From positions 232,551 to 296,550 of the forward strand of contig CAZEAE010000001.1 in the NCBI GenBank assembly GCA_964510095.1: 64,000 nt of DNA, written 5' to 3'. This DNA comes from an uncultured Elusimicrobia bacterium (GTDB lineage Bacteria; Elusimicrobiota; Elusimicrobia; UBA1565; UBA9628). The position numbers and the translations under genes were made by a program. This document shows, one piece after another, positions 1-64,000 of the stretch (position 1 is the first letter of the stretch; each line of letters opens with the position of its first letter). A model generated the notes under the pieces. That model was not told the DNA's origin. It searched no databases and saw only the letters and a list, made by a program, of their open reading frames with translations.

Positions 1-529
1 GAGGATATTGCTCCTGGCCGTGATGCTCTCCCCCTTGCCCGCCGCCGCGCAGACCCAGCCCGTATGGGATTCGCTCAAGCAAGGCTGCGGCTTCGACGGG
101 GCGGCTTGCTCGGCTCCGGTCGGGCCCGTGAAGGCCTCCGGCAGCCCGACCGACGACCTCATCCGCGAGACGATCGACGACAGCTCGGGCTTATCCGGAG
201 AGCTCCTTAGGAAGACTCGTGAAGGCGAGGCCCAGCTGCTCCAGCGCACGATCGACGAGTCTCCGACCTTGAAGAAGGCGTTCGAAGACGCTGACCGCAA
301 TCGCACGTGGAACGACTATTACCAGGACCGCAACATGGACGCCGCCGTCGCCTCCTGGGGCAGCAACATGAAGGCCGGCTACCTCAAGTGCACGGCCGCG
401 GCCTACGCCACCTACAAGACGGCGCCCCCCGTGGTCGCCGAGCTCGGCGGCGCCGTGCTGTGGGTCGCCGGAGCCGTCGCCGGCGTGGGCCTGGGCTTGC
501 TGGCCTCCGCTTTCACCGGACATTTCTGA
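1..529 (+). CDS. Hypothetical secreted protein, 5'-truncated by the window edge; its C-terminus has a hydrophobic Gly/Ala-rich segment
   Basis: The ORF runs to the window start in frame, and its first residues look like the end of a signal peptide (LLLAVMLSPLPAAAQ). I recognised no domain. Confidence 0.4.
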   Translation, partial: RILLLAVMLSPLPAAAQTQPVWDSLKQGCGFDGAACSAPVGPVKASGSPTDDLIRETIDDSSGLSGELLRKTREGEAQLLQRTIDESPTLKKAFEDADRNRTWNDYYQDRNMDAAVASWGSNMKAGYLKCTAAAYATYKTAPPVVAELGGAVLWVAGAVAGVGLGLLASAFTGHF

Positions 530-548
530 CTTCATAAAGGAGAAAAAC

Positions 549-1091
549 ATGATCATCAAGACGATCGTCGCCGCAAAACCGCTGCCGGCCTTGGCCCTGG
601 CGCTTTTCACCTCCGCGCCGAACCTCTCGGCGCCGATGGCCCCGACCCTGCTGTCGAGCCTCTCGCCGGACATGCCGGCGCTGACGGCCCCGCTCGTCGC
701 CCGGTCTCTCGACGCGGCCCAGATCCCCGACGTGCCGGGACGCGCGGTCTCGGCGGCGGCCGCCGTGCCCGCCTGGTTCGACGCCCGCGGGCTGTCGTTT
801 GAAAGGGTCAACAGAAGGGAGACGGGCTTCGCCTACGCGGTGCTCAGCCGCGGGCGCTATGAGCTGGGGGTCTTCATCGACGCCGACGGCCAGAGCCAGG
901 CGACCTTCACCAAGTTCTCAAGGAACCCCATGGGCACGCCCGAGGGCAGGGAAGAAATCAAGCTCCTGACGCCCGCCTCGCGCCAGGCCGTGGCCGACAT
1001 CCTGCGCCGGGCGCAGGAAGCCTCCCCCGTCACCGGCAAGGAAGAGGCCGCGCTCAACGGCATGCTCGCCGTGCTCGAGGCAAGCCTATGA
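549..1091 (+). CDS. Hypothetical secreted protein. Its C-terminal ~90 aa are paralogous to the C-terminus of the 2787..3818 product
   Basis: A strong RBS (AAGGAG) lies 7 nt upstream. It has an N-terminal signal peptide followed by a Pro/Ala/Leu-rich segment. The shared C-terminal motif is F..F...PMG.P...E...A...IL.RAQ...PV.GK. Confidence 0.55.
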   Translation: MIIKTIVAAKPLPALALALFTSAPNLSAPMAPTLLSSLSPDMPALTAPLVARSLDAAQIPDVPGRAVSAAAAVPAWFDARGLSFERVNRRETGFAYAVLSRGRYELGVFIDADGQSQATFTKFSRNPMGTPEGREEIKLLTPASRQAVADILRRAQEASPVTGKEEAALNGMLAVLEASL

Positions 1092-1606
1092 AAGGAATGA
1101 CCAGCGTCAAATCCATCATCGTTTCCGCATATGTCTTGTCCGCGGCCCCCGCAAGCTTCGCCGCGCAAGGGACGATTATGGCGAACACTCTCGTCGACCG
1201 CCTTCAAGCGACGGCAGATGGCGGGCCGAACGCCGGTCCCAGCCTTTTCGACGGCACCTCCTCGCGGGGAGACGCTTCCACGATGCCGACCGCCGCTCCC
1301 CAGACCATGGCCTATCGCCACGAACTGGGCGCGCCGCGCGCTACCCGCGTCAATCATATGCACAAGCCCGGCGAGAGACCGGACGGCAGGGTTGTCCCCC
1401 GGGGCAGGAGCTCACTTGAGCGCGGATATGCCTGGACGATGCATCCAGCCACGGAGCTGCTCGACTCCGACAATGCCGGTCTCAAGATCGCGGGATTCAT
1501 CCTGGGCGTCGTGTTGGTCATCCCGGCCGTCATACTCGCCGTGTTAAATAACATCGCCAGCAACTCGCGGCTCACCAAAGGCACGTCTTGGCATCGGCAC
1601 GACTGA
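1088..1606 (+). CDS. Hypothetical protein with a signal peptide and a C-terminal transmembrane helix
   Basis: ATGA overlap with the upstream gene; hydrophobic C-terminus GFILGVVLVIPAVILAVL. Confidence 0.45.
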   Translation: MKGMTSVKSIIVSAYVLSAAPASFAAQGTIMANTLVDRLQATADGGPNAGPSLFDGTSSRGDASTMPTAAPQTMAYRHELGAPRATRVNHMHKPGERPDGRVVPRGRSSLERGYAWTMHPATELLDSDNAGLKIAGFILGVVLVIPAVILAVLNNIASNSRLTKGTSWHRHD

Positions 1607-1743
1607 GCCGAACCCCTACCGATGGTTACCAAAAGTTCACCAAATCAGGCCCCTGCGGCGATTTGCGCTTGTAGACCATTCACCGTCGCCGGCGCGGCCC
1701 AAGGACACCTGAGCCGGCACCGTGACGCGGCTATACTAAAAAC

Positions 1744-2244
1744 ATGAGAAACCTACTCCTGATCGTGATGTTCGTCTCGACCTCAGCCGCGGCGCAGGAA
1801 TTCTCCTTCGACGCGGAGGCCATGGGCAAGATCCTCGCCGGGACGCAGGCGCTCAAGGTGAAGCACCAGGGTCGGCCTCTTCCGCCGATGGTGTCTGATT
1901 ACGAAACGCGGCACATCAGCTTCAAGCTGATAAGCAACGGTTCCGGACGGGATGACGGCGGCGTCTACGTCAATAAGGCGATCCAAATCTATCATACAGA
2001 GTCGCTCCTCGCCACGCTTTATCTCAACGACGATCCCCGCGGCTGGGCCGCCGCCAAGAAGCTGCTGCAGGCCTTCGAGGACCGCCGCCGCGACGCCATG
2101 AACCAGAAGCGCCGCCTCGTCATCGACTATGACGCGATCTCTCGCCAGAACAAGGCCGGCGCATGGGCTATGGCTTGGAATCCGAATGAGTGCGAAAACT
2201 TCGACGAAATCATCCGGCTCGGGATCGTGCACGCCGGTCATTAA
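1744..2244 (+). CDS. Hypothetical secreted protein; N-terminal paralog of the 2262..2771 product
   Basis: Signal peptide; the shared N-terminal motif is AAQEF....ILA.TQALK. Confidence 0.5.
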   Translation: MRNLLLIVMFVSTSAAAQEFSFDAEAMGKILAGTQALKVKHQGRPLPPMVSDYETRHISFKLISNGSGRDDGGVYVNKAIQIYHTESLLATLYLNDDPRGWAAAKKLLQAFEDRRRDAMNQKRRLVIDYDAISRQNKAGAWAMAWNPNECENFDEIIRLGIVHAGH

Positions 2245-2261
2245 ACAGGAGACCCATACAC

Positions 2262-2771
2262 ATGAAAAACATGCTGCTCGTCATGATGCTCGTCGCCGCT
2301 CCCGCCGCCGGCCAGGAATTCGCCGCCGAGATGCCCTTCGTGGCCGACATCCTCGCCAAGACTCAGGCCCTCAAGACCCCGCCGGCCGCTTCGGGCCGCT
2401 CAAACATGATGCTCGCGAGTTCCGGCGACAGGCGAGCCGATATCCTCGCCGAGATCGAGACGCTGAAGGTGAAATACCAGAAACATGAGAAGGATACGAC
2501 GCGGTCGGGGATTTACGCGCTCGAGATCAGCCGCTTGTACATGGTCCTCGCAACCACCTACCCTTTGGGCACCGCCGCCACGTCATCGCCGGCGCAAGGG
2601 GCCTCGCTTGTGAGTTTCAGCGACAGGCGCGTCGAGATCCTCGCCGAAATCGAGAGCCTGAAGGAGAAATATCAGAAATACCGGAACGACCCGACGCGGT
2701 CCGGGATTTACGCGATCGAGCTGAGCCGCCTGTACATGGCGCTCGCAAATCACGCGGACAGGCGCATATAA
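2262..2771 (+). CDS. Hypothetical secreted protein with an internal ~48-aa tandem duplication
   Basis: An RBS (AGGAG) lies 11 nt upstream. The repeat DRR.(D/E)ILAEIE.LK.KYQK...D.TRSGIYA.E.SRLYM.LA occurs twice. Confidence 0.5.
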   Translation: MKNMLLVMMLVAAPAAGQEFAAEMPFVADILAKTQALKTPPAASGRSNMMLASSGDRRADILAEIETLKVKYQKHEKDTTRSGIYALEISRLYMVLATTYPLGTAATSSPAQGASLVSFSDRRVEILAEIESLKEKYQKYRNDPTRSGIYAIELSRLYMALANHADRRI

Positions 2772-2786
2772 CACGAGAGCGACCCC

Positions 2787-3818
2787 ATGAAAAAACTACT
2801 TCTCGCCGTGATTTTCACCGCCTCACCTGCCGCCGCCGCTCAGACCACATTGCGCGCGCCCATCTCGGGCCCCAACGTGATCCCCGGCCTCGGAGCCTCC
2901 CTCGGCGGCGCCCGTTCCGCCGCGACGCCGATGCCGACAATGATAGTGCCCACGTTGTCGCCAGGCATGCAGGCGCCGGCGCTATCCGCGCTCGCGCTTA
3001 CGCCAACCCCCGCGCTGGCGGTCGACATCTTCCCCGCGGCCGCCCAGACGACCGAGAGCTCCCCCCTCGGCGTGATAGGCGACGCCTCCGCCGACGAGGC
3101 TCAGAAGACCGCCGCGCTCGACAGGCTCTTCGACAACTCCGCGCCCGCCGTCATGGACCACCATGTCGACGCCGCGGCCCCTACCCTCATGGGCGGCTCC
3201 GCCGGGAAAATAGGGCCATTCCCGGCGACGGAGTACACAAGCCTCAAGGCAGCCATCAAGGCACGCGGCGTCAAAGCGGGGCTTGCGCTGCAGGCAAGTC
3301 GGACCAAAAGAGAAGGACGCTATTGGTTTACCGTCAACATACGGGGCACTAGCGACGATTTCAAGAAAATCGAGGATCTCTTTGAAAAGGATTCCAAGGG
3401 CTGGAGCTATGCGGGGATTCCCACCGACATCCAGCTTCGCGGGACTCCGGTCGACCTTGCGGCGCTCGCTGCGCAACGCCAGAATGAATTCGCGCAGGCG
3501 CCCGCCTGGTTCGACGTCTCCAAGCTGAAGCTCGACGCGGTCATAAAATCCGGAGCCGGCGGGATCGCGGTCCTCCGCTACGGATGGAGAAGCCAGTACG
3601 AGATGACCGTCTTCGCCTTCCCGGGCGGCGAAAGCATTTCGTTCAAGGAATACCCAGCCAGCCCCATGGGCAACCCCAAGCAGTCCTTCGACGCGACGCT
3701 GGAAACGGCGGCGGCGCGAAAGGCGGCGGCGCAGATCCTGCGCGCCGCGCAAGCGCGCAACCCCGTCAGCGGAAAGGACAAGACCACGCTCGATCAGATT
3801 CTTGCTTTTCTCGAGTGA
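2787..3818 (+). CDS. Hypothetical secreted protein; C-terminal domain paralogous to the 549..1091 product
   Basis: Signal peptide, a Pro/Ala/Leu-rich linker, and a conserved C-terminal block (PMGNPKQSFDATLETAAARKAAAQILRAAQARNPVSGKDKTTLDQIL). Confidence 0.55.
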   Translation: MKKLLLAVIFTASPAAAAQTTLRAPISGPNVIPGLGASLGGARSAATPMPTMIVPTLSPGMQAPALSALALTPTPALAVDIFPAAAQTTESSPLGVIGDASADEAQKTAALDRLFDNSAPAVMDHHVDAAAPTLMGGSAGKIGPFPATEYTSLKAAIKARGVKAGLALQASRTKREGRYWFTVNIRGTSDDFKKIEDLFEKDSKGWSYAGIPTDIQLRGTPVDLAALAAQRQNEFAQAPAWFDVSKLKLDAVIKSGAGGIAVLRYGWRSQYEMTVFAFPGGESISFKEYPASPMGNPKQSFDATLETAAARKAAAQILRAAQARNPVSGKDKTTLDQILAFLE

Positions 3819-3904
3819 GCCCGATGTGAAGCGGATGATTCGCGCTGTCTGCGGTCCTTGACACGCCCGACCGGACCGGCTACAGTCATACCGTTCGGTA
3901 TGAA

Positions 3905-4420
3905 ATGATGAAAGAGAAAATGGACCGATTCGAGCTGTCGGTGCAGGAATGGCTGGGCACACCCTGGATACCCAGGCCCGTCAATCTATGCCTGGTGTTC
4001 CAGGTTAATTGCCCGGGTTGTTTCATCCTTTCCCTGCCTCAGCTCGAGCGGCTTCAGCGCGAGTGGGCGCCACGCGGCGTCGGATTCTTCGGCCTGTCCA
4101 CGGCCTTCGAAGACTTCGAGCTCAACGCGCCGGAACACACACACGGGCTTTTCCACAAAAGGAAGGTCGTCGGCGAGACCGCGAAGGCTCTGCTACGGGA
4201 GAACATCGACCCGGCCGCGCTCGAGATCAACTTCCCCGTCGGCATCGACCGGCGTTTACCCGACGGGCGAGGCGAGACCTTCGCCCGCCACAAACTGCCG
4301 GGTACGCCGACCTGGCTGATACTCGATGAAGAGCAACATATATTGACCGGCTGGTTTGGACACGAGGACGACGAGGCCGTAGCCCATCGCCTCGAGAGCT
4401 TGAGCCGCAAAGAAGACTAA
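3905..4420 (+). CDS. Thioredoxin-fold protein with a CPGC motif (redoxin / TlpA-like thiol-disulfide oxidoreductase)
   Basis: A CPGC dithiol motif near the N-terminus, with flanking sequence typical of the AhpC/TSA-redoxin fold. Confidence 0.45.
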   Translation: MMKEKMDRFELSVQEWLGTPWIPRPVNLCLVFQVNCPGCFILSLPQLERLQREWAPRGVGFFGLSTAFEDFELNAPEHTHGLFHKRKVVGETAKALLRENIDPAALEINFPVGIDRRLPDGRGETFARHKLPGTPTWLILDEEQHILTGWFGHEDDEAVAHRLESLSRKED

Positions 4421-4438
4421 GTATTGTAGAATCCGGGC

Positions 4439-5284
4439 ATGGCGCTTTTCTCCAAATCGCTCGCCCTGCTCCGGCTCGAGGCGGGATTCATGACGCCGTA
4501 CGCCTTCTACCACCGCAACGGCGGCCGCCACGTTTTCCCGTTCACCTTCGCCTACTACCTCAAGCTCGAGCGCGGCCAGCACCTGCCCCGGCCCGAGTGG
4601 CTGCCGATCCTGCTGAGCCTCCTGCGCATCCCTCCCAGCGACGCGCTGTACCAGCGCTTCGTCACCGACTACCTGCGCGATCATTTCGGCACCGAGGAGA
4701 ACTATCAATCTCTGCTCGCCCCGCTGCTGATCCCGAAGCACGATAAGAACGACAAGCAGCAGGCGACCAAACGCCTGCTCAGCGAGCAGGCCTACCACAT
4801 CACCCCGGCGCAGTATAAAACCATCGTCGGCGACGCCGCGACCTACTGGGCTTTCGAGTGCCTGGTCAACGATCGCGGCGTCTTCAGCTCCGCCGAACTG
4901 TCCGACATCACCGGGCTGCCAAAGGCCGCGCTCGAGGCGGGGCTTAAAAAACTCGCCGCGCAGAAGCTCGTCCGCCGCGCGTCGGCCGGAAAATTCAAAA
5001 GCCCCTTAGCCGGCAAGTTCTACATGTTCCCCAAAACCTTCCCGGGAATCGAGGCCTACCGGAAAAAGCTCGCCAAGCTCATCGCGGAGATGGTCGCCCG
5101 CCGGGGCGCCATCACGCACGAGTCGGGCGTCATGATCCGCGCCGAGGAGGGCTCCGTGCTGCGCTCGATCGCCGCCATGCGCGACGCGCTCGAGGCCTCG
5201 ACGGCCTACTCCGTGTACGAGAGGGCAGAAGGCAGCGGCGTCTTCCTCCTGCAGATCCGCGCGCGCAAAGTCTTCGACTTCTAA
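4439..5284 (+). CDS. Hypothetical protein
   Basis: A 281-aa ORF with coding-like composition and no recognisable domain. Confidence 0.4.
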   Translation: MALFSKSLALLRLEAGFMTPYAFYHRNGGRHVFPFTFAYYLKLERGQHLPRPEWLPILLSLLRIPPSDALYQRFVTDYLRDHFGTEENYQSLLAPLLIPKHDKNDKQQATKRLLSEQAYHITPAQYKTIVGDAATYWAFECLVNDRGVFSSAELSDITGLPKAALEAGLKKLAAQKLVRRASAGKFKSPLAGKFYMFPKTFPGIEAYRKKLAKLIAEMVARRGAITHESGVMIRAEEGSVLRSIAAMRDALEASTAYSVYERAEGSGVFLLQIRARKVFDF

Positions 5285-5495
5285 GCACCGCCAGCACAGC
5301 CTTCCGTGCGGCATCCTGATCCACACGCGCTGATTACTCGCGGTGAACTAAAACCGCGCCATTACCGCTTCATCCCGAATAGACCCATTGCCGCCCGGCT
5401 GGTTCCCCTCCGCCTCAGGCCCGCACGCCCGCACGTCACTATACTATGGGGGACCGTGCTCGATGAGATACTCGCTTTCCTACAAGGAGCTTAAC

Positions 5496-6812
5496 ATGAA
5501 GAAAACGATTCCCTTAGCCGTCCTCATCGCATGCGCCGCCGAGCTGGCGGTGCCCCGCAGCCTCCAAGCGCAGGAGCTAGACACTGAGATGAAGGCCGCC
5601 CGTGATCTCGTCGGCGACGCCAGGCCCCGGCTGATGTCGCATAAGAACGGCATCCTCCAGCAGATCAACGACGCGCTGGCCCATCTGACGGCGGAGTCCA
5701 AGCCCTCGGTGGCGATGGTGCGCACGGCGAAGGGCTCGGGGACGGGGTTCGTAGTGGACGCCTCAGGCCTGATGCTGACCAACGCGCACGTGGTGCTGGA
5801 AGCCGGCCTCAACGCGAAGGTCAAGGTGGTCTTCGCAGGAGGCAGCCAATACGTGGGCACGGTGGTAGCGCTGGGCTCGATGGGGACCGAGCAGGACCCG
5901 TTCTCGGGACGCGATCTGGCCATCATACGCCTGCCGGCCAAATCTGGAGGCTGGCCGGCCTTGGCCCTGGGCGACGCGGCCAAGCTGCGCGAAGGCGACA
6001 TGGTGGCGATGATGGGCTATCCATTGGGGCTTCCCTTCACCTTGACGCAGGGCGTGGTCAGCGGCCTGGGCAGACGGGAAGGGGGCATCAAAGGCTTTCC
6101 CGTGAAATTCGTGCAGAGCGACGCGGCGATCAACCCGGGGAACTCCGGGGGGCCGCTGGTGTCGATGGATGGGCTGGTGGTGGGGGTCAATACGCTGTCC
6201 TTCTCGCCCAACGGAGGCTCCGACGGCATCGGCTTCTCGGTAGGAGCCGACGCGGTGAAGGGCTTCTTGGCGGAGTACAAGAGACGGGGCGCCTTCAGCG
6301 ACGGCTTACGAGCCGCGGGCATCGTCCGGAGCCAAGGCGCCTTGATGAAGCCCGCGTCCTGCCCGGCGCAAGAGACGCTGTCCCGGCCCTGGGTGGAGCA
6401 TGCGGGACCCGTTCCACAGGCGGCGCTTGACGCTCACCTGGGCGCGAAGCTTGACGGGGCGGCGCCGGTGCTGCTGCCGGTCAACACGGTATCGTGGTGG
6501 ATCGGAGCGTCTCGCCGCGGGCGGGGCGACGCCCCAGACTGCTTCGTCCTGGGCAGCGCGGGCCTTTACGTCAACGGGCCGGAGGACGCCCCCGCGGTGG
6601 ATTTCGTGAAGGTGGTGGGCTCGGGCGCCGAAGCCGGCTTGCGTTCGTCCTTGATCGAATTGCGGTGGTATGATGAAAAGGACGGCCGCAAGCACCGCTG
6701 GTTCGACACGGCCCTGGCCCGGCGCCTGGGGTGGGACGTCGACGGCCGCGGCGCGCCGACGGACATGCCCCGACCGATCCCGCTGCCCGCCGCGAGCAAC
6801 GCGCTGCTATAG
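5496..6812 (+). CDS. Secreted trypsin-like (S1 family, HtrA/DegP-like catalytic domain) serine protease with a ~170-aa C-terminal extension
   Basis: An RBS (AAGGAG) lies 7 nt upstream and the protein has a signal peptide. The catalytic motifs are TNAHVV (His), DLAIIRL (Asp) and GNSGGPL (Ser). Confidence 0.75.
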   Translation: MKKTIPLAVLIACAAELAVPRSLQAQELDTEMKAARDLVGDARPRLMSHKNGILQQINDALAHLTAESKPSVAMVRTAKGSGTGFVVDASGLMLTNAHVVLEAGLNAKVKVVFAGGSQYVGTVVALGSMGTEQDPFSGRDLAIIRLPAKSGGWPALALGDAAKLREGDMVAMMGYPLGLPFTLTQGVVSGLGRREGGIKGFPVKFVQSDAAINPGNSGGPLVSMDGLVVGVNTLSFSPNGGSDGIGFSVGADAVKGFLAEYKRRGAFSDGLRAAGIVRSQGALMKPASCPAQETLSRPWVEHAGPVPQAALDAHLGAKLDGAAPVLLPVNTVSWWIGASRRGRGDAPDCFVLGSAGLYVNGPEDAPAVDFVKVVGSGAEAGLRSSLIELRWYDEKDGRKHRWFDTALARRLGWDVDGRGAPTDMPRPIPLPAASNALL

Positions 6813-6818
6813 CCGACG

Positions 6819-8255
6819 CTATCGCTTGATCTTGCGCTCGGTCTGCTCGATGAGCTGGCGCGTCCTCAAAGACGGGCTCACCTCGAAGGCTTTCTTGAAG
6901 AATTTAAGCGCGTAAGGCGCGTCGCCCTCGGCCAAAAGGCACTGGCCCAGGCCGACGTAAGCGTCGGCCACGTTCAGGTCGCTGAGCCCGAGTGAGCCCG
7001 CCAGCTTCAGGCCTTCCGTGTAGAAGCCTTTCGCCTTGCGCACGTCGCGCTCGGCAAGCGCGATGGTTCCCTGGCGCTCGTAATACAGCACGCGCCGGCG
7101 GTCTTCGGGCGCCAGCATCGCCTCGGCCAGCTCCAGCTCCGCGCGCGCGTCCGCGAACTGCTTCGCGTCGATCAGGCGCCGGGCCTTGGCGAAATGGCCC
7201 TCGGCGGTCTCTTCACCCTTGACCGGCTTGGCCTCCTTGGGCACATAAGCCTCCGTCCTCGTCCCCCAATCCACCTTCGGGGGAGGCTCGCGCCGAGGCT
7301 CGACTTTTTCCGGGATCGGCGCGTCTTCCTCGGGCGAAGGCTCATGGCCATCGTCGTGGCCGCCCCAGCGGAACGTGACGCTGGCGCGATGCGTCAGCCC
7401 CAGGTCCCCGTAGGGAGCGAAGGCGTAGTCGATCGAGAAAGACCGCCAGCCCCAGCCCACGCCGCCGGTGATGCCGATATCGGTGTCATTGGCCCCATTG
7501 AAGCCCAGACGCATCGTCATGGGCTTGAGCAGGACGACTTCCACGCCCGCATGCGCCTTCAAGCGGTCGGTGCGCCCCTTGGTCAGGTCGACGGCCACCG
7601 TCGCGCTGTCGAAGGCGTACGCCGCGCCGACCCGGCCGCTCAACGGCAGCTTCTCCTTGTCCCGGATGAAGCGCACGTCAGGCCCCACGTTCTGGATCGC
7701 CGCGCCCAGGGTGAAGCGCGGCGCCGGCGGCACCGTAAGCATCACGCCCGCGTCGCCGGCGAAGGCCGAGGCTTTCACGTTGTCGTTGGTCTCCTGGATG
7801 AACTTCCCGGCCACGCCCAGGCTGAGCGCTCCGAAGAACGTATGGCCATAACCCGCCGCCACGGCCAGGTCGTCGACACGGAACTTGCCCAGCGCGCCGT
7901 CCTTGGAGGCGTAGGTCGTCCGGGGGATGTTGCCGAAGCTCAGGTAGTTGAGGTTGAGCCCCAGGCCCTGCCTCAACGCCAGCCCCATGTACTCGTGGTT
8001 GATGCCCTCCACGTAGGAGTTATGCATCATGGTGACCTCATGCCGGGTGACCCGGCCCAAGCCGGCCGGGTTGTAGAGCAGCGCGTTGGCGTCCGTCGCC
8101 AAGGCCGTGTAGGCGCCGCCCAAGCCGACCGCCCGGGCGTTGCCGTCCAGGAACAGGAAGTCGAAGGGCTCGGCCCCGGCCGAGGCCGCGCCGTGAGCCC
8201 AGCCGGCGGAGCCGGCTGCCCACAGACCGAGCCAAAGGGCCAGTGTCTTCTTCAT
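6819..8255 (-). CDS. Outer-membrane beta-barrel of the FadL/TodX/PorV superfamily, fused to a C-terminal TPR domain
   Basis: A signal peptide is followed by the motif GLGGAYTALATDANALLYNPAGLG, which matches the FadL/PorV N-terminal signature G.G.A...A.DA....NPA.L. The barrel ends in an aromatic residue (FRW). The last ~140 aa hold TPR-like repeats. The ATG overlaps the stop codon of the giant gene (ATGA). Confidence 0.65.
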   Translation of the reverse strand: MKKTLALWLGLWAAGSAGWAHGAASAGAEPFDFLFLDGNARAVGLGGAYTALATDANALLYNPAGLGRVTRHEVTMMHNSYVEGINHEYMGLALRQGLGLNLNYLSFGNIPRTTYASKDGALGKFRVDDLAVAAGYGHTFFGALSLGVAGKFIQETNDNVKASAFAGDAGVMLTVPPAPRFTLGAAIQNVGPDVRFIRDKEKLPLSGRVGAAYAFDSATVAVDLTKGRTDRLKAHAGVEVVLLKPMTMRLGFNGANDTDIGITGGVGWGWRSFSIDYAFAPYGDLGLTHRASVTFRWGGHDDGHEPSPEEDAPIPEKVEPRREPPPKVDWGTRTEAYVPKEAKPVKGEETAEGHFAKARRLIDAKQFADARAELELAEAMLAPEDRRRVLYYERQGTIALAERDVRKAKGFYTEGLKLAGSLGLSDLNVADAYVGLGQCLLAEGDAPYALKFFKKAFEVSPSLRTRQLIEQTERKIKR

Positions 8256-11200
8256 CGGATGATCGAAAGCCTCTTGATGATGCTCTTCTGCCCGGGCGAG
8301 GCGATCACGGCGAAATAGCCGCCCGTGGCCAATTCCCGCCCATCCTCGTTGCGCGCGTTCCACTGCAGCCGGCCGCCGCTGTTGGCCGAGCTGAACTGGG
8401 CGGCCAGCTTCCCGCTGACCGTGAAGACCTTGATCGTGACGGCCGCCGGCAGGTTGTCGAAGACGATGCCCGAGTTCACGTTGCCCGGCGAGAAGGGACG
8501 GCCCTCATCGGGGTTGACGCCGTTGGGCTTGAAGGGCACCGGATAGACGCGCACGGTGTCCAGGTTGGCGGCGCCGGCCAGCGGGAAGGCGGCGAAGAAG
8601 CTGAAGTGGCGCGTCGCCCCGTAGACCGTGTGGTTGACCAGGTCGATCGTCGTCGTCAGGTCGGCCGTCCACTGGTTGGTCACGGTATCGAAGCTGTAGA
8701 GCTTAAGATCCTGAGCGCGCAGCGAGGTGCCGTCCAAGATGCCGTCGTCGTTGGCGTCGAGGTAGGTGAAGGTCAGGGTGGCCGAATTGCCGCCGGAGAG
8801 CAGCGTCTGGCCGTTGCCCAAGGTGATGCTCATCGAGATGCCGACGTCCTGCGTGCCCTCCGGGGCCGCGGCCGGCAGGACCGGGGAGTTGACGACCGAG
8901 ACCGTCGTCGAGGAGCCGCTCAAAGAGCCCGCCGGCAGGTCGATCTTCGTGACCAAGGAGCCGACGCCGGCTCCCGTGATCGCTTGCGGCGCACCGTTGT
9001 TGAGCACCTCCTCGCGCGTGATCAAGCTTCCCACCAGGCGCTCGCGCACGTCCCACCCCGCGGGGTCGACGACGACGGTCACCACCCCCGGCGTCGTATC
9101 GGAGGAATCAGAGATGTCGGCAGCCACCGCGCGCAGGTCATAGCTGGTGGCCGTCAAGCCGGTGACGTCCCAGTGCAGGAACCAAGGGGCCGACAGGTCG
9201 CCGTTGGTCTGCGTCGGCCCGGCCGGCACGACCGGGAGCCAGGCCGTGTCGCTGGATGCCTTGTATTGGAAAAGCACGCTCTTGGTCTGCGCATCCGTGC
9301 CGCTGAGCAGCTGCGCCGACACCGTGACGCGGTCGCCGGCGATGCGCTTTCCTGAGACGGGGGACTTGATCTGGGCCCGCACCGCCGACACCGACGCCGT
9401 CGATGATGCCGAGGCGTAGACGCCGGAGGTTTCTTCCACGCCGCAACGGTGCGCCGCCCGCAATGCGAAGAGATAGGTGGGGCTAGAGACCAGCACGCCG
9501 GTCGTATATGAGGTCTCAGTGGAGGTGAAGACCGCCGCCGGCGTGACGAAGTCGACCGCGCCCGTGCCCGCGTCGTAATACAGCTTATAGGCGGTGATGC
9601 CTTCCGTAGGTGAAGCCGTCCATGACAGGGAGATGCGGTTGCCGGTCAGCGCGTTGGCCGCCAAGCCGCTGGGCGCCGAAGGCGTCGAGGCCAGGGTCAC
9701 GAAGGAGACCGTGCCGTCGAAAGCGGTGGCCACCGCGTCTCCATTGCGGTTGCGCACGCGCAGGTAATACGTCGTGCAGCCCAAGAGGCCCGTGTCGGCG
9801 TAGGCGACCACCGAGCTCAAAGACACCAAGGAGAAGGCGGCATTGTCGGTGGAATGCTGGACCTCGGCCAGCGTGTCCGCGGGGTTGGTGTTGAGGCTCC
9901 AGGAGATCGTCGCGCTGGTGCCCTGGACCAGGCTGATGACGCTGCCCGTAGGCGGCGCGGCTAGGGTATAAGCCGTCGCGGCCGCAGACAGCGGCCCTTG
10001 CCCGCTGACGTTGATGCCCGCGACGACCAAGCCGTAGGCGGTGTTGGTGGCCAGGCCCAGGTGCGAGAACGCCGCCGCCGCCGGATTGCCGATGATCGAC
10101 GCCGTGTTCGAAGCGGGGAAGACGTAGTAGCCGACGGCATCGGCCGCCGCGCCCCAAGTCCAAGAGATCGACGAGACGCCCAGGGCCGCGCCGACGGGCA
10201 CGCCCGGCTGGCCGGGGGCCGCCGGCTCCGTCCGGGTGCTGACGGTCGCGTCGAAGGTCGTGACGCCGCCGTTGTGGCCGAGCGTGCGCGCTTTGAAGTA
10301 ATAGGTGGTCGACGGCGACAGCCCCGCAGCCTCGGCGTCGGTCACGGAGACCAGCGTCTTGACGGGCGACGCGAACGCGGCGGAGACGTCGCGCCAGAGC
10401 TCGTAGACCGTGCCGGGGTCGGGGTTGCCCTGCGGCAGCCAGTCGAGCGAGACGGTCGAAGACGTCACGCTCAGGACCTCCGTCGCCGACGGAGAGAAGG
10501 CGGGGCTAGCCGCCGAGCCCAGATCCTTCACGGTGCTGGCGTTGGCCCCGCTGCGGGCCCGGACGCGGAAATAATAAGTCGTGTTGGCCAGCAGGTCGGC
10601 TCCGGCTCCGCCCGCGCCGAAGACCACTGAGAGGTTCAGCGTCGACGAGCTGAAGTTCACGGAGGCGAAAGCGTCGCTGGAAAGGTCGGCCTCGTAGCCG
10701 GTGCCCGGCGGGTTGCCGCCATCGGTCCACGAGACGGTGACGCTGGCAAAATCGACGGCGACCAGGCTGGGCGCGCCGGCGCCGGGCTCGGCGAGCAGCG
10801 TCGTCGTGGAAGGCAGCGTCGTCAATGATGTGAGCCGGCCGCCGTGGCCCAGGGCCCGGACCTGGAAGTAGTAGGTGGTGTTGGCGCTCAGGCCGGCGAA
10901 GGCCGCCGAGACGCCGTAGGTGCCGCTCGAGGCGTTCAAGGTCGAGAACTCGTCGGTGGAGACCCGCGCCTCGTAAAGCGTGCCCGAAGCGTTGCCATTG
11001 GCAGTCCAGTTCGCGGTGACCGCCGCCGGGCCGACGAAGGTCGGCGCCAAGGCCGCGGGCTCGGCCGGCAAGGTGGCAGTGGCGACGACGGCCACGAACG
11101 CCGTGGGCATCGAGGCGGCGTTGAAGGCCTGCACCCGCAAATAGTAAGTGGCGTTGGACTGCAGGGCGAAGAAGGTGGCTGAAGTCAGGAGCGTATTGCT

Positions 11201-14200
11201 GGAGGCGTTGACCGTGGTGAAGGCGTCGGTCGATATCTGGGCCAGATAGGGCGTCGCGGCCGGATTACCGCCCGCGCCCCAGGACAGCGCGGCCGAGGAC
11301 AACTCCACCGCGCTCAAGAAAGGCGCCGCCGGCGTGACGGCCAGGGTCGGCGCGGCGGCGGCTTGCGCGAACGGGCTCGACCCGCCCCAGCCCAGCGCCT
11401 GGACGTGCAGGTAATAGGTCGTGTTAGGGGCCAACGCCTGGAACGTGGCGGAAAGGGAGAGCGTCTGGCTGGAGAGATTCAGGGTCGTGAAGCCGTCCGT
11501 AGACAGCTGGGCCAAGTAGACCGTGCCGGCGGGGTTGCCGTCGGCCGACCAATCCAGCGTCATCGAAGACAGCGCTATCGCGCTCAGCGCCGGCGCGGCC
11601 GGCGAAGCGGGCAAGGTGAAGGCCGGCGCCGCCGCGATGAAGACGGTAGGAAGCTCGTTGCTGTTGAGGGCGCGCACCCGCAGGTAATAGGTGGTGTTGG
11701 GCACCAGCGCCTGGAAGGTGGCCGAGACGTTGAGCGTCTGGCTGGTGATGTTGAGGGTCGTGAAGGCGTCGGTGGACAGCTGGGCTTGATAGCGCGTGCC
11801 CGCCGGATCGCCCCCGGAGCCCCAGGTCAGGCTCATCGACGAGACGCTGGGGCCGGCGGCGGGCGCCGCCGGAGGAGCGGCCAGCGTGGACGTCGAGCCC
11901 AGCGCTACGTTGGCGCTGACATTGGAAGGCCCCACCGTGCGGACCTGGAAGAAATACGTGGTGTTGGGCGACAGCGCGCTCCCGGCGCCTCCGGAGCCGA
12001 AGAGGGTAGAGAGGCTCAGCGTCAGCGAGCTGAAGTTCACCGTGGCGAAGGCGTCGGTGGAGAGCTCGGCGGCGTAGAAGGCTCCCGGGCCGTTGCCGCC
12101 GCTGGTCCACTGCACGGCGGCGCTGGCGGTCTCGACGGCCAAGAACGAACCCGCGGTCAAGCCCGGCGGCAGGAGCAGCGTGGTGGTCGAAGGCAGCGTA
12201 GCGAAGCCCGTGACCTGGCCGCCATGCCCAAAAGCGCGCACCCGGACGTAGTAGGTCGTATTGGATAGCAGCCCTGCGAAGCCGGCCGCGGCATTGAAAG
12301 TCGCGCTCGACTCATTGAGCGTGGCGAAGGTGTCGGTGGAAAGCTCGGCCTCGTAGCGGGTCGTCAGCGGCGCGTTGCCGTTGGCCGACCAGTTCGCCTG
12401 GAAGGCCGCCGCGGCCACGGCGGAGGGCTGGGCTGAGACCGGCAGCGCCGGCGGCGTCGCGGTGGCCGGCCCCACGGCGAAGCCGGTGGCGGCAAACGCA
12501 TGAGAAAGCGCCTGCACGCGCAGGTAATAAGTGGCGTTGGACAGCAGGCCGAAGAAGGTGGCCGAGGTCAGCAGGGTAGAGCTCGAAGCGCTGAGCGTGG
12601 AGAAGTCGTCGGTGGAGAGCTGTACCGCAAAGCGCGTGCCCGCCGGGTTGCCGTTGGCGCTCCAAGAGAGCGCGGCCGAGGACAGCTCGACGGCCGTCAG
12701 TGAAGCCCCGGCCGGCGTCGCCGCCAGCGTCGGCGCGGCGGCGGCGGAAGCAAACGGGCTCAGCGCGCCGGCCCAGCCGATGGCTTGGACGCGCAGATAA
12801 TAAGTGGTGTTGGGCACCAGGGCCTGGAACGTGGCGGAGAGGTTCAGCGTCTGGCTGGAGGTATTGAGGGTCGTGAAGGCGTCGGTAGACAGCTGCGCCA
12901 GATACACCGTCCCGGCCGGATCGGCGTTGGCGAGCCAATCGACGGTCATCGAGGACAGGTTGATCGCCGCTAAAGAGGGGCTCGGCGGCGCCGGCAGCGT
13001 GACGGTCGTCATCGCCGCCGCGTAGCTCGAAGGCACGCCGTTGTTGTTGACGGCCCGCGCGCGCAGATAGTAAGTCGTGTTGGGGACCAGCGCCTGGAAC
13101 GTGGCCGACAAGCTCAGCGTCTGGCTGGAGGCATTGAGCGTGACGAAGACGTCGGTGGAAAGCTCCGCCTGATAGACCGTGCCGGCGCCGTTGCCGGCCG
13201 AGGTCCAGGTCAGGCTCATCGACGAGACGCTCGGCAGCGCCGCGGAGGCGGCGGGGACCGCCGCCAGCGTCGACGTCGACCCCAAGGGGATGTCGGCGCT
13301 GCTGTTGCCTCCGCCCGTGGCGCGCACCTGGAATTGATACGTGGTATTGGGAGACAGCGCCGGGCCGGCCCCGCCCGCGCCGTAGAGGACCGTGAGGTTG
13401 AGCGTCGACGAGCTGAAGTTCAGCGTGGCGAAGCCGTCGGTGGACACCTGGGCCACGTAGACCGTCGTAGGCCCGTTGCCGCCGCTGTTCCACTGCACCG
13501 CGACGCTGGACTGCTCGACGAGGAAGAAGGAACTCCCCGCCGGCACCGGCGGCAGCAGCAGGGTCATGGTCGCGGGCAGGACCGTGAAGGCGGAAAGCCG
13601 GCCGTCATGGCCCGAGGCGCGGACCCGGACGTAGTAGGTCGTGTTGGACAACAGCCCGCCGAAGCCGGCCGAGACGTTGAGCGTCGCGCTCGACTCCCGG
13701 AGCGTGGAGAAGGCGTCGGTGGATATCTGGGCCTCGTAGAGGGTCGTCAGCGGCGCGTTGCCGTTGGGCGACCAGTCGGCCTGCAAGGAGTTGGCCGTGA
13801 TCGCCGAGGGCGGCGCCGACGCCGGTTCGGCGGCCGAGGTCGCCGTGGCCGCCGCGACGGCGAAGGCCGTCTGCGCCCCCGCATGCGACCAGGCGGCCAC
13901 CCGCAAGTAATGCGTGGCGTTGGAGAGCAGCCCGAAGAAGGTCGCCGAGGTCAAGAGCGTCCGGCTGGAGGAGTTGACCGTGACGAAGGCGTCGGTGGAG
14001 TCTTGCGCCAGATATTCGGTGCCCGCGGGATTGCCGCCGGCCGCCCAGCTCAGCGCGGCGGAAGTCACCCAGACGCCGCTGACCGCAGGCGAGACCGGCA
14101 GGTCAGGGAGCGTCACGGAAGGACTCGCCGCCGCGAACCCGCCCGGCCCGTAATGACCGGAGGAGCGCACGCGAAGATAGTAGGTCGTGTTGGGCGTCAG

Positions 14201-17200
14201 CGCGGTGAAAGTCGCCGACTGGCTGAGGGTCGCGCTCGTCAAGTTGACGGTGGCAAAATCGTCGGTGGAGACCTGCGCGTCGTAAGGCGTGCCGACGTCG
14301 TTGGAAGGCGAGCTCCAGGTCAGGACGGCGGAGGACAGGTTGACGGCGGTCGACGTCGAGGCCGGGTCGGCCGTCAAGGTGAAGCTCGAAGAGGGCGTCA
14401 GGAAGGCCGTCGCCGTGCCGCCGTGGCCCAGCGCCCGGACCCGAAGGGAATAGTCCTTGTTGGAGACCAAGCCGAAGAACGTCGCGCCGGCGTTGAGCGT
14501 CCAGCTGGAGGCGTTGAGCGTGAGGAAGGCGTCGGTCGACTGCTCCACGGCATAGAGCGTGCCCTCCGGGTTGCCGTTGCGGCCCCAAGAAAGGCCGTGC
14601 GACGACAAGCCGACCGAGAAGACCGCCGCGACCGGCGGGTGAGCCCAGGTGGCGGTGGCGCCAGACGCCGCGTAGTTATAGACGGCGCCATAGAGGGTGC
14701 CGACGCGCAAAGTGTAGGTCGTGTTGGGGAGCAGGCTTTGCGGGCTGAGCTGCGTCGACGATCCGTTGGTCGTGACCGAGGAGACGATGCCCGAGGAAAA
14801 ATCAGCGACGGAGGAGACCTCGGCGGAATAGCCGTCGGAGGCCGCCAACGCCCAGCTCAGCGTCACGCTCGAGCCGGAGACGCCGAGGAGCACCGGCGCG
14901 GCCGTAGGCGCCGACTTGGAGGCTTCCAGCGTCTGGCCGTAAGAGCCAAGATTGGCCCGCGCCCCGTTAGGCGACGCCTCGAGGCCGGCGGCGGCGGCCG
15001 GATCGGCGGCGTCGATGGTGAGCGCGGTGACGCCGTCGACGACGAATCCGGCCGCGGCGGGGTCCCAGCGTCCGCGCTGAGAGCGGGGATGGAAATCCTC
15101 GACGCCGCCGGAGGCGTCGTTCCAGAGCGGCTGGGCCGCCAGCGAGTTGAGGTCCCGGCCGGTGCCCGAGCGCCAGGCGGCGAGGAAGTCATAGCTCGAC
15201 GCTCCCCAGGTCCCGGAGTTGAGGACGGCGGAGCTGAAGAAGTCGTTATAATCGGAGACGAAGCCGCTCTGGCTGTCGGCGGAGACCTCGATGGTCGCCG
15301 AAGCTCCCGAGACGCTGAAGGAGCTCAGGAAGACGTTGCCCTTGACTTGGACGCCCGTCGAAGCGGAACGGACGCTCAACAGCACGGCATTGTTGAAGTT
15401 CGCCCCCGTGGCGTGAAGGTCGTTGAAGAGCAGCGAGCTGTTGGTGGTGGCCCACAAGGAGACCGCCTCATGGCTGCCCGAGGTGATCTTGCCGGGCTCG
15501 TTGAAGCGGTTGTGGTCGATCACCAGACCCGAGGAGCCTAGCGCATAGAGGCCGTAAGCGGTGACGCCGGGGATGGCCAAGGCGGTGCGGTAATAGACGC
15601 CGTTATCCTGGATGGTGGCGCCCGTGATCAAGCCGTTCAAGTGGATGCCGTAGGTGTCCAGCGACGTCGACAAGGTGGGCAGGACCGTGTTCGAGGTGAT
15701 CCAGACCTGGGCGCCGGCGCCCTGCGCCGCGACCCGGATGCCGTATTGGGCGCCGGTCCGGATCGTGTTGGTCGAGAGGATCAGGCGCCCGGCGCCCGCC
15801 TCCAGCGCGATCCCGGCGCCCTGGGCGCCGCCTGAGACGGTGTTCGAAGACATCGACAGGTTCACGCTGCCGGAGCGAAGCCAGAGGCCGCTGCCCAGCG
15901 CCGAGGTCGCCGCCAGGAAGTTCGACGAGACGACGGTGCCCGTGGCGCCGGCCACGATCACGGCGGTGGAGCCCTCGATGTAGCAGGAGGACACCGTGTT
16001 GGAGGATCCCTCGAGGAACTGAAGGCCGGCGGTGATCGTGCTCAGCGTGACCAGGTTGCCGATGGAGCCGCCGGTGATGACGGGAGCCGAGAGCAGGCTG
16101 CGGCTGACCGTGTTATAACTGCCCCCCGTCAGACGCAGGACGCTGATCGTGCTGAGCGTGACGGTGTTGTAATCGGCGCCTCCGCTCAACACCAGGCCGT
16201 AGCCCCCCGGGCTGGGGATCGAGAGCCCCGTCAACGTGTTGAACGCGCCGTTGACGTCGATCGAGGAGTTGCCGGTGATGACGCTTTGCGACAGCGTGTT
16301 GTAGTTGCCCCCGATGAAAGCGCCGCCGCTGACGAAGCCGGCCGCGTAGCTCTGCGTGATGATGTTCGAATAGGAACCCACCGAGATGGAGAGGCCTCCG
16401 TTTCCCGTCATCGTACTGAGGCTGATGACGTTGTCGTGGGCGCCGTTCTTAAGCTGGGCGCCGCCGAAGTTGCCGTAGAAGCGGCCGTTGGTGATGGTGG
16501 AGGAGGACGCTCCATCGAGGACCAGCGCGGCGTCGCCGGCCCCAACGACGGCCGACGTCGCATACGAGACGACGCTCCACGGCCCGGTGATCACCAAGCC
16601 GTGGCCGGCCAGGACCGTGATGCTGGAACGCTCTATCGAGCTGCCGCTCGACACCCGGACGCCGGCGCTCCAGATCCCGGCCCGGCCGTCGACGCTGACG
16701 CTGGAAAGGGCGACGTAGGCCGAAGAAGACCAGACGCCGTAGGCCACGGTGTTGGTCGTGATGATGGAGATCTGCTGGAGGGTCACCGAGTCGTTGAACA
16801 CGAGGAAGGCGGCAGTCGAGCCCGCCGGGGGGTTGAAGACCGGAGCGGAGCTGACGAAGGTCGGGTCGGCCATGATCCTGAGCCGATAGCCGTTGTTGGA
16901 AAAACCCTGGATGGTGACCTGCTCGCTATAGGTCAGCGCGTCGCGGATGACGAGGCAGGCGTCGCCGGTCAGGCCGGGCGGCATGGCGTTAAGCGCCCCT
17001 TGCAGTGTGACATGGTCCATGCTGCCGTCCTGCTTGACGTTGAAGCCGGTCAGGCAGCCCGGCGGCAGGCTCGACGCGGTATGGGTGGCCGCGACGAAGG
17101 AATAGTTGGCGCTGCCGTTCCAGTTGAGCGCGCCCAGGCGCAGGTAGTAAGTGGCGTTGCTCAGGCCCGTCAGGCTCAGCGTGCTCAAGGCCACGTTGGA

Positions 17201-20200
17201 AGTCGCGCTGGAGAACTGCGTGCCGCTGAAATCAGCCGCGGTGGAGGCCACCAGCACGTAGCCAGAAGAAGTCTTCGAGGAAGCGTCAGGCGGGCTTAAG
17301 GCCAGCGGGACCCAGTTGACCGTCACGCTCGTCGCGAAAACGCCGTAGAGCGAGACGCCTTGCAGGTCGCCGGCCCAGGTAGCCGTGGCCAGCGAGGCCC
17401 CGAAGTCCGTAGCCAGGCCGGCATGGTTGATCGCCTGCACGCGCGCCTGATAAGTCGTGTTGGGCAGGAGGTTCAAGAAGGCCGCCGCCGAGCCCATCGT
17501 GCGGCTGGATTCGTTGATCGTGACGAAGGCGTCGGTGGAGAGCTGGGCTGAATAGAGCGTGCCGGCCGGGTTGCCGTTAGCCGCCCAGCTCACGATGATC
17601 GAAGACGTGAAGACCACCGCCTCCGAGCCCTCCGCGGGGACGGCGGCCAAGGTCGGAGTCGAGACGGCGGCGCCCAAAGGATAGACCACGGCCGAGCCGT
17701 AAAGGGCGCCGACGCGGACGTAGTACGTCGTGTTGAGCGCCAGGCCCTGGGGACTGAGCTGCGTGGAAGCCGCGTTGGCCGTCGCGGAGGAGATCACGGA
17801 GGCGAAGCCCGGGTCGGTGGCCGCCTGGGCGTTGTAGCCGTCGGAAGCCACGGCGCCGAAGGTCAAGGTGATGCTCGACAGGTCGACGGCGCCGGCGATC
17901 TGGCCCGTCGGCGCCGGCGCCGCCTTCGAGGCCTCGGCCGTGCCGCCGTAGGACCCCGCATTGAGCCGCGAGCCGTTGGGCGAGGGCTCCAAGCCCACGG
18001 CCTCGGCCGGGTCGCCCGCGTCGATGGAACGCGCCAGCACCCCATCGACGACAAAACCCCCCGTGCCCGGGTCATAGCGGCCCCGCGGCGAGCGCGGGTG
18101 ATAATCCTCGACGCCGGCGGAGGGGTCGGCCCAGTAAGGATGCTGGCCGTCGAGCGAGTTGGCGTCCTGCCCGCTGCCCGCCGTCCAGGCGGAGGTCAGA
18201 GCGTAGGCCGCCGCGCCCCAGAAGCCGGTGCTGTAGGCATTCGAGCTGTAGTAGCTGTTGTAGTCGGAGACGAAGCCCGGCTGGCTGTCGGCCGACACGC
18301 TGATGGTCGCCGAAGAACCAATGACGGCCGTCGAGCTGAGGAAGACGTTATCCTTGACCTTGACCCCCGTCGACCCGGAGAGCACGCTCAACCCGTAGGC
18401 GTTGGTCAGGCCGGCGCCCGCCACGTGGACGTCGTTGGACTTGAAGGAGCTGTTCGTGGTGCCCGAGAACTTCACGGCCTCGTGGCTGCCCGCCGTGATC
18501 ATCCCGGGCGCCCCGAAACGGTTGCGGTCTATCAAAAGCCCCGCCGCGCTCTGCGCATAGAGCCCGTAGGAGGTAAAAGCTCCCATCGACCCCGCGCTGC
18601 GATAGAAGATCCCGTTGTTCTGGATCGTCGCGCCGCTGACCAGGCCGTTGAGGTAGATGCCGAAGGTGTCGCGCGAGGCGGACAAGGAAGGCAGGACGGT
18701 GTTCGAAGAGATCCACAACTGCGTCCCCGGCTGCTGGGTGGCGGCATAGACGGCGTAGCGCGCGGCCGCCGGGAAGGAGTTCGTCGAGATCAGCAGGCGT
18801 CCTGAGTTGCCCTCATCCACGAAGAGGCCGGCGCCCTGCGCGCCGCCGACGAGCGTGCTCGTCGACAGCGACAGGTCGAGGCTGCCGGCCGACATCCAGA
18901 GCGCGCTGCCCGCCGTATGGGTGGCGATGAGCACCGAGCCGCCGATGACGGTGGCAGTCGATCCATGGATGACGGCGGCCGTCGAACCCTGGATATAGGA
19001 ATCCACTATGGTGTTGGAGGATGATTCGCCGATATAGAGCGGATAAAGGTCCGCCGCGACGGCGGCGGAAGTCATGGTGCTGCGGATGATGGCGTTGTAG
19101 TCGGAGCCGGTGACCAGGATGGCGCCGTCTCCCGCCGTGTTGCGTATGGTGGAATCGACCACCGTGTTGTGGTCGCAATCGGAGAGGAAGAACGCGGCGG
19201 CGGTCGCGGAGTTGGCGCTCAAGACGCTCTGGCTGAAGGTGTTGTAGTCGGCGCCGGTGTTCATGCCGACGCCTTGACCCTGGAGGTTCGAGATGACGGA
19301 GCCGGTCACGGTGTTGTTGTCGGACGCGATGACCAGCAGCGCCAGCGCGCTGGCATGGTTGCAGGCCAGGGAGCTTTGGCTGATGACGTTGTAGTCGGAG
19401 CCGTTGGTCAAGAAGGCGCCATAGCCCGCCGCCGAGTGCTGGAAGTAGGAGCCGGTCACGGTGTTGCTGTCGGAAGCGGTCAGATAGAGCGCATGGAAGT
19501 CGTCGCCGGAGACGGCCACCGTGCTGTATTGGACCGTGGTGCGTATGGCGTAGTTCAAGCGCAGGCCGTCGGCGCTTTGGACGGTGATGCTGCCATAGGA
19601 CACCGACGACCAACTGCTCACGGCGACTCCGGCCGTCCAGATCTTGCCGCCGGAATCCACGTTGACGCTGGAAAGCGTCACGTAGGCCGAAGACGACCAG
19701 ACGCCGTAGGCCACGGTGTTGGTCGTGATGACCGTCAGGTGCTGGAGCGTGACCGAGTCGTTGATCACCAGAAAAGCCGCGGTGGAGGCCGTGGGCGGGT
19801 TGATGACGGGCGCGCTGCTGATGAAGCCGGGGTCGGCCATGATGGTCAGGCGGAAGCCGTTGTTGGCGAGGTTTTGCACGGTCACCTGCTCGTTATAGGT
19901 CTGCGTGTCGCGGACGACCACGCAGGAGTCGGTGCCGAGGAATGAAAGAGCCGTCACGGCGGCCTGGATGGTCGTGTAGTCCTTGCTGCCGTCCTGCTTG
20001 ACGTTATAGCCCGCGCCGCAGCCGGCCGGCAGGTCCAGGTAGGACTGCGACGCCTCGGCCGTCAGGCCGTAGGAGCCCTGGTTGGCGCGCCCGCCGTTGG
20101 GATTGGCCTCGAGCCCCGCGCCCAGGAGAGGATCGCCCCGGTCGATGGTCTGGGAGGTCTGGGCGTCGGCGGCGAAAGAACCCGTCGCCGGGTTCCAGCG

Positions 20201-23200
20201 TCCCGACTGAGAAAGCGGATGGAAATCCTCGACGCCGGCGCCGGGATCCTTCCAGCGCGGCAGCACCGCCGCGGAATTGGCGTCCTGGGAGCTGGCGGCG
20301 CGCCAGGCAGCAAGCAGGTCATAGCTCAAGAGCCCCCACAGGGCCGAGTTCGCGCTGTTGGAGCTGTAGAAGTCGTTGTAATCAGCGGAGAAGCCCGTCT
20401 GGCTGTCGCCGGAGACGGCGATCGTCGCCGAGGCGCCGGTCACCGAGAAGCTGCTGGAAAGGACGTTGTTCTTGACGGCCACGCCCGTCGAGCCGCTGTG
20501 CAGGCGCAGCACATAGGCGTTGGTCAGGGGAACCGAGGCCGCGCCATAGAGGTCGTTGAACTTCAACGTCGAGTTTACCGCCCCCGCCAGAGAGACCGCC
20601 TCGAAGCCGCCCGCGCTCAACACGTCGGGCTGGGAGATCCGGTTGTGGTCGACGACCAATCCGGCGACGCTCCTGGCGTGGAGGCCGTAGGCGGTGAAGG
20701 CGCCCATCGAACCCGCGGCGCGGTAATAGATCCCGTTGTTCTGGATCGTCGCCCCGGTGGCCAGGCCGTCGAGGTAGATGCCGTAGGTGTCGTAAGCCGC
20801 CGACAGCGTCGGCAGGACCGTGTTCGACGCGATCCAGAGCTGCGTCCCCGCTTGCTGGGTGGCGGCGTAAACGGCGTAGCGGCCGCCTTGGAATACGTTG
20901 GTGGAGAGGACGATCCGGCCCTTGTTGCCGTCCGCGAGGAACAAGGCCCGTCCCTGGGCGCCGCCTGAGACCGTGGACGAGGAGAGGCTGAGGTTGACGC
21001 TGGTGCTGGAGAGCACCAAGCCGTCTCCCGCGGCGATAGTGACGGCCAAGACGCTGCCCCCGATGACCGTGCCGGTCGAGCCCGAGACGTAGACCGCCGT
21101 CGAGCCCTGGATGTAGGAGCCGAGGATGGTGTCGGAGGAAGAGTTTTGGACATAGAGTCCGTAGCCCGTCCCATTGGAGGCCATGGTGCTCATCGAGATC
21201 ACCGTGTTGGTGTTCAAGGCTAGGTAGGCGCCATGGCCATTGGCGCTGTAGGCGTATATCTGGCTGAACGAGTTGCCGGAGCAGCCTTGGACATCCAGCG
21301 CGGCGGACGACGCGTAGATGCGCGCGTTGGTGACGGTGTTGCTGGGCGAGGCGTTGAAGGAAAGGCCCACCTCCTGAGCGACCTGGATGTAGACGTCGGA
21401 GACCGTCGTATGGTGGTTGCCGCCCCAGGCCCAAAGGCCGTAGGCGCCCGCGATGAAGGTGCTGGCGCTGACGGAGGTATAGTTGGCGCCCTCATCGAGC
21501 CCCAGCGCCCAGCCGGCGCCCATGTTGCGGAGGAAAGAGCCGGTGATCGCCGTGCCGCTGCTCCACTGGGCTCCGATCACGTCTACGGCGGAGCTGTTGG
21601 TGACGCCGGTGCTGTAGGCGATCGTGTTGTAATCGGAGCCGACGTCCAGATATATCCCCAGCGCGCCGGACAGGTTCTGCACGTAGGAGCCCGTGACCGT
21701 ATTGCTGTCGGAGTGGCTCAAGTAGAGCACGGAGTTGGTTGTGGCCGCGCTCGCCGCATTCGAGACCATGGTGCTGAGGCTGATCGCGTTGTAGTCGGAG
21801 CCGGCGACCAGGCGGACGGCGGGGCCCGCCTGGCTCAGGAAGTAGGCGTTGGCCACCGTGTTGTTGTCGGCCGTGGAAAGAAAGAGCGCGCTGAAGCCGG
21901 AGCCGGCGGCGGAGGCCGTGCTGTAGAGGATCGTGCTGCCCAAAGAGGCGTTCAAGCGCAGGCCGTCGGCGCTTTGGACGGTGATGCTGCTGTCGGCGAC
22001 CGACGACCAGCTGCTCACCGCCACTCCCGCCGTCCAGATCTTGCCGCCGGAATCGACGCTGACCCTGGCCAGCGTCACATAGGCCGAGGAAGCGTAGACC
22101 CCGTAAGCCACCGTGTTGGTGGTGATGATGGCCATGTTCGTGATCGTCACCGAGGCGTTGGCCAGATAGAAGGCGGCGGTGGACCCCGCCGGCGGGTTTA
22201 TGACCGCCGGACCGGCCTGGGAGGGGTCGGCCGTGACGAAGCTCAGGCGATGATCGTTCATCGCCAGGCCCGACACGCTCACCTGCTCGCTGTAGGTCTG
22301 GGTGTCGCGGATGACCACGCAGGAGTCGACGGCCAGGGAGCCGCCGAAGGAGGCCAAAGCGGAGGCGATCGTCGTGAAGGCGTAACCGGTCTTGGCCACC
22401 TCGGCGGCGACGGCACAGCCGAGGGGCAGGCCCAAGGGCGTGACCACGGAGCTGATCGACACGAAGTTCGGCGCCCCCCTCCAGTTGAGGCCGCCCACGC
22501 GCAGGTAGTAGGTCGTCAGCCCGCTCAAGCCCGACACCGTCAGCGTGCTCAAGGCGGCGTTCGGCGTGGAGGATGAGAAGATCAGCCCCGTGTAGGTCGG
22601 AGAGGTGGAGGCTTGGAGCAGGTAGCCTTCCGCCGTCTTGGAAGAGGCGTCCGGCGGGCTCGATGGCAGCGCAAACCAGTTGGCGGTCACGCTCGCCCCG
22701 TTGACCGCGTAGACGGCGGCCGCCAGCACGGGCTTGCTCAGCGTGCCGCTGTCGCCCAGGACCGTGAAAGGCCCCCCCGCCGAGGTCGACACCTGCAGGT
22801 AGTAGCTGGTGTTGGGGAGCAGCGACACGGCCCCGCCGAAGGTGGCGAAGAGGTTGAGCGTCGTCGAGCTCTGGTTGCCGGCGAAGACGTTGGGCCAAGG
22901 CGCGCTGGAGAGGTTCGCGGTGTAGCTCAGCCCCGGCGGGAAGCTCGAGTCCCAATGGACCGTCACGCTGGTGGCCCCGATCGCCGTCCAGCTGGAGGCG
23001 CTGATCACGCCGAAGACCGGGAAGGTCCAATTCAAGTTGTTGCCGCGGTCCAAGCTCGAGGCCGCGGAGATGGCGCCGCCGCCGCTGGAGTCGATGTCCT
23101 TCACCGCCGTGAAGCTGACGTCGGAGAAGACCGCCGTCATCTTGCCGCGCGTCCCGTCGGAGCTGCTCCTGATCGTCTGCCTCGTGCCCGCCGCCTGGCC

Positions 23201-26044
23201 GTTCAACACCAGGCTGGTGACCTGCATCGCCGAGCCCAAGGAGTCGAAGACCAGCGTCGTCGAGGGCTGCGTGGCGATGAAGATGCCGACCGGGACCTCC
23301 GGCAGCGTGAAGGTCGAAGACGTCTGCACGTAGAGGTTGGCGAGCGCGGTCGCGTCGCCCTCGCCGGTGGTGTAGAAGCGCTGAGGCGAGGTGCCCGCGA
23401 TCACGGTCGTGCTGAGAGAGGAGTCCAGGTAGCCGTTGGCCAGGACGATGTTCTGGTGGAAATACTGGTAATGACTTCCCGCCGTGTGGCTCCCGGACAA
23501 GACGGTGAAGTTGCCGCGCACCTCCAGGTCGGACAGCAGGGTCTCCATGACGCCCGCGGCCGCGAGCTTGTTGATGACCAAGTGGTTGAACCGGGCCGGC
23601 CCGGCGGTCAGGCGTTTGATCTTCGACACCCCCCCGCCGGTGAAGACGACCGTGCTGCCCGCCACCGTGCTCGTCGTCCTCATGTCGCCCACGAGCCAGT
23701 CGCCCGTGACCGCCAGCGCGCGCCCGTTGAGGTCGAGCATGGCGGAGGAGCCGGCGTCGAAGGTCGCGCCGCTGGAGATCGACAGGTCGACCGTGAGCGT
23801 GACGGTGCTGGCGTAGCCGCCCGTGATGCTCATGCTTGCCAGCGTCACCGCCAGGTCCCAGGCGCAGGGCGACGTCGGCGTGGTGTTGCCGAAGACGACG
23901 GAATCGCCCGCGGCGGGCGCCCCCGACGGGACCCAGTTCGCGGAAGCCGATGCCGCCGAGGAGCCCCCGCCGTAGCTCCAGGTCTTCAGCGCGCCGCCGC
24001 CCCCGCCGATGAACGTCCAGTTCGTGTTGCCGCCGCCGTCGACGCTGTTGCTCGCGGTGACGGCGACGCCCAAGCTGGAGTCGATATCGCGCGCGTAGAC
24101 GAAGGCGAGCGTGGGCGCCGAGCCCAAGGTGAGCTGGGCCGCCACGCCGTCGGAGCCGCCCCGCAGCTGGACGCGCGACGAGGCGGCCAGGCCGCTGACG
24201 GTCATGCTGGCGATTTCCGTCACGCTTCCGCTCTCGAAGAGCACCGTCGCGTTGGGCTGCGTGGCGACGAAGACCTGGATATCCGACTGCACCAGGCTGA
24301 TCACGGCCGGGGTCTGGATGAACAAGGCCCCGATGTTGGTGACGCTGCCCACCGCGGCCCCCACGGCGGGGCCCAAGGACTGAGGCTGGCTGCCGGTGAA
24401 GACCAGCGTGCTCACCGAGACGTCGACGGCGCCGTCGCCGACGAAGAACCCGCCGTGCAAGCGCTGGGTATGGGCGCCGACCAGGTAAGCGCCGGTCGAA
24501 GCGGTGAAGGTGCCGAAGGTCTCGATGTCCGACAGCAGCATCAGCGTCGCGCCGCTGGCCTTGGCGGCGACCAGACTGTTGAAAAGAGCCGGCCCGCCCG
24601 TGGTGCGCAGGATATGAGAGGTGCCGGCGCCGTAGAAGGTCACGCTGCTGCCGGCCACCGTGCTGGTCGTCTTGACGCCGCCTGCGGCCCAGTCTCCCTG
24701 GACCGACAGGTTGCGCCCGTTGAGGTCGAGCTTGGCCGAGGAGCCCGCGTCGAGCAAGACGCCGCTGCTGACGGTCAGGTCGACCGTCAGCGTGACCGTG
24801 CTGGCGTAAGCGTTGGTGACGCTCATCGACGTCACGACGACGGAAAGATCCCATGTGCAGGGCGCCGTCGGCGTCGTGCTGCCGAAGACGACGTAGTCTC
24901 CCGCGCCGGGAGGCCCGCCGGCAGCCCAATTGCCGGCGTTGGAAGCCAACGCGGAGCCGCCTCCCCAGCTCCAGAACCGCGTCGCGCGAGGGTCGCCGCC
25001 GGAGAAGGTCCAGCCCGTGTTGCCGCCGCCGTCGACGCTGCTGGTGGCGGTGATGGCCGTCCCCTGAGAGACGTCGATGTCGCGGACGAACGCGAAGCGC
25101 ACCGTGGGAGCCGTGGTGATGACCTGCGCCGCCTGGCCGGCGACCAGGCTCTGGATCTGGATGCGCGAGGTCGCGGCCAGACCGCTGATCGTCATGCTGG
25201 TGATGCTGATAGGGTCGATCGGCGTCTGCAGGATCAAGGTCGAGCTGGGCTGGGTGGCCACAAGGACGGCCACCTGCACGCCCGGCAGCGTGATCGCGGC
25301 CGGGGCCTGGATGAAGATCGCGCCGATGAAGGTCGCGCCGCCCTCGCCATTGCTGGCCAGCGCCTGCGGCCGGTCGCCCACGAAGACCAGCGTGCTGACC
25401 GACACGTCCAGGAAGCCTTCGGTCAGCAGGAGGCCGCCGTGGAGATGCTGGCTATGCTTGCCGGCCACATGGTTTCCGGTCAAGATGGTGAAGAGGCCGA
25501 AGACCTCTATGTCCGACAGCAGCTGCTCGGTCTGACCGGCCGTCTTGTCGATGACGAGATAGTTGAACCGGGCGACCCCGCCGCCGGTCCGCGTTATGTT
25601 CGAGGTCCCCGTCCCGTAGAACGTCACCGTGCTGCCGGCCACCGTGCTCGTCGTCTTCATGCTGCCTACGGTCCAATCGCCCTGGACGGAGAGGTTGTGA
25701 CCGTTGAGGTCGAGCATGGCCGAGGAACCGCCGCCGAGCCAGACGCCGCTGCTGACGGTCAGGTCGACGGTGAGGGTCACGGTGCTGGCATAGGACCCCG
25801 ACACGCTCATGGAAGCGATGGTCAGCGCCAGGTCCCAGGTGCAGGGTGAAGTCGGGGTGGTGTTGCCGAAGAGGACGCCGTCACCATCCGTGGGAGCGAC
25901 GCCGCCGATCCAGTTGGCGGGGTTGGAAGCCAGGGCCGTGCCGCCGGCGTAGCTCCAGGTCAGGTCGGCCGCCTGCGCGGCCGGGCTCACCATGAGGGCG
26001 AGGAGGAATGCTCGTGCCAACGACTTATAAGAGGAAGTGCTCAT
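8252..26044 (-). CDS. Giant (5,930-aa) secreted modular adhesin-like protein. It contains N-terminal repeats, parallel beta-helix (PbH1/pectate-lyase-like) modules, a long fibronectin-III-like domain array, an Ig-like region and a T9SS-type C-terminal sorting domain (Por_Secre_tail / FlgD-Ig-like)
   Basis: A single uninterrupted 17.8-kb ORF with an N-terminal signal peptide (AAQA-AD). Repeated NTV...GS..NT beta-helix rungs are present. There are about 27 units of ~93 aa with a conserved W, Y..Q.STD.F and TTYY.RV (FN3-like). The C-terminal ~95 aa (VRVYPVPFKP...GGYFAVI...KSIIKRLSIIR) fit the T9SS CTD consensus. Confidence 0.85.
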   Translation of the reverse strand: MSTSSYKSLARAFLLALMVSPAAQAADLTWSYAGGTALASNPANWIGGVAPTDGDGVLFGNTTPTSPCTWDLALTIASMSVSGSYASTVTLTVDLTVSSGVWLGGGSSAMLDLNGHNLSVQGDWTVGSMKTTSTVAGSTVTFYGTGTSNITRTGGGVARFNYLVIDKTAGQTEQLLSDIEVFGLFTILTGNHVAGKHSQHLHGGLLLTEGFLDVSVSTLVFVGDRPQALASNGEGGATFIGAIFIQAPAAITLPGVQVAVLVATQPSSTLILQTPIDPISITSMTISGLAATSRIQIQSLVAGQAAQVITTAPTVRFAFVRDIDVSQGTAITATSSVDGGGNTGWTFSGGDPRATRFWSWGGGSALASNAGNWAAGGPPGAGDYVVFGSTTPTAPCTWDLSVVVTSMSVTNAYASTVTLTVDLTVSSGVLLDAGSSAKLDLNGRNLSVQGDWAAGGVKTTSTVAGSSVTFYGAGTSHILRTTGGPALFNSLVAAKASGATLMLLSDIETFGTFTASTGAYLVGAHTQRLHGGFFVGDGAVDVSVSTLVFTGSQPQSLGPAVGAAVGSVTNIGALFIQTPAVISLVQSDIQVFVATQPNATVLFESGSVTEIASMTVSGLAASSRVQLRGGSDGVAAQLTLGSAPTLAFVYARDIDSSLGVAVTASNSVDGGGNTNWTFIGGGGGALKTWSYGGGSSAASASANWVPSGAPAAGDSVVFGNTTPTSPCAWDLAVTLASMSITGGYASTVTLTVDLSISSGATFDAGSSAMLDLNGRALAVTGDWLVGDMRTTSTVAGSTVVFTGGGVSKIKRLTAGPARFNHLVINKLAAAGVMETLLSDLEVRGNFTVLSGSHTAGSHYQYFHQNIVLANGYLDSSLSTTVIAGTSPQRFYTTGEGDATALANLYVQTSSTFTLPEVPVGIFIATQPSTTLVFDSLGSAMQVTSLVLNGQAAGTRQTIRSSSDGTRGKMTAVFSDVSFTAVKDIDSSGGGAISAASSLDRGNNLNWTFPVFGVISASSWTAIGATSVTVHWDSSFPPGLSYTANLSSAPWPNVFAGNQSSTTLNLFATFGGAVSLLPNTSYYLQVSTSAGGPFTVLGDSGTLSKPVLAAAVYAVNGASVTANWFALPSSPPDASSKTAEGYLLQASTSPTYTGLIFSSSTPNAALSTLTVSGLSGLTTYYLRVGGLNWRGAPNFVSISSVVTPLGLPLGCAVAAEVAKTGYAFTTIASALASFGGSLAVDSCVVIRDTQTYSEQVSVSGLAMNDHRLSFVTADPSQAGPAVINPPAGSTAAFYLANASVTITNMAIITTNTVAYGVYASSAYVTLARVSVDSGGKIWTAGVAVSSWSSVADSSITVQSADGLRLNASLGSTILYSTASAAGSGFSALFLSTADNNTVANAYFLSQAGPAVRLVAGSDYNAISLSTMVSNAASAATTNSVLYLSHSDSNTVTGSYVQNLSGALGIYLDVGSDYNTIAYSTGVTNSSAVDVIGAQWSSGTAITGSFLRNMGAGWALGLDEGANYTSVSASTFIAGAYGLWAWGGNHHTTVSDVYIQVAQEVGLSFNASPSNTVTNARIYASSAALDVQGCSGNSFSQIYAYSANGHGAYLALNTNTVISMSTMASNGTGYGLYVQNSSSDTILGSYIQGSTAVYVSGSTGTVIGGSVLAVTIAAGDGLVLSSTSVNLSLSSSTVSGGAQGRALFLADGNKGRIVLSTNVFQGGRYAVYAATQQAGTQLWIASNTVLPTLSAAYDTYGIYLDGLATGATIQNNGIYYRAAGSMGAFTAYGLHARSVAGLVVDHNRISQPDVLSAGGFEAVSLAGAVNSTLKFNDLYGAASVPLTNAYVLRLHSGSTGVAVKNNVLSSSFSVTGASATIAVSGDSQTGFSADYNDFYSSNSANSALWGLLSYDLLAAWRAASSQDANSAAVLPRWKDPGAGVEDFHPLSQSGRWNPATGSFAADAQTSQTIDRGDPLLGAGLEANPNGGRANQGSYGLTAEASQSYLDLPAGCGAGYNVKQDGSKDYTTIQAAVTALSFLGTDSCVVVRDTQTYNEQVTVQNLANNGFRLTIMADPGFISSAPVINPPTASTAAFLVINDSVTLQHLTVITTNTVAYGVWSSSAYVTLSSVNVDSGGKIWTAGVAVSSWSSVSYGSITVQSADGLRLNYAIRTTVQYSTVAVSGDDFHALYLTASDSNTVTGSYFQHSAAGYGAFLTNGSDYNVISQSSLACNHASALALLVIASDNNTVTGSVISNLQGQGVGMNTGADYNTFSQSVLSANSATAAAFFLSDCDHNTVVDSTIRNTAGDGAILVTGSDYNAIIRSTMTSAAVAADLYPLYIGESSSNTIVDSYIQGSTAAVIHGSTATVIGGSVLIATHTAGSALWMSAGSLDLSLSTSTLVGGAQGAGLFVDEGNSGRLLISTNSFPAAARYAVYAATQQPGTQLWISSNTVLPSLSASRDTFGIYLNGLVSGATIQNNGIFYRSAGSMGAFTSYGLYAQSAAGLLIDRNRFGAPGMITAGSHEAVKFSGTTNSSFKSNDVHVAGAGLTNAYGLSVLSGSTGVKVKDNVFLSSTAVIGSSATISVSADSQPGFVSDYNSYYSSNAYSTGFWGAAAYALTSAWTAGSGQDANSLDGQHPYWADPSAGVEDYHPRSPRGRYDPGTGGFVVDGVLARSIDAGDPAEAVGLEPSPNGSRLNAGSYGGTAEASKAAPAPTGQIAGAVDLSSITLTFGAVASDGYNAQAATDPGFASVISSATANAASTQLSPQGLALNTTYYVRVGALYGSAVVYPLGAAVSTPTLAAVPAEGSEAVVFTSSIIVSWAANGNPAGTLYSAQLSTDAFVTINESSRTMGSAAAFLNLLPNTTYQARVQAINHAGLATDFGASLATATWAGDLQGVSLYGVFATSVTVNWVPLALSPPDASSKTSSGYVLVASTAADFSGTQFSSATSNVALSTLSLTGLSNATYYLRLGALNWNGSANYSFVAATHTASSLPPGCLTGFNVKQDGSMDHVTLQGALNAMPPGLTGDACLVIRDALTYSEQVTIQGFSNNGYRLRIMADPTFVSSAPVFNPPAGSTAAFLVFNDSVTLQQISIITTNTVAYGVWSSSAYVALSSVSVDGRAGIWSAGVRVSSGSSIERSSITVLAGHGLVITGPWSVVSYATSAVVGAGDAALVLDGASSSTITNGRFYGNFGGAQLKNGAHDNVISLSTMTGNGGLSISVGSYSNIITQSYAAGFVSGGAFIGGNYNTLSQSVITGNSSIDVNGAFNTLTGLSIPSPGGYGLVLSGGADYNTVTLSTISVLRLTGGSYNTVSRSLLSAPVITGGSIGNLVTLSTITAGLQFLEGSSNTVSSCYIEGSTAVIVAGATGTVVSSNFLAATSALGSGLWLRSGSVNLSMSSNTVSGGAQGAGIALEAGAGRLILSTNTIRTGAQYGIRVAAQGAGAQVWITSNTVLPTLSTSLDTYGIHLNGLITGATIQDNGVYYRTALAIPGVTAYGLYALGSSGLVIDHNRFNEPGKITSGSHEAVSLWATTNSSLLFNDLHATGANFNNAVLLSVRSASTGVQVKGNVFLSSFSVSGASATIEVSADSQSGFVSDYNDFFSSAVLNSGTWGASSYDFLAAWRSGTGRDLNSLAAQPLWNDASGGVEDFHPRSQRGRWDPAAAGFVVDGVTALTIDAADPAAAAGLEASPNGARANLGSYGQTLEASKSAPTAAPVLLGVSGSSVTLSWALAASDGYSAEVSSVADFSSGIVSSVTTNGSSTQLSPQSLLPNTTYTLRVGTLYGAVYNYAASGATATWAHPPVAAVFSVGLSSHGLSWGRNGNPEGTLYAVEQSTDAFLTLNASSWTLNAGATFFGLVSNKDYSLRVRALGHGGTATAFLTPSSSFTLTADPASTSTAVNLSSAVLTWSSPSNDVGTPYDAQVSTDDFATVNLTSATLSQSATFTALTPNTTYYLRVRSSGHYGPGGFAAASPSVTLPDLPVSPAVSGVWVTSAALSWAAGGNPAGTEYLAQDSTDAFVTVNSSSRTLLTSATFFGLLSNATHYLRVAAWSHAGAQTAFAVAAATATSAAEPASAPPSAITANSLQADWSPNGNAPLTTLYEAQISTDAFSTLRESSATLNVSAGFGGLLSNTTYYVRVRASGHDGRLSAFTVLPATMTLLLPPVPAGSSFFLVEQSSVAVQWNSGGNGPTTVYVAQVSTDGFATLNFSSSTLNLTVLYGAGGAGPALSPNTTYQFQVRATGGGNSSADIPLGSTSTLAAVPAASAALPSVSSMSLTWTSAGNGAGTVYQAELSTDVFVTLNASSQTLSLSATFQALVPNTTYYLRARAVNNNGVPSSYAAAMTTVTLPAPPSPSLAAINLSSMTVDWLANADPAGTVYLAQLSTDAFTTLNTSSQTLNLSATFQALVPNTTYYLRVQAIGWAGALSPFASAAAAPTLAATPAGASLTAVELSSAALSWSANGNPAGTRFAVQLSTDDFSTLSASSSTLLTSATFFGLLSNATYYLRVQALSHAFAATGFAVGPATATPPALPVSAQPSAVAAAAFQANWSANGNAPLTTRYEAELSTDTFATLNESSATFNAAAGFAGLLSNTTYYVRVRAFGHGGQVTGFATLPSTTTLLLPPGLTAGSFLAVETASAAVQWTSGGNGPGAFYAAELSTDAFATVNFSSLTLSLSTLFGSGGAGSALSPNTTYFFQVRTVGPSNVSANVALGSTSTLAAPPAAPAAGPSVSSMSLTWGSGGDPAGTRYQAQLSTDAFTTLNITSQTLNVSATFQALVPNTTYYLRVRALNSNELPTVFIAAAPAFTLPASPAAPALSAIALSSMTLDWSADGNPAGTVYLAQLSTDGFTTLNLSSQTLSLSATFQALAPNTTYYLHVQALGWGGSSPFAQAAAAPTLAVTPAAPFLSAVELSSAALSWGAGGNPAATPYLAQISTDAFTTVNASSNTLLTSATFFALQSNATYYLRVQAFNAASMPTAFVAVVATATLPAEPAALAPTFVGPAAVTANWTANGNASGTLYEARVSTDEFSTLNASSGTYGVSAAFAGLSANTTYYFQVRALGHGGRLTSLTTLPSTTTLLAEPGAGAPSLVAVDFASVTVSWTDGGNPPGTGYEADLSSDAFASVNFSSSTLNLSVVFGAGGAGADLLANTTYYFRVRARSGANASTVKDLGSAASPAFSPSATEVLSVTSSTVSLDWLPQGNPDPGTVYELWRDVSAAFASPVKTLVSVTDAEAAGLSPSTTYYFKARTLGHNGGVTTFDATVSTRTEPAAPGQPGVPVGAALGVSSISWTWGAAADAVGYYVFPASNTASIIGNPAAAAFSHLGLATNTAYGLVVAGINVSGQGPLSAAATAYTLAAPPTGSVISLVQGTSATISWSLNTNPADTLAEVQHSTDNAAFSLVSLSSVVAYADTGLLGCTTYYLRVRNRNGDAVATAFDGTVSFVTLASTPSAPSGLAANALTGNRISLSWTASPTEGITAYKLYYDAGTGAVDFVTPAAVFTSTETSYTTGVLVSSPTYLFALRAAHRCGVEETSGVYASASSTASVSAVRAQIKSPVSGKRIAGDRVTVSAQLLSGTDAQTKSVLFQYKASSDTAWLPVVPAGPTQTNGDLSAPWFLHWDVTGLTATSYDLRAVAADISDSSDTTPGVVTVVVDPAGWDVRERLVGSLITREEVLNNGAPQAITGAGVGSLVTKIDLPAGSLSGSSTTVSVVNSPVLPAAAPEGTQDVGISMSITLGNGQTLLSGGNSATLTFTYLDANDDGILDGTSLRAQDLKLYSFDTVTNQWTADLTTTIDLVNHTVYGATRHFSFFAAFPLAGAANLDTVRVYPVPFKPNGVNPDEGRPFSPGNVNSGIVFDNLPAAVTIKVFTVSGKLAAQFSSANSGGRLQWNARNEDGRELATGGYFAVIASPGQKSIIKRLSIIR
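8255..8560 (-). other. C-terminal sorting domain of the giant protein (T9SS CTD-like / FlgD Ig-like fold)
   Basis: The sequence is YP.PF.P......F.......V.I.V.T.SG......L.......G.Y...W....E.G...A.G.YF. It ends in a basic stretch, as Por_Secre_tail domains do. Confidence 0.6.
10100..14300. repeat. Higher-order tandem repeat of about 1.38 kb, about 3 copies, each encoding five FN3-like units, inside the giant gene. Boundaries are approximate
   Basis: Near-identical DNA blocks recur at about 10.14, 11.52, 12.88 and 14.26 kb. At the protein level a five-domain block (e.g. GTVYLAQLSTDAFTTLN...TTYYLRVQAIGW) is reiterated. Confidence 0.7.
14800..23000. repeat. Tandem repeat of about 2.9 kb, 3 copies, each encoding a ~960-aa module (FN3-like pair plus PbH1 parallel beta-helix). 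Boundaries are approximate
   Basis: Highly similar DNA occurs at about 16.73, 19.69 and 22.09 kb (gacgccgtaggccacggtgttggtcgtgatga...). The protein modules begin GC..G(F/Y)NVKQDGS and contain VVIRDTQTY..QV and VDSGGKIWTAGVAVSSWSSV. Confidence 0.7.
23000..26000. repeat. Tandem repeat of about 1.0 kb, 3 copies (~330-aa N-terminal modules of the giant protein). Boundaries are approximate
   Basis: Similar DNA at about 23.80, 24.79 and 25.78 kb (gtgctggcgta...ctcatcg...caggtcccaggtgcaggg...). The protein repeats begin TWSYGGGS.ASNA.NW..GG.P.AGD.V.FGNTTPTSPC.WDL. Confidence 0.65.
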
Positions 26045-26071
26045 TGCCAGGAAAACACCGCGGCACTCAGA

Positions 26072-26100
26072 AGTGTAGGCGGGGAATGAAGAACGGTCAA
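26072..26100 (-). promoter_or_regulatory. Candidate sigma70-type promoter for the giant gene (TTGACC-N17-TACACT)
   Basis: On the minus strand, TTGACC occupies 26100..26095 and TACACT 26077..26072, with a 17-nt spacer. The -10 box lies 27 nt upstream of the ATG at 26044. Confidence 0.35.
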
Positions 26101-26146
26101 TACCGTTCCGGTTACAGGTTATTTCTGGGCCTTGACAGGCCCGGGC

Positions 26147-26887
26147 TCAGTCTTGGAGCCGGAAGATGATGTTCTGGGGGAGCTTGACCGGCACCGGCCC
26201 GCCGCGGCCGACGGCCGGCGAGAAGCGCATGAGCGCGGCGACCTTGCGCGCGGCGGCGTCGAAAGCCGCTCCGGCGGAGGCCGTGACGTCGACGGGGTCG
26301 ACCTTGCCGTCGACGCCTATGTGGAGCGCGACGACCACCGTGCCCTCGCGCCCGGCGCGCCGCTCGCTCTCGGGATAGAAGCGCCGCAGATTAGCCAAGA
26401 CCTCGTCGCGGTTGAGCAGCTTCGGCAGCTGCAGAAGCGCGGCTCCGCCGTTGCCGGTGCCGCCGGGCACGCCGTCATCGGAGCCCGCCCCCGAGCCGCC
26501 GACCTTGGCCGCCGTGCCTTTTCCATCCACCGCGCCTCCCGAGGTGGCCGCGGGCGCCTCAGGAGCCTCGATGACCTTGGTCTGCGGGCCGGGCAGGACC
26601 CAGTCCTTCGGCGGCTCGACCGGCTTGACCACCGGGGCGGCGACCGGGCTGTCCACGGGTCGCGCCGGAGCCTTGGCTTCGGGCGCCAGCTTTTTGGGGG
26701 CGCCAAGCTTAGCCGGGCCGGTGCCCAGAAAAGAGGAGGTCAGGTCGATCTCCGCCGACGGCGACGGCGCCCATGAAGGCAGGCTCAGCCCGTGGGCGGC
26801 CAGCCAGAGGCCGCAGTGGAACAAGACGGAGGCGGCTAAAGCGCGTTGAAAGAGGCCCTCTTCCGCCGTCAGCTGCCGCAGCTTCAC
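26147..26887 (-). CDS. tonB: TonB-family energy transducer: N-terminal TM helix, Pro-rich linker and TonB C-terminal domain
   Basis: TM helix ASVLFHCGLWLAA; PEAKAP/KPVEPP proline-rich region; the C-terminal block REGTVVVALHIGVDGKV...F.PA...G.PV fits TonB_C. ATGA overlap with exbD. Confidence 0.65.
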   Translation of the reverse strand: MKLRQLTAEEGLFQRALAASVLFHCGLWLAAHGLSLPSWAPSPSAEIDLTSSFLGTGPAKLGAPKKLAPEAKAPARPVDSPVAAPVVKPVEPPKDWVLPGPQTKVIEAPEAPAATSGGAVDGKGTAAKVGGSGAGSDDGVPGGTGNGGAALLQLPKLLNRDEVLANLRRFYPESERRAGREGTVVVALHIGVDGKVDPVDVTASAGAAFDAAARKVAALMRFSPAVGRGGPVPVKLPQNIIFRLQD

Positions 26888-27276
26888 TTGACCTCCAGGC
26901 CGATCTTGCGCACCCCCGCTCCGCGCACGACGTCGAGCAGGGCTACGACCTCGCCGTACGGCAGGGTCTTGTCCGCCGACAGCGAGACATGCAGGTCGGG
27001 ACGGGCCTTGGCGAGCCCGGACAAGGTCTTGGCCAGCTCGGCGGCCGTCGTCAGCTTTCCGCCCAAGGCGACCTGCCGCTGAGCGTCGAAGAGTATCTGC
27101 AGCGTCTCGGTGGCGGTGCGTTCGTGGTGGGCGGCCTTGGGCACCTCGACCTTGAGGGCTCGCTTGGCGATCATGGGCGCGGTGGCCATGAAGATGATGA
27201 GCACGACGAGGATGATGTCGACCAGCGGCGTGACGTTGATGGCGGTGATCGCCTCGTCGCCGCTTCCGGACTGCAC
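26884..27276 (-). CDS. exbD: Biopolymer transport protein ExbD/TolR
   Basis: The motif INVTPLVDIILVVLIIFM is the ExbD signature. The start is assigned to a GTG (VQSGSG...) that overlaps the exbB stop by 1 nt; the longer listed ORF is an upstream-extension artefact. Confidence 0.6.
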   Translation of the reverse strand: MQSGSGDEAITAINVTPLVDIILVVLIIFMATAPMIAKRALKVEVPKAAHHERTATETLQILFDAQRQVALGGKLTTAAELAKTLSGLAKARPDLHVSLSADKTLPYGEVVALLDVVRGAGVRKIGLEVK

Positions 27277-27911
27277 TACTGCCTCCGGCCCGCCGGCGCC
27301 GAGCGGATGTGGGCCAAGAGCAGCCGGCCCAGCAGCTCGGTGCCCATCAGCAGGTCCTTGGCCTTCTTCTGGAAGTAGTTGAAGCCTACGACGCAGGGGA
27401 TGGCCACGATCAGGCCGACGGCAGTCGCGATCAGCGCCTCGGAGAGCCCCTGCATGACGACCTCCGGACCCGAGCCGCTCTCCCCCAGGTCGTGGAAAGC
27501 CTTGATGACGCCCAGCACGGTGCCGAAAAGGCCGATGAAAGGGGCGTTGCTGCCCAGGGTGCCCAAGACCAGCAGGCGCTGCTCGACGCGCCGCCTTTCG
27601 GCCAGGGTGGCCGCGACCATATGGTCCTCGACGCCGGCGGGGCCGTGCTTGGCCTGCTTGAGGCCGGCCAAGAGCACGCGCGCGGCGGCGCCGGGATGGG
27701 CGCGGATGGTCTTCTCCACGGCGGGAAGGTCGCGGTCGTCCCAATCCCCGATGAGCGCGGAGTTGAGCGTCTCGAGGGCGCGCAGCTCTCGGCTGAGCAA
27801 GAGCCCGCGCTCGATGATGACGGCGACCGCCGCGATCGAGCAGAGCAAGAGGCCGTAGATGACCCAATCGCCGCCCGTCAGCGCCAACGACCTTAAGAAG
27901 AGCAGATCCAT
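27276..27911 (-). CDS. exbB: MotA/TolQ/ExbB proton-channel family protein
   Basis: 211 aa with three TM segments. The motif GTLGSNAPFIGLFGTVLGVIKAF is a canonical ExbB/TolQ signature. Confidence 0.75.
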   Translation of the reverse strand: MDLLFLRSLALTGGDWVIYGLLLCSIAAVAVIIERGLLLSRELRALETLNSALIGDWDDRDLPAVEKTIRAHPGAAARVLLAGLKQAKHGPAGVEDHMVAATLAERRRVEQRLLVLGTLGSNAPFIGLFGTVLGVIKAFHDLGESGSGPEVVMQGLSEALIATAVGLIVAIPCVVGFNYFQKKAKDLLMGTELLGRLLLAHIRSAPAGRRQ

Positions 27912-27915
27912 GTCG

Positions 27916-28737
27916 TCACCGGTCCTTGAAGCGGTCGAGGTTGAGCAAGGCCGAGACGAGCTCGGCCTTGACGGAAGCGTTGGGCTCGAAGGTCAACTGC
28001 TGCATCAGCTTGCGGTATTCCTCGGCGCCGCCGAGCTCTCCCAGGTAGCGCACGGCCATGGCCCGGAGGAACCAGTCGGTGTGCCGGGCCATGCGCAGCA
28101 AGATCTCGCGGCCGGTCACATCGCCCATGCGCCAAAGCCCGGCGGCCGCGTAGATCTGCATGACCGGAGAGCGGTCGTCGCGCGCGGCGTTGGCCACCTG
28201 GAACTGCACGGCCGGGCTGCCGAGGATGAGCAGGGACTCCAAGGCCCCCAGGCGCACGGTCACGTTTTGATCGATGAGGGCTCCTTGAAAGAGGCCCAGG
28301 TAGCGCAGGTCGCGGGTGTAGGCCAAAGCGACCATGGCGGCGGCGCGGGTCTGCACGTTGCTGCCCTGGCGCACCGTGCGCTCGAGCTCGCTGGTCAGCT
28401 CGAGGTCGGTGACGCCGGCCAAGCCCTCGGTCAATAAAAAGCCCAATTCGGTATAGCGCGTCTTGAGCTGATAGCCCTTCACCGTCGAGATCTTCCCCAG
28501 GTTGCCGATGGAGGAATCGAGTAGGGCCTGGGAATCCGGACGCGCGTCCTGGCGCTGGCGCAGGAGGCGCAGCAGATGCATGTTGATCTGAGGGTCGATG
28601 ACGGCGCTCTTAGGGACCCTGTAGCGCGGCGCCGAGATCTCGAGGTCCTCGAGCCGGTAGGTGGTCAGGTCGACGGCCAGGTTCTGCGCGAGCGCCGCCG
28701 GCGCCAAGACCAGCAGCAGCGCGGTCAGCCCCCTCAC
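27916..28737 (-). CDS. Secreted HEAT-repeat (PBS-lyase HEAT-like) protein
   Basis: A signal peptide ending AALAQ; repeated V(R/Q)..A...LG......A...L..LL.D motifs. Confidence 0.5.
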   Translation of the reverse strand: MRGLTALLLVLAPAALAQNLAVDLTTYRLEDLEISAPRYRVPKSAVIDPQINMHLLRLLRQRQDARPDSQALLDSSIGNLGKISTVKGYQLKTRYTELGFLLTEGLAGVTDLELTSELERTVRQGSNVQTRAAAMVALAYTRDLRYLGLFQGALIDQNVTVRLGALESLLILGSPAVQFQVANAARDDRSPVMQIYAAAGLWRMGDVTGREILLRMARHTDWFLRAMAVRYLGELGGAEEYRKLMQQLTFEPNASVKAELVSALLNLDRFKDR

Positions 28738-29582
28738 TTGGGCACCGTCTTAGGGAAGAGCTTAAGGGCGGCGATGCAGTACTCGGCCACGACGAAGTCG
28801 TTGCTGACCTCGCGGCCGATGCGGGAGGTCATGAGGCGATAATCCTCTGCGGCGCCGTAATCGCCGAGGTAGCGGGCGGCCATGGCGCGCACCAGCCAGC
28901 TGGGGTCGTCCAAAAAGGCGCGCAGGCGCAGCAGGCCGGAGGGGTCTTCCATGCGGGCCAAGCCCGAGGCGGCATAGACGCGCAGGATGGGCTCGTACTC
29001 GCGCTCGGTGGCCATCGACAAGAGCGACATCGACTTCTCCGGATGCCCCCAGACGATGAGCGCCTCGAGGGCGGCGAAGCGCACCGCGGGGTCCAGGTGG
29101 ACCAAGGCCTCCCGGAAGATGTCGAAATGCGCGATATCGTGAAGGCCGGCCAGCGCGACCAGGGCGTTGGCGCGCGTCTCGCCGTTGTTGTCCCAGCGAG
29201 CCAGTTCGATGAGCTTCTGACGGAAGACGGGGTCGGCATTGCGCGAGGAGGCCTCGGACAATGGGACACCGATATTGAGGAATCGGTTCCTCAGCTGGAA
29301 GCCGATGGGCGAGCCCACGCTCAATATCTCGCCTAGGGGCGTGCCTTGCACGTTGGCCAGGTCGACGCGGGCCTTGTCCTTGCGCTCGATGAGGTCGACC
29401 AAGGTGTTGGTGATCTGGGCGTCGGGCTTGACGGCCGGCGCCGGGGGCGGCGCGCCGGCGGCGACGCCGCCCGCGGGGGCCGCGGGACCGCCGGGGATGA
29501 CGGGGGCTTCCACGCAGCCGCCCAGCGCCAGGCCGAGCGCGGCCAAGAAGATCCACCGTCGGGAAGCGTTCATCCTCTTCAT
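28734..29582 (-). CDS. HEAT-repeat lipoprotein
   Basis: Lipobox LALGGC; HEAT-like repeats (DPAVRFAALEALIVWGHPE, DPSWLVRAMAARYLGDYGA); ATGA overlap with the downstream HEAT gene. Confidence 0.5.
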   Translation of the reverse strand: MKRMNASRRWIFLAALGLALGGCVEAPVIPGGPAAPAGGVAAGAPPPAPAVKPDAQITNTLVDLIERKDKARVDLANVQGTPLGEILSVGSPIGFQLRNRFLNIGVPLSEASSRNADPVFRQKLIELARWDNNGETRANALVALAGLHDIAHFDIFREALVHLDPAVRFAALEALIVWGHPEKSMSLLSMATEREYEPILRVYAASGLARMEDPSGLLRLRAFLDDPSWLVRAMAARYLGDYGAAEDYRLMTSRIGREVSNDFVVAEYCIAALKLFPKTVPK

Positions 29583-31051
29583 TCTAACAAAATGTCGGCC
29601 GAGAAGACGCTCAGGCGGGTCGCGGGGTCATCGGCACAGCTGACCGGCAAGCCGGCCTTCTGATGGCAAAGCTCTTCCAGGAAGCGCTTTTTATCCGGCA
29701 GCACGGACCAGACCTGCGGCAGGAAGACGCCGGTCCGCCCTCCCTGTTCCAAGAGGACGCCGTCGCCTTGGGATACTTCGGCGGAACCCTTCACCGGCTT
29801 GAGCCGCGACAAGACGGAGATCTCAAGGCGGACTTGCGCCACTTCTTCGGCCTTGAGCGCCGCAAAGCGCGCGTCCTGCGTGGCGCTGGCCTGAGCCATG
29901 TGCGCCACCGCCTCCGCGAGGGTCTCTTCCGGACGGGTCTGCCCCACGCAGCCCCGCAAAGCCCCGTCGGGCCCGTTGATGGTCACGAACACCGCCGCCG
30001 GGAGGTTCAAGGCCGTCATGCTGGAAAGGGCGATGGGCTCGACCTTAGCCCCGCTCAACAAGCCCTCTATGCTGCGGCGGGCGATCTGCAACAACCGTTG
30101 TCGTAATCCCGGCTGAGCCCCGAGAGTAGGCGGCGCCGGCGCTATCTTCGTGCGCAGAAACAAGCCCGAAGCATAGCCCACGACATGCCGGTAGTCGCGC
30201 TCGGACACCACATCGCCTGAGTTATAACGACTGAGCAACGAGAAGCGATCGGCCCCGAGCTCGCCGGCCGCCGTCATCACCGCAGTCACCGCCCCTTCCC
30301 CGCAATAACTGACGTCGAGATGCGGCAGCGACCGATCGAGCATCAGCCGGTTGGTCAGCCAGAAATACGCGGGGTCCATCGAGGCCAGCGCCGCCAAAGT
30401 GGTCTGGTCGACGAGGTCGGCCGTCCCCCCTTCCGGATAGTGCGACAGGTCGGTGGAGGCGACGAGCAGGACGCGCTTGCCGCGCGCGGCCGAAGCGATG
30501 GCGCTTCCGACGGCGCGGGCCGTTTCGAGATCCTGAGCGTTCATGATCAGCGCCACGAGCTTGACCGCGCCGAGACGCTTGCGCAGGAAGGGCAGTTGGA
30601 CCTCGATGGAATGCTCTTTCTCGTGAGCCGCGGCGTCAGGCCTGATCAAAGGGCTGGCCGCTTCGAGGGCCGCGGCCAGCTTCTCGTCGAAGGCCAGCGC
30701 CCCCTCCGGGGTGGCATAGGCGCCGGGATAGAGCGCGGCGCCCGCCACGTCCCTGGTATGGGCCGTGCCGACGATGATGACCGAATCCCAGCGCCCCGGC
30801 CCGAGCGCGGCATAAGCCTTTGCCGCCGCGGCGCCGGAGAACTCCCAGCCGGCATGGGGCACGAGCAGGGCAAGGACCTCGCCGGAGACAGCCGGGCCTT
30901 TGGCCGCGGCCAGAAGCCTGTCGGCGGCCGCGGCGATGTCCTTGGCTCTCGTCGGGTAGAACTGGCCCGCCATCGCGGGCTGGCGCGGCTCGGCGGCCGG
31001 CGCGGCGGGCGCCATGAGGAAAGCGAGAAGCAGCAGCAACCGAATCTTCAT
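29579..31051 (-). CDS. Memo-like (AmmeMemoRadiSam system protein B) fused to AMMECR1 (protein A), preceded by a cleavable-looking signal peptide
   Basis: N-terminus MKIRLLLLLAFLMAPAAPAA. The Memo motifs are AGQFYP and PHAGWEFSG. The C-terminal AMMECR1 motif is AVFVTINGPDGALRGCVGQ. Confidence 0.7.
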   Translation of the reverse strand: MKIRLLLLLAFLMAPAAPAAEPRQPAMAGQFYPTRAKDIAAAADRLLAAAKGPAVSGEVLALLVPHAGWEFSGAAAAKAYAALGPGRWDSVIIVGTAHTRDVAGAALYPGAYATPEGALAFDEKLAAALEAASPLIRPDAAAHEKEHSIEVQLPFLRKRLGAVKLVALIMNAQDLETARAVGSAIASAARGKRVLLVASTDLSHYPEGGTADLVDQTTLAALASMDPAYFWLTNRLMLDRSLPHLDVSYCGEGAVTAVMTAAGELGADRFSLLSRYNSGDVVSERDYRHVVGYASGLFLRTKIAPAPPTLGAQPGLRQRLLQIARRSIEGLLSGAKVEPIALSSMTALNLPAAVFVTINGPDGALRGCVGQTRPEETLAEAVAHMAQASATQDARFAALKAEEVAQVRLEISVLSRLKPVKGSAEVSQGDGVLLEQGGRTGVFLPQVWSVLPDKKRFLEELCHQKAGLPVSCADDPATRLSVFSADILLE

Positions 31052-31210
31052 TTTCTTGTAATGATTCCGCGACGGAGTCCTGTTAGACTAGTGATGAAGG
31101 CGCGACAACTGCTAGGCGCATCGAGTTCGACAACAGCCTCATACTGAAGCAAGCGACCAGTGCCGCCCTCCGGACTCTCCTCCGGAGGGCGGTTTTTTCA
31201 GCACGTCAGC

Positions 31211-31747
31211 TCACTCGACCTTGCCCACGTCTTGGAAGCTCTTGAGGATCCGTTCGAGCCAGCGCTGGTCCATCTCGTCGAAGGCGGCCGGCTGCTCGCT
31301 GTCGACGTCGAAGACGGCGATGACCTTGCCGTCGCGGTCGAAGACCGGGACGGCGATCTCGCTCTGGTTCTTAGGGTCGCACTCGACGTGCGCCTCGCCC
31401 AAAGCCTTGATGTCGGGCACGATCACGGCCTGGCCGGTCTTGGCCACTTTGCCGCAGACGCCGTGCATGGGCAACGGCGAGCAGGCGGGCTTGTCGCGGT
31501 GCGGCCCCAGCACCAGGGTCTGGCCGCCGCCTTGTAATAGGTAAAAGCCGCACCAGGAATAGGGCGCGCCGCCGAAGGCGTCCCAGAGCATGTCGACGAC
31601 TTCTTTCATCATACGGTCGCTCTTGAGCTCACGCCTGCGCCATTTGCGGTCCAATTCATGGCGCACCTTGTCGTAGCGGGCGCGTGAAGGGCGGCCCTTG
31701 ATGTCTATCTGCTCTTCCGGCATCTCAGGCAAGTCGCTCAAGCTCAT
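31211..31747 (-). CDS. GAF-domain protein (free methionine-R-sulfoxide reductase / YebR-like)
   Basis: WCGFY...GPHRDKPACSPLPMHGVCG is typical of the fRMsr GAF family. Confidence 0.6.
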   Translation of the reverse strand: MSLSDLPEMPEEQIDIKGRPSRARYDKVRHELDRKWRRRELKSDRMMKEVVDMLWDAFGGAPYSWCGFYLLQGGGQTLVLGPHRDKPACSPLPMHGVCGKVAKTGQAVIVPDIKALGEAHVECDPKNQSEIAVPVFDRDGKVIAVFDVDSEQPAAFDEMDQRWLERILKSFQDVGKVE

Positions 31748-32739
31748 GGTTTCGGCTCCGATGCTATCAGTTGGCCGCAGGCTCCCTGGATATCGCGGCC
31801 CAGGTTCTGGCGGACGGTGGCATGCAGGCCCGCCGAGAGCAGCGCGCTCTGGAAGCGGCGCGCGCCCTCCTCGGCGGTGGCCTCGTGCGGCGTGTCGGTC
31901 TGGTTATAGACGATCAGGTTCACGTGCAAAAGCTCGAGGGTCCCCACCGACTTGACCCAGGCGATGAGGTCCTGTGAATCCTGCGGCCGGTCGTTCTCGC
32001 CGCGAAGCATCACGTATTCCAAGAACACCTTGCGCGGCGTGAGCGCCAGGTAAGTCTTGAGCGCTTCGGCCAAGCGCGCCAGCGGATAGGCCTTGTTCAG
32101 CGGCACGAGCTTCGTCCGCAAGGCGTCGTTGGCCGCATGCAAGGAAAGCGCCAGGTTGATCTGAGGGAAATCCCGGCCGAAGCGCTCCATCTGCGGCGCC
32201 AGACCGGACGTGGAGACCGAGATGTGCCGTGCGCCGATGCCGAACTGCTTCTGGTCCATCAGGATCCTCAAGCTCTGGGCCACGGGCTCGTAGGCGGCGA
32301 AGGGCTCCCCCATGCCCATATAGACCACGTTGTCTATGCGGCCGGCAAGCCCCTCGGCCTTCATGTACTGCCGCCAGAAGAGGACCTGGTCGGTGATCTC
32401 CTCGGGCGTCAGATCGCGGGAAAACCCCATCAGGCCGGTGGCGCAGAAGGTGCAGCCGATGGCGCAGCCGACCTGCGAAGAGATGCAGGTCGTCCAGCGC
32501 GTCTCGCTGGGGCGCAGCAGGACCGTCTCGATGACGCGGCCGTCGCTGAGCGTCAGCAGCGCCTTGTGGGCGCGCTTGTCGGCGGAGACCTTCACGAGCT
32601 TGCGCGTCAGGCTCATCAGCGGGAGGTCTCTCTCGAGCGATTCCCGTAAAGAGGCCGGCAGCACCGCGATCTCCCCGTAGGAGGCCGCGGCTTCCGTGAA
32701 AACGGCCCGGCGCAGCTGATCGAGCCGGAAGGCCGGCAT
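31744..32739 (-). CDS. rlmN: Radical SAM 23S rRNA (A2503-C2) / tRNA (A37-C2) methyltransferase RlmN
   Basis: CISSQVGCAIGCTFCATG (CxxxCxxC); MGMGEP; VSTSG; ACGQL. The start is set at the internal Met MPAFRLDQL; the listed ORF extends upstream. Confidence 0.75.
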   Translation of the reverse strand: MPAFRLDQLRRAVFTEAAASYGEIAVLPASLRESLERDLPLMSLTRKLVKVSADKRAHKALLTLSDGRVIETVLLRPSETRWTTCISSQVGCAIGCTFCATGLMGFSRDLTPEEITDQVLFWRQYMKAEGLAGRIDNVVYMGMGEPFAAYEPVAQSLRILMDQKQFGIGARHISVSTSGLAPQMERFGRDFPQINLALSLHAANDALRTKLVPLNKAYPLARLAEALKTYLALTPRKVFLEYVMLRGENDRPQDSQDLIAWVKSVGTLELLHVNLIVYNQTDTPHEATAEEGARRFQSALLSAGLHATVRQNLGRDIQGACGQLIASEPKP

Positions 32740-32780
32740 CTTCAGCGCCTGCAGGGCGACGGACGCGCGCGCCAAGTCCA

Positions 32781-33410
32781 CTAGTAGGTGACCTCCAGCA
32801 CGTCCTTGGAGTCGATGAGCTGCTTGACCACGTCCTTCTGCGTCAAGCGCGCCCCCGAGGTATACCATTCGCTGTAAAAAAGGTCGTTCTTCTTCATCAG
32901 CTTGCGGCGCAGGACGACGACGTCGGCCTCGCGAAAGATGGTCTTGATGTCCTCGATGACCTTCTCGTCGAGCTTGGAGACGATCTTGAAGTTGTGCCGC
33001 TGGCGCCAGTCGTCGATCAGGATGTCCATGCGCGTGAAGACCAGCTGGACGAAGAGCACGGTGGCCGTCGTCAGCGCCGCGACCGTGTACAGTCCGTAGC
33101 CGACGGCCATGCCGATGGCGGCGACGATGAAGATCATGGCCGCCGTCGTCAAGCCGACGACGCGGTCGCCGTCGCGCATGATCGCGCCGGCGCCCAGGAA
33201 CCCGACGCCGGAGACCAGCTGGGCGGCGATGCGCGCGGGATCCGCCGTGAACCGGGAAGAAATGATCGTGAAAAGCGTCGCGCCCAGGCAGATCAGGATA
33301 TTGGTGCGCAGGCCGGCGGCCTTATCGCTGACCTCGCGCTCCAGGCCGATAGCCGCGCCGAGGACCAGCGAAAAAAGGAGTCTTACGGCTTCTTGGCTGA
33401 TGTGTTCCAT
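32781..33410 (-). CDS. MgtC/SapB family membrane protein
   Basis: The motif LGAAIGLEREVSDKAAGLRTNILICLGATLF is the MgtC signature. Only the C-terminal 209 aa of the listed ORF are used; the upstream part is Arg-rich antisense of hemY. Confidence 0.6.
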   Translation of the reverse strand: MEHISQEAVRLLFSLVLGAAIGLEREVSDKAAGLRTNILICLGATLFTIISSRFTADPARIAAQLVSGVGFLGAGAIMRDGDRVVGLTTAAMIFIVAAIGMAVGYGLYTVAALTTATVLFVQLVFTRMDILIDDWRQRHNFKIVSKLDEKVIEDIKTIFREADVVVLRRKLMKKNDLFYSEWYTSGARLTQKDVVKQLIDSKDVLEVTY

Positions 33411-33418
33411 TCTCCCCC

Positions 33419-34816
33419 CTAGATGACCGCCCCAGACGCCGCGGCCCGCGCCTGGGCGGCGGCCTTGCGTCCGGAGTTGATGCAGTCGGGCAGGCCCACG
33501 CCGCGGTAAGACGATCCCGCCAGGATCAAGCCCGGGTGGGCCCGCAGGCAGGATTCGATGCGAGCCAGCCGCAAGCCGTGCCCGACGTTGAATTGGGGGT
33601 TGGCGCGGGGCCAACGCGCCACGCGAGACCAGAGCGGGTGAGCCTCGCCCAGGCCCAGCATCTGCCGAAGCTCGGTGCGCGCCAGGCGCGCGACCTGCGC
33701 CTCGTCGCCGGAGACGTCGGCTTCGCGGCCCGCGCCTCCCAGGAAACAGCGGATCAGCGCGACACCCTCGGGTGCGCGCTGCGGGAACTTGGTCGATAAG
33801 AAGGTGACGCCGCTCAAGGCGCGCTTCTCCGAGCGCGGCACCAAGAAGCCGTAGCCGTCGAGCGGGTGGGGGATGTCCTTGCGGGCGTAGGCCAGGGTCA
33901 CCGTCGCGCTGGAGGCGAACGGGATCTCGCGCAAGACGCAAGCCAGCTCGGGATCCAAGTCTTCCGCCGTCTCCGCAAGGGCCCAAGCGGGCAAAGCGCT
34001 GACCACCGCCTCGGCCTCGTAAACGCCCTTGGCGGTAGCCGCCTGCCAGCCGCCCCGCAGCCGGCGCAAGGAGACCGCGCCCTCGCTCAAACGCAAAGAG
34101 CCTGGCGGCAGGCGCGCGGCCAAGGCCGCGATCAAGCTCGACAGTCCCCCTTTCAGGGTCATGAAGCCGGCCGGGGCGGCTCCGGAGGAGGCACGCCGCT
34201 TGGCCCACATCGCGCGCAGCAGGCCGCCCTGCTTCTCCATCTGAAGGAACTGCGGGAAAGTGCTTTGCAGGCTCAACTGCTCGGCGTCGGCGGCGAATAT
34301 GCCGGCAAGCATCGGAGCGACCAAGAGGTCGGCCGCCTCCGGTCCCAGGCGCCTTCGAAAGAAGCTCGCCACCGATTCATCGACGCCGGGCTCGCCCTCG
34401 GCGGCGAACGGCTCAAGGCCCATGCGCAGCCGCCCCTTAAGGCTCATCAGGTCGCTTCTAAGGAACGGGAGGATCTTGGTCGGCAAGATCAGGCTCAAGC
34501 CTTCGGGCATGGCCCGCAGGGCGCCGCGCGTATAGACCCAGATGGTCTTGGCGAGCGGGTTGGTGCCGACCAGCTCGTCGGAGAGCCCCAGCTCCTTGAT
34601 CAGCTCGACGGCATGAGGCTTGGCGGCCAAGAAGGAATCGGGGCCGGTCTCGAAAAGCGCGCCGTCGCGCTCCTCGGTGCGCACCTTGCCGCCGATACGA
34701 TCGGAGGCCTCCAGCACGACGACCGAACGCCCGGCGCGCGCCAGGTCATAGGCGGCCGAGAGGCCGGTGATGCCGGCGCCCAGCACGACGACGGGGCCCG
34801 CGCCGGGCTCGCTCAA
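33419..34816 (-). CDS. hemY: Protoporphyrinogen / coproporphyrinogen III oxidase, HemY family (FAD-dependent)
   Basis: The dinucleotide-binding motif VVVLGAGITGLSAAY and the overall HemY-like sequence. The start is uncertain; it is assigned to a TTG overlapping the hemE stop (TTGA). Confidence 0.55.
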   Translation of the reverse strand: MSEPGAGPVVVLGAGITGLSAAYDLARAGRSVVVLEASDRIGGKVRTEERDGALFETGPDSFLAAKPHAVELIKELGLSDELVGTNPLAKTIWVYTRGALRAMPEGLSLILPTKILPFLRSDLMSLKGRLRMGLEPFAAEGEPGVDESVASFFRRRLGPEAADLLVAPMLAGIFAADAEQLSLQSTFPQFLQMEKQGGLLRAMWAKRRASSGAAPAGFMTLKGGLSSLIAALAARLPPGSLRLSEGAVSLRRLRGGWQAATAKGVYEAEAVVSALPAWALAETAEDLDPELACVLREIPFASSATVTLAYARKDIPHPLDGYGFLVPRSEKRALSGVTFLSTKFPQRAPEGVALIRCFLGGAGREADVSGDEAQVARLARTELRQMLGLGEAHPLWSRVARWPRANPQFNVGHGLRLARIESCLRAHPGLILAGSSYRGVGLPDCINSGRKAAAQARAAASGAVI

Positions 34817-35841
34817 GAGCGGCCCTCGTGGACGCAGTCGACGGCGGCACGGACGTTCTCGACGGGAGTCTTGGGCAGGATGCCGTGGCCAAGATTGAAG
34901 ATGAAGCCGCGCCTGCCTCCGGCCTGGCCCAGGATGCGGCGGACGTCCTTCTTGAGCGCGGCTTTGGAGCCCAGCAGCAACACAGGGTCGAGGTTGCCCT
35001 GGATGGCTCGGCCATGGCCGATGCGCTTCCACGCGACGTCGAGATCGATGCGCCAGTCGACGCCGACCACCGAGCCGCCGGAAGCGGCGAAGTCCTCCAA
35101 GAACCCGTTGGTCCCGGTGCCGAAGTGGATGACGGGCACGCCGAGGCCCTTGACGGCGTCGAGGACGAAGCGCGAGTGAGGCTGGATGGACTTGCGATAT
35201 TGGTCGGGCGAGAGCGCGCCCACCCAGCTGTCGAAGAGCTGCAGGGCCTGGGCGCCGGCGGCCGCCTGGGCCTTCAGCGAATCGGCGGTGATCCGGCGGA
35301 CCTTGCGCATCAGGAGGTCCCAGGCCTCGGGCTGCTCGTACATGAAGGCCTTGGTCAAGACGTAGTGGTCGGAATGCCCCCCTTCGATCAGATAGCTGGC
35401 CAGCGTGAAGGGGGCTCCGGCGAAGCCGATGAGCGGGACCTTTCCGTCGAGCTCGCGGCGCGCCAGACGGACGGACTCGAAAAGGAAGCCCAGGCCCTCT
35501 TCGACGTCGAAGTCCTTGAGGCGGCGGACGTCTCCCGCGCTGCGGACGGGGTTGTCCAAGATGGGGCCCGGGGCGAAGCGCAGGTTGACGCCCATGGGGG
35601 TCACCGGCAGCAGGATGTCGGCGAAGATGATGGCGGCGTCGAGCGAGAACTCGTTGATGGGCTGCAGCGTGACCTGGCAGGCCAGCTCCGGGGTGCGAGC
35701 CAGCTGGAGGATGCTGTATTTCTCGCGCAAGGCGCGGTATTCGGACATATAGCGCCCGGCCTGGCGCATGAACCAGACGGGCGTGCGGTCGACGCTCTGG
35801 CGTCGGCAAGCTCGGAGGAAGCGGTCGTTCATAGGGGGCAT
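34813..35841 (-). CDS. hemE: Uroporphyrinogen decarboxylase
   Basis: RTPVWFMRQAGRY near the N-terminus and full-length similarity to HemE. Confidence 0.8.
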   Translation of the reverse strand: MPPMNDRFLRACRRQSVDRTPVWFMRQAGRYMSEYRALREKYSILQLARTPELACQVTLQPINEFSLDAAIIFADILLPVTPMGVNLRFAPGPILDNPVRSAGDVRRLKDFDVEEGLGFLFESVRLARRELDGKVPLIGFAGAPFTLASYLIEGGHSDHYVLTKAFMYEQPEAWDLLMRKVRRITADSLKAQAAAGAQALQLFDSWVGALSPDQYRKSIQPHSRFVLDAVKGLGVPVIHFGTGTNGFLEDFAASGGSVVGVDWRIDLDVAWKRIGHGRAIQGNLDPVLLLGSKAALKKDVRRILGQAGGRRGFIFNLGHGILPKTPVENVRAAVDCVHEGRS

Positions 35842-35870
35842 GTCCTATGATACCAAACTAGCCTCTTCCT

Positions 35871-36851
35871 TTATTGCGCGGGGCCGAAGAGGGAGCCCTG
35901 GTCCATCCGGACCCGCAGGGGGGCCAAAGCCTCGTCGAAATAGCGCTGAGCCTCCGCCAGGCGGCGAGGATCGCGCCAGAAGGCCAGCTCGGCCTCGAAG
36001 ACGCCCCGGCTCTCGGGGGCGAGGTCGGAGCGGGCCAGGAGGGCCTTGAGGCGCTCGGCCTGCGGCCCGGGTTCGGAGCGCACCGAGACGATGCCGCGGT
36101 AATGGCGGTCGATGAATTCGGTGAAGGGCCCCCAGCCGTAGAGGTAGTGGCAGGTGAAGAGCCGCCCGCCGCAGAGGGCGGGAAGCTCGCGCTCCAGCCG
36201 CGCGATATCGGCGTCCATGGTGCGACGCAAGGCCTCTTTGCGCGCCGTGTCGCCCCGAGCGGCGGCGGCCTTGGCTTCTTCCAGCTGGGCACGGAACCGG
36301 CGCATGTGCTTGGCAAGGCTCTCCGACGCGGGCGCGGCCTCGGCCAGCTGGAACTCGGCCTCCCGGGCGAAGGCCAGATACTCGTCCTCGAGCACCAGCG
36401 GCGCGCGGAAGGGCAAGGCGGTCGCCGTCATGGCATGAGAGGTCTCGTGGACCATGGTGGCCGCGGTGGTCTCGACCAAGACGCGGAACTGGTCCTCGGA
36501 GAGGTCCTCGCGGATGGATTGGTCGCCCAGGACCTTGAGGGTGCGCTCGGGCAGGAAGATGGCCTGCTGGCGGGCCCCGTAAAGAGCGTCGGCCTTGGCC
36601 CAGGTGCCCCATCCGAAGGTATGGATGAACTCGTCGTCGGTCAGGACGAGGAAGGCGAAGGCGGGACGGTCCTGATAGAAGGACCAGGCGTCGCGGGCGA
36701 CCCTGTTCGTCTGAGCCTTTTCTTCGAAAAACTGGACGTAGGCCCGGCGCAGCCGCCGCTCGAAGGGGATGGGCGCAAATCCCCGGGCCTGGCGCAGCTG
36801 GGCGGCGACTGGCCCCGGGGCCAGCAGGAACAGCGAAAGCAGCAGGTGCAC
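35871..36851 (-). CDS. Hypothetical secreted protein with a putative zinc-binding HExxH motif (VHETSHAM)
   Basis: Signal peptide; 326 aa; an HExxH motif followed by a downstream Glu/Ala-rich helix. Confidence 0.45.
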   Translation of the reverse strand: MHLLLSLFLLAPGPVAAQLRQARGFAPIPFERRLRRAYVQFFEEKAQTNRVARDAWSFYQDRPAFAFLVLTDDEFIHTFGWGTWAKADALYGARQQAIFLPERTLKVLGDQSIREDLSEDQFRVLVETTAATMVHETSHAMTATALPFRAPLVLEDEYLAFAREAEFQLAEAAPASESLAKHMRRFRAQLEEAKAAAARGDTARKEALRRTMDADIARLERELPALCGGRLFTCHYLYGWGPFTEFIDRHYRGIVSVRSEPGPQAERLKALLARSDLAPESRGVFEAELAFWRDPRRLAEAQRYFDEALAPLRVRMDQGSLFGPAQ

Positions 36852-36932
36852 GGTTCTATCTTAGCACCTGTCCCATGTGTAATACTTTTAGTTCCCGCGC
36901 GAATACTTGATGGACGCAAGGAGCGCAGGGGT

Positions 36933-37448
36933 ATGATGAGCGAGACCAGCCTGGACTTCGCGGACTTCTACGAGGAGTGGTTCGGCCGGGTCTACAACTA
37001 CGCCCGAAACCGCACGGGCTCGCCGACGCGGGCCGACGAGGTGGTCTCCGACACCTTCTCCCGGGTCTTCAAATCCTGGTCCCGCTTCGACCCGGCCAAG
37101 GCGGACCGCAGGACCTGGCTGTTCTCGATCGCCTTCCGGGCCGTGGCCGACCATTACCGCGCCGAAAAACGCCGGTTCTGGTCGCCGCTGGAGCTTCTGG
37201 AAGAACCCAAGGCGCCGGGCGGCGGGCCGGCCCAAGCGGCGGAAGCGGCGCAGGACCAGAAGGATCTGGCCGCGGCGCTGGCTCTCCTGGAGGACCAGCA
37301 GCGCGAGATCGTCTCCCTAAGATTCTACGGCGGCATGACCAACCGCGCCATCGCCGGGCTGATGGGGCTGACCGAGTCGAACGTGGCCGTGATCTTGTTC
37401 CGCTCGGTGCGGCAGATGCGCAGGAGCTTTCCCGGAGTGGAGGCATAA
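36933..37448 (+). CDS. ECF (sigma-70 family, group 4) RNA polymerase sigma factor
   Basis: An RBS (AGGAG) lies 10 nt upstream. It has a sigma region 2 (FYEEWFGRVYNYARNR...DEVVSDTF) and a region 4 HTH (REIVSLRFYGGMTNRAIAGLMGLTESNVAVILFRS). Confidence 0.75.
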   Translation: MMSETSLDFADFYEEWFGRVYNYARNRTGSPTRADEVVSDTFSRVFKSWSRFDPAKADRRTWLFSIAFRAVADHYRAEKRRFWSPLELLEEPKAPGGGPAQAAEAAQDQKDLAAALALLEDQQREIVSLRFYGGMTNRAIAGLMGLTESNVAVILFRSVRQMRRSFPGVEA

Positions 37449-37449
37449 T

Positions 37450-39513
37450 ATGGACGAAACCCAAGAAGCCGAGACTTTCAGCCGCGAGCTAGACGCGCTC
37501 CTGGACGGCAAGCCCTCCAAAGCCGAAGGCGAGGTGGCCAAGGACCTAGGTTTTGCGACTCAGCTGTTCAAGATGGATCTAAGCGGCCATAGCCGCGTCA
37601 AACGCAGCTTGAAGGCCAAGCTCCTGCCGGTGAAAGCGCCTGAAACTCCCCTGCGCCGATTCTTCGCCACATACCTAACCCGGCCGGTCATGGCCACGGC
37701 CTTCGCCGCCTTGGGCGTCCTGCTGCTGGGGCCTGAGGCCATCGAGTGGTACATGTCGCCTTTTGCCCGCCCCAGTCGCCTCGGTAGCAGCAGCGCCTAC
37801 GAAGGTAACGAGCTCCCTCAGTACCTGGGCGGCATCAACGGCCTCGCCCCCAGCGGAGTGATCGGCGGCAGCGATGTCATCACGCCGCTGGATGTACGCG
37901 ACCCTTCATCCCTGATTACAAGCAACTCCAAGGCGAAGTTGGAGCTGCGCGGCATGGGGACCTCCGGATACCGGGGCGCGGCACTTCCGGACTTTGAGGC
38001 CAAGCACGACTTGAGCAATTCCCAAGGGGCCAGCGGCCTGGCACGGATGCGCATTTCTTTAAGTCAGGACAGACAACAGACCGAATTCAGCCGTGAGGGC
38101 TACTCCCACCTCGAGGAGAACGTCTTCCTGCAGACCAAACACGACCCGCTGTCGACATTCTCCATCGACGTCGACGGCGCCTCCTACTCCAACGTCCGCC
38201 GCATGCTCGGCGAGAGCCACCTGCCGCCGAAGGACGCCGTGCGCGTCGAAGAGATGATCAACTACTTCCACTATGACTATCCCGAGGCCCAAGGCGAGCA
38301 TCCCTTCTCCATCACCACCGACCTCGCCGTCTGCCCCTGGAACAACGAGCACAAGCTGGCGCGCATCGCTATAAAGGGCAAGACCATCGCCAAAGAGGCC
38401 ATCCCCCCCAGCAACCTGGTCTTTTTGATCGACAGCTCGGGCTCGATGTCGAGCGCCGACAAGCTGCCGCTGCTCAAACAGGGCCTGAGTCTGCTCGTCG
38501 AGCAGCTGCGCAAAGAGGACCGCATCTCGATCGTGGCCTACGCCGGCTCCGCCGGCCTCGTCCTGCCCCCCACCTCCGGCGCCCATAAGGCCGAGATCCT
38601 GGCCGCCCTGGGCCGCCTGGAGGCCGGCGGCTCCACCGCCGGAGGCGCCGGCATCGACCTCGCCTACAAGGTCGCCGCCGAGAACTTCATCAAAGAGGGC
38701 AGCAACCGCGTCATCCTGGCCACCGACGGCGACTTCAACGTCGGCGTGACCAGCGACGGCGAGCTCGTCCGCATGATCGAAACCAAGCGCGGCCAAGGGG
38801 TCTTTTTGACCGTGCTCGGCTTTGGCACCGGCAACTACCAGGACGCCAAGATGGAACAGCTGGCCGACAAGGGCAACGGCAACTACGCCTACATCGACGA
38901 CATCAACGAGGCCAAGAAGGTCCTGGTCAACGAGATGGCCGGCACCCTGCTGACGCTGGCCAAGGACGTCAAGCTGCAGATCGAGTTCAACCCGGCGCAC
39001 GTGCAGGCCTACCGGCTCATCGGCTACGAGAACCGCATGCTCAAGGCCCAGGACTTCAACGACGACAAGAAAGACGCCGGCGAGCTCGGTGCCGGCCAGA
39101 CCGTGACCGCCCTCTACGAACTGATCCCCGTCGGCGCGCCGGCGGAGCTGCCGGACGTCGACGCGCTCAAGTACCAGAAGACCCGTCCCGTCGAAGAGGC
39201 TTCAGACCGCGGCGAGGTCTTGACCGTCAAGTTCCGCTACAAGAAGCCCGACGGCGACAAGAGCCGGCTGGCCGTGCGCCCGCTGGGCGACAAGGCGTTG
39301 GCCTTCAGCGAGGCGCCCGCTGACTTCCGCTTCGCCGCCGCGGTCGCCGGCTTCGGCATGCTCCTGCACGGGTCTAAGAACGCCGGCGACTTGAACTACA
39401 GCAGGGTCAGCCGCATGGCCCAGGATTCGCTCGGCCGTGACGAAGGCGGCTACCGCGGCGAGTTCGTCCGGCTCGTCGAGAAGGCCAAGCTCCTCGACGA
39501 CTTGACGAAGTGA
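37450..39513 (+). CDS. Membrane anti-sigma-like protein with a periplasmic von Willebrand factor A domain (YfbK / DUF3520-like)
   Basis: The start codon is 2 nt after the sigma-factor stop. It has a single TM helix (VMATAFAALGVLLLG). The vWA MIDAS motif is LIDSSGSMS, and the C-terminus is YfbK-like. Confidence 0.65.
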   Translation: MDETQEAETFSRELDALLDGKPSKAEGEVAKDLGFATQLFKMDLSGHSRVKRSLKAKLLPVKAPETPLRRFFATYLTRPVMATAFAALGVLLLGPEAIEWYMSPFARPSRLGSSSAYEGNELPQYLGGINGLAPSGVIGGSDVITPLDVRDPSSLITSNSKAKLELRGMGTSGYRGAALPDFEAKHDLSNSQGASGLARMRISLSQDRQQTEFSREGYSHLEENVFLQTKHDPLSTFSIDVDGASYSNVRRMLGESHLPPKDAVRVEEMINYFHYDYPEAQGEHPFSITTDLAVCPWNNEHKLARIAIKGKTIAKEAIPPSNLVFLIDSSGSMSSADKLPLLKQGLSLLVEQLRKEDRISIVAYAGSAGLVLPPTSGAHKAEILAALGRLEAGGSTAGGAGIDLAYKVAAENFIKEGSNRVILATDGDFNVGVTSDGELVRMIETKRGQGVFLTVLGFGTGNYQDAKMEQLADKGNGNYAYIDDINEAKKVLVNEMAGTLLTLAKDVKLQIEFNPAHVQAYRLIGYENRMLKAQDFNDDKKDAGELGAGQTVTALYELIPVGAPAELPDVDALKYQKTRPVEEASDRGEVLTVKFRYKKPDGDKSRLAVRPLGDKALAFSEAPADFRFAAAVAGFGMLLHGSKNAGDLNYSRVSRMAQDSLGRDEGGYRGEFVRLVEKAKLLDDLTK

Positions 39514-39539
39514 GGAGGCTCCTGCGGCCTGACCGAGCT

Positions 39540-40160
39540 CTACGAGGCCGAGCTGAGCCGGTAGACCCGCTCGACTCGCCGGGACGGGTTCTCCAGCCGG
39601 TACGCCCCGGCGCTCAATTGCCAGACCTGCGGGCGGCGCTTGCCGTTCTTCAGGGCTTCGACGGCCTGCCAGCCGGCGCGGACGCGACGCAATAGACGCA
39701 AAGCGCCGCCAGTCCGTCCCACGACGACCGCCTCGACGGCGGACCTCCAAGTCAGGACGCCTTTCGCCGCGACAGCACAGTCCTTCAGCCGTCCGCTTCC
39801 CTGCTTGAACTCCACGCGCGTAGCCCGGTAATCCCGCCGCCCGGTGTTGGTCACATAGTGCAAAGGCTCGGCCGCCACCGGATGGGCCGACGGCCGCCGC
39901 GGCTGCTTCAACTGGCGCCGCCGCTCGAAGACCACCTTGCGCCGCCCCGCCGCGTCGACCAGGCGCACCACGATCGGCGCCGGCTGGTCGGTGAACATAT
40001 AACTGTCCAACAGATGCGTATGCGGACGCTCCGCGCGGCCCGCGCCGATGAAGACGTCGACGACCTTGAGCCCTGATGATTGCCGCAGCAGGCGGTGGTT
40101 CTCCGGGAAACGGGCGACGCCGTCCAGGCCCCTGGGCCGGTGCTCGACGAAGGAGGTCAT
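39540..40160 (-). CDS. Hypothetical protein
   Basis: A 206-aa ORF packed 8 bp from the downstream gene. I recognised no domain, so it may be a GC-rich spurious frame. Confidence 0.3.
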   Translation of the reverse strand: MTSFVEHRPRGLDGVARFPENHRLLRQSSGLKVVDVFIGAGRAERPHTHLLDSYMFTDQPAPIVVRLVDAAGRRKVVFERRRQLKQPRRPSAHPVAAEPLHYVTNTGRRDYRATRVEFKQGSGRLKDCAVAAKGVLTWRSAVEAVVVGRTGGALRLLRRVRAGWQAVEALKNGKRRPQVWQLSAGAYRLENPSRRVERVYRLSSAS

Positions 40161-40168
40161 AGGCGATT

Positions 40169-41116
40169 CTAGGATAATACGCGCCGCGAGAGCGCCGCGC
40201 TGGCCACCTGCCGGTAAAGCTCCCCGCCGTAGCGCCGATGCTGCCGCCGGCAGGAGTAGGCCAGCTTGACGTCATGCTCGTCGGTGGCCTCACAGGCGCG
40301 TCGTTCGATCTCCTCCCAGCTCAAACTGTCATCCCTCTTCACGGGCCGGTTGGCGGATGCTCCTCCCACGCTGGCGTAGGCGCAAGCCAAGGCCTGCCAC
40401 AGATACCGCAGGGCCAAACCTTCGTCCCGCATGTAGGGCGCCAGCACGGCAAAGGCGTCGCAAGCCGTGATCCCATGCAGGAGCGTGAAGTCGCCAGTGG
40501 CCGCATAGGCCTCGATGAGCGCCTGCGACAGAAGGCTCAGGTCGAGGCCGCCAGCCGAAGCGACCAGCGCCGAAAATCCTGGAGCCGCCGCGGCGCGGTC
40601 CATGCGGCTGGCGATACGCCCGCCGGTCTGACGCTTGCCGTTTACGCCCGCCAAAGCCTGGGCCGGAGTCAGGGTGCCCGAGGCCTCGGGCAGAGGCCCC
40701 AGCGCTTGATAACCCAGCTCCCAATGCGCCAAGGCCTGGGCCAGCTCGGACCGGCTGCCGGACTCCACCGCGTAGGCGGTGCGCACCAGGCCGTGGAAGG
40801 CGATGCTGCAGACGCCGGGCAGCAGGCGCTCGAGCCGGCGCTCTAAGACCGCCTGCTCGCCGTCTTGCTCCAGCTCCCGCCGGATGCCGGCGGCCAGCAA
40901 AGCCTCCGCCTCCGGCAGGGGCTCCAGCTTCTTCTCATAGCGCGCGGCGAAGGCCGCGACCTGCGCGCCGGAAGCGCCCAGGCCGTCCAAGGCCGTCAAT
41001 GCCATCGGCAGGTGGTTGGAAAGATCTCCTTGATAGAAGGAGCTGTAGCGGTGGGCGTCCACGATGCGGCTCAGGGTCTCTTGTCTCATGCCCATAGGAT
41101 AGCAGGTCGATTCCAT
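40169..41116 (-). CDS. Hypothetical protein, possibly DUF4243 (questin-oxidase-like)
   Basis: A 315-aa ORF with coding composition. The family assignment is tentative and based on the N-terminal HLPMALTAL segment. Confidence 0.4.
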   Translation of the reverse strand: MESTCYPMGMRQETLSRIVDAHRYSSFYQGDLSNHLPMALTALDGLGASGAQVAAFAARYEKKLEPLPEAEALLAAGIRRELEQDGEQAVLERRLERLLPGVCSIAFHGLVRTAYAVESGSRSELAQALAHWELGYQALGPLPEASGTLTPAQALAGVNGKRQTGGRIASRMDRAAAAPGFSALVASAGGLDLSLLSQALIEAYAATGDFTLLHGITACDAFAVLAPYMRDEGLALRYLWQALACAYASVGGASANRPVKRDDSLSWEEIERRACEATDEHDVKLAYSCRRQHRRYGGELYRQVASAALSRRVLS

Positions 41117-41129
41117 TTTATCAGCAGTA

Positions 41130-41705
41130 ATGATAATATATCAGCAAATGGACGATTCCTTGCCCGGCCGCCTGGCCGCCAATCTAGGCCACTTGCGAAA
41201 AGAACGCCGGATGACCCAAGCCCGCCTGGCCGAGCATGCGGGCGTCCCCCGCTCGACGATCGCCAACCTCGAATCCGGCGCCGGCAACCCCTCCCTCAAG
41301 AACCTGGCCGCGCTCGCAGGCGCGCTGCAGGTCACCATCGAGGAACTCCTGGCCCGGCCCCGCGGCCAGTGCGAACTCATCCGCGCCAAGGACCTGCCCA
41401 GCAGCCAACGGAGTCAAGGCTCGGTGCGGGTCTTCCGCCTGCTGCCCGACTCGCTCAAAGGCCTGCAGATGGAGCGCATGGAGGTCCTGCCCGGGGCCTT
41501 CCTGCGCGGCGTACCCCACATCGGCGGCACCAAGGAATACCTCACCTGCCTGGCCGGGGCCATCCGCGTGACGACCGGCGGGCAAGACTATACGCTCGGG
41601 CCCGGCGACCTGCTGGCCTTCCCCGGCGACCAGCCGCATGCCTATCACAACCCGGGACGCGTGAAATCCGTCGCGATCAGCGTCGTGGCGCTCGTGCCGG
41701 CCTAA
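41130..41705 (+). CDS. XRE-family HTH transcriptional regulator with a C-terminal cupin domain
   Basis: HTH TQARLAEHAGVPRSTIANLESG; cupin-like segment GGTKEY..CLAGAIRVTTGGQDYTLGPGDLLAF. Confidence 0.7.
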   Translation: MIIYQQMDDSLPGRLAANLGHLRKERRMTQARLAEHAGVPRSTIANLESGAGNPSLKNLAALAGALQVTIEELLARPRGQCELIRAKDLPSSQRSQGSVRVFRLLPDSLKGLQMERMEVLPGAFLRGVPHIGGTKEYLTCLAGAIRVTTGGQDYTLGPGDLLAFPGDQPHAYHNPGRVKSVAISVVALVPA

Positions 41706-43210
41706 GCCGCCAGCAGCGTGTCGCCGGTGCGCAGGATGTCGAGCATCGCCTCCGACGTCTTGGCGCGCAGCAGCTTGCGCCGCAGGTTCTCGTTGGTGAG
41801 CAAGGACGCGATGCGCCCCAGCACCTTGAGCTGGACCACCGGCGTCGAAGCCGGAGTCAGGATCAAGAACACGAGCCGCACCGGCATGTTGTCGGGGCTG
41901 GGGAAGGGCACGGGCTTGGCGAAGCGTCCGATGGCCACCATCGGGCGCTCGAGGTTCAGGAGCCTGCCATGCGGCACCGCCGCGCCGTGGCCCACGGCGC
42001 TCGAGAACTTCATCTCGCGCTCCCAGACCGTCTTGAAGGCGTCCTCCTCGTCGAGCTCCGGGTGGGCGGCCTTGAGCTTGGCCAGGAGCTGGGTCACGGC
42101 CGAGCGCCGGTCGGGGGCCTGCAGGCCCACGGCCACGGCGCTGGCGGGCACCAGGTCCATCAAGGACCACGCCCCCGGCAGGTCGTACTCGTCGTGGACC
42201 TCGCCGATGAGCTCCTCGATGATATCTTCCAGGGTCAAGAGCCCGGTGATCTGGCCGGCCGCGTTGCGCACGACGGAGATCTGGATGCCCTTGTCGGGAA
42301 AACTCTTGAGCAGCTTCTCCAAAGGCTCGCTCTCGGAGACCTCCGTCAGGTCCCGGCGCAGGAGCTTGAGATCCGGAGAAGGTCCCGCGTCCTTGAGGAT
42401 CAGGTCCTTGATCAGGACGAAGCCGACCACCGAGTCGAGCTCGTCGGAACAGAGCGGGTAGCGCGAGAACTTCCGCGCGCGGATGGTCTCCAGGTTCTGC
42501 TCCCAGGTCTTGCTCAGCGAGAGGAAGGCCACCTTCTCCCGGGGCACCATCGCCTCGGACACCTTCGCCGAGCCGAAATCGAACAGGTTCTCGAGCAAAA
42601 GCAGCCGCTCCAGGGGGAAGGTGCCCTTCTCGTGGGTGTCGCCCAGCAGGACGCGCATCTCCTCTTCCGACACCGTCGGCTCTCCCTCGGCGGCCGTCTT
42701 GAAGCCGAAAAGGCCCAACAGGCTCGTCGAAAGCCACGACATCAGCCGGATCGGCAGGCGGAAGATCAAAGCGAAGGCGCGCAGGGGGATCGCGCCCCAG
42801 AGCGCGACCGAGTCGGGCCTCTGGATGCCGATCGAGCGCGGCACGAGCTCGCCCAGCACGATATGCACCGTGCTCAGCACGATCAAAGCCAGCGCCAGCG
42901 ACAGGCCGTGCAGGACAGCGGCGGGAAGGAAGATGGATAGGCGCTCCAGATGAGGGGCCATGAAGGCCGCCAGCGCGGGTTCGGCCATCCAGCCCAGCGC
43001 CAAGCCGATCAAGGTGATGCCGAACTGGCTGGCCGCCAGAAAATCATCCAGACGGCTCTGCATCTCCTGGACGACCAAGGCCCGCGTCGAGCCCTTGCGC
43101 GCCAGCACCTCGATGCGCGAGGTGCGGACCTTCACCAAGGCGAACTCCATCGCGACGAAGAAGGCGTTGAGCGCGATGAGGACGACCGCCACCGTCAGGA
43201 TGGAGAACAT
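41702..43210 (-). CDS. CNNM/DUF21 transmembrane domain - CBS pair - PTS EIIA type-2 (Ntr/Fru-like) fusion protein
   Basis: Four N-terminal TM helices (DUF21). CBS pair with AMVPREKVAFLS and ISVVRNAAGQITGLLTLEDIIEEL. The C-terminal segment GHGAAVPHGR...VRLVFLILTP matches the EIIA-2 phosphorylation-site context. Confidence 0.7.
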   Translation of the reverse strand: MFSILTVAVVLIALNAFFVAMEFALVKVRTSRIEVLARKGSTRALVVQEMQSRLDDFLAASQFGITLIGLALGWMAEPALAAFMAPHLERLSIFLPAAVLHGLSLALALIVLSTVHIVLGELVPRSIGIQRPDSVALWGAIPLRAFALIFRLPIRLMSWLSTSLLGLFGFKTAAEGEPTVSEEEMRVLLGDTHEKGTFPLERLLLLENLFDFGSAKVSEAMVPREKVAFLSLSKTWEQNLETIRARKFSRYPLCSDELDSVVGFVLIKDLILKDAGPSPDLKLLRRDLTEVSESEPLEKLLKSFPDKGIQISVVRNAAGQITGLLTLEDIIEELIGEVHDEYDLPGAWSLMDLVPASAVAVGLQAPDRRSAVTQLLAKLKAAHPELDEEDAFKTVWEREMKFSSAVGHGAAVPHGRLLNLERPMVAIGRFAKPVPFPSPDNMPVRLVFLILTPASTPVVQLKVLGRIASLLTNENLRRKLLRAKTSEAMLDILRTGDTLLAA

Positions 43211-43252
43211 GGGGACGATATTATATAGTATTAGAGAAGTTCAGGAGGGCCC

Positions 43253-43714
43253 TTGGCCGAAGCAAACCGCGAATTCAAGCCGCTCAAAGAGCTGGGAACT
43301 CTGCCGCTCTCCGAGACCAGCGAACTGAAATTCTACGTCGACGAATACAAAGGCTACAAATACGGGTCCATCCGGACCTTCGTCAAAGGCGAGACCTATA
43401 ACGGGCCGACCAAATCCGGCGTCACCTTGAACGCCGCCATCCTAGCCGGAGCCATCGAGGCCCTGTCAAAACTGCCCGCCGAGCCCGAGGCCCTGGAGGA
43501 CACCGAGCTGGCGCGCTTCCCCAAGAAGATGGGCGTCGAGCTGGTTTTACGCGTGACCATCCACAAAGACTCCACCGGCATCGACATCCGCGAATGGGTC
43601 CAAGAGAACGACTACAAAGGCTGGTCCAAGAAAGGCGTCCGTATCCCTTATAAAGAGCTCCCCCGCACCCTCCAGCATCTCAAAGAGATGAAAGAGCTCG
43701 TTGTAAAAAAATAG
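43253..43714 (+). CDS. PC4/YdbC-like ssDNA-binding fold protein (hypothetical)
   Basis: The motif FYVDEYKGYKYGSIRTF resembles the bacterial PC4-like family. Confidence 0.45.
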   Translation: MAEANREFKPLKELGTLPLSETSELKFYVDEYKGYKYGSIRTFVKGETYNGPTKSGVTLNAAILAGAIEALSKLPAEPEALEDTELARFPKKMGVELVLRVTIHKDSTGIDIREWVQENDYKGWSKKGVRIPYKELPRTLQHLKEMKELVVKK

Positions 43715-43761
43715 CCCCTTCCACCCTGGCGCGAAACCGGAATCCTATCTATACTAACGGC

Positions 43762-45963
43762 ATGATCACCAAACACCCCTTGAAAAAAATATCCTTAGGC
43801 TTACTGGCGTCTTTCAGCCTTGTCCAGGGCGCCGGGGCCGCAGTCGAGCCCGCTCCCGCCGCCCCCGTGGTGGCCCAGCTCGTCGGCCGCATCTTCGAGC
43901 AGACCCACTACAACCATCACCCCATCGACGACACGGTCTCCCGGCAGCTCCTGATGCAGGCCATCGAAGCCTACGACTACAACCACATGATCTTCGACAA
44001 GGCCGACATCGACGACTTCCAGGCCCGCTACGGCGCCACCCTGGACGACCGCCTGCGCGAAGGAGACATCACCCCCGCCTATGAGATCTTCGAGAAATAC
44101 CTCCAGCGGCTGGAGGAGCGCGCCGCCCTGGTCAAGAAGCTGACCGCCGAGACCTTCACCTTCACCGCCGATGAGGCCCTCGTCGTCGACCGGCACGACG
44201 CCGCCTGGCCCGCCACGCCCGAGGAATCCTCGGACCTCTGGCGAAAGCGCGTCAAATACGAGGTCCTCCAAGAGAAGCTCGGCGGGACCAAGGCGGAAGA
44301 GCAGGCCAAGACCGTCAACCAGCGCTACGAGCGCCTGCTGCGCAGCTACAAGGAATACGACTCCAACGACGTCCTGCAGAGCTACCTCACCTCGCTGGCG
44401 CACACCTACGACCCGCATTCCGACTATATGGCCGCCCCGCAAGCCGAGAACTTCAACATCAGCATGCGGCTGTCGTTGGTGGGCATCGGAGCCGTGCTGC
44501 GCTCGGAAGACGGCTACGCCAAGATCGTCTCGCTGGTGCCCGGCGGACCGGCCGACACCGACAAGCGCCTCAAGCCCAACGACAAGATCGAGGCCGTGGC
44601 CCAGGGCGACGGCCCCTTCCTCGAGGTGGTCGGCATGAAGCTAGACCGGCTGGTCCAGCTCATCCGCGGGGAGAAAGGGACCACCGTGCGCCTGCGCGTG
44701 ATCCCCACCGACGCCATGGACCCCGCCACGCGCACGACCATCGCGCTCGTGCGCGAGGAGATCAAGCTCACCGACCAGGAGGCCAAGGCCAAGATCATCA
44801 CGACCCCCGCCCTCTCGGGGCGCGGCGGCCGCCGCATCGGCGTCATCGACCTGCCTTCTTTCTACGCCGACATGAAATCCGCCGGCGAAGCCAAGAGCAC
44901 GACCCGCGACGTCGAGAAGCTCATCACCGAGCTCCGGCGCGAAGGCATCGACGGCCTGATCATCGACCTGCGGCGCAACGGCGGAGGCTCCCTGTCGGAG
45001 GCGGTGACCTTGACCGGCATCTTCATCCCCGACGGGCCCGTCGTCCAGGTCAAGGACACCCATGGCCTCATCAAGAGCCTCCGAGACACCGACCCCGGCA
45101 TGGCCTACACCGGCCCCCTGGCCGTGCTCACCTCCCGGGCCTCGGCGTCGGCCTCCGAGATCTTCGCCGGCGCCCTGCAGGACTACGGCCGGGCGGTGAT
45201 CATCGGCGAGAAGAGCACCTTCGGCAAGGGGACCGTCCAGTCCGTCGTCGAGCTGGCCCAGTACCTGCCGGGCGCCATGCAGTCCTACAAACCGGGCGCG
45301 CTGAAGCTGACGATCCAGAAATTCTACCGCGTCTCGGGGGGCTCCACCCAGAACCGCGGCGTCATCCCCGACATCCGCCTGCCGTCCTTGACCGACTACA
45401 TGGACGTCACCGAGACCTCGCTCAAGAACGCCCTCCCTTATGATGAGGTCGAACAGGCGCGCTTCTCGCGCATAGACCTGGTCAGCCGCGCGATGAACCA
45501 GCTGCAAAAAGCCTCCACCGAACGGGTCAACGGCTCCAAGGAGTTCGCCTACGTGCGCGAGGACATCGAGCGCTTCAAGAAGCAGCTGGCCGACAAATCC
45601 GTCTCCCTCAACGAGAAGAAGCGGCTCGATGAGAAGAAGACCGACGAAGCCCTGACGCAGAGCCGTAAAAAAGAACGCGCCGCGCGCAAGGCGGTCAAGC
45701 CCGACGAGGTCGACATCACCCTGGCGTCCATAGACGCCGGCACGGCGCCCTTGCCCGTCAAGCCGCCCGAGGAGAAAAAGCCCGACGAAAAGGCGAAGGC
45801 CGACGGCAAGCACGGCGACCCCGAGGACGAGAGCTATGACAAAGCTCCGCCCGCGCCCGACGTCTACCTCGAAGAAAGCGTGCAGGTCGTCTCGGATCTG
45901 GCCGGCCTGACCGCCGTGCAGGGGGCGGCCGCCGGCTCGCCCGCCCCCGTCCTGACGCCGTAA
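43762..45963 (+). CDS. prc: Tail-specific (C-terminal processing) protease, S41 family
   Basis: PDZ segment ([14 protein letters not shown]); S41 catalytic region ([12 protein letters not shown]...[37 protein letters not shown]). Confidence 0.8.
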
Positions 45964-46019
45964 TTGGCGGCTGTGTTGCAACTTCTCTAGCAGCGCCCCC
46001 CGGGCCGCAGGAGCCTCCC

Positions 46020-48566
46020 ATGAACCTCGACCAATGGACCACCCGCTCCCAGCAAGCCCTGCAGGACGCCCAGCGCCTGGCGGAAAACCGCGGGCATCAG
46101 GAGCTCTCCGATGAGCACCTCCTGGAGGCCCTTTTGTCCCAGATCGAAGGCGTCGTGCCCGAGGTGCTGCGCAAGGCGGGCCTCGACCCGCGCGCCGCGG
46201 CCCAGGCCGTCGAGAAGGAGCTGGCCAAACGCCCGCGCGTCTCGGGCGAGACCGCCCAGCCCTACGCCTCCCGGGATCTGACGCGCGCGCTGAGCGCGGC
46301 GGAACAGCGCATGAAGGCGATGAAGGACGAGTTCGTCTCCGTCGAGCACCTCCTCCTGGGCCTGCTCGATGCCGGCGCCTCCGCCGCCCGCCTGCTCGCG
46401 GGCCTTGGACTCACGCCCGACAAGGCGCTGGCCGCGCTGGCCTCGGTGCGCGGTTCGCAGAGGGTCACCAGCCCGGACCCCGAGGGCACCTTCCAGGCGC
46501 TGGAGAAATACGGCCGCGACCTGACCTCGCAGGCGCGGCGCGGCAAGCTCGACCCGGTCATAGGCCGCGACTCCGAGATCCGGCGCGTCATCCAGGTCCT
46601 ATCACGCAGGACGAAGAACAACCCGGTCCTCATCGGAGAGCCCGGCGTAGGCAAGACCGCCATCGTCGAGGGCCTGGCCCAGCGGGTGGTGGCCGGAGAC
46701 GTCCCCGAAGGCATCAAGGACAAGAAGGTCATCGCCCTGGACCTCGGCTCCCTGGTGGCCGGCGCCAAATACCGCGGAGAATTCGAGGAGCGCCTCAAGG
46801 CCGTGCTCAAGGAAGTGACGGCCCAAGAGGGCAAGATCATCCTGTTCATCGACGAGCTCCATACGCTGGTGGGGGCCGGCGCCGCCGAGGGCGGCATGGA
46901 CGCGGCCAACATGCTCAAGCCGATGCTGGCGCGAGGCGAACTGCGCTGCGTCGGGGCGACCACGCTCGATGAGTACAAGAAGCATATCGAGAAAGACGCG
47001 GCGCTGGAGCGCAGGTTCCAACCCGTCATGGTGGGCGAGCCCACGGTGGAAGACACCATCGCGATCTTGCGCGGCCTCAAGGAGCGCTATGAGGTCCACC
47101 ATGGCGTCGTCATCCGAGACGCCGCGCTGGTGGCCGCGGCCGTCCTATCCTCGCGCTACATCAGCGACCGCTTCCTCCCGGACAAAGCCATCGACCTTGT
47201 CGACGAGGCCTCCAGCCGCCTGCGCATGGAGATCGACTCGATGCCCCTGGAGCTCGATGATAAGGAGCGGCGCATCCGTCAGCTGGAGATCGAAGCCACC
47301 GCGCTTCGCAAGGAGTCCGACGCGCCCAGCCGTGATCGCCTGAAGGCGATCGAAAAGGAGCTCAAAACCCTCAAGGACGCTTCCAAGGAGCTGCGCGCGC
47401 ACTGGGAGAAGGAGAAGGCCTTCATCCTGCGCCTGCGCGGGGCCAAAGCCAAAACCGATGAGCTCAAGACCGAGGAGAAGCGCGCCGAGCGTCAAGGCGA
47501 CCTGGCCCGCGCCGCCGAGATCCGTTTCGGCCGCCTGCCTGAGCTCACGAGAGAGGCCGAGGCCGCCCGAAAGGACCTCGCCGCGCTCCAAGCCGACCGC
47601 AAGCTGCTCAAGGAAGAGGTCGACGAGGAGGACGTGGCCCAGGTCGTGGCCCGCTGGACGGGCATCCCGGTCTCCAAGCTCCTGGAAGGCCAGACGCAGA
47701 AGCTCCTGAAGATGGAGGAGTCCCTGCACGAGCGCATCGTCGGCCAAGACGAAGCGGTGACCGCCGTCTGCGAGGCCGTGCGGCGCTCGCGCGCCGGGCT
47801 TTCCGACCCCGAGCGCCCCATCGGCTGCTTCCTGCTGATGGGCCCCACCGGCGTAGGCAAGACGGAGCTTTCGCGCTCCCTGGCCGAGTACCTCTTCGAC
47901 TCGGAGAAGAACATGGTCCGCGTCGACATGACCGAGTACATGGAAAAGCATTCCGTATCGCGCCTCATCGGCGCGCCCCCGGGCTACATCGGCTACGAGG
48001 AGGGCGGCCAGTTGACCGAGGCGGTGCGGCGCAAGCCTTACTGCGTGCTGCTGCTCGACGAAGTGGAAAAGGCCCATCCCGACGTCTTCAACATCCTCCT
48101 GCAGATCATGGAGGACGGCCGCCTGACCGACGGCCAGGGCCGGACGGTCAATTTCAAGAACACGATCCTGCTGATGACCTCCAACGTCGAGCAGGACGCG
48201 CTCAAGGACCGCTTCCGCCCCGAGTTCTTGAACCGCATCGACGAGATACTCCTCTTCCGTTCGCTGACGCCCAAGGACCTGCGGCGCATCGTAGACATCC
48301 AGCTGAAAAGGGTCTCCGAGCGCCTGACGGACAAGCGCATCACGCTGACCGTCAGCGAAGAGGCCAAGGACTTCCTGGCCCATCAAGGCTACGATCCGGC
48401 CTACGGCGCGCGCCCGCTCAAGCGCGCCGTGCAGAAGCACCTGGTCGACCCTTTGGCCAAGCTGCTCTTGACCGGCGAAGTCAGGGAAGGCCAGAAGGTG
48501 GAGATCGACGCGGGTTCCGGGCGTCTGAGCTTCCGGACGGCCAAGAAAAAGGACCTGGCATCCTAA
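46020..48566 (+). CDS. clpB: ATP-dependent chaperone ClpB
   Basis: 848 aa with two AAA+ modules (Walker A GEPGVGKT and GPTGVGKT) and a coiled-coil middle domain. Confidence 0.9.
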
Positions 48567-48590
48567 CGCCGCCGGGGCTATACTTCGGAC

Positions 48591-49712
48591 ATGAGGCCGC
48601 TCACCCCCGGCGCCGCCCTCCTGCTCTGCCTATGGGCCCTTCCCCTGCGGGCGGCCTCGGCGCCCGAGGCTTGCCCCTTCAAAGCCCATAGCCCCGACGG
48701 CTCCCCCCACCCCATCGAGGACAGGCTCTGCGGCCGGCTCAAGGCCTTCGAGCGCCACATCAAGCGCCTGACCGCGGCGGCCTCCTTCGGGGCCAAGGAG
48801 CTGTCTTACTTCCAGCCGCTCACCGCGGACCCCGCCTCCGCGATCAACGCCTGGTATCACCCGAGCGCCCACTCCCTCGAAGTGAGTTGGGCCTTCCTCG
48901 AAGCCTTCGAGGGCGACGCGCCGGCCGCCATCGACACCTTGGCCCATGAGATCGGCCATGCCGTGCAGGACCGCGAAGGGGCCTTCGACTGGGACGAGGA
49001 GGGCAAACCCGAAGAAGAAGTCCTCCAGCGCTCGCGCGTCATCGAGGCTCAGGCAGACGCCATCGGCACCGAGCTTCTGTCGCGCGCCGGCTACCCGGCG
49101 TCGACGTCGCAGGCCAGCAACGAGCAGTTCTTCGACTGCACGGTGATCCGCGGCGACAAGGACGCCGTCGGCAAGAACCACCCGGCCCCCACGCAGCGCT
49201 GGCTCAACAGCCTCAAGGGCAAGGAGCACCTGGCCTCGGGCACGCTCAGGGTGGGGCGAATCGAGTCGCGCCTCAACGAGACGCTCGGCCGAAGCGAGAC
49301 CGGAGCCGCAGCGGTCTTCGACGGGGCGGCCGCCCGGTCCGGCGAAACGCCCGCCTTCCTGCCGATGGGAGCGGATTCCTTCAAGCCCAAAGCCGGCCTC
49401 AACGACTTCGACGCGCATGGGCGCCTCTTGCCCGGGCGCATGGCTTCGGCCGACCTGCGCGCCAAGGCGCCGCCGCCGAATTCCGGCGCGGTGCGCCAGC
49501 ACGCTTATTACATCCGAGCCAGCTACCTCGACCGCGCCGCCGACGCTTGGCAGAAGGCCGTCGACTGGGCGGCCACCAGCGCGCCCGCGGCCGACTTGGC
49601 CGTGCAGGCCTGCGGCAAGGCGTCGGGCCAGACCTACGGCGAAGCGGTGTCCTACGGCGCGAAAGACTGGGCCAAGAGGGCGGCCGAAGACGTGGCGCGC
49701 TGGTTAAAGTAA
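48591..49712 (+). CDS. Hypothetical secreted protein with an HExxH..Q motif (LAHEIGHAVQD; DUF4157-like putative metallopeptidase core)
   Basis: Signal peptide plus the motif. It is paralogous in motif context to the products of 35871..36851 and 52907..53824. Confidence 0.5.
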   Translation: MRPLTPGAALLLCLWALPLRAASAPEACPFKAHSPDGSPHPIEDRLCGRLKAFERHIKRLTAAASFGAKELSYFQPLTADPASAINAWYHPSAHSLEVSWAFLEAFEGDAPAAIDTLAHEIGHAVQDREGAFDWDEEGKPEEEVLQRSRVIEAQADAIGTELLSRAGYPASTSQASNEQFFDCTVIRGDKDAVGKNHPAPTQRWLNSLKGKEHLASGTLRVGRIESRLNETLGRSETGAAAVFDGAAARSGETPAFLPMGADSFKPKAGLNDFDAHGRLLPGRMASADLRAKAPPPNSGAVRQHAYYIRASYLDRAADAWQKAVDWAATSAPAADLAVQACGKASGQTYGEAVSYGAKDWAKRAAEDVARWLK

Positions 49713-49718
49713 TAGGGC

Positions 49719-50432
49719 ATGGACCTGGTCAAGATCCACAAGGACCTGCTGGCGGCCTTGAAGCCCCTGACCTTCCGGCCCCCCGTCGCCGTCGTCTACA
49801 ACCCGCTGACCTACGCCTGGCGGCCCTTCGAGCAGTACCTCAAGCGCTACGGCACGGGCCATAAGGAAGTCGTCCTCTTAGGAATGAACCCCGGCCCCTG
49901 GGGCATGGCGCAGACCGGCGTCCCTTTCGGCGAGGTGGGGATCGTCCGCCATTGGCTCAAGATCGACGGCCGCATCACCCGCCCCGCCGTCGAGCACCCC
50001 AAGCGCCCCATCCAAGGGTTTGCCTGCCCGCGCAGCGAGGTCAGCGGCGCCCGGCTTTGGGGCTGGGCGCGCGACACCTTCCATACGCCGCAGCGCTTCT
50101 TCTCCAGGTTCTTCGTCGCCAACTACTGCCCGCTGGCTTTCATGGAAGAAAGCGGCCGCAACCTCACCCCGGACAAGCTGCCCGCCGCCGAGCGCGCCTT
50201 GGTGGAAGCTGCTTGCGACCAGGCCCTGCAGCGCCTGGTCCACTACTGGAGGCCGCGCCACGTCATCGGCGTCGGCGCCTTCGCCGCCCAGCGGGCGCAG
50301 GGCGCGTTAAAAGGGTTCGACCTGACGGTAGGCACCGTCCTGCATCCCAGCCCCGCCAGCCCCGCGGCCAACCGCGGCTGGGCCAAGGCCGCCCAGGCCC
50401 AGCTGCTCAAACAGAACATCCGCCTGCCCTAG
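49719..50432 (+). CDS. Single-strand-selective monofunctional uracil-DNA glycosylase (SMUG1 family)
   Basis: GMNPGPWGMAQTGVPFG matches the SMUG1 family signature. Confidence 0.75.
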   Translation: MDLVKIHKDLLAALKPLTFRPPVAVVYNPLTYAWRPFEQYLKRYGTGHKEVVLLGMNPGPWGMAQTGVPFGEVGIVRHWLKIDGRITRPAVEHPKRPIQGFACPRSEVSGARLWGWARDTFHTPQRFFSRFFVANYCPLAFMEESGRNLTPDKLPAAERALVEAACDQALQRLVHYWRPRHVIGVGAFAAQRAQGALKGFDLTVGTVLHPSPASPAANRGWAKAAQAQLLKQNIRLP

Positions 50433-50504
50433 GCGCGCAGTCTCCTCGTAAAGGGAACCAAATCGGCACCTCAATCGTATAAGAGTAGAGGCTTTTTCTG
50501 GGCC

Positions 50505-50533
50505 TTGCGTGATAGCTATTTAATAGCTATATT
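50505..50533 (+). promoter_or_regulatory. Sigma70-type promoter (TTGCGT-N17-TATATT) with an embedded 19-bp palindromic operator (ATAGCTATTTAATAGCTAT)
   Basis: -35 at 50505..50510 and -10 at 50528..50533. The perfect palindrome at 50512..50530 sits in an AT-rich patch 50 nt upstream of the brnA-like start. Confidence 0.5.
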
Positions 50534-50581
50534 AAATGAAACTACTCCAAGACGACGCGACGGCGCAGTGAAGGAGGCTTT

Positions 50582-50839
50582 ATGCGGCAAGCACGCAAAC
50601 CCAAGCGTAAGAGCAAGGAAGCGTTCGATCCCATCCTCCACGAGTTCGAGACGAAAGACCTTGCCGAAGACATCATCCGAAGCGGCGTCGCCGTCGTCAT
50701 CCGCCCCAAACAGATGGCGACCTCCATCTTGCTGCCCCCCGCCATCATCGAGAAGCTCAAGGTCAAAGCCGCCAAGCGCGGGATCGGCTACCAGACCATG
50801 CTCAAGATCATCGTACACGAACACGTCGACGATTATTAA
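50582..50839 (+). CDS. BrnA-like (CopG/RHH-related) antitoxin-family protein
   Basis: An RBS (GAAGGAGG) lies 5 nt upstream. The C-terminus ILLPPAIIEKLKVKAAKRGIGYQTMLKIIVHEHVD matches the BrnA consensus (LP..L...K..A...G..YQ.L.K..L...V). Confidence 0.5.
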   Translation: MRQARKPKRKSKEAFDPILHEFETKDLAEDIIRSGVAVVIRPKQMATSILLPPAIIEKLKVKAAKRGIGYQTMLKIIVHEHVDDY

Positions 50840-50915
50840 GGTAGGCCTTTAGCCTGCCTCCTGACTAGGTCCAAATCCCCTGGGAGCGGGCGGCCGCCCA
50901 GGCTATAATCCTTTC

Positions 50916-52910
50916 ATGAGCCTTCGCCGCGCATTGGCCGCCCTGCTGACCCTGTGCCTGCCGTCCTTGGCACTGGCCGTCCAGCTCTCGGTCAAACCCA
51001 CCATCGTACCGCTGGCGCTTCCCAGCGCCGCAATAGGCGCCGCGCCCACGCTTTCGCTGACGCCACGGCTTCTTAGCCTCACTCCGACGCTGGCCGCCCC
51101 CTCCCTGATACCGGCGCCCGCGCTGGCGCCCGCTCCCGCCGTCACCGTGGAAGCCTCGCTCCAGGACTTCGGCGCCCAGCTGGCGCCGCTGGCCCAAGGC
51201 GAAGCCCACACCGCCGCCCTGTCGCAGACGCTCGGCGGCTTCTTCGACGGCTCAGCGGCCCTGCCCGAGGCGTCGGTCCCCGCCGAGGCCTCGCCGGTCC
51301 AGAAGCGGGCGCTGTCTTCGATCAAGCAGCTCAAGGTCGGCACCTACAACGTGCTCAACCTCTTCAACAGCGTCGGCAAGCATGAGCCCGACCCAGCCAA
51401 CCCCGGCAAGCTCAAGCAGGTCACTCCCGCCGCGCCCAAGGATGACGCGGCCCTGCGCGGCGAAGGCAAGGCCATCTTGGAAAGCGACCTCGACCTCGTC
51501 GTCCTGCAGGAAGTGGAAGATATTCAGGCCTTGAACGACTTCAATAATCGCCACCTCGATGGCCGCTACCGCACCTTCCTCATCGAGGGCAACGACGAGC
51601 GCGGCATCGACGTCGCCTTCCTGGTGAAGAAGGACCTCCCCTTCGACGTCGAATATCGTACGCACAAGGATGACGCATGGGTCGATCCCATCCTCGGCGG
51701 TCCGCCCAGACCCTTGTTCTCGCGCGACCTGCCGCAGATGATCGTGCGCGCCGAAGGCTCGGCCAAGCCCCTCTTCATCGTCTTCGGCACCCACTTCAAG
51801 AGCAAGCGCGACCGCCCCGGCGACCCCGAGTCGCGCATCGTGGCCAAGGCCCAGGCCGAGCGCGCCGCCCAGGTCATCGAAGAGGCCCGCAAGGAGTTCG
51901 GCGCGGACGTCCCCTTGATGCTGGCCGGCGACTTCAACGGCGACGTCAACAAGGACGACACCTTCGACGCCCTCTGGAAGCAGGCCAAGCTCCTCAACAG
52001 CCTCGACCTGCGCCAACCGCCCGTGCCGCTCTCGGAGCGGGTCACGCACACCTATCACCCGCGCGAAGGCCCCGCCCACATGGCCCAGATGGACGCAGTC
52101 GCGGTCTCCGGGAGCCTCAAGGCTCTGGTGCAGGACGCCGAGATCTACCGCTACCGCGGCGAAGACGGCAAGACCAAGGCCATCCCGAAGACCTACGAAG
52201 AGCGCAGCAGGAACCCTTCCGACCACTTCCCGCTCTTCATCACGCTGGACTTCCAGCCGCTGGTGCGCCGCGCCCAGCCGGCCGCTATGGCCGACGTCGC
52301 GCCCGCCCTGAGCCTCCAGACCGAGGTCCTCTCCTCCGTCGGCCGCGAACTGGGCCTGGGGATGCTCGAGGTCTCGATGCTGATGGCCGCCTCCTCCAAA
52401 GGCCCCACGCTGGGAGACTGGGTACGCCTTGAGCGCCGCTTTTCGAAGCTCGAAGCCACCCGCGAGGAGATCTGGGCCGCCGCCGCCCAAGCGGTCAGTT
52501 CGACCGGCATCAAGCGCAAGCTCGCCCAAGGACAACGCACCGACCAGAGAGACTTCTTCCGGCTCGCTGAAACCGTCAAGCAAGCCGACCAGGAGCTGAT
52601 CATCGTGCGCAACAACCGCTTCCTGAACTGGCGTCAGGCTTGGGCTGCCGGAGACCGGCGCGCCGCGGAGGTCTCCTTCGAAGCCGCTTCGGCCGAGTTG
52701 GAGGGCGAAGAGCTGCACATGCTCATCGGCCGCCTCGGGGCCGGAGCGGACGCCCAGGCGCTGCGCGTGACGCTCTCCTTGAGCGTCGGCGGCTCGTCGG
52801 CGGTGCGCAAGCTTTTAGACAGCCTGTCGGCTTCGCCGTCGCTGACGCCCGCCCATCGCGCCCAGCTCGGCAAGCTGGCCGCCCGCCTCCAAACCCTAGG
52901 CGTCCTCTAA
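50916..52910 (+). CDS. Secreted endonuclease/exonuclease/phosphatase (EEP) family protein with a long C-terminal helical extension
   Basis: Signal peptide and Pro/Ala/Leu-rich linker. The EEP motifs are VGTYNVLNLF, DLVVLQEVED, GIDVAFLV and SDHFPLFITL. Confidence 0.65.
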   Translation: MSLRRALAALLTLCLPSLALAVQLSVKPTIVPLALPSAAIGAAPTLSLTPRLLSLTPTLAAPSLIPAPALAPAPAVTVEASLQDFGAQLAPLAQGEAHTAALSQTLGGFFDGSAALPEASVPAEASPVQKRALSSIKQLKVGTYNVLNLFNSVGKHEPDPANPGKLKQVTPAAPKDDAALRGEGKAILESDLDLVVLQEVEDIQALNDFNNRHLDGRYRTFLIEGNDERGIDVAFLVKKDLPFDVEYRTHKDDAWVDPILGGPPRPLFSRDLPQMIVRAEGSAKPLFIVFGTHFKSKRDRPGDPESRIVAKAQAERAAQVIEEARKEFGADVPLMLAGDFNGDVNKDDTFDALWKQAKLLNSLDLRQPPVPLSERVTHTYHPREGPAHMAQMDAVAVSGSLKALVQDAEIYRYRGEDGKTKAIPKTYEERSRNPSDHFPLFITLDFQPLVRRAQPAAMADVAPALSLQTEVLSSVGRELGLGMLEVSMLMAASSKGPTLGDWVRLERRFSKLEATREEIWAAAAQAVSSTGIKRKLAQGQRTDQRDFFRLAETVKQADQELIIVRNNRFLNWRQAWAAGDRRAAEVSFEAASAELEGEELHMLIGRLGAGADAQALRVTLSLSVGGSSAVRKLLDSLSASPSLTPAHRAQLGKLAARLQTLGVL

Positions 52911-53824
52911 GGCGCGGCGCAAGCCGAAGACGGCCCCGCCGGGACGACCTCGTCGCGGAACCAGGTCTGGATATCGACAGCCTCTTCTTCATAAGAGCCG
53001 TTCAAGTCCTGAGTGAAGTCCGCACGATCGTAGACGGCCTGCATGTGGTGGGCCAGCTCATGGGCCAAAGAATCGTCCGGCGAACGCTTGAGCCGCGCGT
53101 AGTAGCCGGCCTCGTCGATGAGGAAGACCTCCCCAGTCTTGAAGGAATAGGCGTTGCTGAACATCTCCGGGCGGCCGCCCCACTGCTTCTCCACCGCGTC
53201 CTGGAAGCGCGAAAGCTCCGTCTCGCTCTCGAAAAGCACGCTCGGCACGGGCTTGCTCGCGTCCAAGTGCCAGCGCGCGCGGCGCTTGGCCACCATGGCC
53301 AGCACGCAGGAGGTCTTGAAGCGCGGACGCGCCGGCGCCAGGCAGGGGTCGGCCCCGCCGGCGACATGAAGCTGCCGGAACCAATCTTGCACGCGGACGG
53401 CCTCGACCTCGAGAGCGTCCTGGTCGGATTGGGGGTTGTCCTTTTCCCCCTTATAGTAATACTGGAAATAATGGGTGTACTCATGAGCCAGCGAATCGTC
53501 CAGCGTGCGCCCTTTCTGATAGAACTTCGCTTTGTCGGCCAAGAATATCGCGTTCTGCTTGGGCAAGAACATATTGGTGACCACGTCGTAGCCCTGCGCC
53601 GTGCCGTACTCGGCCTTGAGCGCGGCTTGAAAGATAGACACCTTGATCTTGCTGGCGTAGAAGACGGCGGGCGCGGTCAGCTCGGGGCGGACCGGCGCCT
53701 TCATCCGGCGGCTGACGGCCTCGAAGACGCAGCGCGGCTCGTATTTTAGCGCCGCCACCTCGTCTGCAGCCGCCGCGGGGCCGGCAAATAGGACGGCCAA
53801 GGAGAGGGCGAGGAGGGGTCTCAC
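52907..53824 (-). CDS. Secreted protein with two tandem HExxH..Q modules (LAHEYTHYFQ and LAHELAHHMQ; DUF4157-like)
   Basis: Signal peptide, then an internal duplication of about 130 aa, each copy carrying the motif. Confidence 0.55.
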   Translation of the reverse strand: MRPLLALSLAVLFAGPAAAADEVAALKYEPRCVFEAVSRRMKAPVRPELTAPAVFYASKIKVSIFQAALKAEYGTAQGYDVVTNMFLPKQNAIFLADKAKFYQKGRTLDDSLAHEYTHYFQYYYKGEKDNPQSDQDALEVEAVRVQDWFRQLHVAGGADPCLAPARPRFKTSCVLAMVAKRRARWHLDASKPVPSVLFESETELSRFQDAVEKQWGGRPEMFSNAYSFKTGEVFLIDEAGYYARLKRSPDDSLAHELAHHMQAVYDRADFTQDLNGSYEEEAVDIQTWFRDEVVPAGPSSACAAP

Positions 53825-53848
53825 CTCTTTAGGATAACAGGCGATCTT

Positions 53849-54379
53849 TCATTTCGCCAGGGGGGCTTCTTTGATCGGGATGTAAAGCGAGCCCTCCGGG
53901 CTGGACCGGCTTTCGAAGAGGAGCAGGCGGTCCACTCTTTGGGCCAGCTTCAGCGGCGGGACTTGCCTGAGCGCGGCCTTCATCGCCTCGCGCTTGCCCA
54001 AGCCGCGCCGGCGGCCCAGGGTCACGTGAGGGCAAAAGGGCCGGTCCTGCGGCCCGCAAGCAGCGGCCAGCGCACCGAGCGGTTCGGCGCCTTCCTCGAT
54101 CCCCAACCACACGGCCCTGGGGTCCTCCAGTGAGTCGAAGGCCCCGATGCCGCCGAAGGTGACTGTAAAGCTCGGCCGGTCCGCCGCCCGGCGCAGGACC
54201 TCCTCCAGAGCCGGCAGGCGCTCCAGGGGAGTCTCGCCGAGGAAGTTCAGCGTCAGATGCAGGCCCTTGGGCTTGACCCAGCGATACTCCGCGCCGCAGG
54301 CGCGCAGCCGCTCGATGAGCGCGGCCGCCGCCGCGCCCACCTCGTCTGAGACCGCTAGACCGAAGAAGAGCCGCATCAA
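53849..54379 (-). CDS. thpR: RNA 2',3'-cyclic phosphodiesterase (2H phosphoesterase, ThpR/LigT)
   Basis: Two H-x-T/S-x motifs: HLTLNFLG and HVTLGR. Confidence 0.7.
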   Translation of the reverse strand: MMRLFFGLAVSDEVGAAAAALIERLRACGAEYRWVKPKGLHLTLNFLGETPLERLPALEEVLRRAADRPSFTVTFGGIGAFDSLEDPRAVWLGIEEGAEPLGALAAACGPQDRPFCPHVTLGRRRGLGKREAMKAALRQVPPLKLAQRVDRLLLFESRSSPEGSLYIPIKEAPLAK

Positions 54380-54396
54380 AAGATATAATAGCCGTC

Positions 54397-54843
54397 GTGA
54401 GAGCGTTAATCCAGCGCGTCAGCCGCGCCGCGGTCTCCTTTCCCGATGGTGCGCCGCGCGCCATCGGCCGCGGTTATCTGATCTTCCTGGGCATAGGCAA
54501 GGGAGACACCGAAGACGCCGCCAAGCGCCTGGCCGAGAAGATCGTCAATCTGCGGATCTTCTCCAACGAAAACGGCAAGTTCGACTTCTCCCTGCTTGCG
54601 GAGAAAGGCGAAGCCCTGGTGATCTCGCAGTTCACCCTGTTCGGCGAAGCCAAAGGCGGCCGCCGGCCGGATTTTGCCGCCGCCGCCGCCCCGGACCTGG
54701 CCAAGCCTCTCTACGAAGCCTTCGCCCGGCTGCTGAGCGGCCACGGGGTAGCGGTCAAGACCGGCGAGTTCGGCGCCCACATGCAGGTCGAGTCGGTCAA
54801 CGACGGCCCCGTCACGCTCTGGCTCGACACCGAGCGCCTTTAG
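54397..54843 (+). CDS. dtd: D-aminoacyl-tRNA deacylase
   Basis: MRALIQRVS...SQFTLFG...GPVTLWLD; 148 aa, full-length Dtd-like. Confidence 0.8.
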   Translation: MRALIQRVSRAAVSFPDGAPRAIGRGYLIFLGIGKGDTEDAAKRLAEKIVNLRIFSNENGKFDFSLLAEKGEALVISQFTLFGEAKGGRRPDFAAAAAPDLAKPLYEAFARLLSGHGVAVKTGEFGAHMQVESVNDGPVTLWLDTERL

Positions 54844-54967
54844 GCCTAGGCCCTGGACGGCCCATAAGGCCTATTGAGCGCAATCAACCTCTTGTCTTGA
54901 CTCCTATCATTGGGAAAAAAGGCCCCAGGGGGTATCCTATAGGGGTCGCAATAGATAAGGAGAATTT

Positions 54968-55495
54968 ATGAAGCGCAACTTCTGGCTGACCCTCGCGATC
55001 CTCGCCCCGATCTCGGCGCATGCCGCGGCCTTCTCACCGGTGACCCTCGTCGCCCCCCGCATGTTCCCGATCCTGCCCACCCCGATCGTCTCGATCCGCC
55101 CCAACATCGCGCTCCCCTCTCCGATCAACCCGCTGGCGCCGCTCTCCCCTTCCGTCCTGCTGGCGCCCACCCTCAGCGCTTCCGCCCTGCCCTCCGCCCC
55201 CGCCCTCGTGCCCGCCATCGAGATCACTCCGGTGACGGAAGAGAAGAAGATCATCCTCCCCGGCTCCTTCAACCCCGGCAGCCCCATCAAGATGCCGCTG
55301 GTCAACGACCAGAACGTCTCCAAGGTCGCGGCCCGGCTCAACGCCGTCTTCGACGGCACGTCGCAGCCCGAGAGGGCCCCGGTGGCCGCGCCCAGCCAGC
55401 AGGTCCGCGAGGACGAGAGCGCTTCCGGCGAGCACCTGACGCTGCCTGAGATGGACCTCGAGAACGAGATCGGCATCGGCCAAGCTCTCGAATAA
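54968..55495 (+). CDS. Hypothetical secreted Pro/Leu/Ala-rich protein
   Basis: Signal peptide (AHAAA) followed by low-complexity LxPxL repeats. Confidence 0.4.
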   Translation: MKRNFWLTLAILAPISAHAAAFSPVTLVAPRMFPILPTPIVSIRPNIALPSPINPLAPLSPSVLLAPTLSASALPSAPALVPAIEITPVTEEKKIILPGSFNPGSPIKMPLVNDQNVSKVAARLNAVFDGTSQPERAPVAAPSQQVREDESASGEHLTLPEMDLENEIGIGQALE

Positions 55496-55980
55496 CGCTT
55501 TACACGGGAACAAAGACCCCTTGGGAGGGCCCAGGGGGTCTTTCCTTTTTGGCGGGGACCCTAGCGGCGGCTGGTGACAGGCACGACGACCGGATCGAGA
55601 GCCTCGTGCGGCGCCTTCATGAGGATGTAGAAGGCCACCAAGAGCAAGAGCACGCCGCTGCCCAAGCAAGCCATCGAGCAGGACTCTTGCAGCGGCGAGA
55701 CGGCGAGGACTCCAGAAGAGGTCGGCATGGCGCTGAAAGCGAGTATCGCGTTCATGCTCACAGGATACCCGGACCGTGTTGCCTAAATATTGCGTCCGCC
55801 GACGAGGATAGGTCTTCCTTGGGCCTTGACGCCAAGGGCTCGCCCTGTTATCCTTAGGATGTCCAGCCCGAGAAACAGGGTCTGGGCGGCGAGTCTTTAA
55901 GGGCTCAACTTGGCCCCGGCCTACAGGGACCTAAAGCGGCAGAGGACCCCGGTTCCTATCAGGAGCTGGGGTTTTTCGTT

Positions 55981-56820
55981 CTACTGGTAGAAGTAGAGCC
56001 CGGCGCCGAACTTGTAGTCCTCGAAGGGCTCGGTCAGGGGCTCGATGACGGTACCGATCATGACCTTGCCCTGGCTGACGAGATACTCGGCGCGCTCCTT
56101 GACCTTCTTCTCGATCTCTTCGCGCGTCTTGCCGATGCGGCTGACGTAGCCGACCTCGCGGCCGAAGTAGACCATCATCCACTTCTCGGGCGTCTGCAGG
56201 ATATCGAGGCCCGCCCTCCTGAGCAGCTCGAAATCGATGTCGTCGCCGGGCTTGAGCACGCGCACCTGCGACTCGTCTTCCGTCCGCGCCTGAGGCTTGA
56301 CCAGGTAATAGACGTTGTAGGTCGGCAGGAGGAACTCGAGGTCGAGCACGTAGGAGGTCAGCACGCTCACCTGCCGCTGGGCCAGCGCGGACAGGACCAT
56401 GGCGCGGTTGTCGCGCAAAGAGGCGTCGTCCTTGGGCTTGAACTGCCGGGGCTCGGCCCTGAAATCGCGGATCACGGAGCCGTCGGCGGTCTTGTAGGGG
56501 ATCGTGTAGAAGCCGCTCTTGAAGGTGGCCTTGCCGGGCGTGATGCCGGCGCCGGAGAGTATTGCCGACCACAAGGCCACGGCTTCTTCGAACTGGGCGT
56601 CGGTGTCGGCGTAGCCGAAGAGGACTTCCTTGCCGCTCTGGGCGAGGAGGTAGCCCTTGCTCAGGCGGTCCTGCGGCGCGCCCAAGACGGAAGGCGCGGC
56701 GGCGGCGCTTTGGACCTGGCGCAGGCCGAGGTCTGAGAAGGGGATCGAGCCAAGGGTCTGCGCGGCCTGGGCCGAGGCGCAGAGAGAGGCGAGCACAAGG
56801 GAGGTCAAGAGGGTTTTCAT
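55981..56820 (-). CDS. Hypothetical secreted protein
   Basis: Signal peptide (ASAQAAQ); 279 aa; ATGA overlap with tag upstream. Confidence 0.5.
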   Translation of the reverse strand: MKTLLTSLVLASLCASAQAAQTLGSIPFSDLGLRQVQSAAAAPSVLGAPQDRLSKGYLLAQSGKEVLFGYADTDAQFEEAVALWSAILSGAGITPGKATFKSGFYTIPYKTADGSVIRDFRAEPRQFKPKDDASLRDNRAMVLSALAQRQVSVLTSYVLDLEFLLPTYNVYYLVKPQARTEDESQVRVLKPGDDIDFELLRRAGLDILQTPEKWMMVYFGREVGYVSRIGKTREEIEKKVKERAEYLVSQGKVMIGTVIEPLTEPFEDYKFGAGLYFYQ

Positions 56821-57329
56821 GTGGCCATTCTAACATGTTTATGGCATTTCGGTTCATGGTCTTGGACCAGCCCGCAGGCCTGCTGGAAGGCGTAGCAGAT
56901 CGTGGGCCCCACGAACTTAAAACCCCGCGAGAGCAGGTCCCGGCTCAAGCCCGGAGCCTTGCCGGCGAAACGCCAGAGGTAGGCGTCGAAGCTGCCGAAC
57001 TCGGCCTGGACCTTGAGGAAGGCCTTGGCGTTGACGACCGCCGAGCGCACCTTGAGCCGGTTGCGCACGATGCCTTCATCCTTCAGTATCATGCGGATCT
57101 TGCGCTCATCGAAGCGCGCCACCTTCCTGGGGTCGAAGCCGGCGAAGGCCTTGCGGTAGTTCTCGCGCTTCCTCAGGATGGTCAGCCAGGACAGGCCGGC
57201 CTGCGCGCCCTCCAGGATCAGGAACTCGAAGAGCCTGCGGTCGTCATGGACGGGCACGCCCCACTCCCGGTCATGATAGAGGACGTAGAGCGGGTCGTCG
57301 GTGACCCAGGCGCAGCGGCGTTTTTCCAT
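56817..57329 (-). CDS. tag: DNA-3-methyladenine glycosylase I
   Basis: CAWVTDDPLYVLYHDREWGVP...FLILEGAQAGLSWLTIL... and the Cys/His zinc site are typical of Tag. Confidence 0.8.
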   Translation of the reverse strand: MEKRRCAWVTDDPLYVLYHDREWGVPVHDDRRLFEFLILEGAQAGLSWLTILRKRENYRKAFAGFDPRKVARFDERKIRMILKDEGIVRNRLKVRSAVVNAKAFLKVQAEFGSFDAYLWRFAGKAPGLSRDLLSRGFKFVGPTICYAFQQACGLVQDHEPKCHKHVRMAT

Positions 57330-57437
57330 GGCGATAAAACGGCGGAGAGGGTTGGACGCTGTTCGAAACCGAAAGTCTCACTGACGGATCGGTTTCGAAT
57401 CGAAGTTAAGCGCAGCCCCTCCGGTAAAAAGCTTATA

Positions 57438-57483
57438 GCCTTAGCGCCAACGAAACGGCGCTGAGGCTATTTTATTGCTTTTA
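57438..57483 (+). terminator. Hairpin (13-bp imperfect inverted repeat TAGCCTTAGCGCC/GGCGCTGAGGCTA) followed by TTTTATTGCTTTT. Terminator-like, or part of an attachment site
   Basis: A stem-loop plus a T-run, read directly from the sequence, lying 40 bp upstream of the integrase start. Confidence 0.3.
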
Positions 57484-57523
57484 GCCGGGATTACAAGGGA
57501 CTCGCCACTTCGGGGAGCGTCCT

Positions 57524-59110
57524 ATGTTGCCTACGCCTATGTCCGAGGAGTTTGAATCCGTTATTAGAGGATACCGTCATCCCAGGACCGGGGAGCCGCT
57601 GAGCCCCGGAACCCGAGAAAAATATTTAGCGAACCTTCGGCTCTTTCGGGATGGAGTACTGAGCCTCTATCCCGGTCGGAAGTTCGAAGTCCTCGCCGAC
57701 TTCCTGCCGCAGGACTTGAAGGACTATAAGGGCCGTCTTGAGAGCGATAGCGGAAACATGAAGGGGATCACCATAGCGACCCGGCTCATGTGCTTGCGCG
57801 GATTCTTCAAGACGGCGTATGCCTTGAACGCCATCCCGCATGACATCATTGACGGCTTCAAGGTTCGTTGGCCGCGCTCGGAGGAACAGTACCGCCGCCT
57901 TCAACCCGAGGAGGTCGAGCGGCTTTGCTCGATTGATGAAAAGAAGCTCGCCCGCATGAACCTACGGGAGAAGTTCATCCATCTTCGAAATCGAACGATG
58001 GCCGCAGTTCAGAAAGACGCAGCCCTTCGCGCCAGCGAGGTTGTCCGCATCAGCGAGGCCGATATCCTTTGGGAAAGGCGGAGCGACGGCGGGCATGTCC
58101 CCCTCATCGTCCGCGAATCCAAGGCGCGCGTCCGAGGACACCAGGACACGACATACCTGAGCCCGTGGGGCGTGAAGCATCTCAAGCGTTACTTCGAAGC
58201 GCGCAGCGCCTATTTGGAGTCGCGGGAATTAACCCCCGGCCAAATCATCACGCCCAAGTCCAAGCAAGCGGTCGGCCCGGCCTTATTTGTTTCGCAGTTC
58301 GGCGAACCGATGACGACTCCTACGACATACCAGGATGTCATCTTCCCCGACCTCGTGAAACGGGCCGGACTGAACCAGGCGTACACGTCGCACTACCTGA
58401 GGCATACTCGAATTACTGAGTGGGTCGAATCGGGGATGGACCCGAAGCGCGTACAGAAGCTCGCGCGCCACACGGACGTTACGATGACGCTGCACTATTA
58501 TCACTTCAACGAAAAGGAACTTGTCGCCGATCTGGACAAGCGTTCCGGCGTCACCGAGCCGACGGGCGACTTTACGCATCAACTGACGCCCGAGCAGCCG
58601 GTACGTCTCGCGCTCTACCGCCACGCCCTCGCTGACGCGGGCCGGACGCCGGATGAGCCGACCCTGGAACGTCTCGACTCCACCCTTCAAGGGAACATGA
58701 AGGCAGAGGCGTTTGCTCAGGTCTATTACACCGTCCATGAAACGTGCGCCAAGCTCAAAATACAGAGGACGCAGCTTTACGTCGGCTGGATCAAGGCCGG
58801 GCATTTGCATCCGTTCAAGGAAGGCGCGCGCACCGTATTCCTCAGGACCGAGGTTGACGCCCTGGCGTCTCTTCGGACGACCGAGGAAGCGTCTCGGGCT
58901 CTCGGATACAGTGAGAAGGTTCCCGTCACCGTTGCACACATGGCCGCGCAAGGGGTACTTAAAGGAACCAAGATCGGGCGATGCTGGCGCTTCCACGACC
59001 GCGACCTGATCGAATACCTGATCGCCAAGCGGCTTGGACGCCTACGGCTCCAACAGGCGCACCGCCGCCGCACGACGCGCCCGGCCTCGCTGCAAGTCGG
59101 GATGATATGA
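57524..59110 (+). CDS. int: Tyrosine-type site-specific recombinase/integrase with two C-terminal excisionase-like (MerR/HTH_17-type) HTH domains
   Basis: Catalytic-core residues (R...HYLRHTRITEW...LHYYHF). The two C-terminal helix-turn-helix segments are TCAKLKIQRTQLYVGWIKAGHLHPF and ASRALGYSEKVPVTVAHMAAQGVLKGTKIGRCWRF. Confidence 0.75.
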   Translation: MLPTPMSEEFESVIRGYRHPRTGEPLSPGTREKYLANLRLFRDGVLSLYPGRKFEVLADFLPQDLKDYKGRLESDSGNMKGITIATRLMCLRGFFKTAYALNAIPHDIIDGFKVRWPRSEEQYRRLQPEEVERLCSIDEKKLARMNLREKFIHLRNRTMAAVQKDAALRASEVVRISEADILWERRSDGGHVPLIVRESKARVRGHQDTTYLSPWGVKHLKRYFEARSAYLESRELTPGQIITPKSKQAVGPALFVSQFGEPMTTPTTYQDVIFPDLVKRAGLNQAYTSHYLRHTRITEWVESGMDPKRVQKLARHTDVTMTLHYYHFNEKELVADLDKRSGVTEPTGDFTHQLTPEQPVRLALYRHALADAGRTPDEPTLERLDSTLQGNMKAEAFAQVYYTVHETCAKLKIQRTQLYVGWIKAGHLHPFKEGARTVFLRTEVDALASLRTTEEASRALGYSEKVPVTVAHMAAQGVLKGTKIGRCWRFHDRDLIEYLIAKRLGRLRLQQAHRRRTTRPASLQVGMI

Positions 59111-59354
59111 GCGGATACGTCCAAATGCTTTACCAACCGAACAGCCGGAGGAAATTATCGGTTTCTCGACGAGAGCATACCAGGGGAACTGTCGAGCTTC
59201 TCACAGGGGTCTAAGTGGATTTAAGGCGCTTTAAGACACTTTAAGCGCGTAACGGCACAAGCGACCGAACAACAAAATCGGGGCCAGCCGAACGGGAACA
59301 GGTGGCTTCAATAACGAAGGCCCATGTCGAATTTCAAGGTATGTGTTTGGCCAT

Positions 59355-60173
59355 TTAGGGCGCGGCTGATTGAGCATAAGTCGGCGCAATAAGACGCACG
59401 TCAAAGTCTGCTGAGTGCTGGCCTATTTTAACGGCGTCCCATTGGGCTACGTCCATCCACGCCAGGAAATTGACTGGCTTGAGCGTTTTATTCCCGAGGT
59501 TAACCTCGAAAGTCCCGGTCAGCGGGTCCATTCCATCCCATTGGTAGGAATAGGAGACCTCATAAACCTCGCCCTCGCCTCGGATGGCCGTCCATTTAAG
59601 GTGGGAGGTTTCGATAAACTGTTTAAGCTTGTCCCCCATCTTGCGCGTATTGTTCCACTCTACATAGAGGTCGCCTATTGCGGGATTCTTCATGGTAGGG
59701 ACGATAAGGCTTGTGACAATTACGGCGCTGCCCACCGTGCAGCCGGGACGATTATGGTCGGCACATTTTGTTTTTCTGACCGTTGGGAACTGCTGGACAA
59801 AAGCGACAGCCTCGCTCCCTTGCGGCTTTGAGGGAGTTACTAGATATACCCCGCGAGCAATCGCGACCATTACACCCGCCGCTATTAACAATGTGGACCA
59901 TAAGGGCTTACGACTTTTTTCCACTTGCGGAGCCGCCACCGCGCTTTGCGGCTCCGGAGCTGTGGCCGGTTTGGGGGGCGGAGGCGGTAAGGGCGCTGCT
60001 TTGATAAAGAGGCCGCGCAGGGCGTCAAAGGTTTTGGCGGCTCGCCATTGATCGGTGCTTGAAGCCCCCTCCGGCGCGACAACTGTCTCCGGTCCAAAAC
60101 CTGGAACCGCTTTTAGTTGTTCAACCGCGTAAGGCCCCTGCGCCTGCTTGCCATCGAAAATCCAATATTTCAT
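59355..60173 (-). CDS. Hypothetical membrane-anchored protein with an N-terminal DUF4339/GYF-like segment
   Basis: MKYWIFDGKQAQGPYAVEQL resembles DUF4339; one TM helix (LWSTLLIAAGVMVAIA). Confidence 0.45.
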   Translation of the reverse strand: MKYWIFDGKQAQGPYAVEQLKAVPGFGPETVVAPEGASSTDQWRAAKTFDALRGLFIKAAPLPPPPPKPATAPEPQSAVAAPQVEKSRKPLWSTLLIAAGVMVAIARGVYLVTPSKPQGSEAVAFVQQFPTVRKTKCADHNRPGCTVGSAVIVTSLIVPTMKNPAIGDLYVEWNNTRKMGDKLKQFIETSHLKWTAIRGEGEVYEVSYSYQWDGMDPLTGTFEVNLGNKTLKPVNFLAWMDVAQWDAVKIGQHSADFDVRLIAPTYAQSAAP

Positions 60174-61102
60174 GGGAGGATATTCCCTGTGCTTTGTTTT
60201 TTCTCTTTTGTGATAGCTTGGAAGCGGGCATTGTCGCGCAGCGAATTAAATTCCCACGCGCGGTGGGCTTTCCCCGCAAACGTCTTATCCATTCGCACCG
60301 CTTCCTCAAGCGACTCTAAGGCCTGATCGTCCGATCCCGCCATAGCCAGATAAATCGCATGGGTATACCGTCCCTGCGCTGACGGGTCGGTGCTGTCTCG
60401 CTGCTTATTCGTGGGCCAGTCCGTGGGCCGCAGATTCCGGCCCCCCGCTTGAATTTTATGAAGCATGGCGGCGATCTTACGGCTGATTTCGCGGGCTCCG
60501 CGATATGTCGCACCAGAAGACGCGGACCAGAGGAGCCCATATGTAGTTGTTTGGAGCGATGCCCGGACCTCCCCCGTTCTCAGGTCAATCATCCTCGCGC
60601 TTGTCTCCACTGGATATGGAAGTAGCCCGAGAGTAATGACGGATAGAAGGCTGATATTTTCGCTTGTTTCGAGCATAATCCCGTGGGTGGCGGCTGGTTG
60701 ATATTCATTGATGTCGGTCGCCGTGGTGTGGACACCTGACAACTTGGCTTGATTGAGCCTGTCCTTGATGACGGCGGACTCAGCATCATCAACGACAGTG
60801 ATATTGCGCTTGAGGAGTTCACCTTCCATTGATGCGCGGATTCTTCTTTCGTTGGTCAAGGGGACCAATTCCCCGTCCCGGCGGCGCATGAATTTTGACG
60901 TATCCGCGTGAATTTCCAAGATGGCCACGCGCATCTTGTCGTAAGGAGGATGATCGTGGGCACAAGAACTCAAGAGAGTGGCGGATAGCAGGAGATAAAG
61001 AGCACCGCCCGGATTAACTTTTTTTATTTGCCAAGTCCATCGACAAAGATCAGGCGCTTGGAGGGCACCACGCACATTTTCCCGGGCGCACTTCTGGATC
61101 AC
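60170..61102 (-). CDS. Hypothetical lipoprotein with C-terminal TPR-like helices
   Basis: Lipobox LLSSC. The start is uncertain; it overlaps its neighbours by 4 nt at both ends. Confidence 0.4.
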   Translation of the reverse strand: MIQKCARENVRGALQAPDLCRWTWQIKKVNPGGALYLLLSATLLSSCAHDHPPYDKMRVAILEIHADTSKFMRRRDGELVPLTNERRIRASMEGELLKRNITVVDDAESAVIKDRLNQAKLSGVHTTATDINEYQPAATHGIMLETSENISLLSVITLGLLPYPVETSARMIDLRTGEVRASLQTTTYGLLWSASSGATYRGAREISRKIAAMLHKIQAGGRNLRPTDWPTNKQRDSTDPSAQGRYTHAIYLAMAGSDDQALESLEEAVRMDKTFAGKAHRAWEFNSLRDNARFQAITKEKKQSTGNILP

Positions 61103-61677
61103 CGCAGAAAATCCATCAACTTTTCTAACCAGCGCTGCCCCGCAGACTTCTGAGCGGCGGTTTCATTCGATGCCTTCGTCCCCTGTGCTTTCTGAAAACC
61201 GGCGGTTTCCGATACCAGTTCAGATTCTAGCGCGAAGAGCGGAATGCCCAATCCTCGCTCCTTATAATCGTAACGCATGTTTGCCCATTCACATTCGATA
61301 TACCTTGCGTCATAGTATCCGATGGTATCATCAGTGCGAAGCTTGCCGCTGACTTGAATAGTTTTAAGCTGCATTTTGCCGATGGGGCCAATATCTCCGT
61401 ACAGCGTAACCTGAGATCCCTTCTTCATGTTGTACAGCCCAATCGCCAGGCACATGCTTTGCATGGAGCCGCCCTGATTCTTGACCTGGACATTGAGAAT
61501 TATTTCCGAGACGCCATCCATATCCACCTTGTTTCGAGCGACATCATCGACTTTTACTACTCCATAGGACTGCTCCCGGCCTTTAGTTCCGTTGATGGCA
61601 GTCAGTTTGTCAGCAAAGATAATCGTTGCTGAGGCATGGGACGGCAATAGAAGCCCGATCAAGAACAGCATATTCAT
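61099..61677 (-). CDS. Hypothetical secreted protein
   Basis: Signal peptide MNMLFLIGLLLPSHASA; the start is placed at an internal Met of the listed ORF. Confidence 0.4.
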   Translation of the reverse strand: MNMLFLIGLLLPSHASATIIFADKLTAINGTKGREQSYGVVKVDDVARNKVDMDGVSEIILNVQVKNQGGSMQSMCLAIGLYNMKKGSQVTLYGDIGPIGKMQLKTIQVSGKLRTDDTIGYYDARYIECEWANMRYDYKERGLGIPLFALESELVSETAGFQKAQGTKASNETAAQKSAGQRWLEKLMDFLR

Positions 61678-61741
61678 AGTTATTCCCTCCAATTTATTTG
61701 CTCCTGTTTCGGGAGCAAACATCATACAAAGTTAGGCTTGC

Positions 61742-61993
61742 TTGCCCAGAAGGCAAGCAATGGCAACAATACGGAAATCCTCCTTTCACAGCGCAGCCTA
61801 TCGTCGCTTCCGTCGGAGGCTTCGGGACGCGCGGGTCGAGAACAAACTGACCCAACGGCAGGTCGCCAAGAAGCTCGAAAAACCGCCCAGCTATGTCGCC
61901 AAGATTGAGACCGGTGAGCGGCGGGTTGACTTCATTGAGTTGCAGGTCCTTGCAGCGCTCTACAAAAAACCCCTGAGCTTCTTCCAAGACTGA
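61742..61993 (+). CDS. XRE-family helix-turn-helix transcriptional regulator
   Basis: LTQRQVAKKLEKPPSYVAKIETGERRVDFIELQVLAALYKKPLSFF is a canonical HTH_XRE with a C-terminal tail. Confidence 0.6.
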   Translation: MPRRQAMATIRKSSFHSAAYRRFRRRLRDARVENKLTQRQVAKKLEKPPSYVAKIETGERRVDFIELQVLAALYKKPLSFFQD

Positions 61994-62013
61994 ACATAGC
62001 CGGTCTTGTTTTT

Positions 62014-63513
62014 TCAAAGACTCCTCAGGTGCTTCAACAGCGCGACCATGCCGAGCGTATCCTGCCCACAATGCTGCCGCAAGTCATCCGATATTTTCTG
62101 CCGTTCTTGGTCCAAGAGCCCCACGTCATTCATCAACGTCCAGTAGGCGAGCTGCGCCTGTGGGCCATCTTGAATCGCGAAATTCTTGTAGGTCATCTCG
62201 GGCACGAGCGCGGGTAGGACCGTCTTGAGCGACCAACTCCCACCAAAGGCCGGATGAACATAGAGTGCCCCCCGGAAGGGCTCTCCTATGTCCCACAAGC
62301 GCTCTGTGACCGAGTGGAGAAAGTTGTATTTGGCCGAGAACTCTACGGCCAGGCTTTTCAGGCAATCCCTTTTAAAGACCTTATTATCAACAACGACAGA
62401 ACCTTCCGGGCCGATATGTTTTCTGAGGAAGTTAACGAGGCCCAACCTGGGATCGCTCTTTCCGTCGCCCAGGTATTCGAAATGCGAGGTCGGCCAACCG
62501 TCTTGCTCTTGAATACGGATAGACGCTTGAAAGGCCACAAATTCAAACGGCCTTAAGCCGTCATACGGCGGAATCGGGAGGCTGATCGTCTCGAAATCGA
62601 GGAAGTAGAGCGGATATTTTAAGCCCTGCAAACTCTCGTCGATGGCTTCCCGGTCAATGTGGGGCTCGCCGGTCTTGGCGACTTTGACCTGGATTCGTTG
62701 GGACGGGGTCAGGTCAAAGTCGTCCGGGATATCGCGCATGAGCGTGACTCCGCGACTTTTCAAAAAGCTTCTTTCCAGTATGGGGAAGCGGTTTAGCTCA
62801 TGAGTCGAACTGGTAGGAACGGTCTTCCAGCATGAAGATTTGAACCCGCATTCAGAGGGGTAGTTGCAGCGTTCGCCGACTTCGGCCTCCGGCATTCCTT
62901 CAGAAGCGACGATGTCCTGCATCTCTCGGATTTGCCGTTTGATGCCCTGGCGCAGCATAAATTCGTCGCCGGTTGCTTCAGTCACGTTTTTAAGGGTGAA
63001 AAATTTATGCGCGTCGATATCGCCTCTGCGCACATATGAACTGGCGATGTTCAGGAGATAAGCCTGTCGGATCGGGAAACCCGCACCATGTAGGACATGG
63101 CGCTGGCTGGCGATATCGTAAAGGAAACTTTTGTCGTTGCCCATTGAGGCTTTGGCCTCGATCAAATCCCATTCCCCCGCATCAGTCCGAATCAAAACAT
63201 TGGCGCGGACAAGCAGGCCGTTAAAGAGCGCCGCCGGTTCGAAAAGGACACGGGCTCCGCTCTGAATAGCGGCCTGAGTCGCCTTGTGCGCTTCGGGGAT
63301 ATTCCCGTCATCTTCCGCGATCAAGACGCCGCCAGGGAAGCGCTTACGGGCGAGTTGAACTGCCTCGCGGCCTTGCTCGGAATAAATTTTTTGACGGGGC
63401 GAGGCTTTCGATATCAGGAGGCGGCGATGGCGATAAAGCCAAAGCGCTTTAGGGCATTGAACCCCGCGCAGATATTCGGCCTTGGACAAAATACCCGGAG
63501 TGCTGGCGATCAT
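62014..63513 (-). CDS. DUF2779-like protein: an N-terminal PD-(D/E)xK (RecB/Cas4-like) nuclease region plus a C-terminal RNase-H-like/DEDD exonuclease-like region
   Basis: N-terminus LSKAEYLRGVQCPKALWLY. A mid-region D/E-K pattern (DLIEAK). The C-terminal segment YFLDFETISLPIPPY is RNase-H-fold-like. Confidence 0.5.
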   Translation of the reverse strand: MIASTPGILSKAEYLRGVQCPKALWLYRHRRLLISKASPRQKIYSEQGREAVQLARKRFPGGVLIAEDDGNIPEAHKATQAAIQSGARVLFEPAALFNGLLVRANVLIRTDAGEWDLIEAKASMGNDKSFLYDIASQRHVLHGAGFPIRQAYLLNIASSYVRRGDIDAHKFFTLKNVTEATGDEFMLRQGIKRQIREMQDIVASEGMPEAEVGERCNYPSECGFKSSCWKTVPTSSTHELNRFPILERSFLKSRGVTLMRDIPDDFDLTPSQRIQVKVAKTGEPHIDREAIDESLQGLKYPLYFLDFETISLPIPPYDGLRPFEFVAFQASIRIQEQDGWPTSHFEYLGDGKSDPRLGLVNFLRKHIGPEGSVVVDNKVFKRDCLKSLAVEFSAKYNFLHSVTERLWDIGEPFRGALYVHPAFGGSWSLKTVLPALVPEMTYKNFAIQDGPQAQLAYWTLMNDVGLLDQERQKISDDLRQHCGQDTLGMVALLKHLRSL

Positions 63514-63536
63514 GGCGCTATCTGCCCACCGCCTTT

Positions 63537-63851
63537 TCAGGCGGTGGCGCGGGTCGCGGCCAGCGCGGCGAGGCGCGGACTATTCTTGAAACGGAATTTC
63601 CGCAGCCAGGCAAAATATCCCGGCGTCCCCCTCCGGTTTTTTGTCTTGAGGACGCGGCTCTGATTCCTGTTGATCTGCTTCAGTTCCGAAAGCTGCCGCT
63701 CCTGCTCGTCGATCTGCCGCTCCTGGTCGGCAAGTAGAATTTGCGCGAACAGGGTTTTCCGGCGCGCGTCGAGAACTTTGCCGCACAAATCGGCGACCGT
63801 ATCTATGTAGCTGTCCCAGGATACCTGATAAGACGAATCTTTTAGGCCCAT
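63537..63851 (-). CDS. Hypothetical coiled-coil protein
   Basis: A 104-aa ORF in the lower-GC region with a charged, heptad-like middle (QERQIDEQERQLSELKQ). Confidence 0.3.
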   Translation of the reverse strand: MGLKDSSYQVSWDSYIDTVADLCGKVLDARRKTLFAQILLADQERQIDEQERQLSELKQINRNQSRVLKTKNRRGTPGYFAWLRKFRFKNSPRLAALAATRATA

Positions 63852-64000
63852 ATACTCCTCCGGTATTGGCCCCGTTATCCGTCCATAAAAAAATCAGGCG
63901 GACACAGATACCCCAAGCCATTGCAATAGCCAGGAAAATCCGCGCCGCCCTTTCCCCGTGCCGAAGCACAGGTACATACCATCAGGCGACCGATTCCTCG

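Follow-up and report, generated by a model that had tools for sequence, protein, structure and literature searches.

Does the low-GC tract that closes this 64,000-nt stretch of DNA (the window, taken from the genome of an uncultured Elusimicrobiota bacterium from groundwater) represent an integrated island, and if so where are its ends, which enzyme put it there and what does it carry? The original prediction placed such an island at 59101-64000, downstream of an integrase gene. The analysis upholds the island and moves its boundary: the tract is very probably the interior of an integrative element of 9,394 bp, which begins at 57342, takes in the integrase gene and ends some 2.7 kb outside the window.

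Composition and extent of the tract

The foreign composition predicted for 59101-64000 was borne out by the checks of GC and codon usage. GC is 0.539 (53.9%) as against 0.666 for the host part of the window (1-57341), about 10 sd below the mean of host 4.9-kb windows (0.668, sd 0.013, minimum 0.628), and GC3 separates the host genes (0.84-0.93) from the island genes (0.575-0.73) with no overlap. The predicted contrast with a host of about 67% thus stands, but the figure of about 50% is reached only locally, at 61.0-62.0 kb (0.47-0.51). Similarly, the fall in GC is indeed a step, but one that begins near 57.3 kb rather than at 59.1 kb: the profile goes from 0.648 (56500-56999) through 0.560 (57250-57749) to about 0.53-0.55 from 59.2 kb onward. 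Low GC was expected to continue to the window end, and does so beyond it; some 4.5 kb further on it climbs sharply, over about 500 nt, from 0.55 to 0.68-0.71. Extension of the sequence in search of the right boundary, as had been proposed, led to a tRNA-Ser gene about 2.7 kb past the window and so to an element of 9.4 kb, with an overall GC of 0.553 between flanks of 0.666 and 0.672.

Attachment sites and recombinases

The features at the two ends are as follows; positions beyond the window are those of the extended locus L004 (L004 coordinate = window coordinate - 47523).

57336..57356, no strand: attL, a 21-nt imperfect direct repeat, AAAACGGCGGAGAGGGTTGGA, agreeing at 18/21 positions with attR, in the 3' end region of tRNA-Ser
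57342-57352: identical core of attL, 11 nt, GCGGAGAGGGT, equal to the last 11 nt of the tRNA; it is upstream of tag, whose start codon (57329) is 12 nt away
57352..57370, plus: inner arm (P' arm), TTGGACGCTGTTCGAAACC, an 18/19 inverted repeat of the arm inside the other junction
57435..57470, plus: terminator-like hairpin (14-bp stem and T run) with a putative function, from a consensus scan only
57524..59110, plus: tyrosine integrase of 528 aa, its C-terminal part holding two excisionase-like HTH_17 domains; Phage_integrase 3.6e-19, HTH_17 1.1e-14
L004 17105-17344, beyond the window: HTH_17 excisionase-like protein
L004 17632-19281, beyond the window: large serine recombinase; PHROG_95 integrase 3.5e-96
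L004 19190-19208, outside the window: P arm, the 19-nt partner of the P' arm
L004 19213-19223, outside the window: right copy of the core
L004 19213-19300, minus: tRNA-Ser(UGA), found by ARAGORN; Rfam tRNA 59.7 bits

The core GCGGAGAGGGT occurs at exactly the two junctions, and the chance expectation for the arms and for the 21-nt repeat is 0. No internal copy of the core or of either arm was found between 57342 and the tRNA, and a single att-like repeat pair bounds the element. On integration the tRNA is made whole again at the right end, while the displaced 3' fragment is left beside tag. The element very probably inserted into the 3' end of tRNA-Ser(UGA) by site-specific recombination, and in the Elusimicrobiota genome that tRNA would originally have stood directly upstream of tag. 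The sublocations within tRNA genes that integrases use have reportedly been classified by Williams (2002). Since the two arms are inverted repeats on the element side, the excised form would carry an attP made up of arm, 14-nt core region and arm, about 52 bp in all. The putative terminator lies between attL and the integrase gene, and in a circular form it would directly follow the serine recombinase gene.

An assembly or binning chimera of two organisms might also join DNA of such different composition; the genome is a MAG, and within the tRNA, 15 nt past the core, two Logan contigs break off. That origin is scarcely credible, as four independent assemblies (the ENA contig, the NCBI MAG contig and two Logan assemblies) agree at 100% identity across the left junction, the right one is spanned identically by the ENA and NCBI contigs (73.5 and 144.6 kb), and matching att repeats at the junctions would not arise from chimeras. 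All copies of the exact locus come from a single groundwater system, and every contig with the exact Tag protein carries the island. No empty site was found among the relatives, nor any close relative that has this locus: a genome scan gave only matches of <=67% identity in other phyla, and a metagenome scan one match at 37% identity. Relatives at 49-56% lack synteny, and the contig of the relative at 78% stops inside tag.

The enzyme recombining at the tRNA would be the left-end tyrosine integrase (Phage_integrase 69.6 bits vs a cutoff of 27.1; PHROG_1 integrase 1.1e-27). Its gene lies 172 nt inside attL and reads inward from the left end, and all 17 of the 17 homologue clusters share the architecture of integrase plus HTH_17. 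The small HTH_17 proteins may be its directionality factors, and the large serine recombinase at the right end would be a second backbone gene. The roles might instead be reversed, the serine recombinase having integrated the element at the tRNA and the tyrosine enzyme serving resolution or regulation through its HTH_17 domains. The serine recombinase is intact, with Resolvase, Recombinase and Zn_ribbon_recom domains all matched in Pfam, and its gene abuts the right junction with a reading frame that crosses the att site; furthermore, attP sites of serine integrases typically belong to the size class of about 52 bp, as does the reconstructed site with its 19-nt inverted arms. We nevertheless consider this reversal unlikely. 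Tyrosine integrases usually betray themselves by an identical core at the 3' end of a tRNA gene, whereas a 2-bp crossover is enough for serine integrases; here attL and attR share 18 of 21 nt, including the 11-nt identical core. In addition, arm and core lie directly upstream of the tyrosine integrase both in a close relative (L099) and in a distant one (L102), the arm being kept beside the integrase homologue in each, and another related locus, L101, has no serine recombinase within 10 kb of the integrase.

The 5' side of the tRNA, which is outside both the window and the 9.4-kb element, holds an AbiE toxin-antitoxin cassette with 50-nt direct repeats of its own at either end. It consists of an AbiEi/AbiEii pair, as in the AbiE type IV toxin-antitoxin or abortive infection system (AbiEii 104.7 bits, AbiEi_4 33.9 bits, both above the Pfam cutoff). 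This neighbour and its repeats, together with two recombinases at opposite ends, unequal GC (0.595 in the integrase gene vs 0.49-0.56 in the cargo) and the mosaic nature of the related copies, would fit a composite tract, in which separate elements, one with the tyrosine integrase and one with the serine recombinase, had accreted at a tRNA hotspot together with the AbiE cassette. Against this, only the one att-like repeat pair is present, with no internal copy of core or arms; moreover, a distant relative (L107) has a C-terminal fragment of a serine recombinase directly upstream of its tyrosine integrase, a sign that the two enzymes are carried as a pair, and we regard the composite as improbable. 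A single element integrated by the tyrosine enzyme remains the preferred reading, and its cargo is considered next.

The cargo genes

59111..59354, no strand: intergenic region, within which nucleotide homology to L099 stops (59271)
59355..60173, minus: 272-aa membrane protein with a GYF_2/DUF4339-like N-terminus (Pfam E 0.0045, below threshold)
60170..61102, minus: lipoprotein, lipobox LLSSC, starting at GTG 61102 or GTG 61075
61099..61677, minus: 192-aa secreted protein with signal peptide MNMLFLIGLLLPSHASA; the longest ORF extends to 61725
61760..61993, plus: XRE-family HTH regulator, 77 aa, Pfam HTH_3 6.5e-13; the longest ORF starts at 61742
62014..63513, minus: DUF2779 protein, 499 aa, Pfam DUF2779 3.8e-30, 105.2 bits vs a cutoff of 23.3
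63537..63851, minus: 104-aa coiled-coil-like ORF downstream of the DUF2779 gene, its C-terminal motif common to a 118-aa ORF in the related locus L090
63852..64000, no strand: start of a 543-nt non-coding region
Beyond the window, first in order past 63852 and before the 68-aa ORF: two 33-nt direct repeats
L004 16872-17078, beyond the window: 68-aa ORF

The predicted inventory is therefore present (the GYF_2, i.e. DUF4339, protein at a below-threshold score, the lipoprotein, the secreted protein, the XRE regulator and the nuclease-like protein of 499 aa), as are the 4-nt overlaps, one at 60170-60173 and the other at 61099-61102 if the lipoprotein starts at GTG 61102. The 104-aa ORF has no family match in Pfam.

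The secreted protein, which matches no family among the Pfam, NCBIfam, PHROG and PADLOC profiles, is encoded by the first gene of a three-gene envelope operon. The second gene encodes the lipoprotein, whose C-terminus is a TPR end-of-group domain (NCBIfam TPR_END_plus, 2.5e-9) and whose AF2 model has a pLDDT of 73. Its family is tiny, with 16 matches in 1.84 billion representatives, and the homologues have lipoprotein signals. It has a lipobox, as do outer-membrane lipoproteins of the CsgG, PelC, GNA1162 and TolB-N-like kind, and its N-terminal alpha/beta domain may share their fold (Foldseek E 1e-5 to 1e-4, with CsgG in the PDB at 1.5e-5), but the TM scores are only 0.3-0.5, and it differs from them in its TPR end domain, its small family and the lack of curli or Pel partner genes. 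The GYF_2 protein has a predicted layout of cytoplasmic residues 1-58, a Pro-rich linker, one transmembrane helix and an extracytoplasmic C-terminal domain, and its AF2 model is confident only at residues 1-55. Only 4 homologues were found in 5.8 billion proteins. One related protein, P0003, is 93% identical to it, but this identity is confined to residues 1-58, and in near-identical elements the C-terminal domain is swapped for unrelated sequence.

The XRE gene reads away from the envelope operon and towards the DUF2779 gene. Under its control the operon might alter or guard the cell envelope, excluding phages or other elements; this is a low-confidence guess, drawn only from localisation signals, a moderate fold match and domain swapping. 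PADLOC reported nothing for the three envelope proteins and no defence system in 59101-64000.

The DUF2779 protein (PF11074) belongs to a family of solo Cas4-like nucleases fused to a DEDD exonuclease (PMC13621843, PMC3985635). It combines an N-terminal Cas4-like domain of the PD-(D/E)XK type, in which four Cys are conserved (PADLOC Cas4 7.5e-6, residues 18-231), with a C-terminal 3'-5' exonuclease domain of DEDD type. At 30-45% identity to plasmid and island homologues, it retains the full-length architecture, the four Cys (C20, C216, C222 and C228 in the alignment, the first being missing in one homologue), E-x-K, ExoI D-x-E and ExoIII H-x3-D. It differs in having Asn for the motif II Asp (N105) and Lys for the ExoII Glu (K381), where the acidic residues are kept in 7 of the 7 homologues compared, and also has D376 where homologues have Tyr. 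The full set of the catalytic D...E-x-K and the four DEDD acidic residues is thus absent, and judging from these substitutions the island copy is probably catalytically impaired. Its neighbours differ as well, an XRE gene here vs large ATPases, helicases or WYL proteins beside the plasmid copies. The region had been proposed as a defence or accessory module; with two catalytic substitutions in the nuclease, and only the Cas4 domain and generic HTH matches when PADLOC was searched for known anti-phage systems, "accessory" is the safer wording.

With an integrase, excisionase-like proteins and an XRE repressor-like gene, all typical of lysogeny modules, the element could be thought a degraded prophage or phage satellite. 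PHROG, however, gave no match to capsid, tail, terminase, portal, primase or replication proteins; neither recombinase has relatives in IMG/VR, and a search of 50,697 phage records yielded nothing for DUF2779. A phage origin is accordingly very unlikely, and the integrative element is again the better description.

Relatives and known kinds of island

The same module is found in a second genomic context, L099, where the integrase is about 93% identical (92.5% for the module). Homology covers 57343-59271, beginning at the att core and diverging after 59271, and the host flank is unrelated (GC 0.707). The end of homology marks the start of a variable cargo slot; since DUF2779 recurs in a distant family member, only about 59272-61993 is demonstrably variable cargo, i.e. 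the XRE regulator and the divergent envelope operon between the integrase and DUF2779. Locus L091 has a copy of the secreted protein that is 90% identical, with the C-terminal domain of the GYF protein replaced, whereas L090 lacks the secreted protein, XRE and DUF2779 altogether. In L107, where the integrase is 51% identical, the cargo is restriction-modification-like, T5orf172/helicase and KAP NTPase genes, followed by DUF2779 (45% identical) and then an HTH_17 protein. The DUF2779 double nuclease is thus a recurrent element gene.

As a tRNA-integrated genomic island the element is ordinary. It has host-unlike composition, an integrase at its edge, an intact tRNA with a repeat of its 3' end, inverted arms at the junctions and a second genomic context, and the predicted integrated island is well founded on these. 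Among tRNA-targeting elements with tyrosine integrases are the P4-type islands and VPI-2 at tRNA-Ser (PMC3014918). The present element resembles them in its inward-reading edge integrase, tRNA 3'-end target, regenerated tRNA, partial 3' copy as a direct repeat, foreign composition and excisionase-like HTH protein. It is unlike them in that crossover falls in the last 11 nt (the 3' strand of the acceptor stem), the integrase, to which two HTH_17 domains are fused, is at the end away from the intact tRNA, and the end next to the tRNA is taken up by a large serine recombinase. Tycheposons are likewise small tRNA-targeting cargo elements (Ser-tga being among the targets) with an integrase at one end and a modular slot for defence or niche genes, and their islands grow beside the tRNA (bioRxiv 10.1101/2020.12.28.424599). 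The inward site-specific integrase at one end, the tRNA target and the cargo module are tycheposon-like, but no primase, helicase, polymerase or replication hallmark was matched in any element ORF (Pfam, PHROG), and the host phylum and habitat are different. Nor did any element ORF match a relaxase, coupling protein or type IV secretion protein in Pfam or NCBIfam.

More tentatively, these loci may belong to an undescribed family of small elements targeting tRNA-Ser in Elusimicrobiota and other groundwater or sediment bacteria, though we hold this to be rather less than an even chance. Their backbone would be the tyrosine integrase with two fused excisionase-like HTH domains, the large serine recombinase across the att site and DUF2779, and the integrase-side slot would swap genes for defence (restriction-modification-like, KAP NTPase, SNF2/HATPase) or envelope modules whose surface domains are interchangeable.

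Descriptions of mobile elements from Elusimicrobiota and comparable uncultured lineages of groundwater are scarce. The present element does not overturn current understanding. With att sites defined to the nucleotide and intact recombinases, it lends itself to tests as a tool for integration or as a gene-flow marker. The DUF2779 double nuclease is now placed on a defined mobile backbone, with defence cargo adjacent in a relative, which provides context for that family; if the proposed family of elements is real, DUF2779 would be an element-maintenance or conflict gene rather than random cargo. The exchange of the envelope protein's external domain between near-identical elements is, for its part, a pattern typical of conflict genes.

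Extent of the low-GC tract and its attachment sites

The drop in GC content towards the right-hand end of the window is real and, by overall and third-position GC alike, well beyond host variation. The 500-nt profile falls from 0.648 at 56500-56999 to 0.560 at 57250-57749 and stays at 0.47-0.59 from the drop at about 57.3 kb up to the window end, with the remaining 56 kb at 0.62-0.70 (2-kb windows). The host part, 1-57341, has a GC of 0.666 (4.9-kb windows: mean 0.668, sd 0.013, minimum 0.628) vs. 0.539 for 59101-64000, and third-position GC is 0.575-0.73 in ten element genes vs. 0.84-0.93 in fourteen flanking host genes. The original prediction had described a sharp drop persisting to the window end, and this stands, but its value of about 50% is closer to 54%, and the proposed start, 59101, lies about 1.8 kb downstream of the actual step. 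It had suggested seeking the right boundary by extending the sequence; in the longer contigs low GC continues for about 4.5 kb more and then rises to 0.68-0.71 within about 500 nt. Elsewhere in the window, a local dip to 0.58-0.61 at 50250-50999 coincides with an 85-aa ORF (about 50582-50839) that has a weak CopG-antitoxin match and lies between the UDG and Exo_endo_phos genes.

Exact look-up of protein sequences located identical DNA in four assemblies, each 100% identical over its overlap with the window: L004, a 73.5-kb ENA contig from Hainich groundwater (L004 coordinate = window coordinate minus 47523), L001, a 144.6-kb contig of the NCBI MAG GCA_038068815.1, and the Logan assemblies L002 and L003. 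The extended sequence contains an element inserted at the 3' end of a tRNA-Ser gene, with the core duplicated, inverted arms on the element side and the tRNA regenerated.

Features of the integrative element, from left to right
57342-57352: left copy of the 11-nt core, 12 nt upstream of the start codon of the host gene tag
57352-57370: 19-nt arm, TTGGACGCTGTTCGAAACC, directly inside the left core copy
57435-57470: terminator-like hairpin
After the hairpin, leftmost element gene: tyrosine integrase, 528 aa, two C-terminal HTH_17 domains
61677/61725 down to 59355, minus strand: three-gene envelope operon
First operon gene: 192-aa protein with signal peptide
Second operon gene: lipoprotein
Third operon gene: 272-aa protein with GYF_2-like cytoplasmic head, Pro-rich linker, one TM helix and external domain
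Divergent from the operon: XRE regulator
62014-63513: DUF2779 protein, 499 aa, convergent with the XRE gene
Beside the DUF2779 gene: 104-aa ORF
Beyond these two, mostly past the window end: 543-nt non-coding stretch
L004 16666-16698 and 16757-16789 (about 190-310 nt past the window end): two 33-nt direct repeats, 85% identical, 91 nt apart
Past the window end: 68-aa ORF
Past the window end: HTH_17 excisionase-like protein, 79 aa
Past the window end: large serine recombinase, 549 aa, all three Pfam domains
L004 19190-19208: arm reverse complement, one mismatch, directly inside the right core copy
L004 19213-19300, minus strand, 2.7 kb past the window end: tRNA-Ser(UGA), by ARAGORN and Rfam

No tRNA or Rfam feature was found within the window itself. 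The last 11 nt of the tRNA-Ser (plus strand: GCGGAGAGGGT) have exactly two copies in the extended sequence, one at the tRNA end and one at 57342-57352, and the repeat is 18/21 identical when its flanks are included; neither the 21-nt repeat nor the arm pair had a match in 100 shuffles. The core copies, with the arms directly inside each, thus delimit an element of 9,394 bp. Its joined ends give an attP consisting of arm, 14 nt and arm (...GGTTTCGAAAAGCGTCCAAATCAGCGGAGAGGGTTGGACGCTGTTCGAAACC...), and the joined outer flanks an attB in which the tRNA-Ser gene runs directly into the tag upstream region (...GGCGATAAAACGGCGGAGAGGGTGGGATTCGAACCCAC...). The original island reading is therefore borne out by the core at both junctions and the inverted arms, with the boundaries corrected to 57342 and to the tRNA-Ser(UGA) past the window end. 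The left end is fixed to the nucleotide by L099, a JGI/ENA contig carrying the closest integrase, 93% identical, behind upstream genes that have a GC of 0.707 and are unrelated to those of the window: nucleotide homology sets in with the second core base, 57343, extends across the integrase at 92.5% and ends in the intergenic region at 59271, past which the sequence is exchangeable cargo.

Two further repeats were set aside. One, a 16-nt inverted repeat (15/16) linking 59111-59126 with 60892-60907, was weighed as an invertible segment and dropped, since our own calculation puts the chance expectation for 12 kb at about 0.8 pairs of this kind; the other, a 40-nt repeat (70%) shared by the region upstream of the tRNA and the interior of the element, was taken as chance. 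The two independent Logan assemblies end (position 1) at the same base inside the tRNA-Ser, 15 nt past the core, a pattern that would fit a branch of the graph at the attachment site, arising from alternative junctions or from repeated tRNA sequence in the community.

In the search for an empty site, every contig with the exact Tag protein was found to carry the island. A search of genome contigs with Tag gave homologues at 55-67% identity only, from unrelated phyla, and a metagenome search with the neighboring 279-aa protein gave a single match, at 37% identity. Those homologues of this protein that are 56% and 49% identical show no synteny; a 78% relative lies on a 2.5-kb contig that stops inside tag.

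On the 5' side of the tRNA-Ser, outside both element and window, lies an AbiEi/AbiEii pair (L004 19364-21001, about 2.9-4.5 kb past the window end, GC 0.591), bracketed by 50-nt direct repeats (45/50 identical; L004 19364-19413 and 20952-21001). Both repeats hold the same promoter-like minus-strand sequence, TTGATA-17-TATCCT, which in one copy would serve the AbiE genes and in the other the tRNA. The cassette has the appearance of an insertion in its own right, in the course of which the promoter region of the tRNA was duplicated.

The recombinases

All 17 homologue clusters of the tyrosine integrase share its Phage_integrase plus HTH_17 architecture. Neither recombinase has relatives in IMG/VR, and among the element's ORFs none was recognized as a phage structural, replication, relaxase or secretion gene; together with the lack of any DUF2779 match in 50,697 phage records, the missing structural genes and recombinase relatives led us to reject a prophage.

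Insertion at the tRNA-Ser is probably catalyzed by the tyrosine integrase, for three reasons. The 3' ends of tRNAs with extended attP/attB identity are the usual substrate of such enzymes, and this is the situation found here; arm and core adjoin an integrase of the same family in L099 and, with 2-3 mismatches, in L102, a contig whose integrase is 49% identical; and L101, a contig with a 55% identical integrase, has no serine recombinase within 10 kb of it. That the serine recombinase acts at the tRNA-Ser instead is a serious alternative, because its gene abuts the attachment site. Its reading frame in fact spans the att site and the tRNA on the opposite strand (L004 19190-19281), hence its tail, '...VGFEPT...', and its last 20 or so residues are tRNA antisense in the integrated state. 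In the circular form this tail would become about 38 different residues, finishing in the 57435-57470 hairpin (window 57342-57464). The 33-nt repeats, located after the 104-aa ORF and before the HTH genes, may act as operators, iterons or origin-like sites.

The envelope operon and the DUF2779 protein

A search of 5.8 billion proteins found only four homologues of the 272-aa protein. L091, a Logan contig of a different sample, has a 99% identical integrase end and encodes the secreted protein and lipoprotein at 90-94% identity; its third protein matches over residues 1-58 only (93%) and is unrelated thereafter. P0004, another form of the 272-aa protein, has a third variant of the external domain. 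L090, another contig with related cargo, keeps the lipoprotein and GYF protein at 82-89% identity and lacks the secreted protein, XRE and DUF2779. What these loci show is a predicted exported three-protein set whose external domain is swappable.

The lipoprotein family is likewise very small, with 16 matches in 1.84 billion representatives; about eight of these span the N-terminal domain, all of them carrying lipoprotein signals. A TPR end-of-group domain forms the C-terminus of the lipoprotein, and a homologue of this part also lies within the L101 element. The AlphaFold model (pLDDT 73) gives Foldseek E values of 1e-5 to 1e-4 against CsgG, GNA1162, PelC, TolB-N and HpaA, at TM-scores of only 0.3-0.5. 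The model of the 272-aa protein (pLDDT 51.6) is unusable past the GYF N-terminus; a weak anti-sigma match (18.8 bits vs. a cutoff of 100) falls on the Pro-rich/TM segment and was disregarded. The export signals, the outer-membrane-type fold of the modeled lipoprotein and the domain swapping invite the guess, a rather doubtful one, that the operon serves an exclusion or surface-modifying function. The XRE regulator presumably controls the operon, because the two diverge across a very short spacer, the usual repressor arrangement. The original prediction's possible defence module found no counterpart, PADLOC matching no known system within 59101-64000.

DUF2779 proteins are uncharacterised fusions of a Cas4-like PD-(D/E)XK nuclease and a DEDD 3'-5' exonuclease (PMC13621843, PMC3985635). 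The window protein scores 105 bits against Pfam DUF2779 and matches the PADLOC Cas4 model; a PDB sequence search gave no meaningful match. Full-length homologues of 30-34% identity occur on 32 plasmids of several phyla, often beside large ATPases, helicases, a PLD nuclease or a WYL regulator. Alignment with six plasmid homologues and that of the related contig L107 (45% identity) shows conservation of the Cys cluster, E119-x-K121, D306-x-E308 and H481...D485. The window protein has Asn105 where 7/7 homologues keep the motif II Asp, Lys381 where 7/7 keep the ExoII Glu, and Asp376 for Tyr; the codons AAT (N105) and AAA (K381) are each one transition from the consensus residue. We infer that catalysis is reduced or lost in both domains, and the protein is possibly an inactivated double nuclease. 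On the unrelated Salinibacter ruber plasmid pSR67 (L098), a DUF4339 (GYF_2) protein (206-757) lies 3 kb from a DUF2779 gene (3854-5446), the same domain pair as in the island, which may be coincidence.

Related elements

L107 (GCA_027406935.1, DAHZHS010000007.1) has a 51% identical integrase and an element GC of 0.466 in a host of 0.505. Downstream of the integrase come MmeI/Eco57I-type methyltransferase genes, a T5orf172/ResIII protein and a KAP NTPase; next are DUF2779, a small ORF and an HTH_17 protein, these last three ordered and oriented as in the window element. Directly upstream of the integrase, 9589-9972 is homologous to serine recombinase residues 296-394 (41% identical, E 5e-28), a truncated large-serine-recombinase C-terminus in the adjacency expected across the circular junction. 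In L102, at 9625-9856 upstream of the integrase, 'arm + core' and 'core + arm' sites face each other across about 165 nt in which no tRNA was detected and a tRNA-Ser 3' end is reduced to its last 14 nt; this may be a fossil of successive integrations.

The L101 element carries SNF2, HATPase_c_3 and radical-SAM-like genes. From the cargo of L107 and L101, therefore, the integrase family marks small elements with a variable slot, often holding defence-type genes. The DUF2779 protein, HTH_17 protein and serine recombinase recur in at least one distant member, which is suggestive, over two loci, of a backbone. The island is a well-delimited tRNA-Ser integrative element from a little-known lineage, and it is probably still mobile.

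Follow-up and report, generated by a model that had tools for sequence, protein, structure and literature searches.

A divergent DUF2779-family gene on a genomic island at tRNA-Ser in an Elusimicrobiota genome

The DUF2779 family (PF11074) is very large and is found in bacteria and archaea, with at least 597 species matches across the phyla of both and 7,564 clusters at 50% identity. It corresponds to clade F.17 of the RNase-H-like proteins of Majorek et al. 2014, Mycoplasma MMSYN1_0389 is among its members, and one mollicute member is quasi-essential in a minimal Mycoplasma cell (PMC13621843). The mollicute NCBIfam family UU173, whose profile is 650 positions long, belongs with DUF2779; the mollicute proteins are longer than the protein described here and lack two of its four conserved cysteines (PMC13621843). 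The pairing of a PD-(D/E)xK domain with an RNase-H-like domain is mentioned in PMC3985635, the family has been tied to MrfB (8UN9) by HHpred (PMC13621843), and the predicted dual-nuclease architecture has already been published (Majorek 2014, mSphere 2026; PMC3985635, PMC13621843). We found no report in the literature of an assay on any DUF2779 protein.

Other described proteins resemble the family in part or over its whole length. The same pairing of a PD-(D/E)xK nuclease with an RNase-H-like exonuclease is seen in proteins of the TM0106/COG2251 type, which join a RecB-family nuclease to RNase_H_2. Cas4 (SSO0001, 4IC1; type I-C, 8D3L), Exo5 and AdnAB/AddB are the best structural matches to the N-terminal half of the protein studied here, and the DEDD exonucleases of the YprB/MrfB type and of family B polymerases (RNase_H_2, PF13482, neighbours in clade F) share the RNase-H-like strand order of its C-terminal half. 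Giant-virus YprB-like proteins (CroV E3T4R0) superpose on the model along its entire length, with TM 0.56-0.67 and E-values as low as 8e-17. Sequence identity is only 9-13%, and the viral and COG2251 proteins either have AAA domains or are of greater size.

Domain architecture of the DUF2779 protein

The window analysed here is a stretch of 64,000 nucleotides, and the gene under study lies at 62014..63513 on its minus strand. It encodes 499 amino acids (GenBank MEK7857721.1, where it is already annotated as DUF2779) and is the only DUF2779 copy detected within the 64-kb window. The match to PF11074 is strong (E=3.8e-30; score 105.2 bits, gathering cut-off 23.3) and complete, aligning residues 303-428 with profile positions 1-126 of 126. 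Family members have the same architecture, full-length homologues being collinear over 98-100% of the protein, and an AF2 model of the whole chain is of high confidence (pLDDT 92.8, pTM 0.89). The 499-aa protein is a full-length, divergent member of the DUF2779 family. The original prediction had described this ORF beside a small XRE-family ORF. Both are present, and the XRE ORF, which is encoded on the plus strand, ends at 61993. It had assigned the protein to DUF2779, correctly, but under the accession PF10926, which is wrong. The N-terminal block that it had called conserved, LSKAEYLRGVQCPKALWLY, and the C-terminal block FLDFETISLP fit the family consensus LSKSQYxRGxQCxKxLWLY and YFLDFET, respectively, and the protein shares with the family the motifs LSKxxY..QCxKxLW, ExK, FLDFET, RLWD and CGQD as well as four cysteines.

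The N-terminal domain (aa 1-232; 62818..63513, minus strand) has a Cas4/Exo5-like PD-(D/E)xK fold, as indicated by structural matches, a weak PADLOC match and a residue census. Foldseek searches with the N-terminal half returned Cas4 (8d3l_I, E=4.7e-6), 4r5q (3e-4) and SSO0001 (4ic1, 1e-3), and matches to Exo5 and AdnAB were also found. The PADLOC Cas4 profile gave a weak match (24.5 bits, E=7.5e-6), and Pfam Cas_Cas4 (PF01930) gave none at E<=0.01. Four cysteines, C20, C216, C222 and C228, are invariant in the domain, one N-terminal and three C-terminal as in Cas4. Their placement is like that of the Cas4 [4Fe-4S] ligands, and the domain is predicted to hold an iron-sulfur cluster. The spacing of residues 105, 119 and 121 (D-x13-E-x-K in the family) is identical to that of 99, 113 and 115 in SSO0001. 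The protein differs from Cas4 in the C-x5-C-x5-C spacing of its cysteines, in having Asn as the first catalytic acid, in its fused exonuclease domain and in lacking cas genes within 10 kb on either side. Alignment by hhalign with the nuclease domain of E. coli RecB paired N105 with D1067, E119 with D1080 and K121 with K1082, which is consistent with the motif but statistically insignificant.

A helical linker (aa 233-300; 62614..62817, minus strand) follows, which carries a conserved IPxDFxLTxxQ block in the alignment and helices at 245-253, 270-281 and 288-295 in the AF2 model. The C-terminal domain (aa 301-499; 62017..62613, minus strand) has an RNase-H-like, DEDD exonuclease-type fold, as indicated by PF11074, the model and Foldseek. 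Modelled alone (pLDDT 96.0), it matched the exonuclease domain of ASFV PolB (prob 0.98, TM 0.57), ERI2 and 3'hExo, with weak E-values of 1.8e-2 at best. As in DEDD exonucleases, strand 1 carries D-x-E, strand 4 is followed by an N-x2-F-(D/E) motif and the last helix holds (Y/H)-x3-D. Searches of PDB sequences returned nothing relevant, whether the query was the single protein or a profile built from 31 sequences, and hhalign of the family profile against E. coli DnaQ gave no meaningful alignment. In contrast to the YprB/MrfB and PolB exonucleases, the ExoII acid is Lys here, and neither a helicase (MrfA) nor a polymerase lies alongside. These results bear out, at the level of the family, the earlier description of a PD-(D/E)xK-like N-terminal half and a DEDD-like C-terminal half.

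The tRNA-Ser island and the genes around DUF2779

The gene is housed on a low-GC genomic island of 9.4 kb at tRNA-Ser(UGA). GC content in the window falls from ~0.67 to 0.52-0.58 past ~57 kb, and in the extended locus L003 the island has 0.50-0.58 against ~0.65-0.70 in its flanks. A tyrosine integrase of 528 aa with C-terminal HTH_17 stretches (57524..59110, plus strand; Phage_integrase 3.6e-19, HTH_17 1.1e-14) sits at one end, next to a candidate attR (57336..57356, no strand), which repeats the 3' end of the tRNA in direct orientation with 18 of 21 positions identical. The tRNA itself (L003 6691-6778) is 9.4 kb from the candidate attR and just past the end of the window, and Rfam and ARAGORN gave no match on the window itself. 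The two copies of the att repeat lie at 6764-6784 and 16158-16178 of L003, and position 6753 is the endpoint of two independent Logan contigs. A large serine recombinase is encoded at the tRNA end, opposite the tyrosine integrase. The locus shares with tRNA-integrated islands the tRNA border, the 3'-end repeat, an integrase near attR and the drop in GC, and differs from them in that its tyrosine integrase is accompanied by a large serine recombinase. The mobile-island setting claimed for the gene was thus confirmed. Genes for replication, conjugation or virions were not detected on the island, and a prophage origin was rejected, as PHROGs had no match for the DUF2779 protein, the 104-aa ORF described below or three envelope proteins.

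Three to four related islands adjoin tRNA-Ser(UGA). They keep the serine recombinase (61-88% identity), DUF2779, HTH_17 proteins and a TPR lipoprotein (50-60% identity), whose homologues follow DUF2779 in L002 and lie a short distance downstream in L006. DUF2779 is a conserved cargo of this family of small islands.

Upstream of the DUF2779 gene, 23 bp away on the same strand, is an orphan ORF of 104 aa (63537..63851, minus strand) with a coiled coil and a basic C terminus. It occupies the same position in L094, L095 and L001/L002, and the 96-aa protein of L001 is 52% identical to it (E=6e-35). Only four close homologues were found, Pfam, PHROG, PADLOC and NCBIfam gave no match, and dN/dS is 0.27-0.6. 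The 23-bp spacing and the conserved order make this ORF a probable operon partner of DUF2779. The two genes are probably co-transcribed, from a promoter that would lie in a region common with the divergent HTH_17 genes.

The XRE-family HTH gene on the other side (77 aa; 61760..61993, plus strand; HTH_3 5.3e-13) is supported by GenBank and Logan gene calls. Its likely start is the ATG at 61760, the TTG at 61742 being merely the mechanical start of the ORF. The original prediction had placed this gene head-to-head with DUF2779 and had it regulate DUF2779 from the 20-bp gap between them. The orientation was in error: XRE (plus) and DUF2779 (minus) converge tail-to-tail, and the gap (61994..62013) is bounded by their stop codons (TGA at 61991-61993; TCA, a minus-strand TGA, at 62014-62016). 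An intrinsic-terminator-like hairpin of eight pairs followed by TTTTTT (61985..62008, plus strand, the T-run being on this strand only) covers the XRE stop codon and the gap. Regulation from a head-to-head arrangement fails because the genes are convergent and this hairpin lies between them.

At its other end, the XRE gene faces a set of three overlapping minus-strand ORFs (59355..61677; ORFs and gene calls; TPR_END_plus match 2.5e-9), of which 61099-61677 encodes a protein of 192 aa with a signal peptide, 60170-61102 a TPR lipoprotein of 310 aa and 59355-60173 a GYF-like, proline-rich protein of 272 aa. The divergent control region between XRE and the 192-aa ORF (61697..61760, no strand) contains two perfect palindromes, TTGCTTGCC-N5-GGCAAGCAA at 61738-61760 and TTTGCTCC-N7-GGAGCAAA at 61697-61719, both of which are candidate XRE operators. 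The first occurs once in the 21.5-kb L003, where 0.02 copies are expected by chance. From this geometry, XRE most likely autoregulates and controls the operon of the 192-, 310- and 272-aa envelope proteins through the palindromes. A search of L003 found no copy of the first palindrome upstream of the DUF2779 operon and no good copy of the second, and regulation in trans through an identical operator was rejected on this ground. The XRE gene has a counterpart in the P0001 contig L094 (90% aa identity, dN/dS 0.13) and is absent from L001/L002, L006 and L096, that is, from three of the four related islands with a visible flank. The XRE gene thus shows no sign of controlling DUF2779, although it may act in trans through a diverged operator, and convergent transcription may interfere with DUF2779. 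The practical outcome is a correction of the earlier account, in which the XRE gene had been taken for the regulator and an already published architecture had been proposed.

Substitutions at the two active sites

The DUF2779 protein departs from its family at both predicted active sites. In the PD-(D/E)xK motif, the family Asp at position 105 is N105 (codon 63199-63201), while E119 and K121 are kept. DEDD and PolB exonucleases have an ExoII motif of the form N-x2-3-(F/Y)-D. In the exonuclease-fold domain, ExoI is D306/E308, the family Glu at the ExoII position is K381 (codon 62371-62373), the family aromatic residue at 376 is D376 (codon 62386-62388), and ExoIII consists of H481 (codon 62071-62073; family Tyr) and D485; D408 is invariant. 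The assignment of position 381 to the ExoII acid was made from the YNAxFE motif and the junction of strand beta-4 and helix in the model, and not from residue-level superposition. The domain has the expected fold together with ExoI and ExoIII, and D376 or D408 are possible substitutes for the missing acid. If D408 were instead the third metal ligand, the change to the exonuclease site would be smaller than it appears. It is likewise possible that Asn105 binds metal weakly and leaves residual activity in the N-terminal domain.

Residues C20, C216, C222, C228, E119, D306, E308, D408 and D485 were invariant or nearly so in all samples. Outside the clade of the window protein, D105, E381 and Y481 were present in 85/85 genome loci; the respective counts were 116/116, 116/116 and 115/115 for the top homologues and 140/140, 140/140 and 138/138 for representatives of the 50% clusters. 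The set N105/D376/K381/H481 was restricted to the window protein, P0001, P0002, P0003 and the truncated P0053, and P0003 combines N105 with K121N. D105N, E381K, Y481H and Y376D are therefore confined to this clade, and the more than 300 other sampled members are canonical. The clade is further set apart from the family by its orphan upstream partner and its tRNA-Ser island. Neither the triad D105/E119/K121 nor the DEDDy set D306/E308/E381/Y481/D485, both of which are invariant in the family, is complete in the window protein. The loss of active-site residues, which the original prediction had named as grounds for refutation, is seen in part: E119, K121, D306, E308 and D485 are kept in the window protein, and D105, E381 and Y481 are replaced in it and in its whole clade.

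Purifying selection still acts on the DUF2779 gene of this clade. The overall dN/dS is 0.18-0.24, with 0.26-0.31 for the N-terminal and 0.12-0.16 for the C-terminal domain, the latter being the more strongly constrained of the two. Intact ORFs of 497-499 aa are found in four lineages at dS up to ~0.75, each of which has the four substitutions fixed. In L096, a derivative of the island, the DUF2779 gene is half-deleted. A canonical member, P0004, is encoded on a homologous island. With purifying selection and changes at three otherwise invariant catalytic-site positions, the clade would offer a ready-made separation-of-function variant, and its comparison with P0004 would reveal the activities of the family and those that the island needs.

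Possible roles of the DUF2779 protein

We favour an explanation in which DUF2779 is island cargo with a non-catalytic N-terminal domain, a remodelled exonuclease and a role at DNA ends, and in which XRE is not its repressor; as a whole, we give this about an even chance of being right. The protein consists of a PD-(D/E)xK domain with four cysteines, a helical linker and a PolB/YprB-type DEDD 3'-5' exonuclease-fold domain. Loss of the first acid (D105N) from the PD-(D/E)xK site in the clade argues that the N-terminal domain is most likely non-catalytic and serves as a predicted iron-sulfur module for gripping single-stranded DNA or the ends of DNA. The exonuclease site appears to have been remodelled rather than to have decayed, since E381K, Y376D and Y481H are fixed and D306, E308, D408 and D485 are kept. 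The C-terminal domain probably still trims 3' ends, with His as a putative general base and with D376, the residue where strand beta-4 ends, as a candidate replacement acid. The most tentative step concerns the role, which would most likely be recognition of DNA ends and processing of 3' termini that benefits the island when it is in conflict with incoming or competing DNA.

An unlikely alternative would make the protein an active dual nuclease, a stand-alone anti-phage or anti-plasmid gene silenced by the neighbouring XRE repressor. The mobile-island location is consistent with such a gene, and so are an AbiEi/AbiEii pair 3.4 kb from the DUF2779 gene beside the same tRNA-Ser(UGA), a type II methyltransferase and a ZorD/DpdE-like SNF2 helicase on the related island L006, and the variable neighbourhoods of canonical members, which sometimes hold integrases, WYL regulators, GmrSD_N, SIR2 or Methylase_S. 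However, the AbiE pair was rejected as a part of the island, as it lies across the tRNA within its own 50-nt repeats, and the XRE gene is convergent, behind a terminator and not conserved with DUF2779. The clade has also lost the aspartate of the PD motif and the acid of ExoII to other residues. A defence-system search, which had been suggested for this locus, matched no system model in PADLOC-DB v2, returning the weak Cas4 domain and a marginal JetD match (0.0032), and the DUF2779 protein had no match in PHROGs. Among 144 immediate neighbours of family members at 78 species-representative loci, we found no enrichment of defence genes, no cas genes and no neighbour family occurring more than three times, which rules out a conserved multi-gene system. 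A defence role for the gene would rest on guilt by association only, and nothing here yet supports a defence-system label.

It is similarly doubtful that the protein is an ordinary end-processing nuclease of DNA repair or recombination that merely rides the island, with canonical activity and substitutions that are neutral or compensated. The breadth of the family and the purifying selection on the gene agree with this account, as do members in core-like, repair-like contexts beside RmuC, UvrD or ExoVII (ExoVII-L) and the quasi-essential mollicute member (PMC13621843); to this extent, the possibility raised earlier that DUF2779 is a housekeeping repair enzyme of core genomes applies to part of the family. 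Yet none of the more than 300 other members sampled departs from D105, E381 or Y481, and changes at these positions are therefore not neutral drift; K121 is also lost in P0003. Moreover, the gene is dispensable for the host, since it is part of an island of low GC, moves together with a recombinase and has lost half of its length in L096.

The protein may also be a catalytically dead pseudo-nuclease, which together with the 104-aa partner would act as an island decoy or shield in anti-defence or end protection. RecC uses a dead nuclease fold and Gam-type proteins protect DNA ends, which provides an analogy. In keeping with this reading, key acids are gone from both sites of a protein that keeps its fold and cysteine ligands and is still under purifying selection, the orphan partner ORF occurs only with the clade, and the phylum of the host, Elusimicrobia, has many canonical homologues. 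In contrast, D306, E308, D408 and D485 are strictly kept and the C-terminal domain has the lowest dN/dS, which suggests a working catalytic centre, and a canonical paralogue was not found within the window. We regard complete inactivity as improbable.

There is a comparably small chance that a mobile-element lineage has made of the nuclease a binder of DNA ends with little or no catalytic activity, which works with the newly acquired 104-aa partner to protect ends or to act as a decoy or a sensor. In such a binder, D105N, with K121N in one member, would silence the Cas4-like site, and E381K, Y376D and Y481H would rewire or silence the exonuclease site, in a conflict among the island, the canonical DUF2779 or RecBCD-like nucleases of the host, and incoming DNA. 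If true, it would be a natural pseudo-nuclease counterpart within the DUF2779 family, with no known function. Finally, that the gene is a functionless, decaying relic, a pseudogene in the making, is very improbable and already disfavoured: the catalytic substitutions and the truncated copy in L096 could be read in this way, but the ORFs are intact in four lineages with dN/dS ~0.2, the same four substitutions are fixed throughout them and the structure model is highly confident.

Fold and active sites of the DUF2779 protein

ORF and Pfam searches recovered both genes of the original prediction: a 499-aa minus-strand ORF (62014..63513; MEK7857721.1) and a small plus-strand XRE ORF. The 499-aa protein matched the Pfam DUF2779 profile over residues 303-428 (E=3.8e-30; 105 bits against a cut-off of 23.3), although the accession is PF11074 rather than PF10926 as first cited, and GenBank already labels the protein "DUF2779 domain-containing protein" (MEK7857721.1). 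The two sequence blocks quoted from it are genuine and agree with the family consensus LSKSQYxRGxQCxKxLWLY and YFLDFET. An Elusimicrobiota MAG contig (GCA_038068815.1, JBBTLF010000003.1) is 100% identical to the window.

Structure prediction and structural searching upheld the proposed dual nuclease fold at the family level, where it is already published. Majorek et al. (2014) assigned DUF2779 to the clade of 3'-5' exonucleases and remarked that it occurs together with a PD-(D/E)xK domain (PMC3985635), and a 2026 mSphere paper describes the quasi-essential Mycoplasma protein MMSYN1_0389 as a Cas4-like domain joined to a DEDD(y) domain related to MrfB (PMC13621843). A literature search for an assay of any DUF2779 member found none. 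In the AlphaFold model of the 499-aa protein (pLDDT 92.8, pTM 0.89), the N-terminal half was matched by Foldseek to Cas4 (8d3l_I at 4.7e-6; 4r5q; 4ic1), human Exo5, AdnAB and the Argonaute-associated Cas4-like ACE1. The C-terminal domain modelled alone (pLDDT 96) gave weak E-values but coherent matches, namely the ASFV family-B polymerase exonuclease domain (prob 0.98, TM 0.57), ERI2, 3'hExo and RNase HI. Giant-virus "YprB RNase-H-like" proteins superposed on the model across both of its domains (E down to 8e-17, TM 0.56-0.67), and the pairing of Cas4-like and YprB-like exonuclease domains is therefore ancient or recurrent beyond prokaryotes. These BFVD matches, from viruses infecting eukaryotes, were E3T4R0 (CroV), A0A3G4ZWN9, A0A5K0U8I2, A0A5J6VIM9 and A0A3G5AGZ9, at 9-13% identity.

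The dual-nuclease reading holds only in part for the window protein, because each site has had one key acid replaced. We compared three overlapping family samples: 85 species-representative loci drawn from genomes of many phyla of bacteria and archaea, the 120 top homologues, and 140 cluster representatives at 50% identity. Across all of these samples D105, E119, K121 and cysteines 20, 216, 222 and 228, together with D306, E308, an aromatic residue at 376, E381, D408, Y481 and D485, were present essentially without exception. The window protein instead departs from the D/E...K triad and DEDD conservation named in the original prediction, with N105, K381 and H481 in place of D, E and Y. N105, D376, K381 and H481 are shared, where the position is present, by its relatives P0001, P0002, P0003 and the truncated P0053, and by no sampled sequence outside this clade; P0003 also lacks K121.

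The spacing of DUF2779 residues 105-119-121 is the same as that of the catalytic residues 99-113-115 of Cas4 SSO0001 (PMC13621843). A profile alignment, statistically insignificant, set the same three positions on RecB D1067/D1080/K1082. In the AlphaFold model, YNAxFE381 is found where strand 4 of the RNase-H-like fold meets the helix. It agrees with the ExoII motif of DEDD and PolB exonucleases, N-x2-3-(F/Y)-D, and the last helix holds ExoIII, Y481-x3-D485. The gene is under purifying selection (dN/dS 0.18-0.24, dS up to 0.76), with the N-domain about twice as relaxed as the C-domain (0.26-0.31 versus 0.12-0.16). Judged from these sequences, the Cas4-like site of the clade is probably no longer catalytic, and the N-domain would persist as a folded unit that keeps its cysteine ligands. 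We read the exonuclease site as remodelled and not abandoned, because its other acids are strictly kept. D376 is a plausible replacement acid in the model, since it sits where strand 4 ends, the position of a catalytic Asp in RNase H and integrases.

Gene layout and regulation

The XRE gene runs on the plus strand to 61993, from a mechanical TTG start at 61742 or, more consistently with independent gene callers, from an ATG at 61760 that is preceded by GAAGG and gives a 77-aa product with an XRE-type HTH (HTH_3, 5.3e-13). It had been proposed to lie head-to-head with the DUF2779 gene and to repress it. The plus- and minus-strand genes are in fact convergent, and the 20-bp gap (61994..62013) separates two stop codons. 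A hairpin of 8 pairs followed by TTTTTT (61985-62008), on the plus strand only, covers the XRE stop codon and the gap and reads as a terminator for that strand. The true head-to-head partners of the XRE gene are three overlapping minus-strand ORFs, encoding a 192-aa signal-peptide protein, a 310-aa TPR lipoprotein (60170-61102) and a 272-aa proline-rich protein; in the 310-aa ORF the sequence LLSATLLSSC resembles a lipoprotein signal, and the C-terminus carries a TPR end-cap domain (NCBIfam TPR_END_plus, 2.5e-9). The short XRE/192-aa intergenic region holds two perfect palindromes, 61738-61760 and 61697-61719. Neither recurs upstream of the DUF2779 operon, and the former occurs once in L003, the 21.5-kb extended locus that overlaps the window and runs beyond its end. 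Convergence, the terminator and the palindromes' absence upstream of the DUF2779 operon leave repression by XRE without support. Among the related islands compared, the XRE gene recurs only in the 93%-identical P0001 contig. The XRE/192-aa pair looks like an insertion between once-adjacent DUF2779 and lipoprotein genes, because the two lie together in the related locus L002, with the lipoprotein gene overlapping the stop codon of DUF2779.

A 104-aa minus-strand ORF (63537..63851) lies 23 bp upstream of the DUF2779 gene, and the promoter region of the pair extends past the window end, toward divergent HTH_17 genes. This partner has only four close homologues, plus a 96-aa orthologue in L001 (52% identity), and is found with the N105/K381/H481 clade only. 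A 21-nt tandem duplication within it (63693-63729; L003 9785-9821), encoding DQERQ(I/L) twice, corresponds to the 7-residue indel relative to the L001 orthologue. The sequence GTGGCTNTTCACAGTCG occurs in two exact copies 91 nt apart (L003 9214-9230 and 9305-9321), about 190-300 bp past the window end, within the 543 bp that separate the 104-aa/DUF2779 operon from the divergent HTH_17-like gene, and once in the P0002 contig L095. The operon's actual regulator may use these copies as its operator.

A mobile island at tRNA-Ser(UGA)

The proposed mobile-island setting was borne out. GC content falls from about 0.67 to 0.52-0.58 past about 57 kb of the window, and the low-GC stretch is bounded in L003. 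A tRNA-Ser(UGA) gene (L003 6691-6778) lies about 2.7 kb past the window end, and its 3' end (L003 6764-6784) is repeated at 18 of 21 positions at L003 16158-16178 (window 57336-57356), just outside the tyrosine integrase gene. L003 6753 is the end point of two independent Logan contigs. Read from its tRNA end, the 9.4-kb island encodes a 535-aa large serine recombinase (L003 6755-8359, minus strand; Resolvase, Recombinase and Zn_ribbon; phrog_95 at 3.4e-96), small HTH_17 proteins, the 104-aa ORF, DUF2779, XRE, the three envelope-type ORFs and, at the far end, a 528-aa tyrosine integrase (window 57524-59110). Pfam and PHROGs searches recognised no replication, conjugation or virion genes in it. 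Two excisionase-type HTH_17 stretches near the integrase C-terminus (residues ~401-499) make it an unusual integrase-excisionase-like fusion. The GenBank record appears to mis-annotate the island, giving a 312-aa plus-strand ORF (L003 7493-8431) at the serine recombinase and starting the tyrosine integrase 78 codons late (450 versus 528 aa).

Three more islands adjoin tRNA-Ser(UGA), in L001/L002 (P0003; tRNA at L002 1918-2005), L006 (P0004; 1220-1308) and L096 (P0053; 9995-10083). This tRNA is thus a recurrent integration site, with four related serine-recombinase/DUF2779 islands in assemblies of four different samples. The window island, L001/L002 and L006 have in common their serine recombinase (61-88% identity) and HTH_17 proteins as well as DUF2779 (49-74%). 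They also share a TPR lipoprotein (50-60%), the only cargo besides DUF2779 kept in L002 and L006. In L096 the island copy has decayed: a 3.9-kb deletion fuses a 3' remnant of the serine recombinase gene to DUF2779 codon 273 (L096 9995-10945); the host can therefore lose the DUF2779 gene. The remaining 314-aa ORF is the exonuclease-fold half only, with D376, K381 and H481 still present. In L096 this tRNA also has another integrative element in tandem, encoding a 422-aa Tyr integrase, AAA_25, DUF6371, DUF5131 and an N6_N4 methyltransferase. Across the tRNA-Ser from the window island is an AbiEi/AbiEii abortive-infection pair (L003 5112-6588; PADLOC 1.8e-65 and 2.8e-94). Its position on the other side of the tRNA, within its own 90%-identical 50-nt direct repeats (L003 4990-5039 and 6578-6627), rules it out as part of the DUF2779 island, and it looks as if it were a cassette inserted separately.

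Breadth and genomic settings of the family

DUF2779 proteins form 7,564 clusters at E<=1e-3 and 2,144 at E<=1e-30, and one peptide pattern alone hit at least 597 species. Among the immediate neighbours of 78 representative loci we found no recurrent partner: the top families were Phage_integrase (3), WYL/WCX (3), RmuC (2), HTH_17 (2) and MazG-like (2), with GmrSD_N, SIR2, UvrD, ExoVII-L, Resolvase and Methylase_S once each. Loci looked at one by one fell into four kinds of setting: DUF2779 paired with RmuC where the surroundings were core-like, a gene start overlapped by a WYL regulator, an island that also held a methyltransferase and an SNF2 helicase, and a context that gave no information. 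Since settings vary and no partner recurs, the family behaves as a stand-alone gene, core in some cases and mobile in others, which is compatible with DNA-end processing in repair, defence or both. PADLOC gave no system-level match for the DUF2779 locus, and PHROGs no match at all; on neighbourhood alone, the defence role originally suggested is a possibility. Newly seen here is a small clade carried on an island, in which active-site substitutions are co-ordinated and an orphan partner accompanies the protein; its kind is known but uncharacterised, and it is valuable mainly as a natural separation-of-function variant for biochemistry. Some long family members carry a C-terminal DUF2779 unit (P0145, 1403 aa, residues 913-1397; P0175 and P0225, ~650 aa), and such fusions might hint at function.
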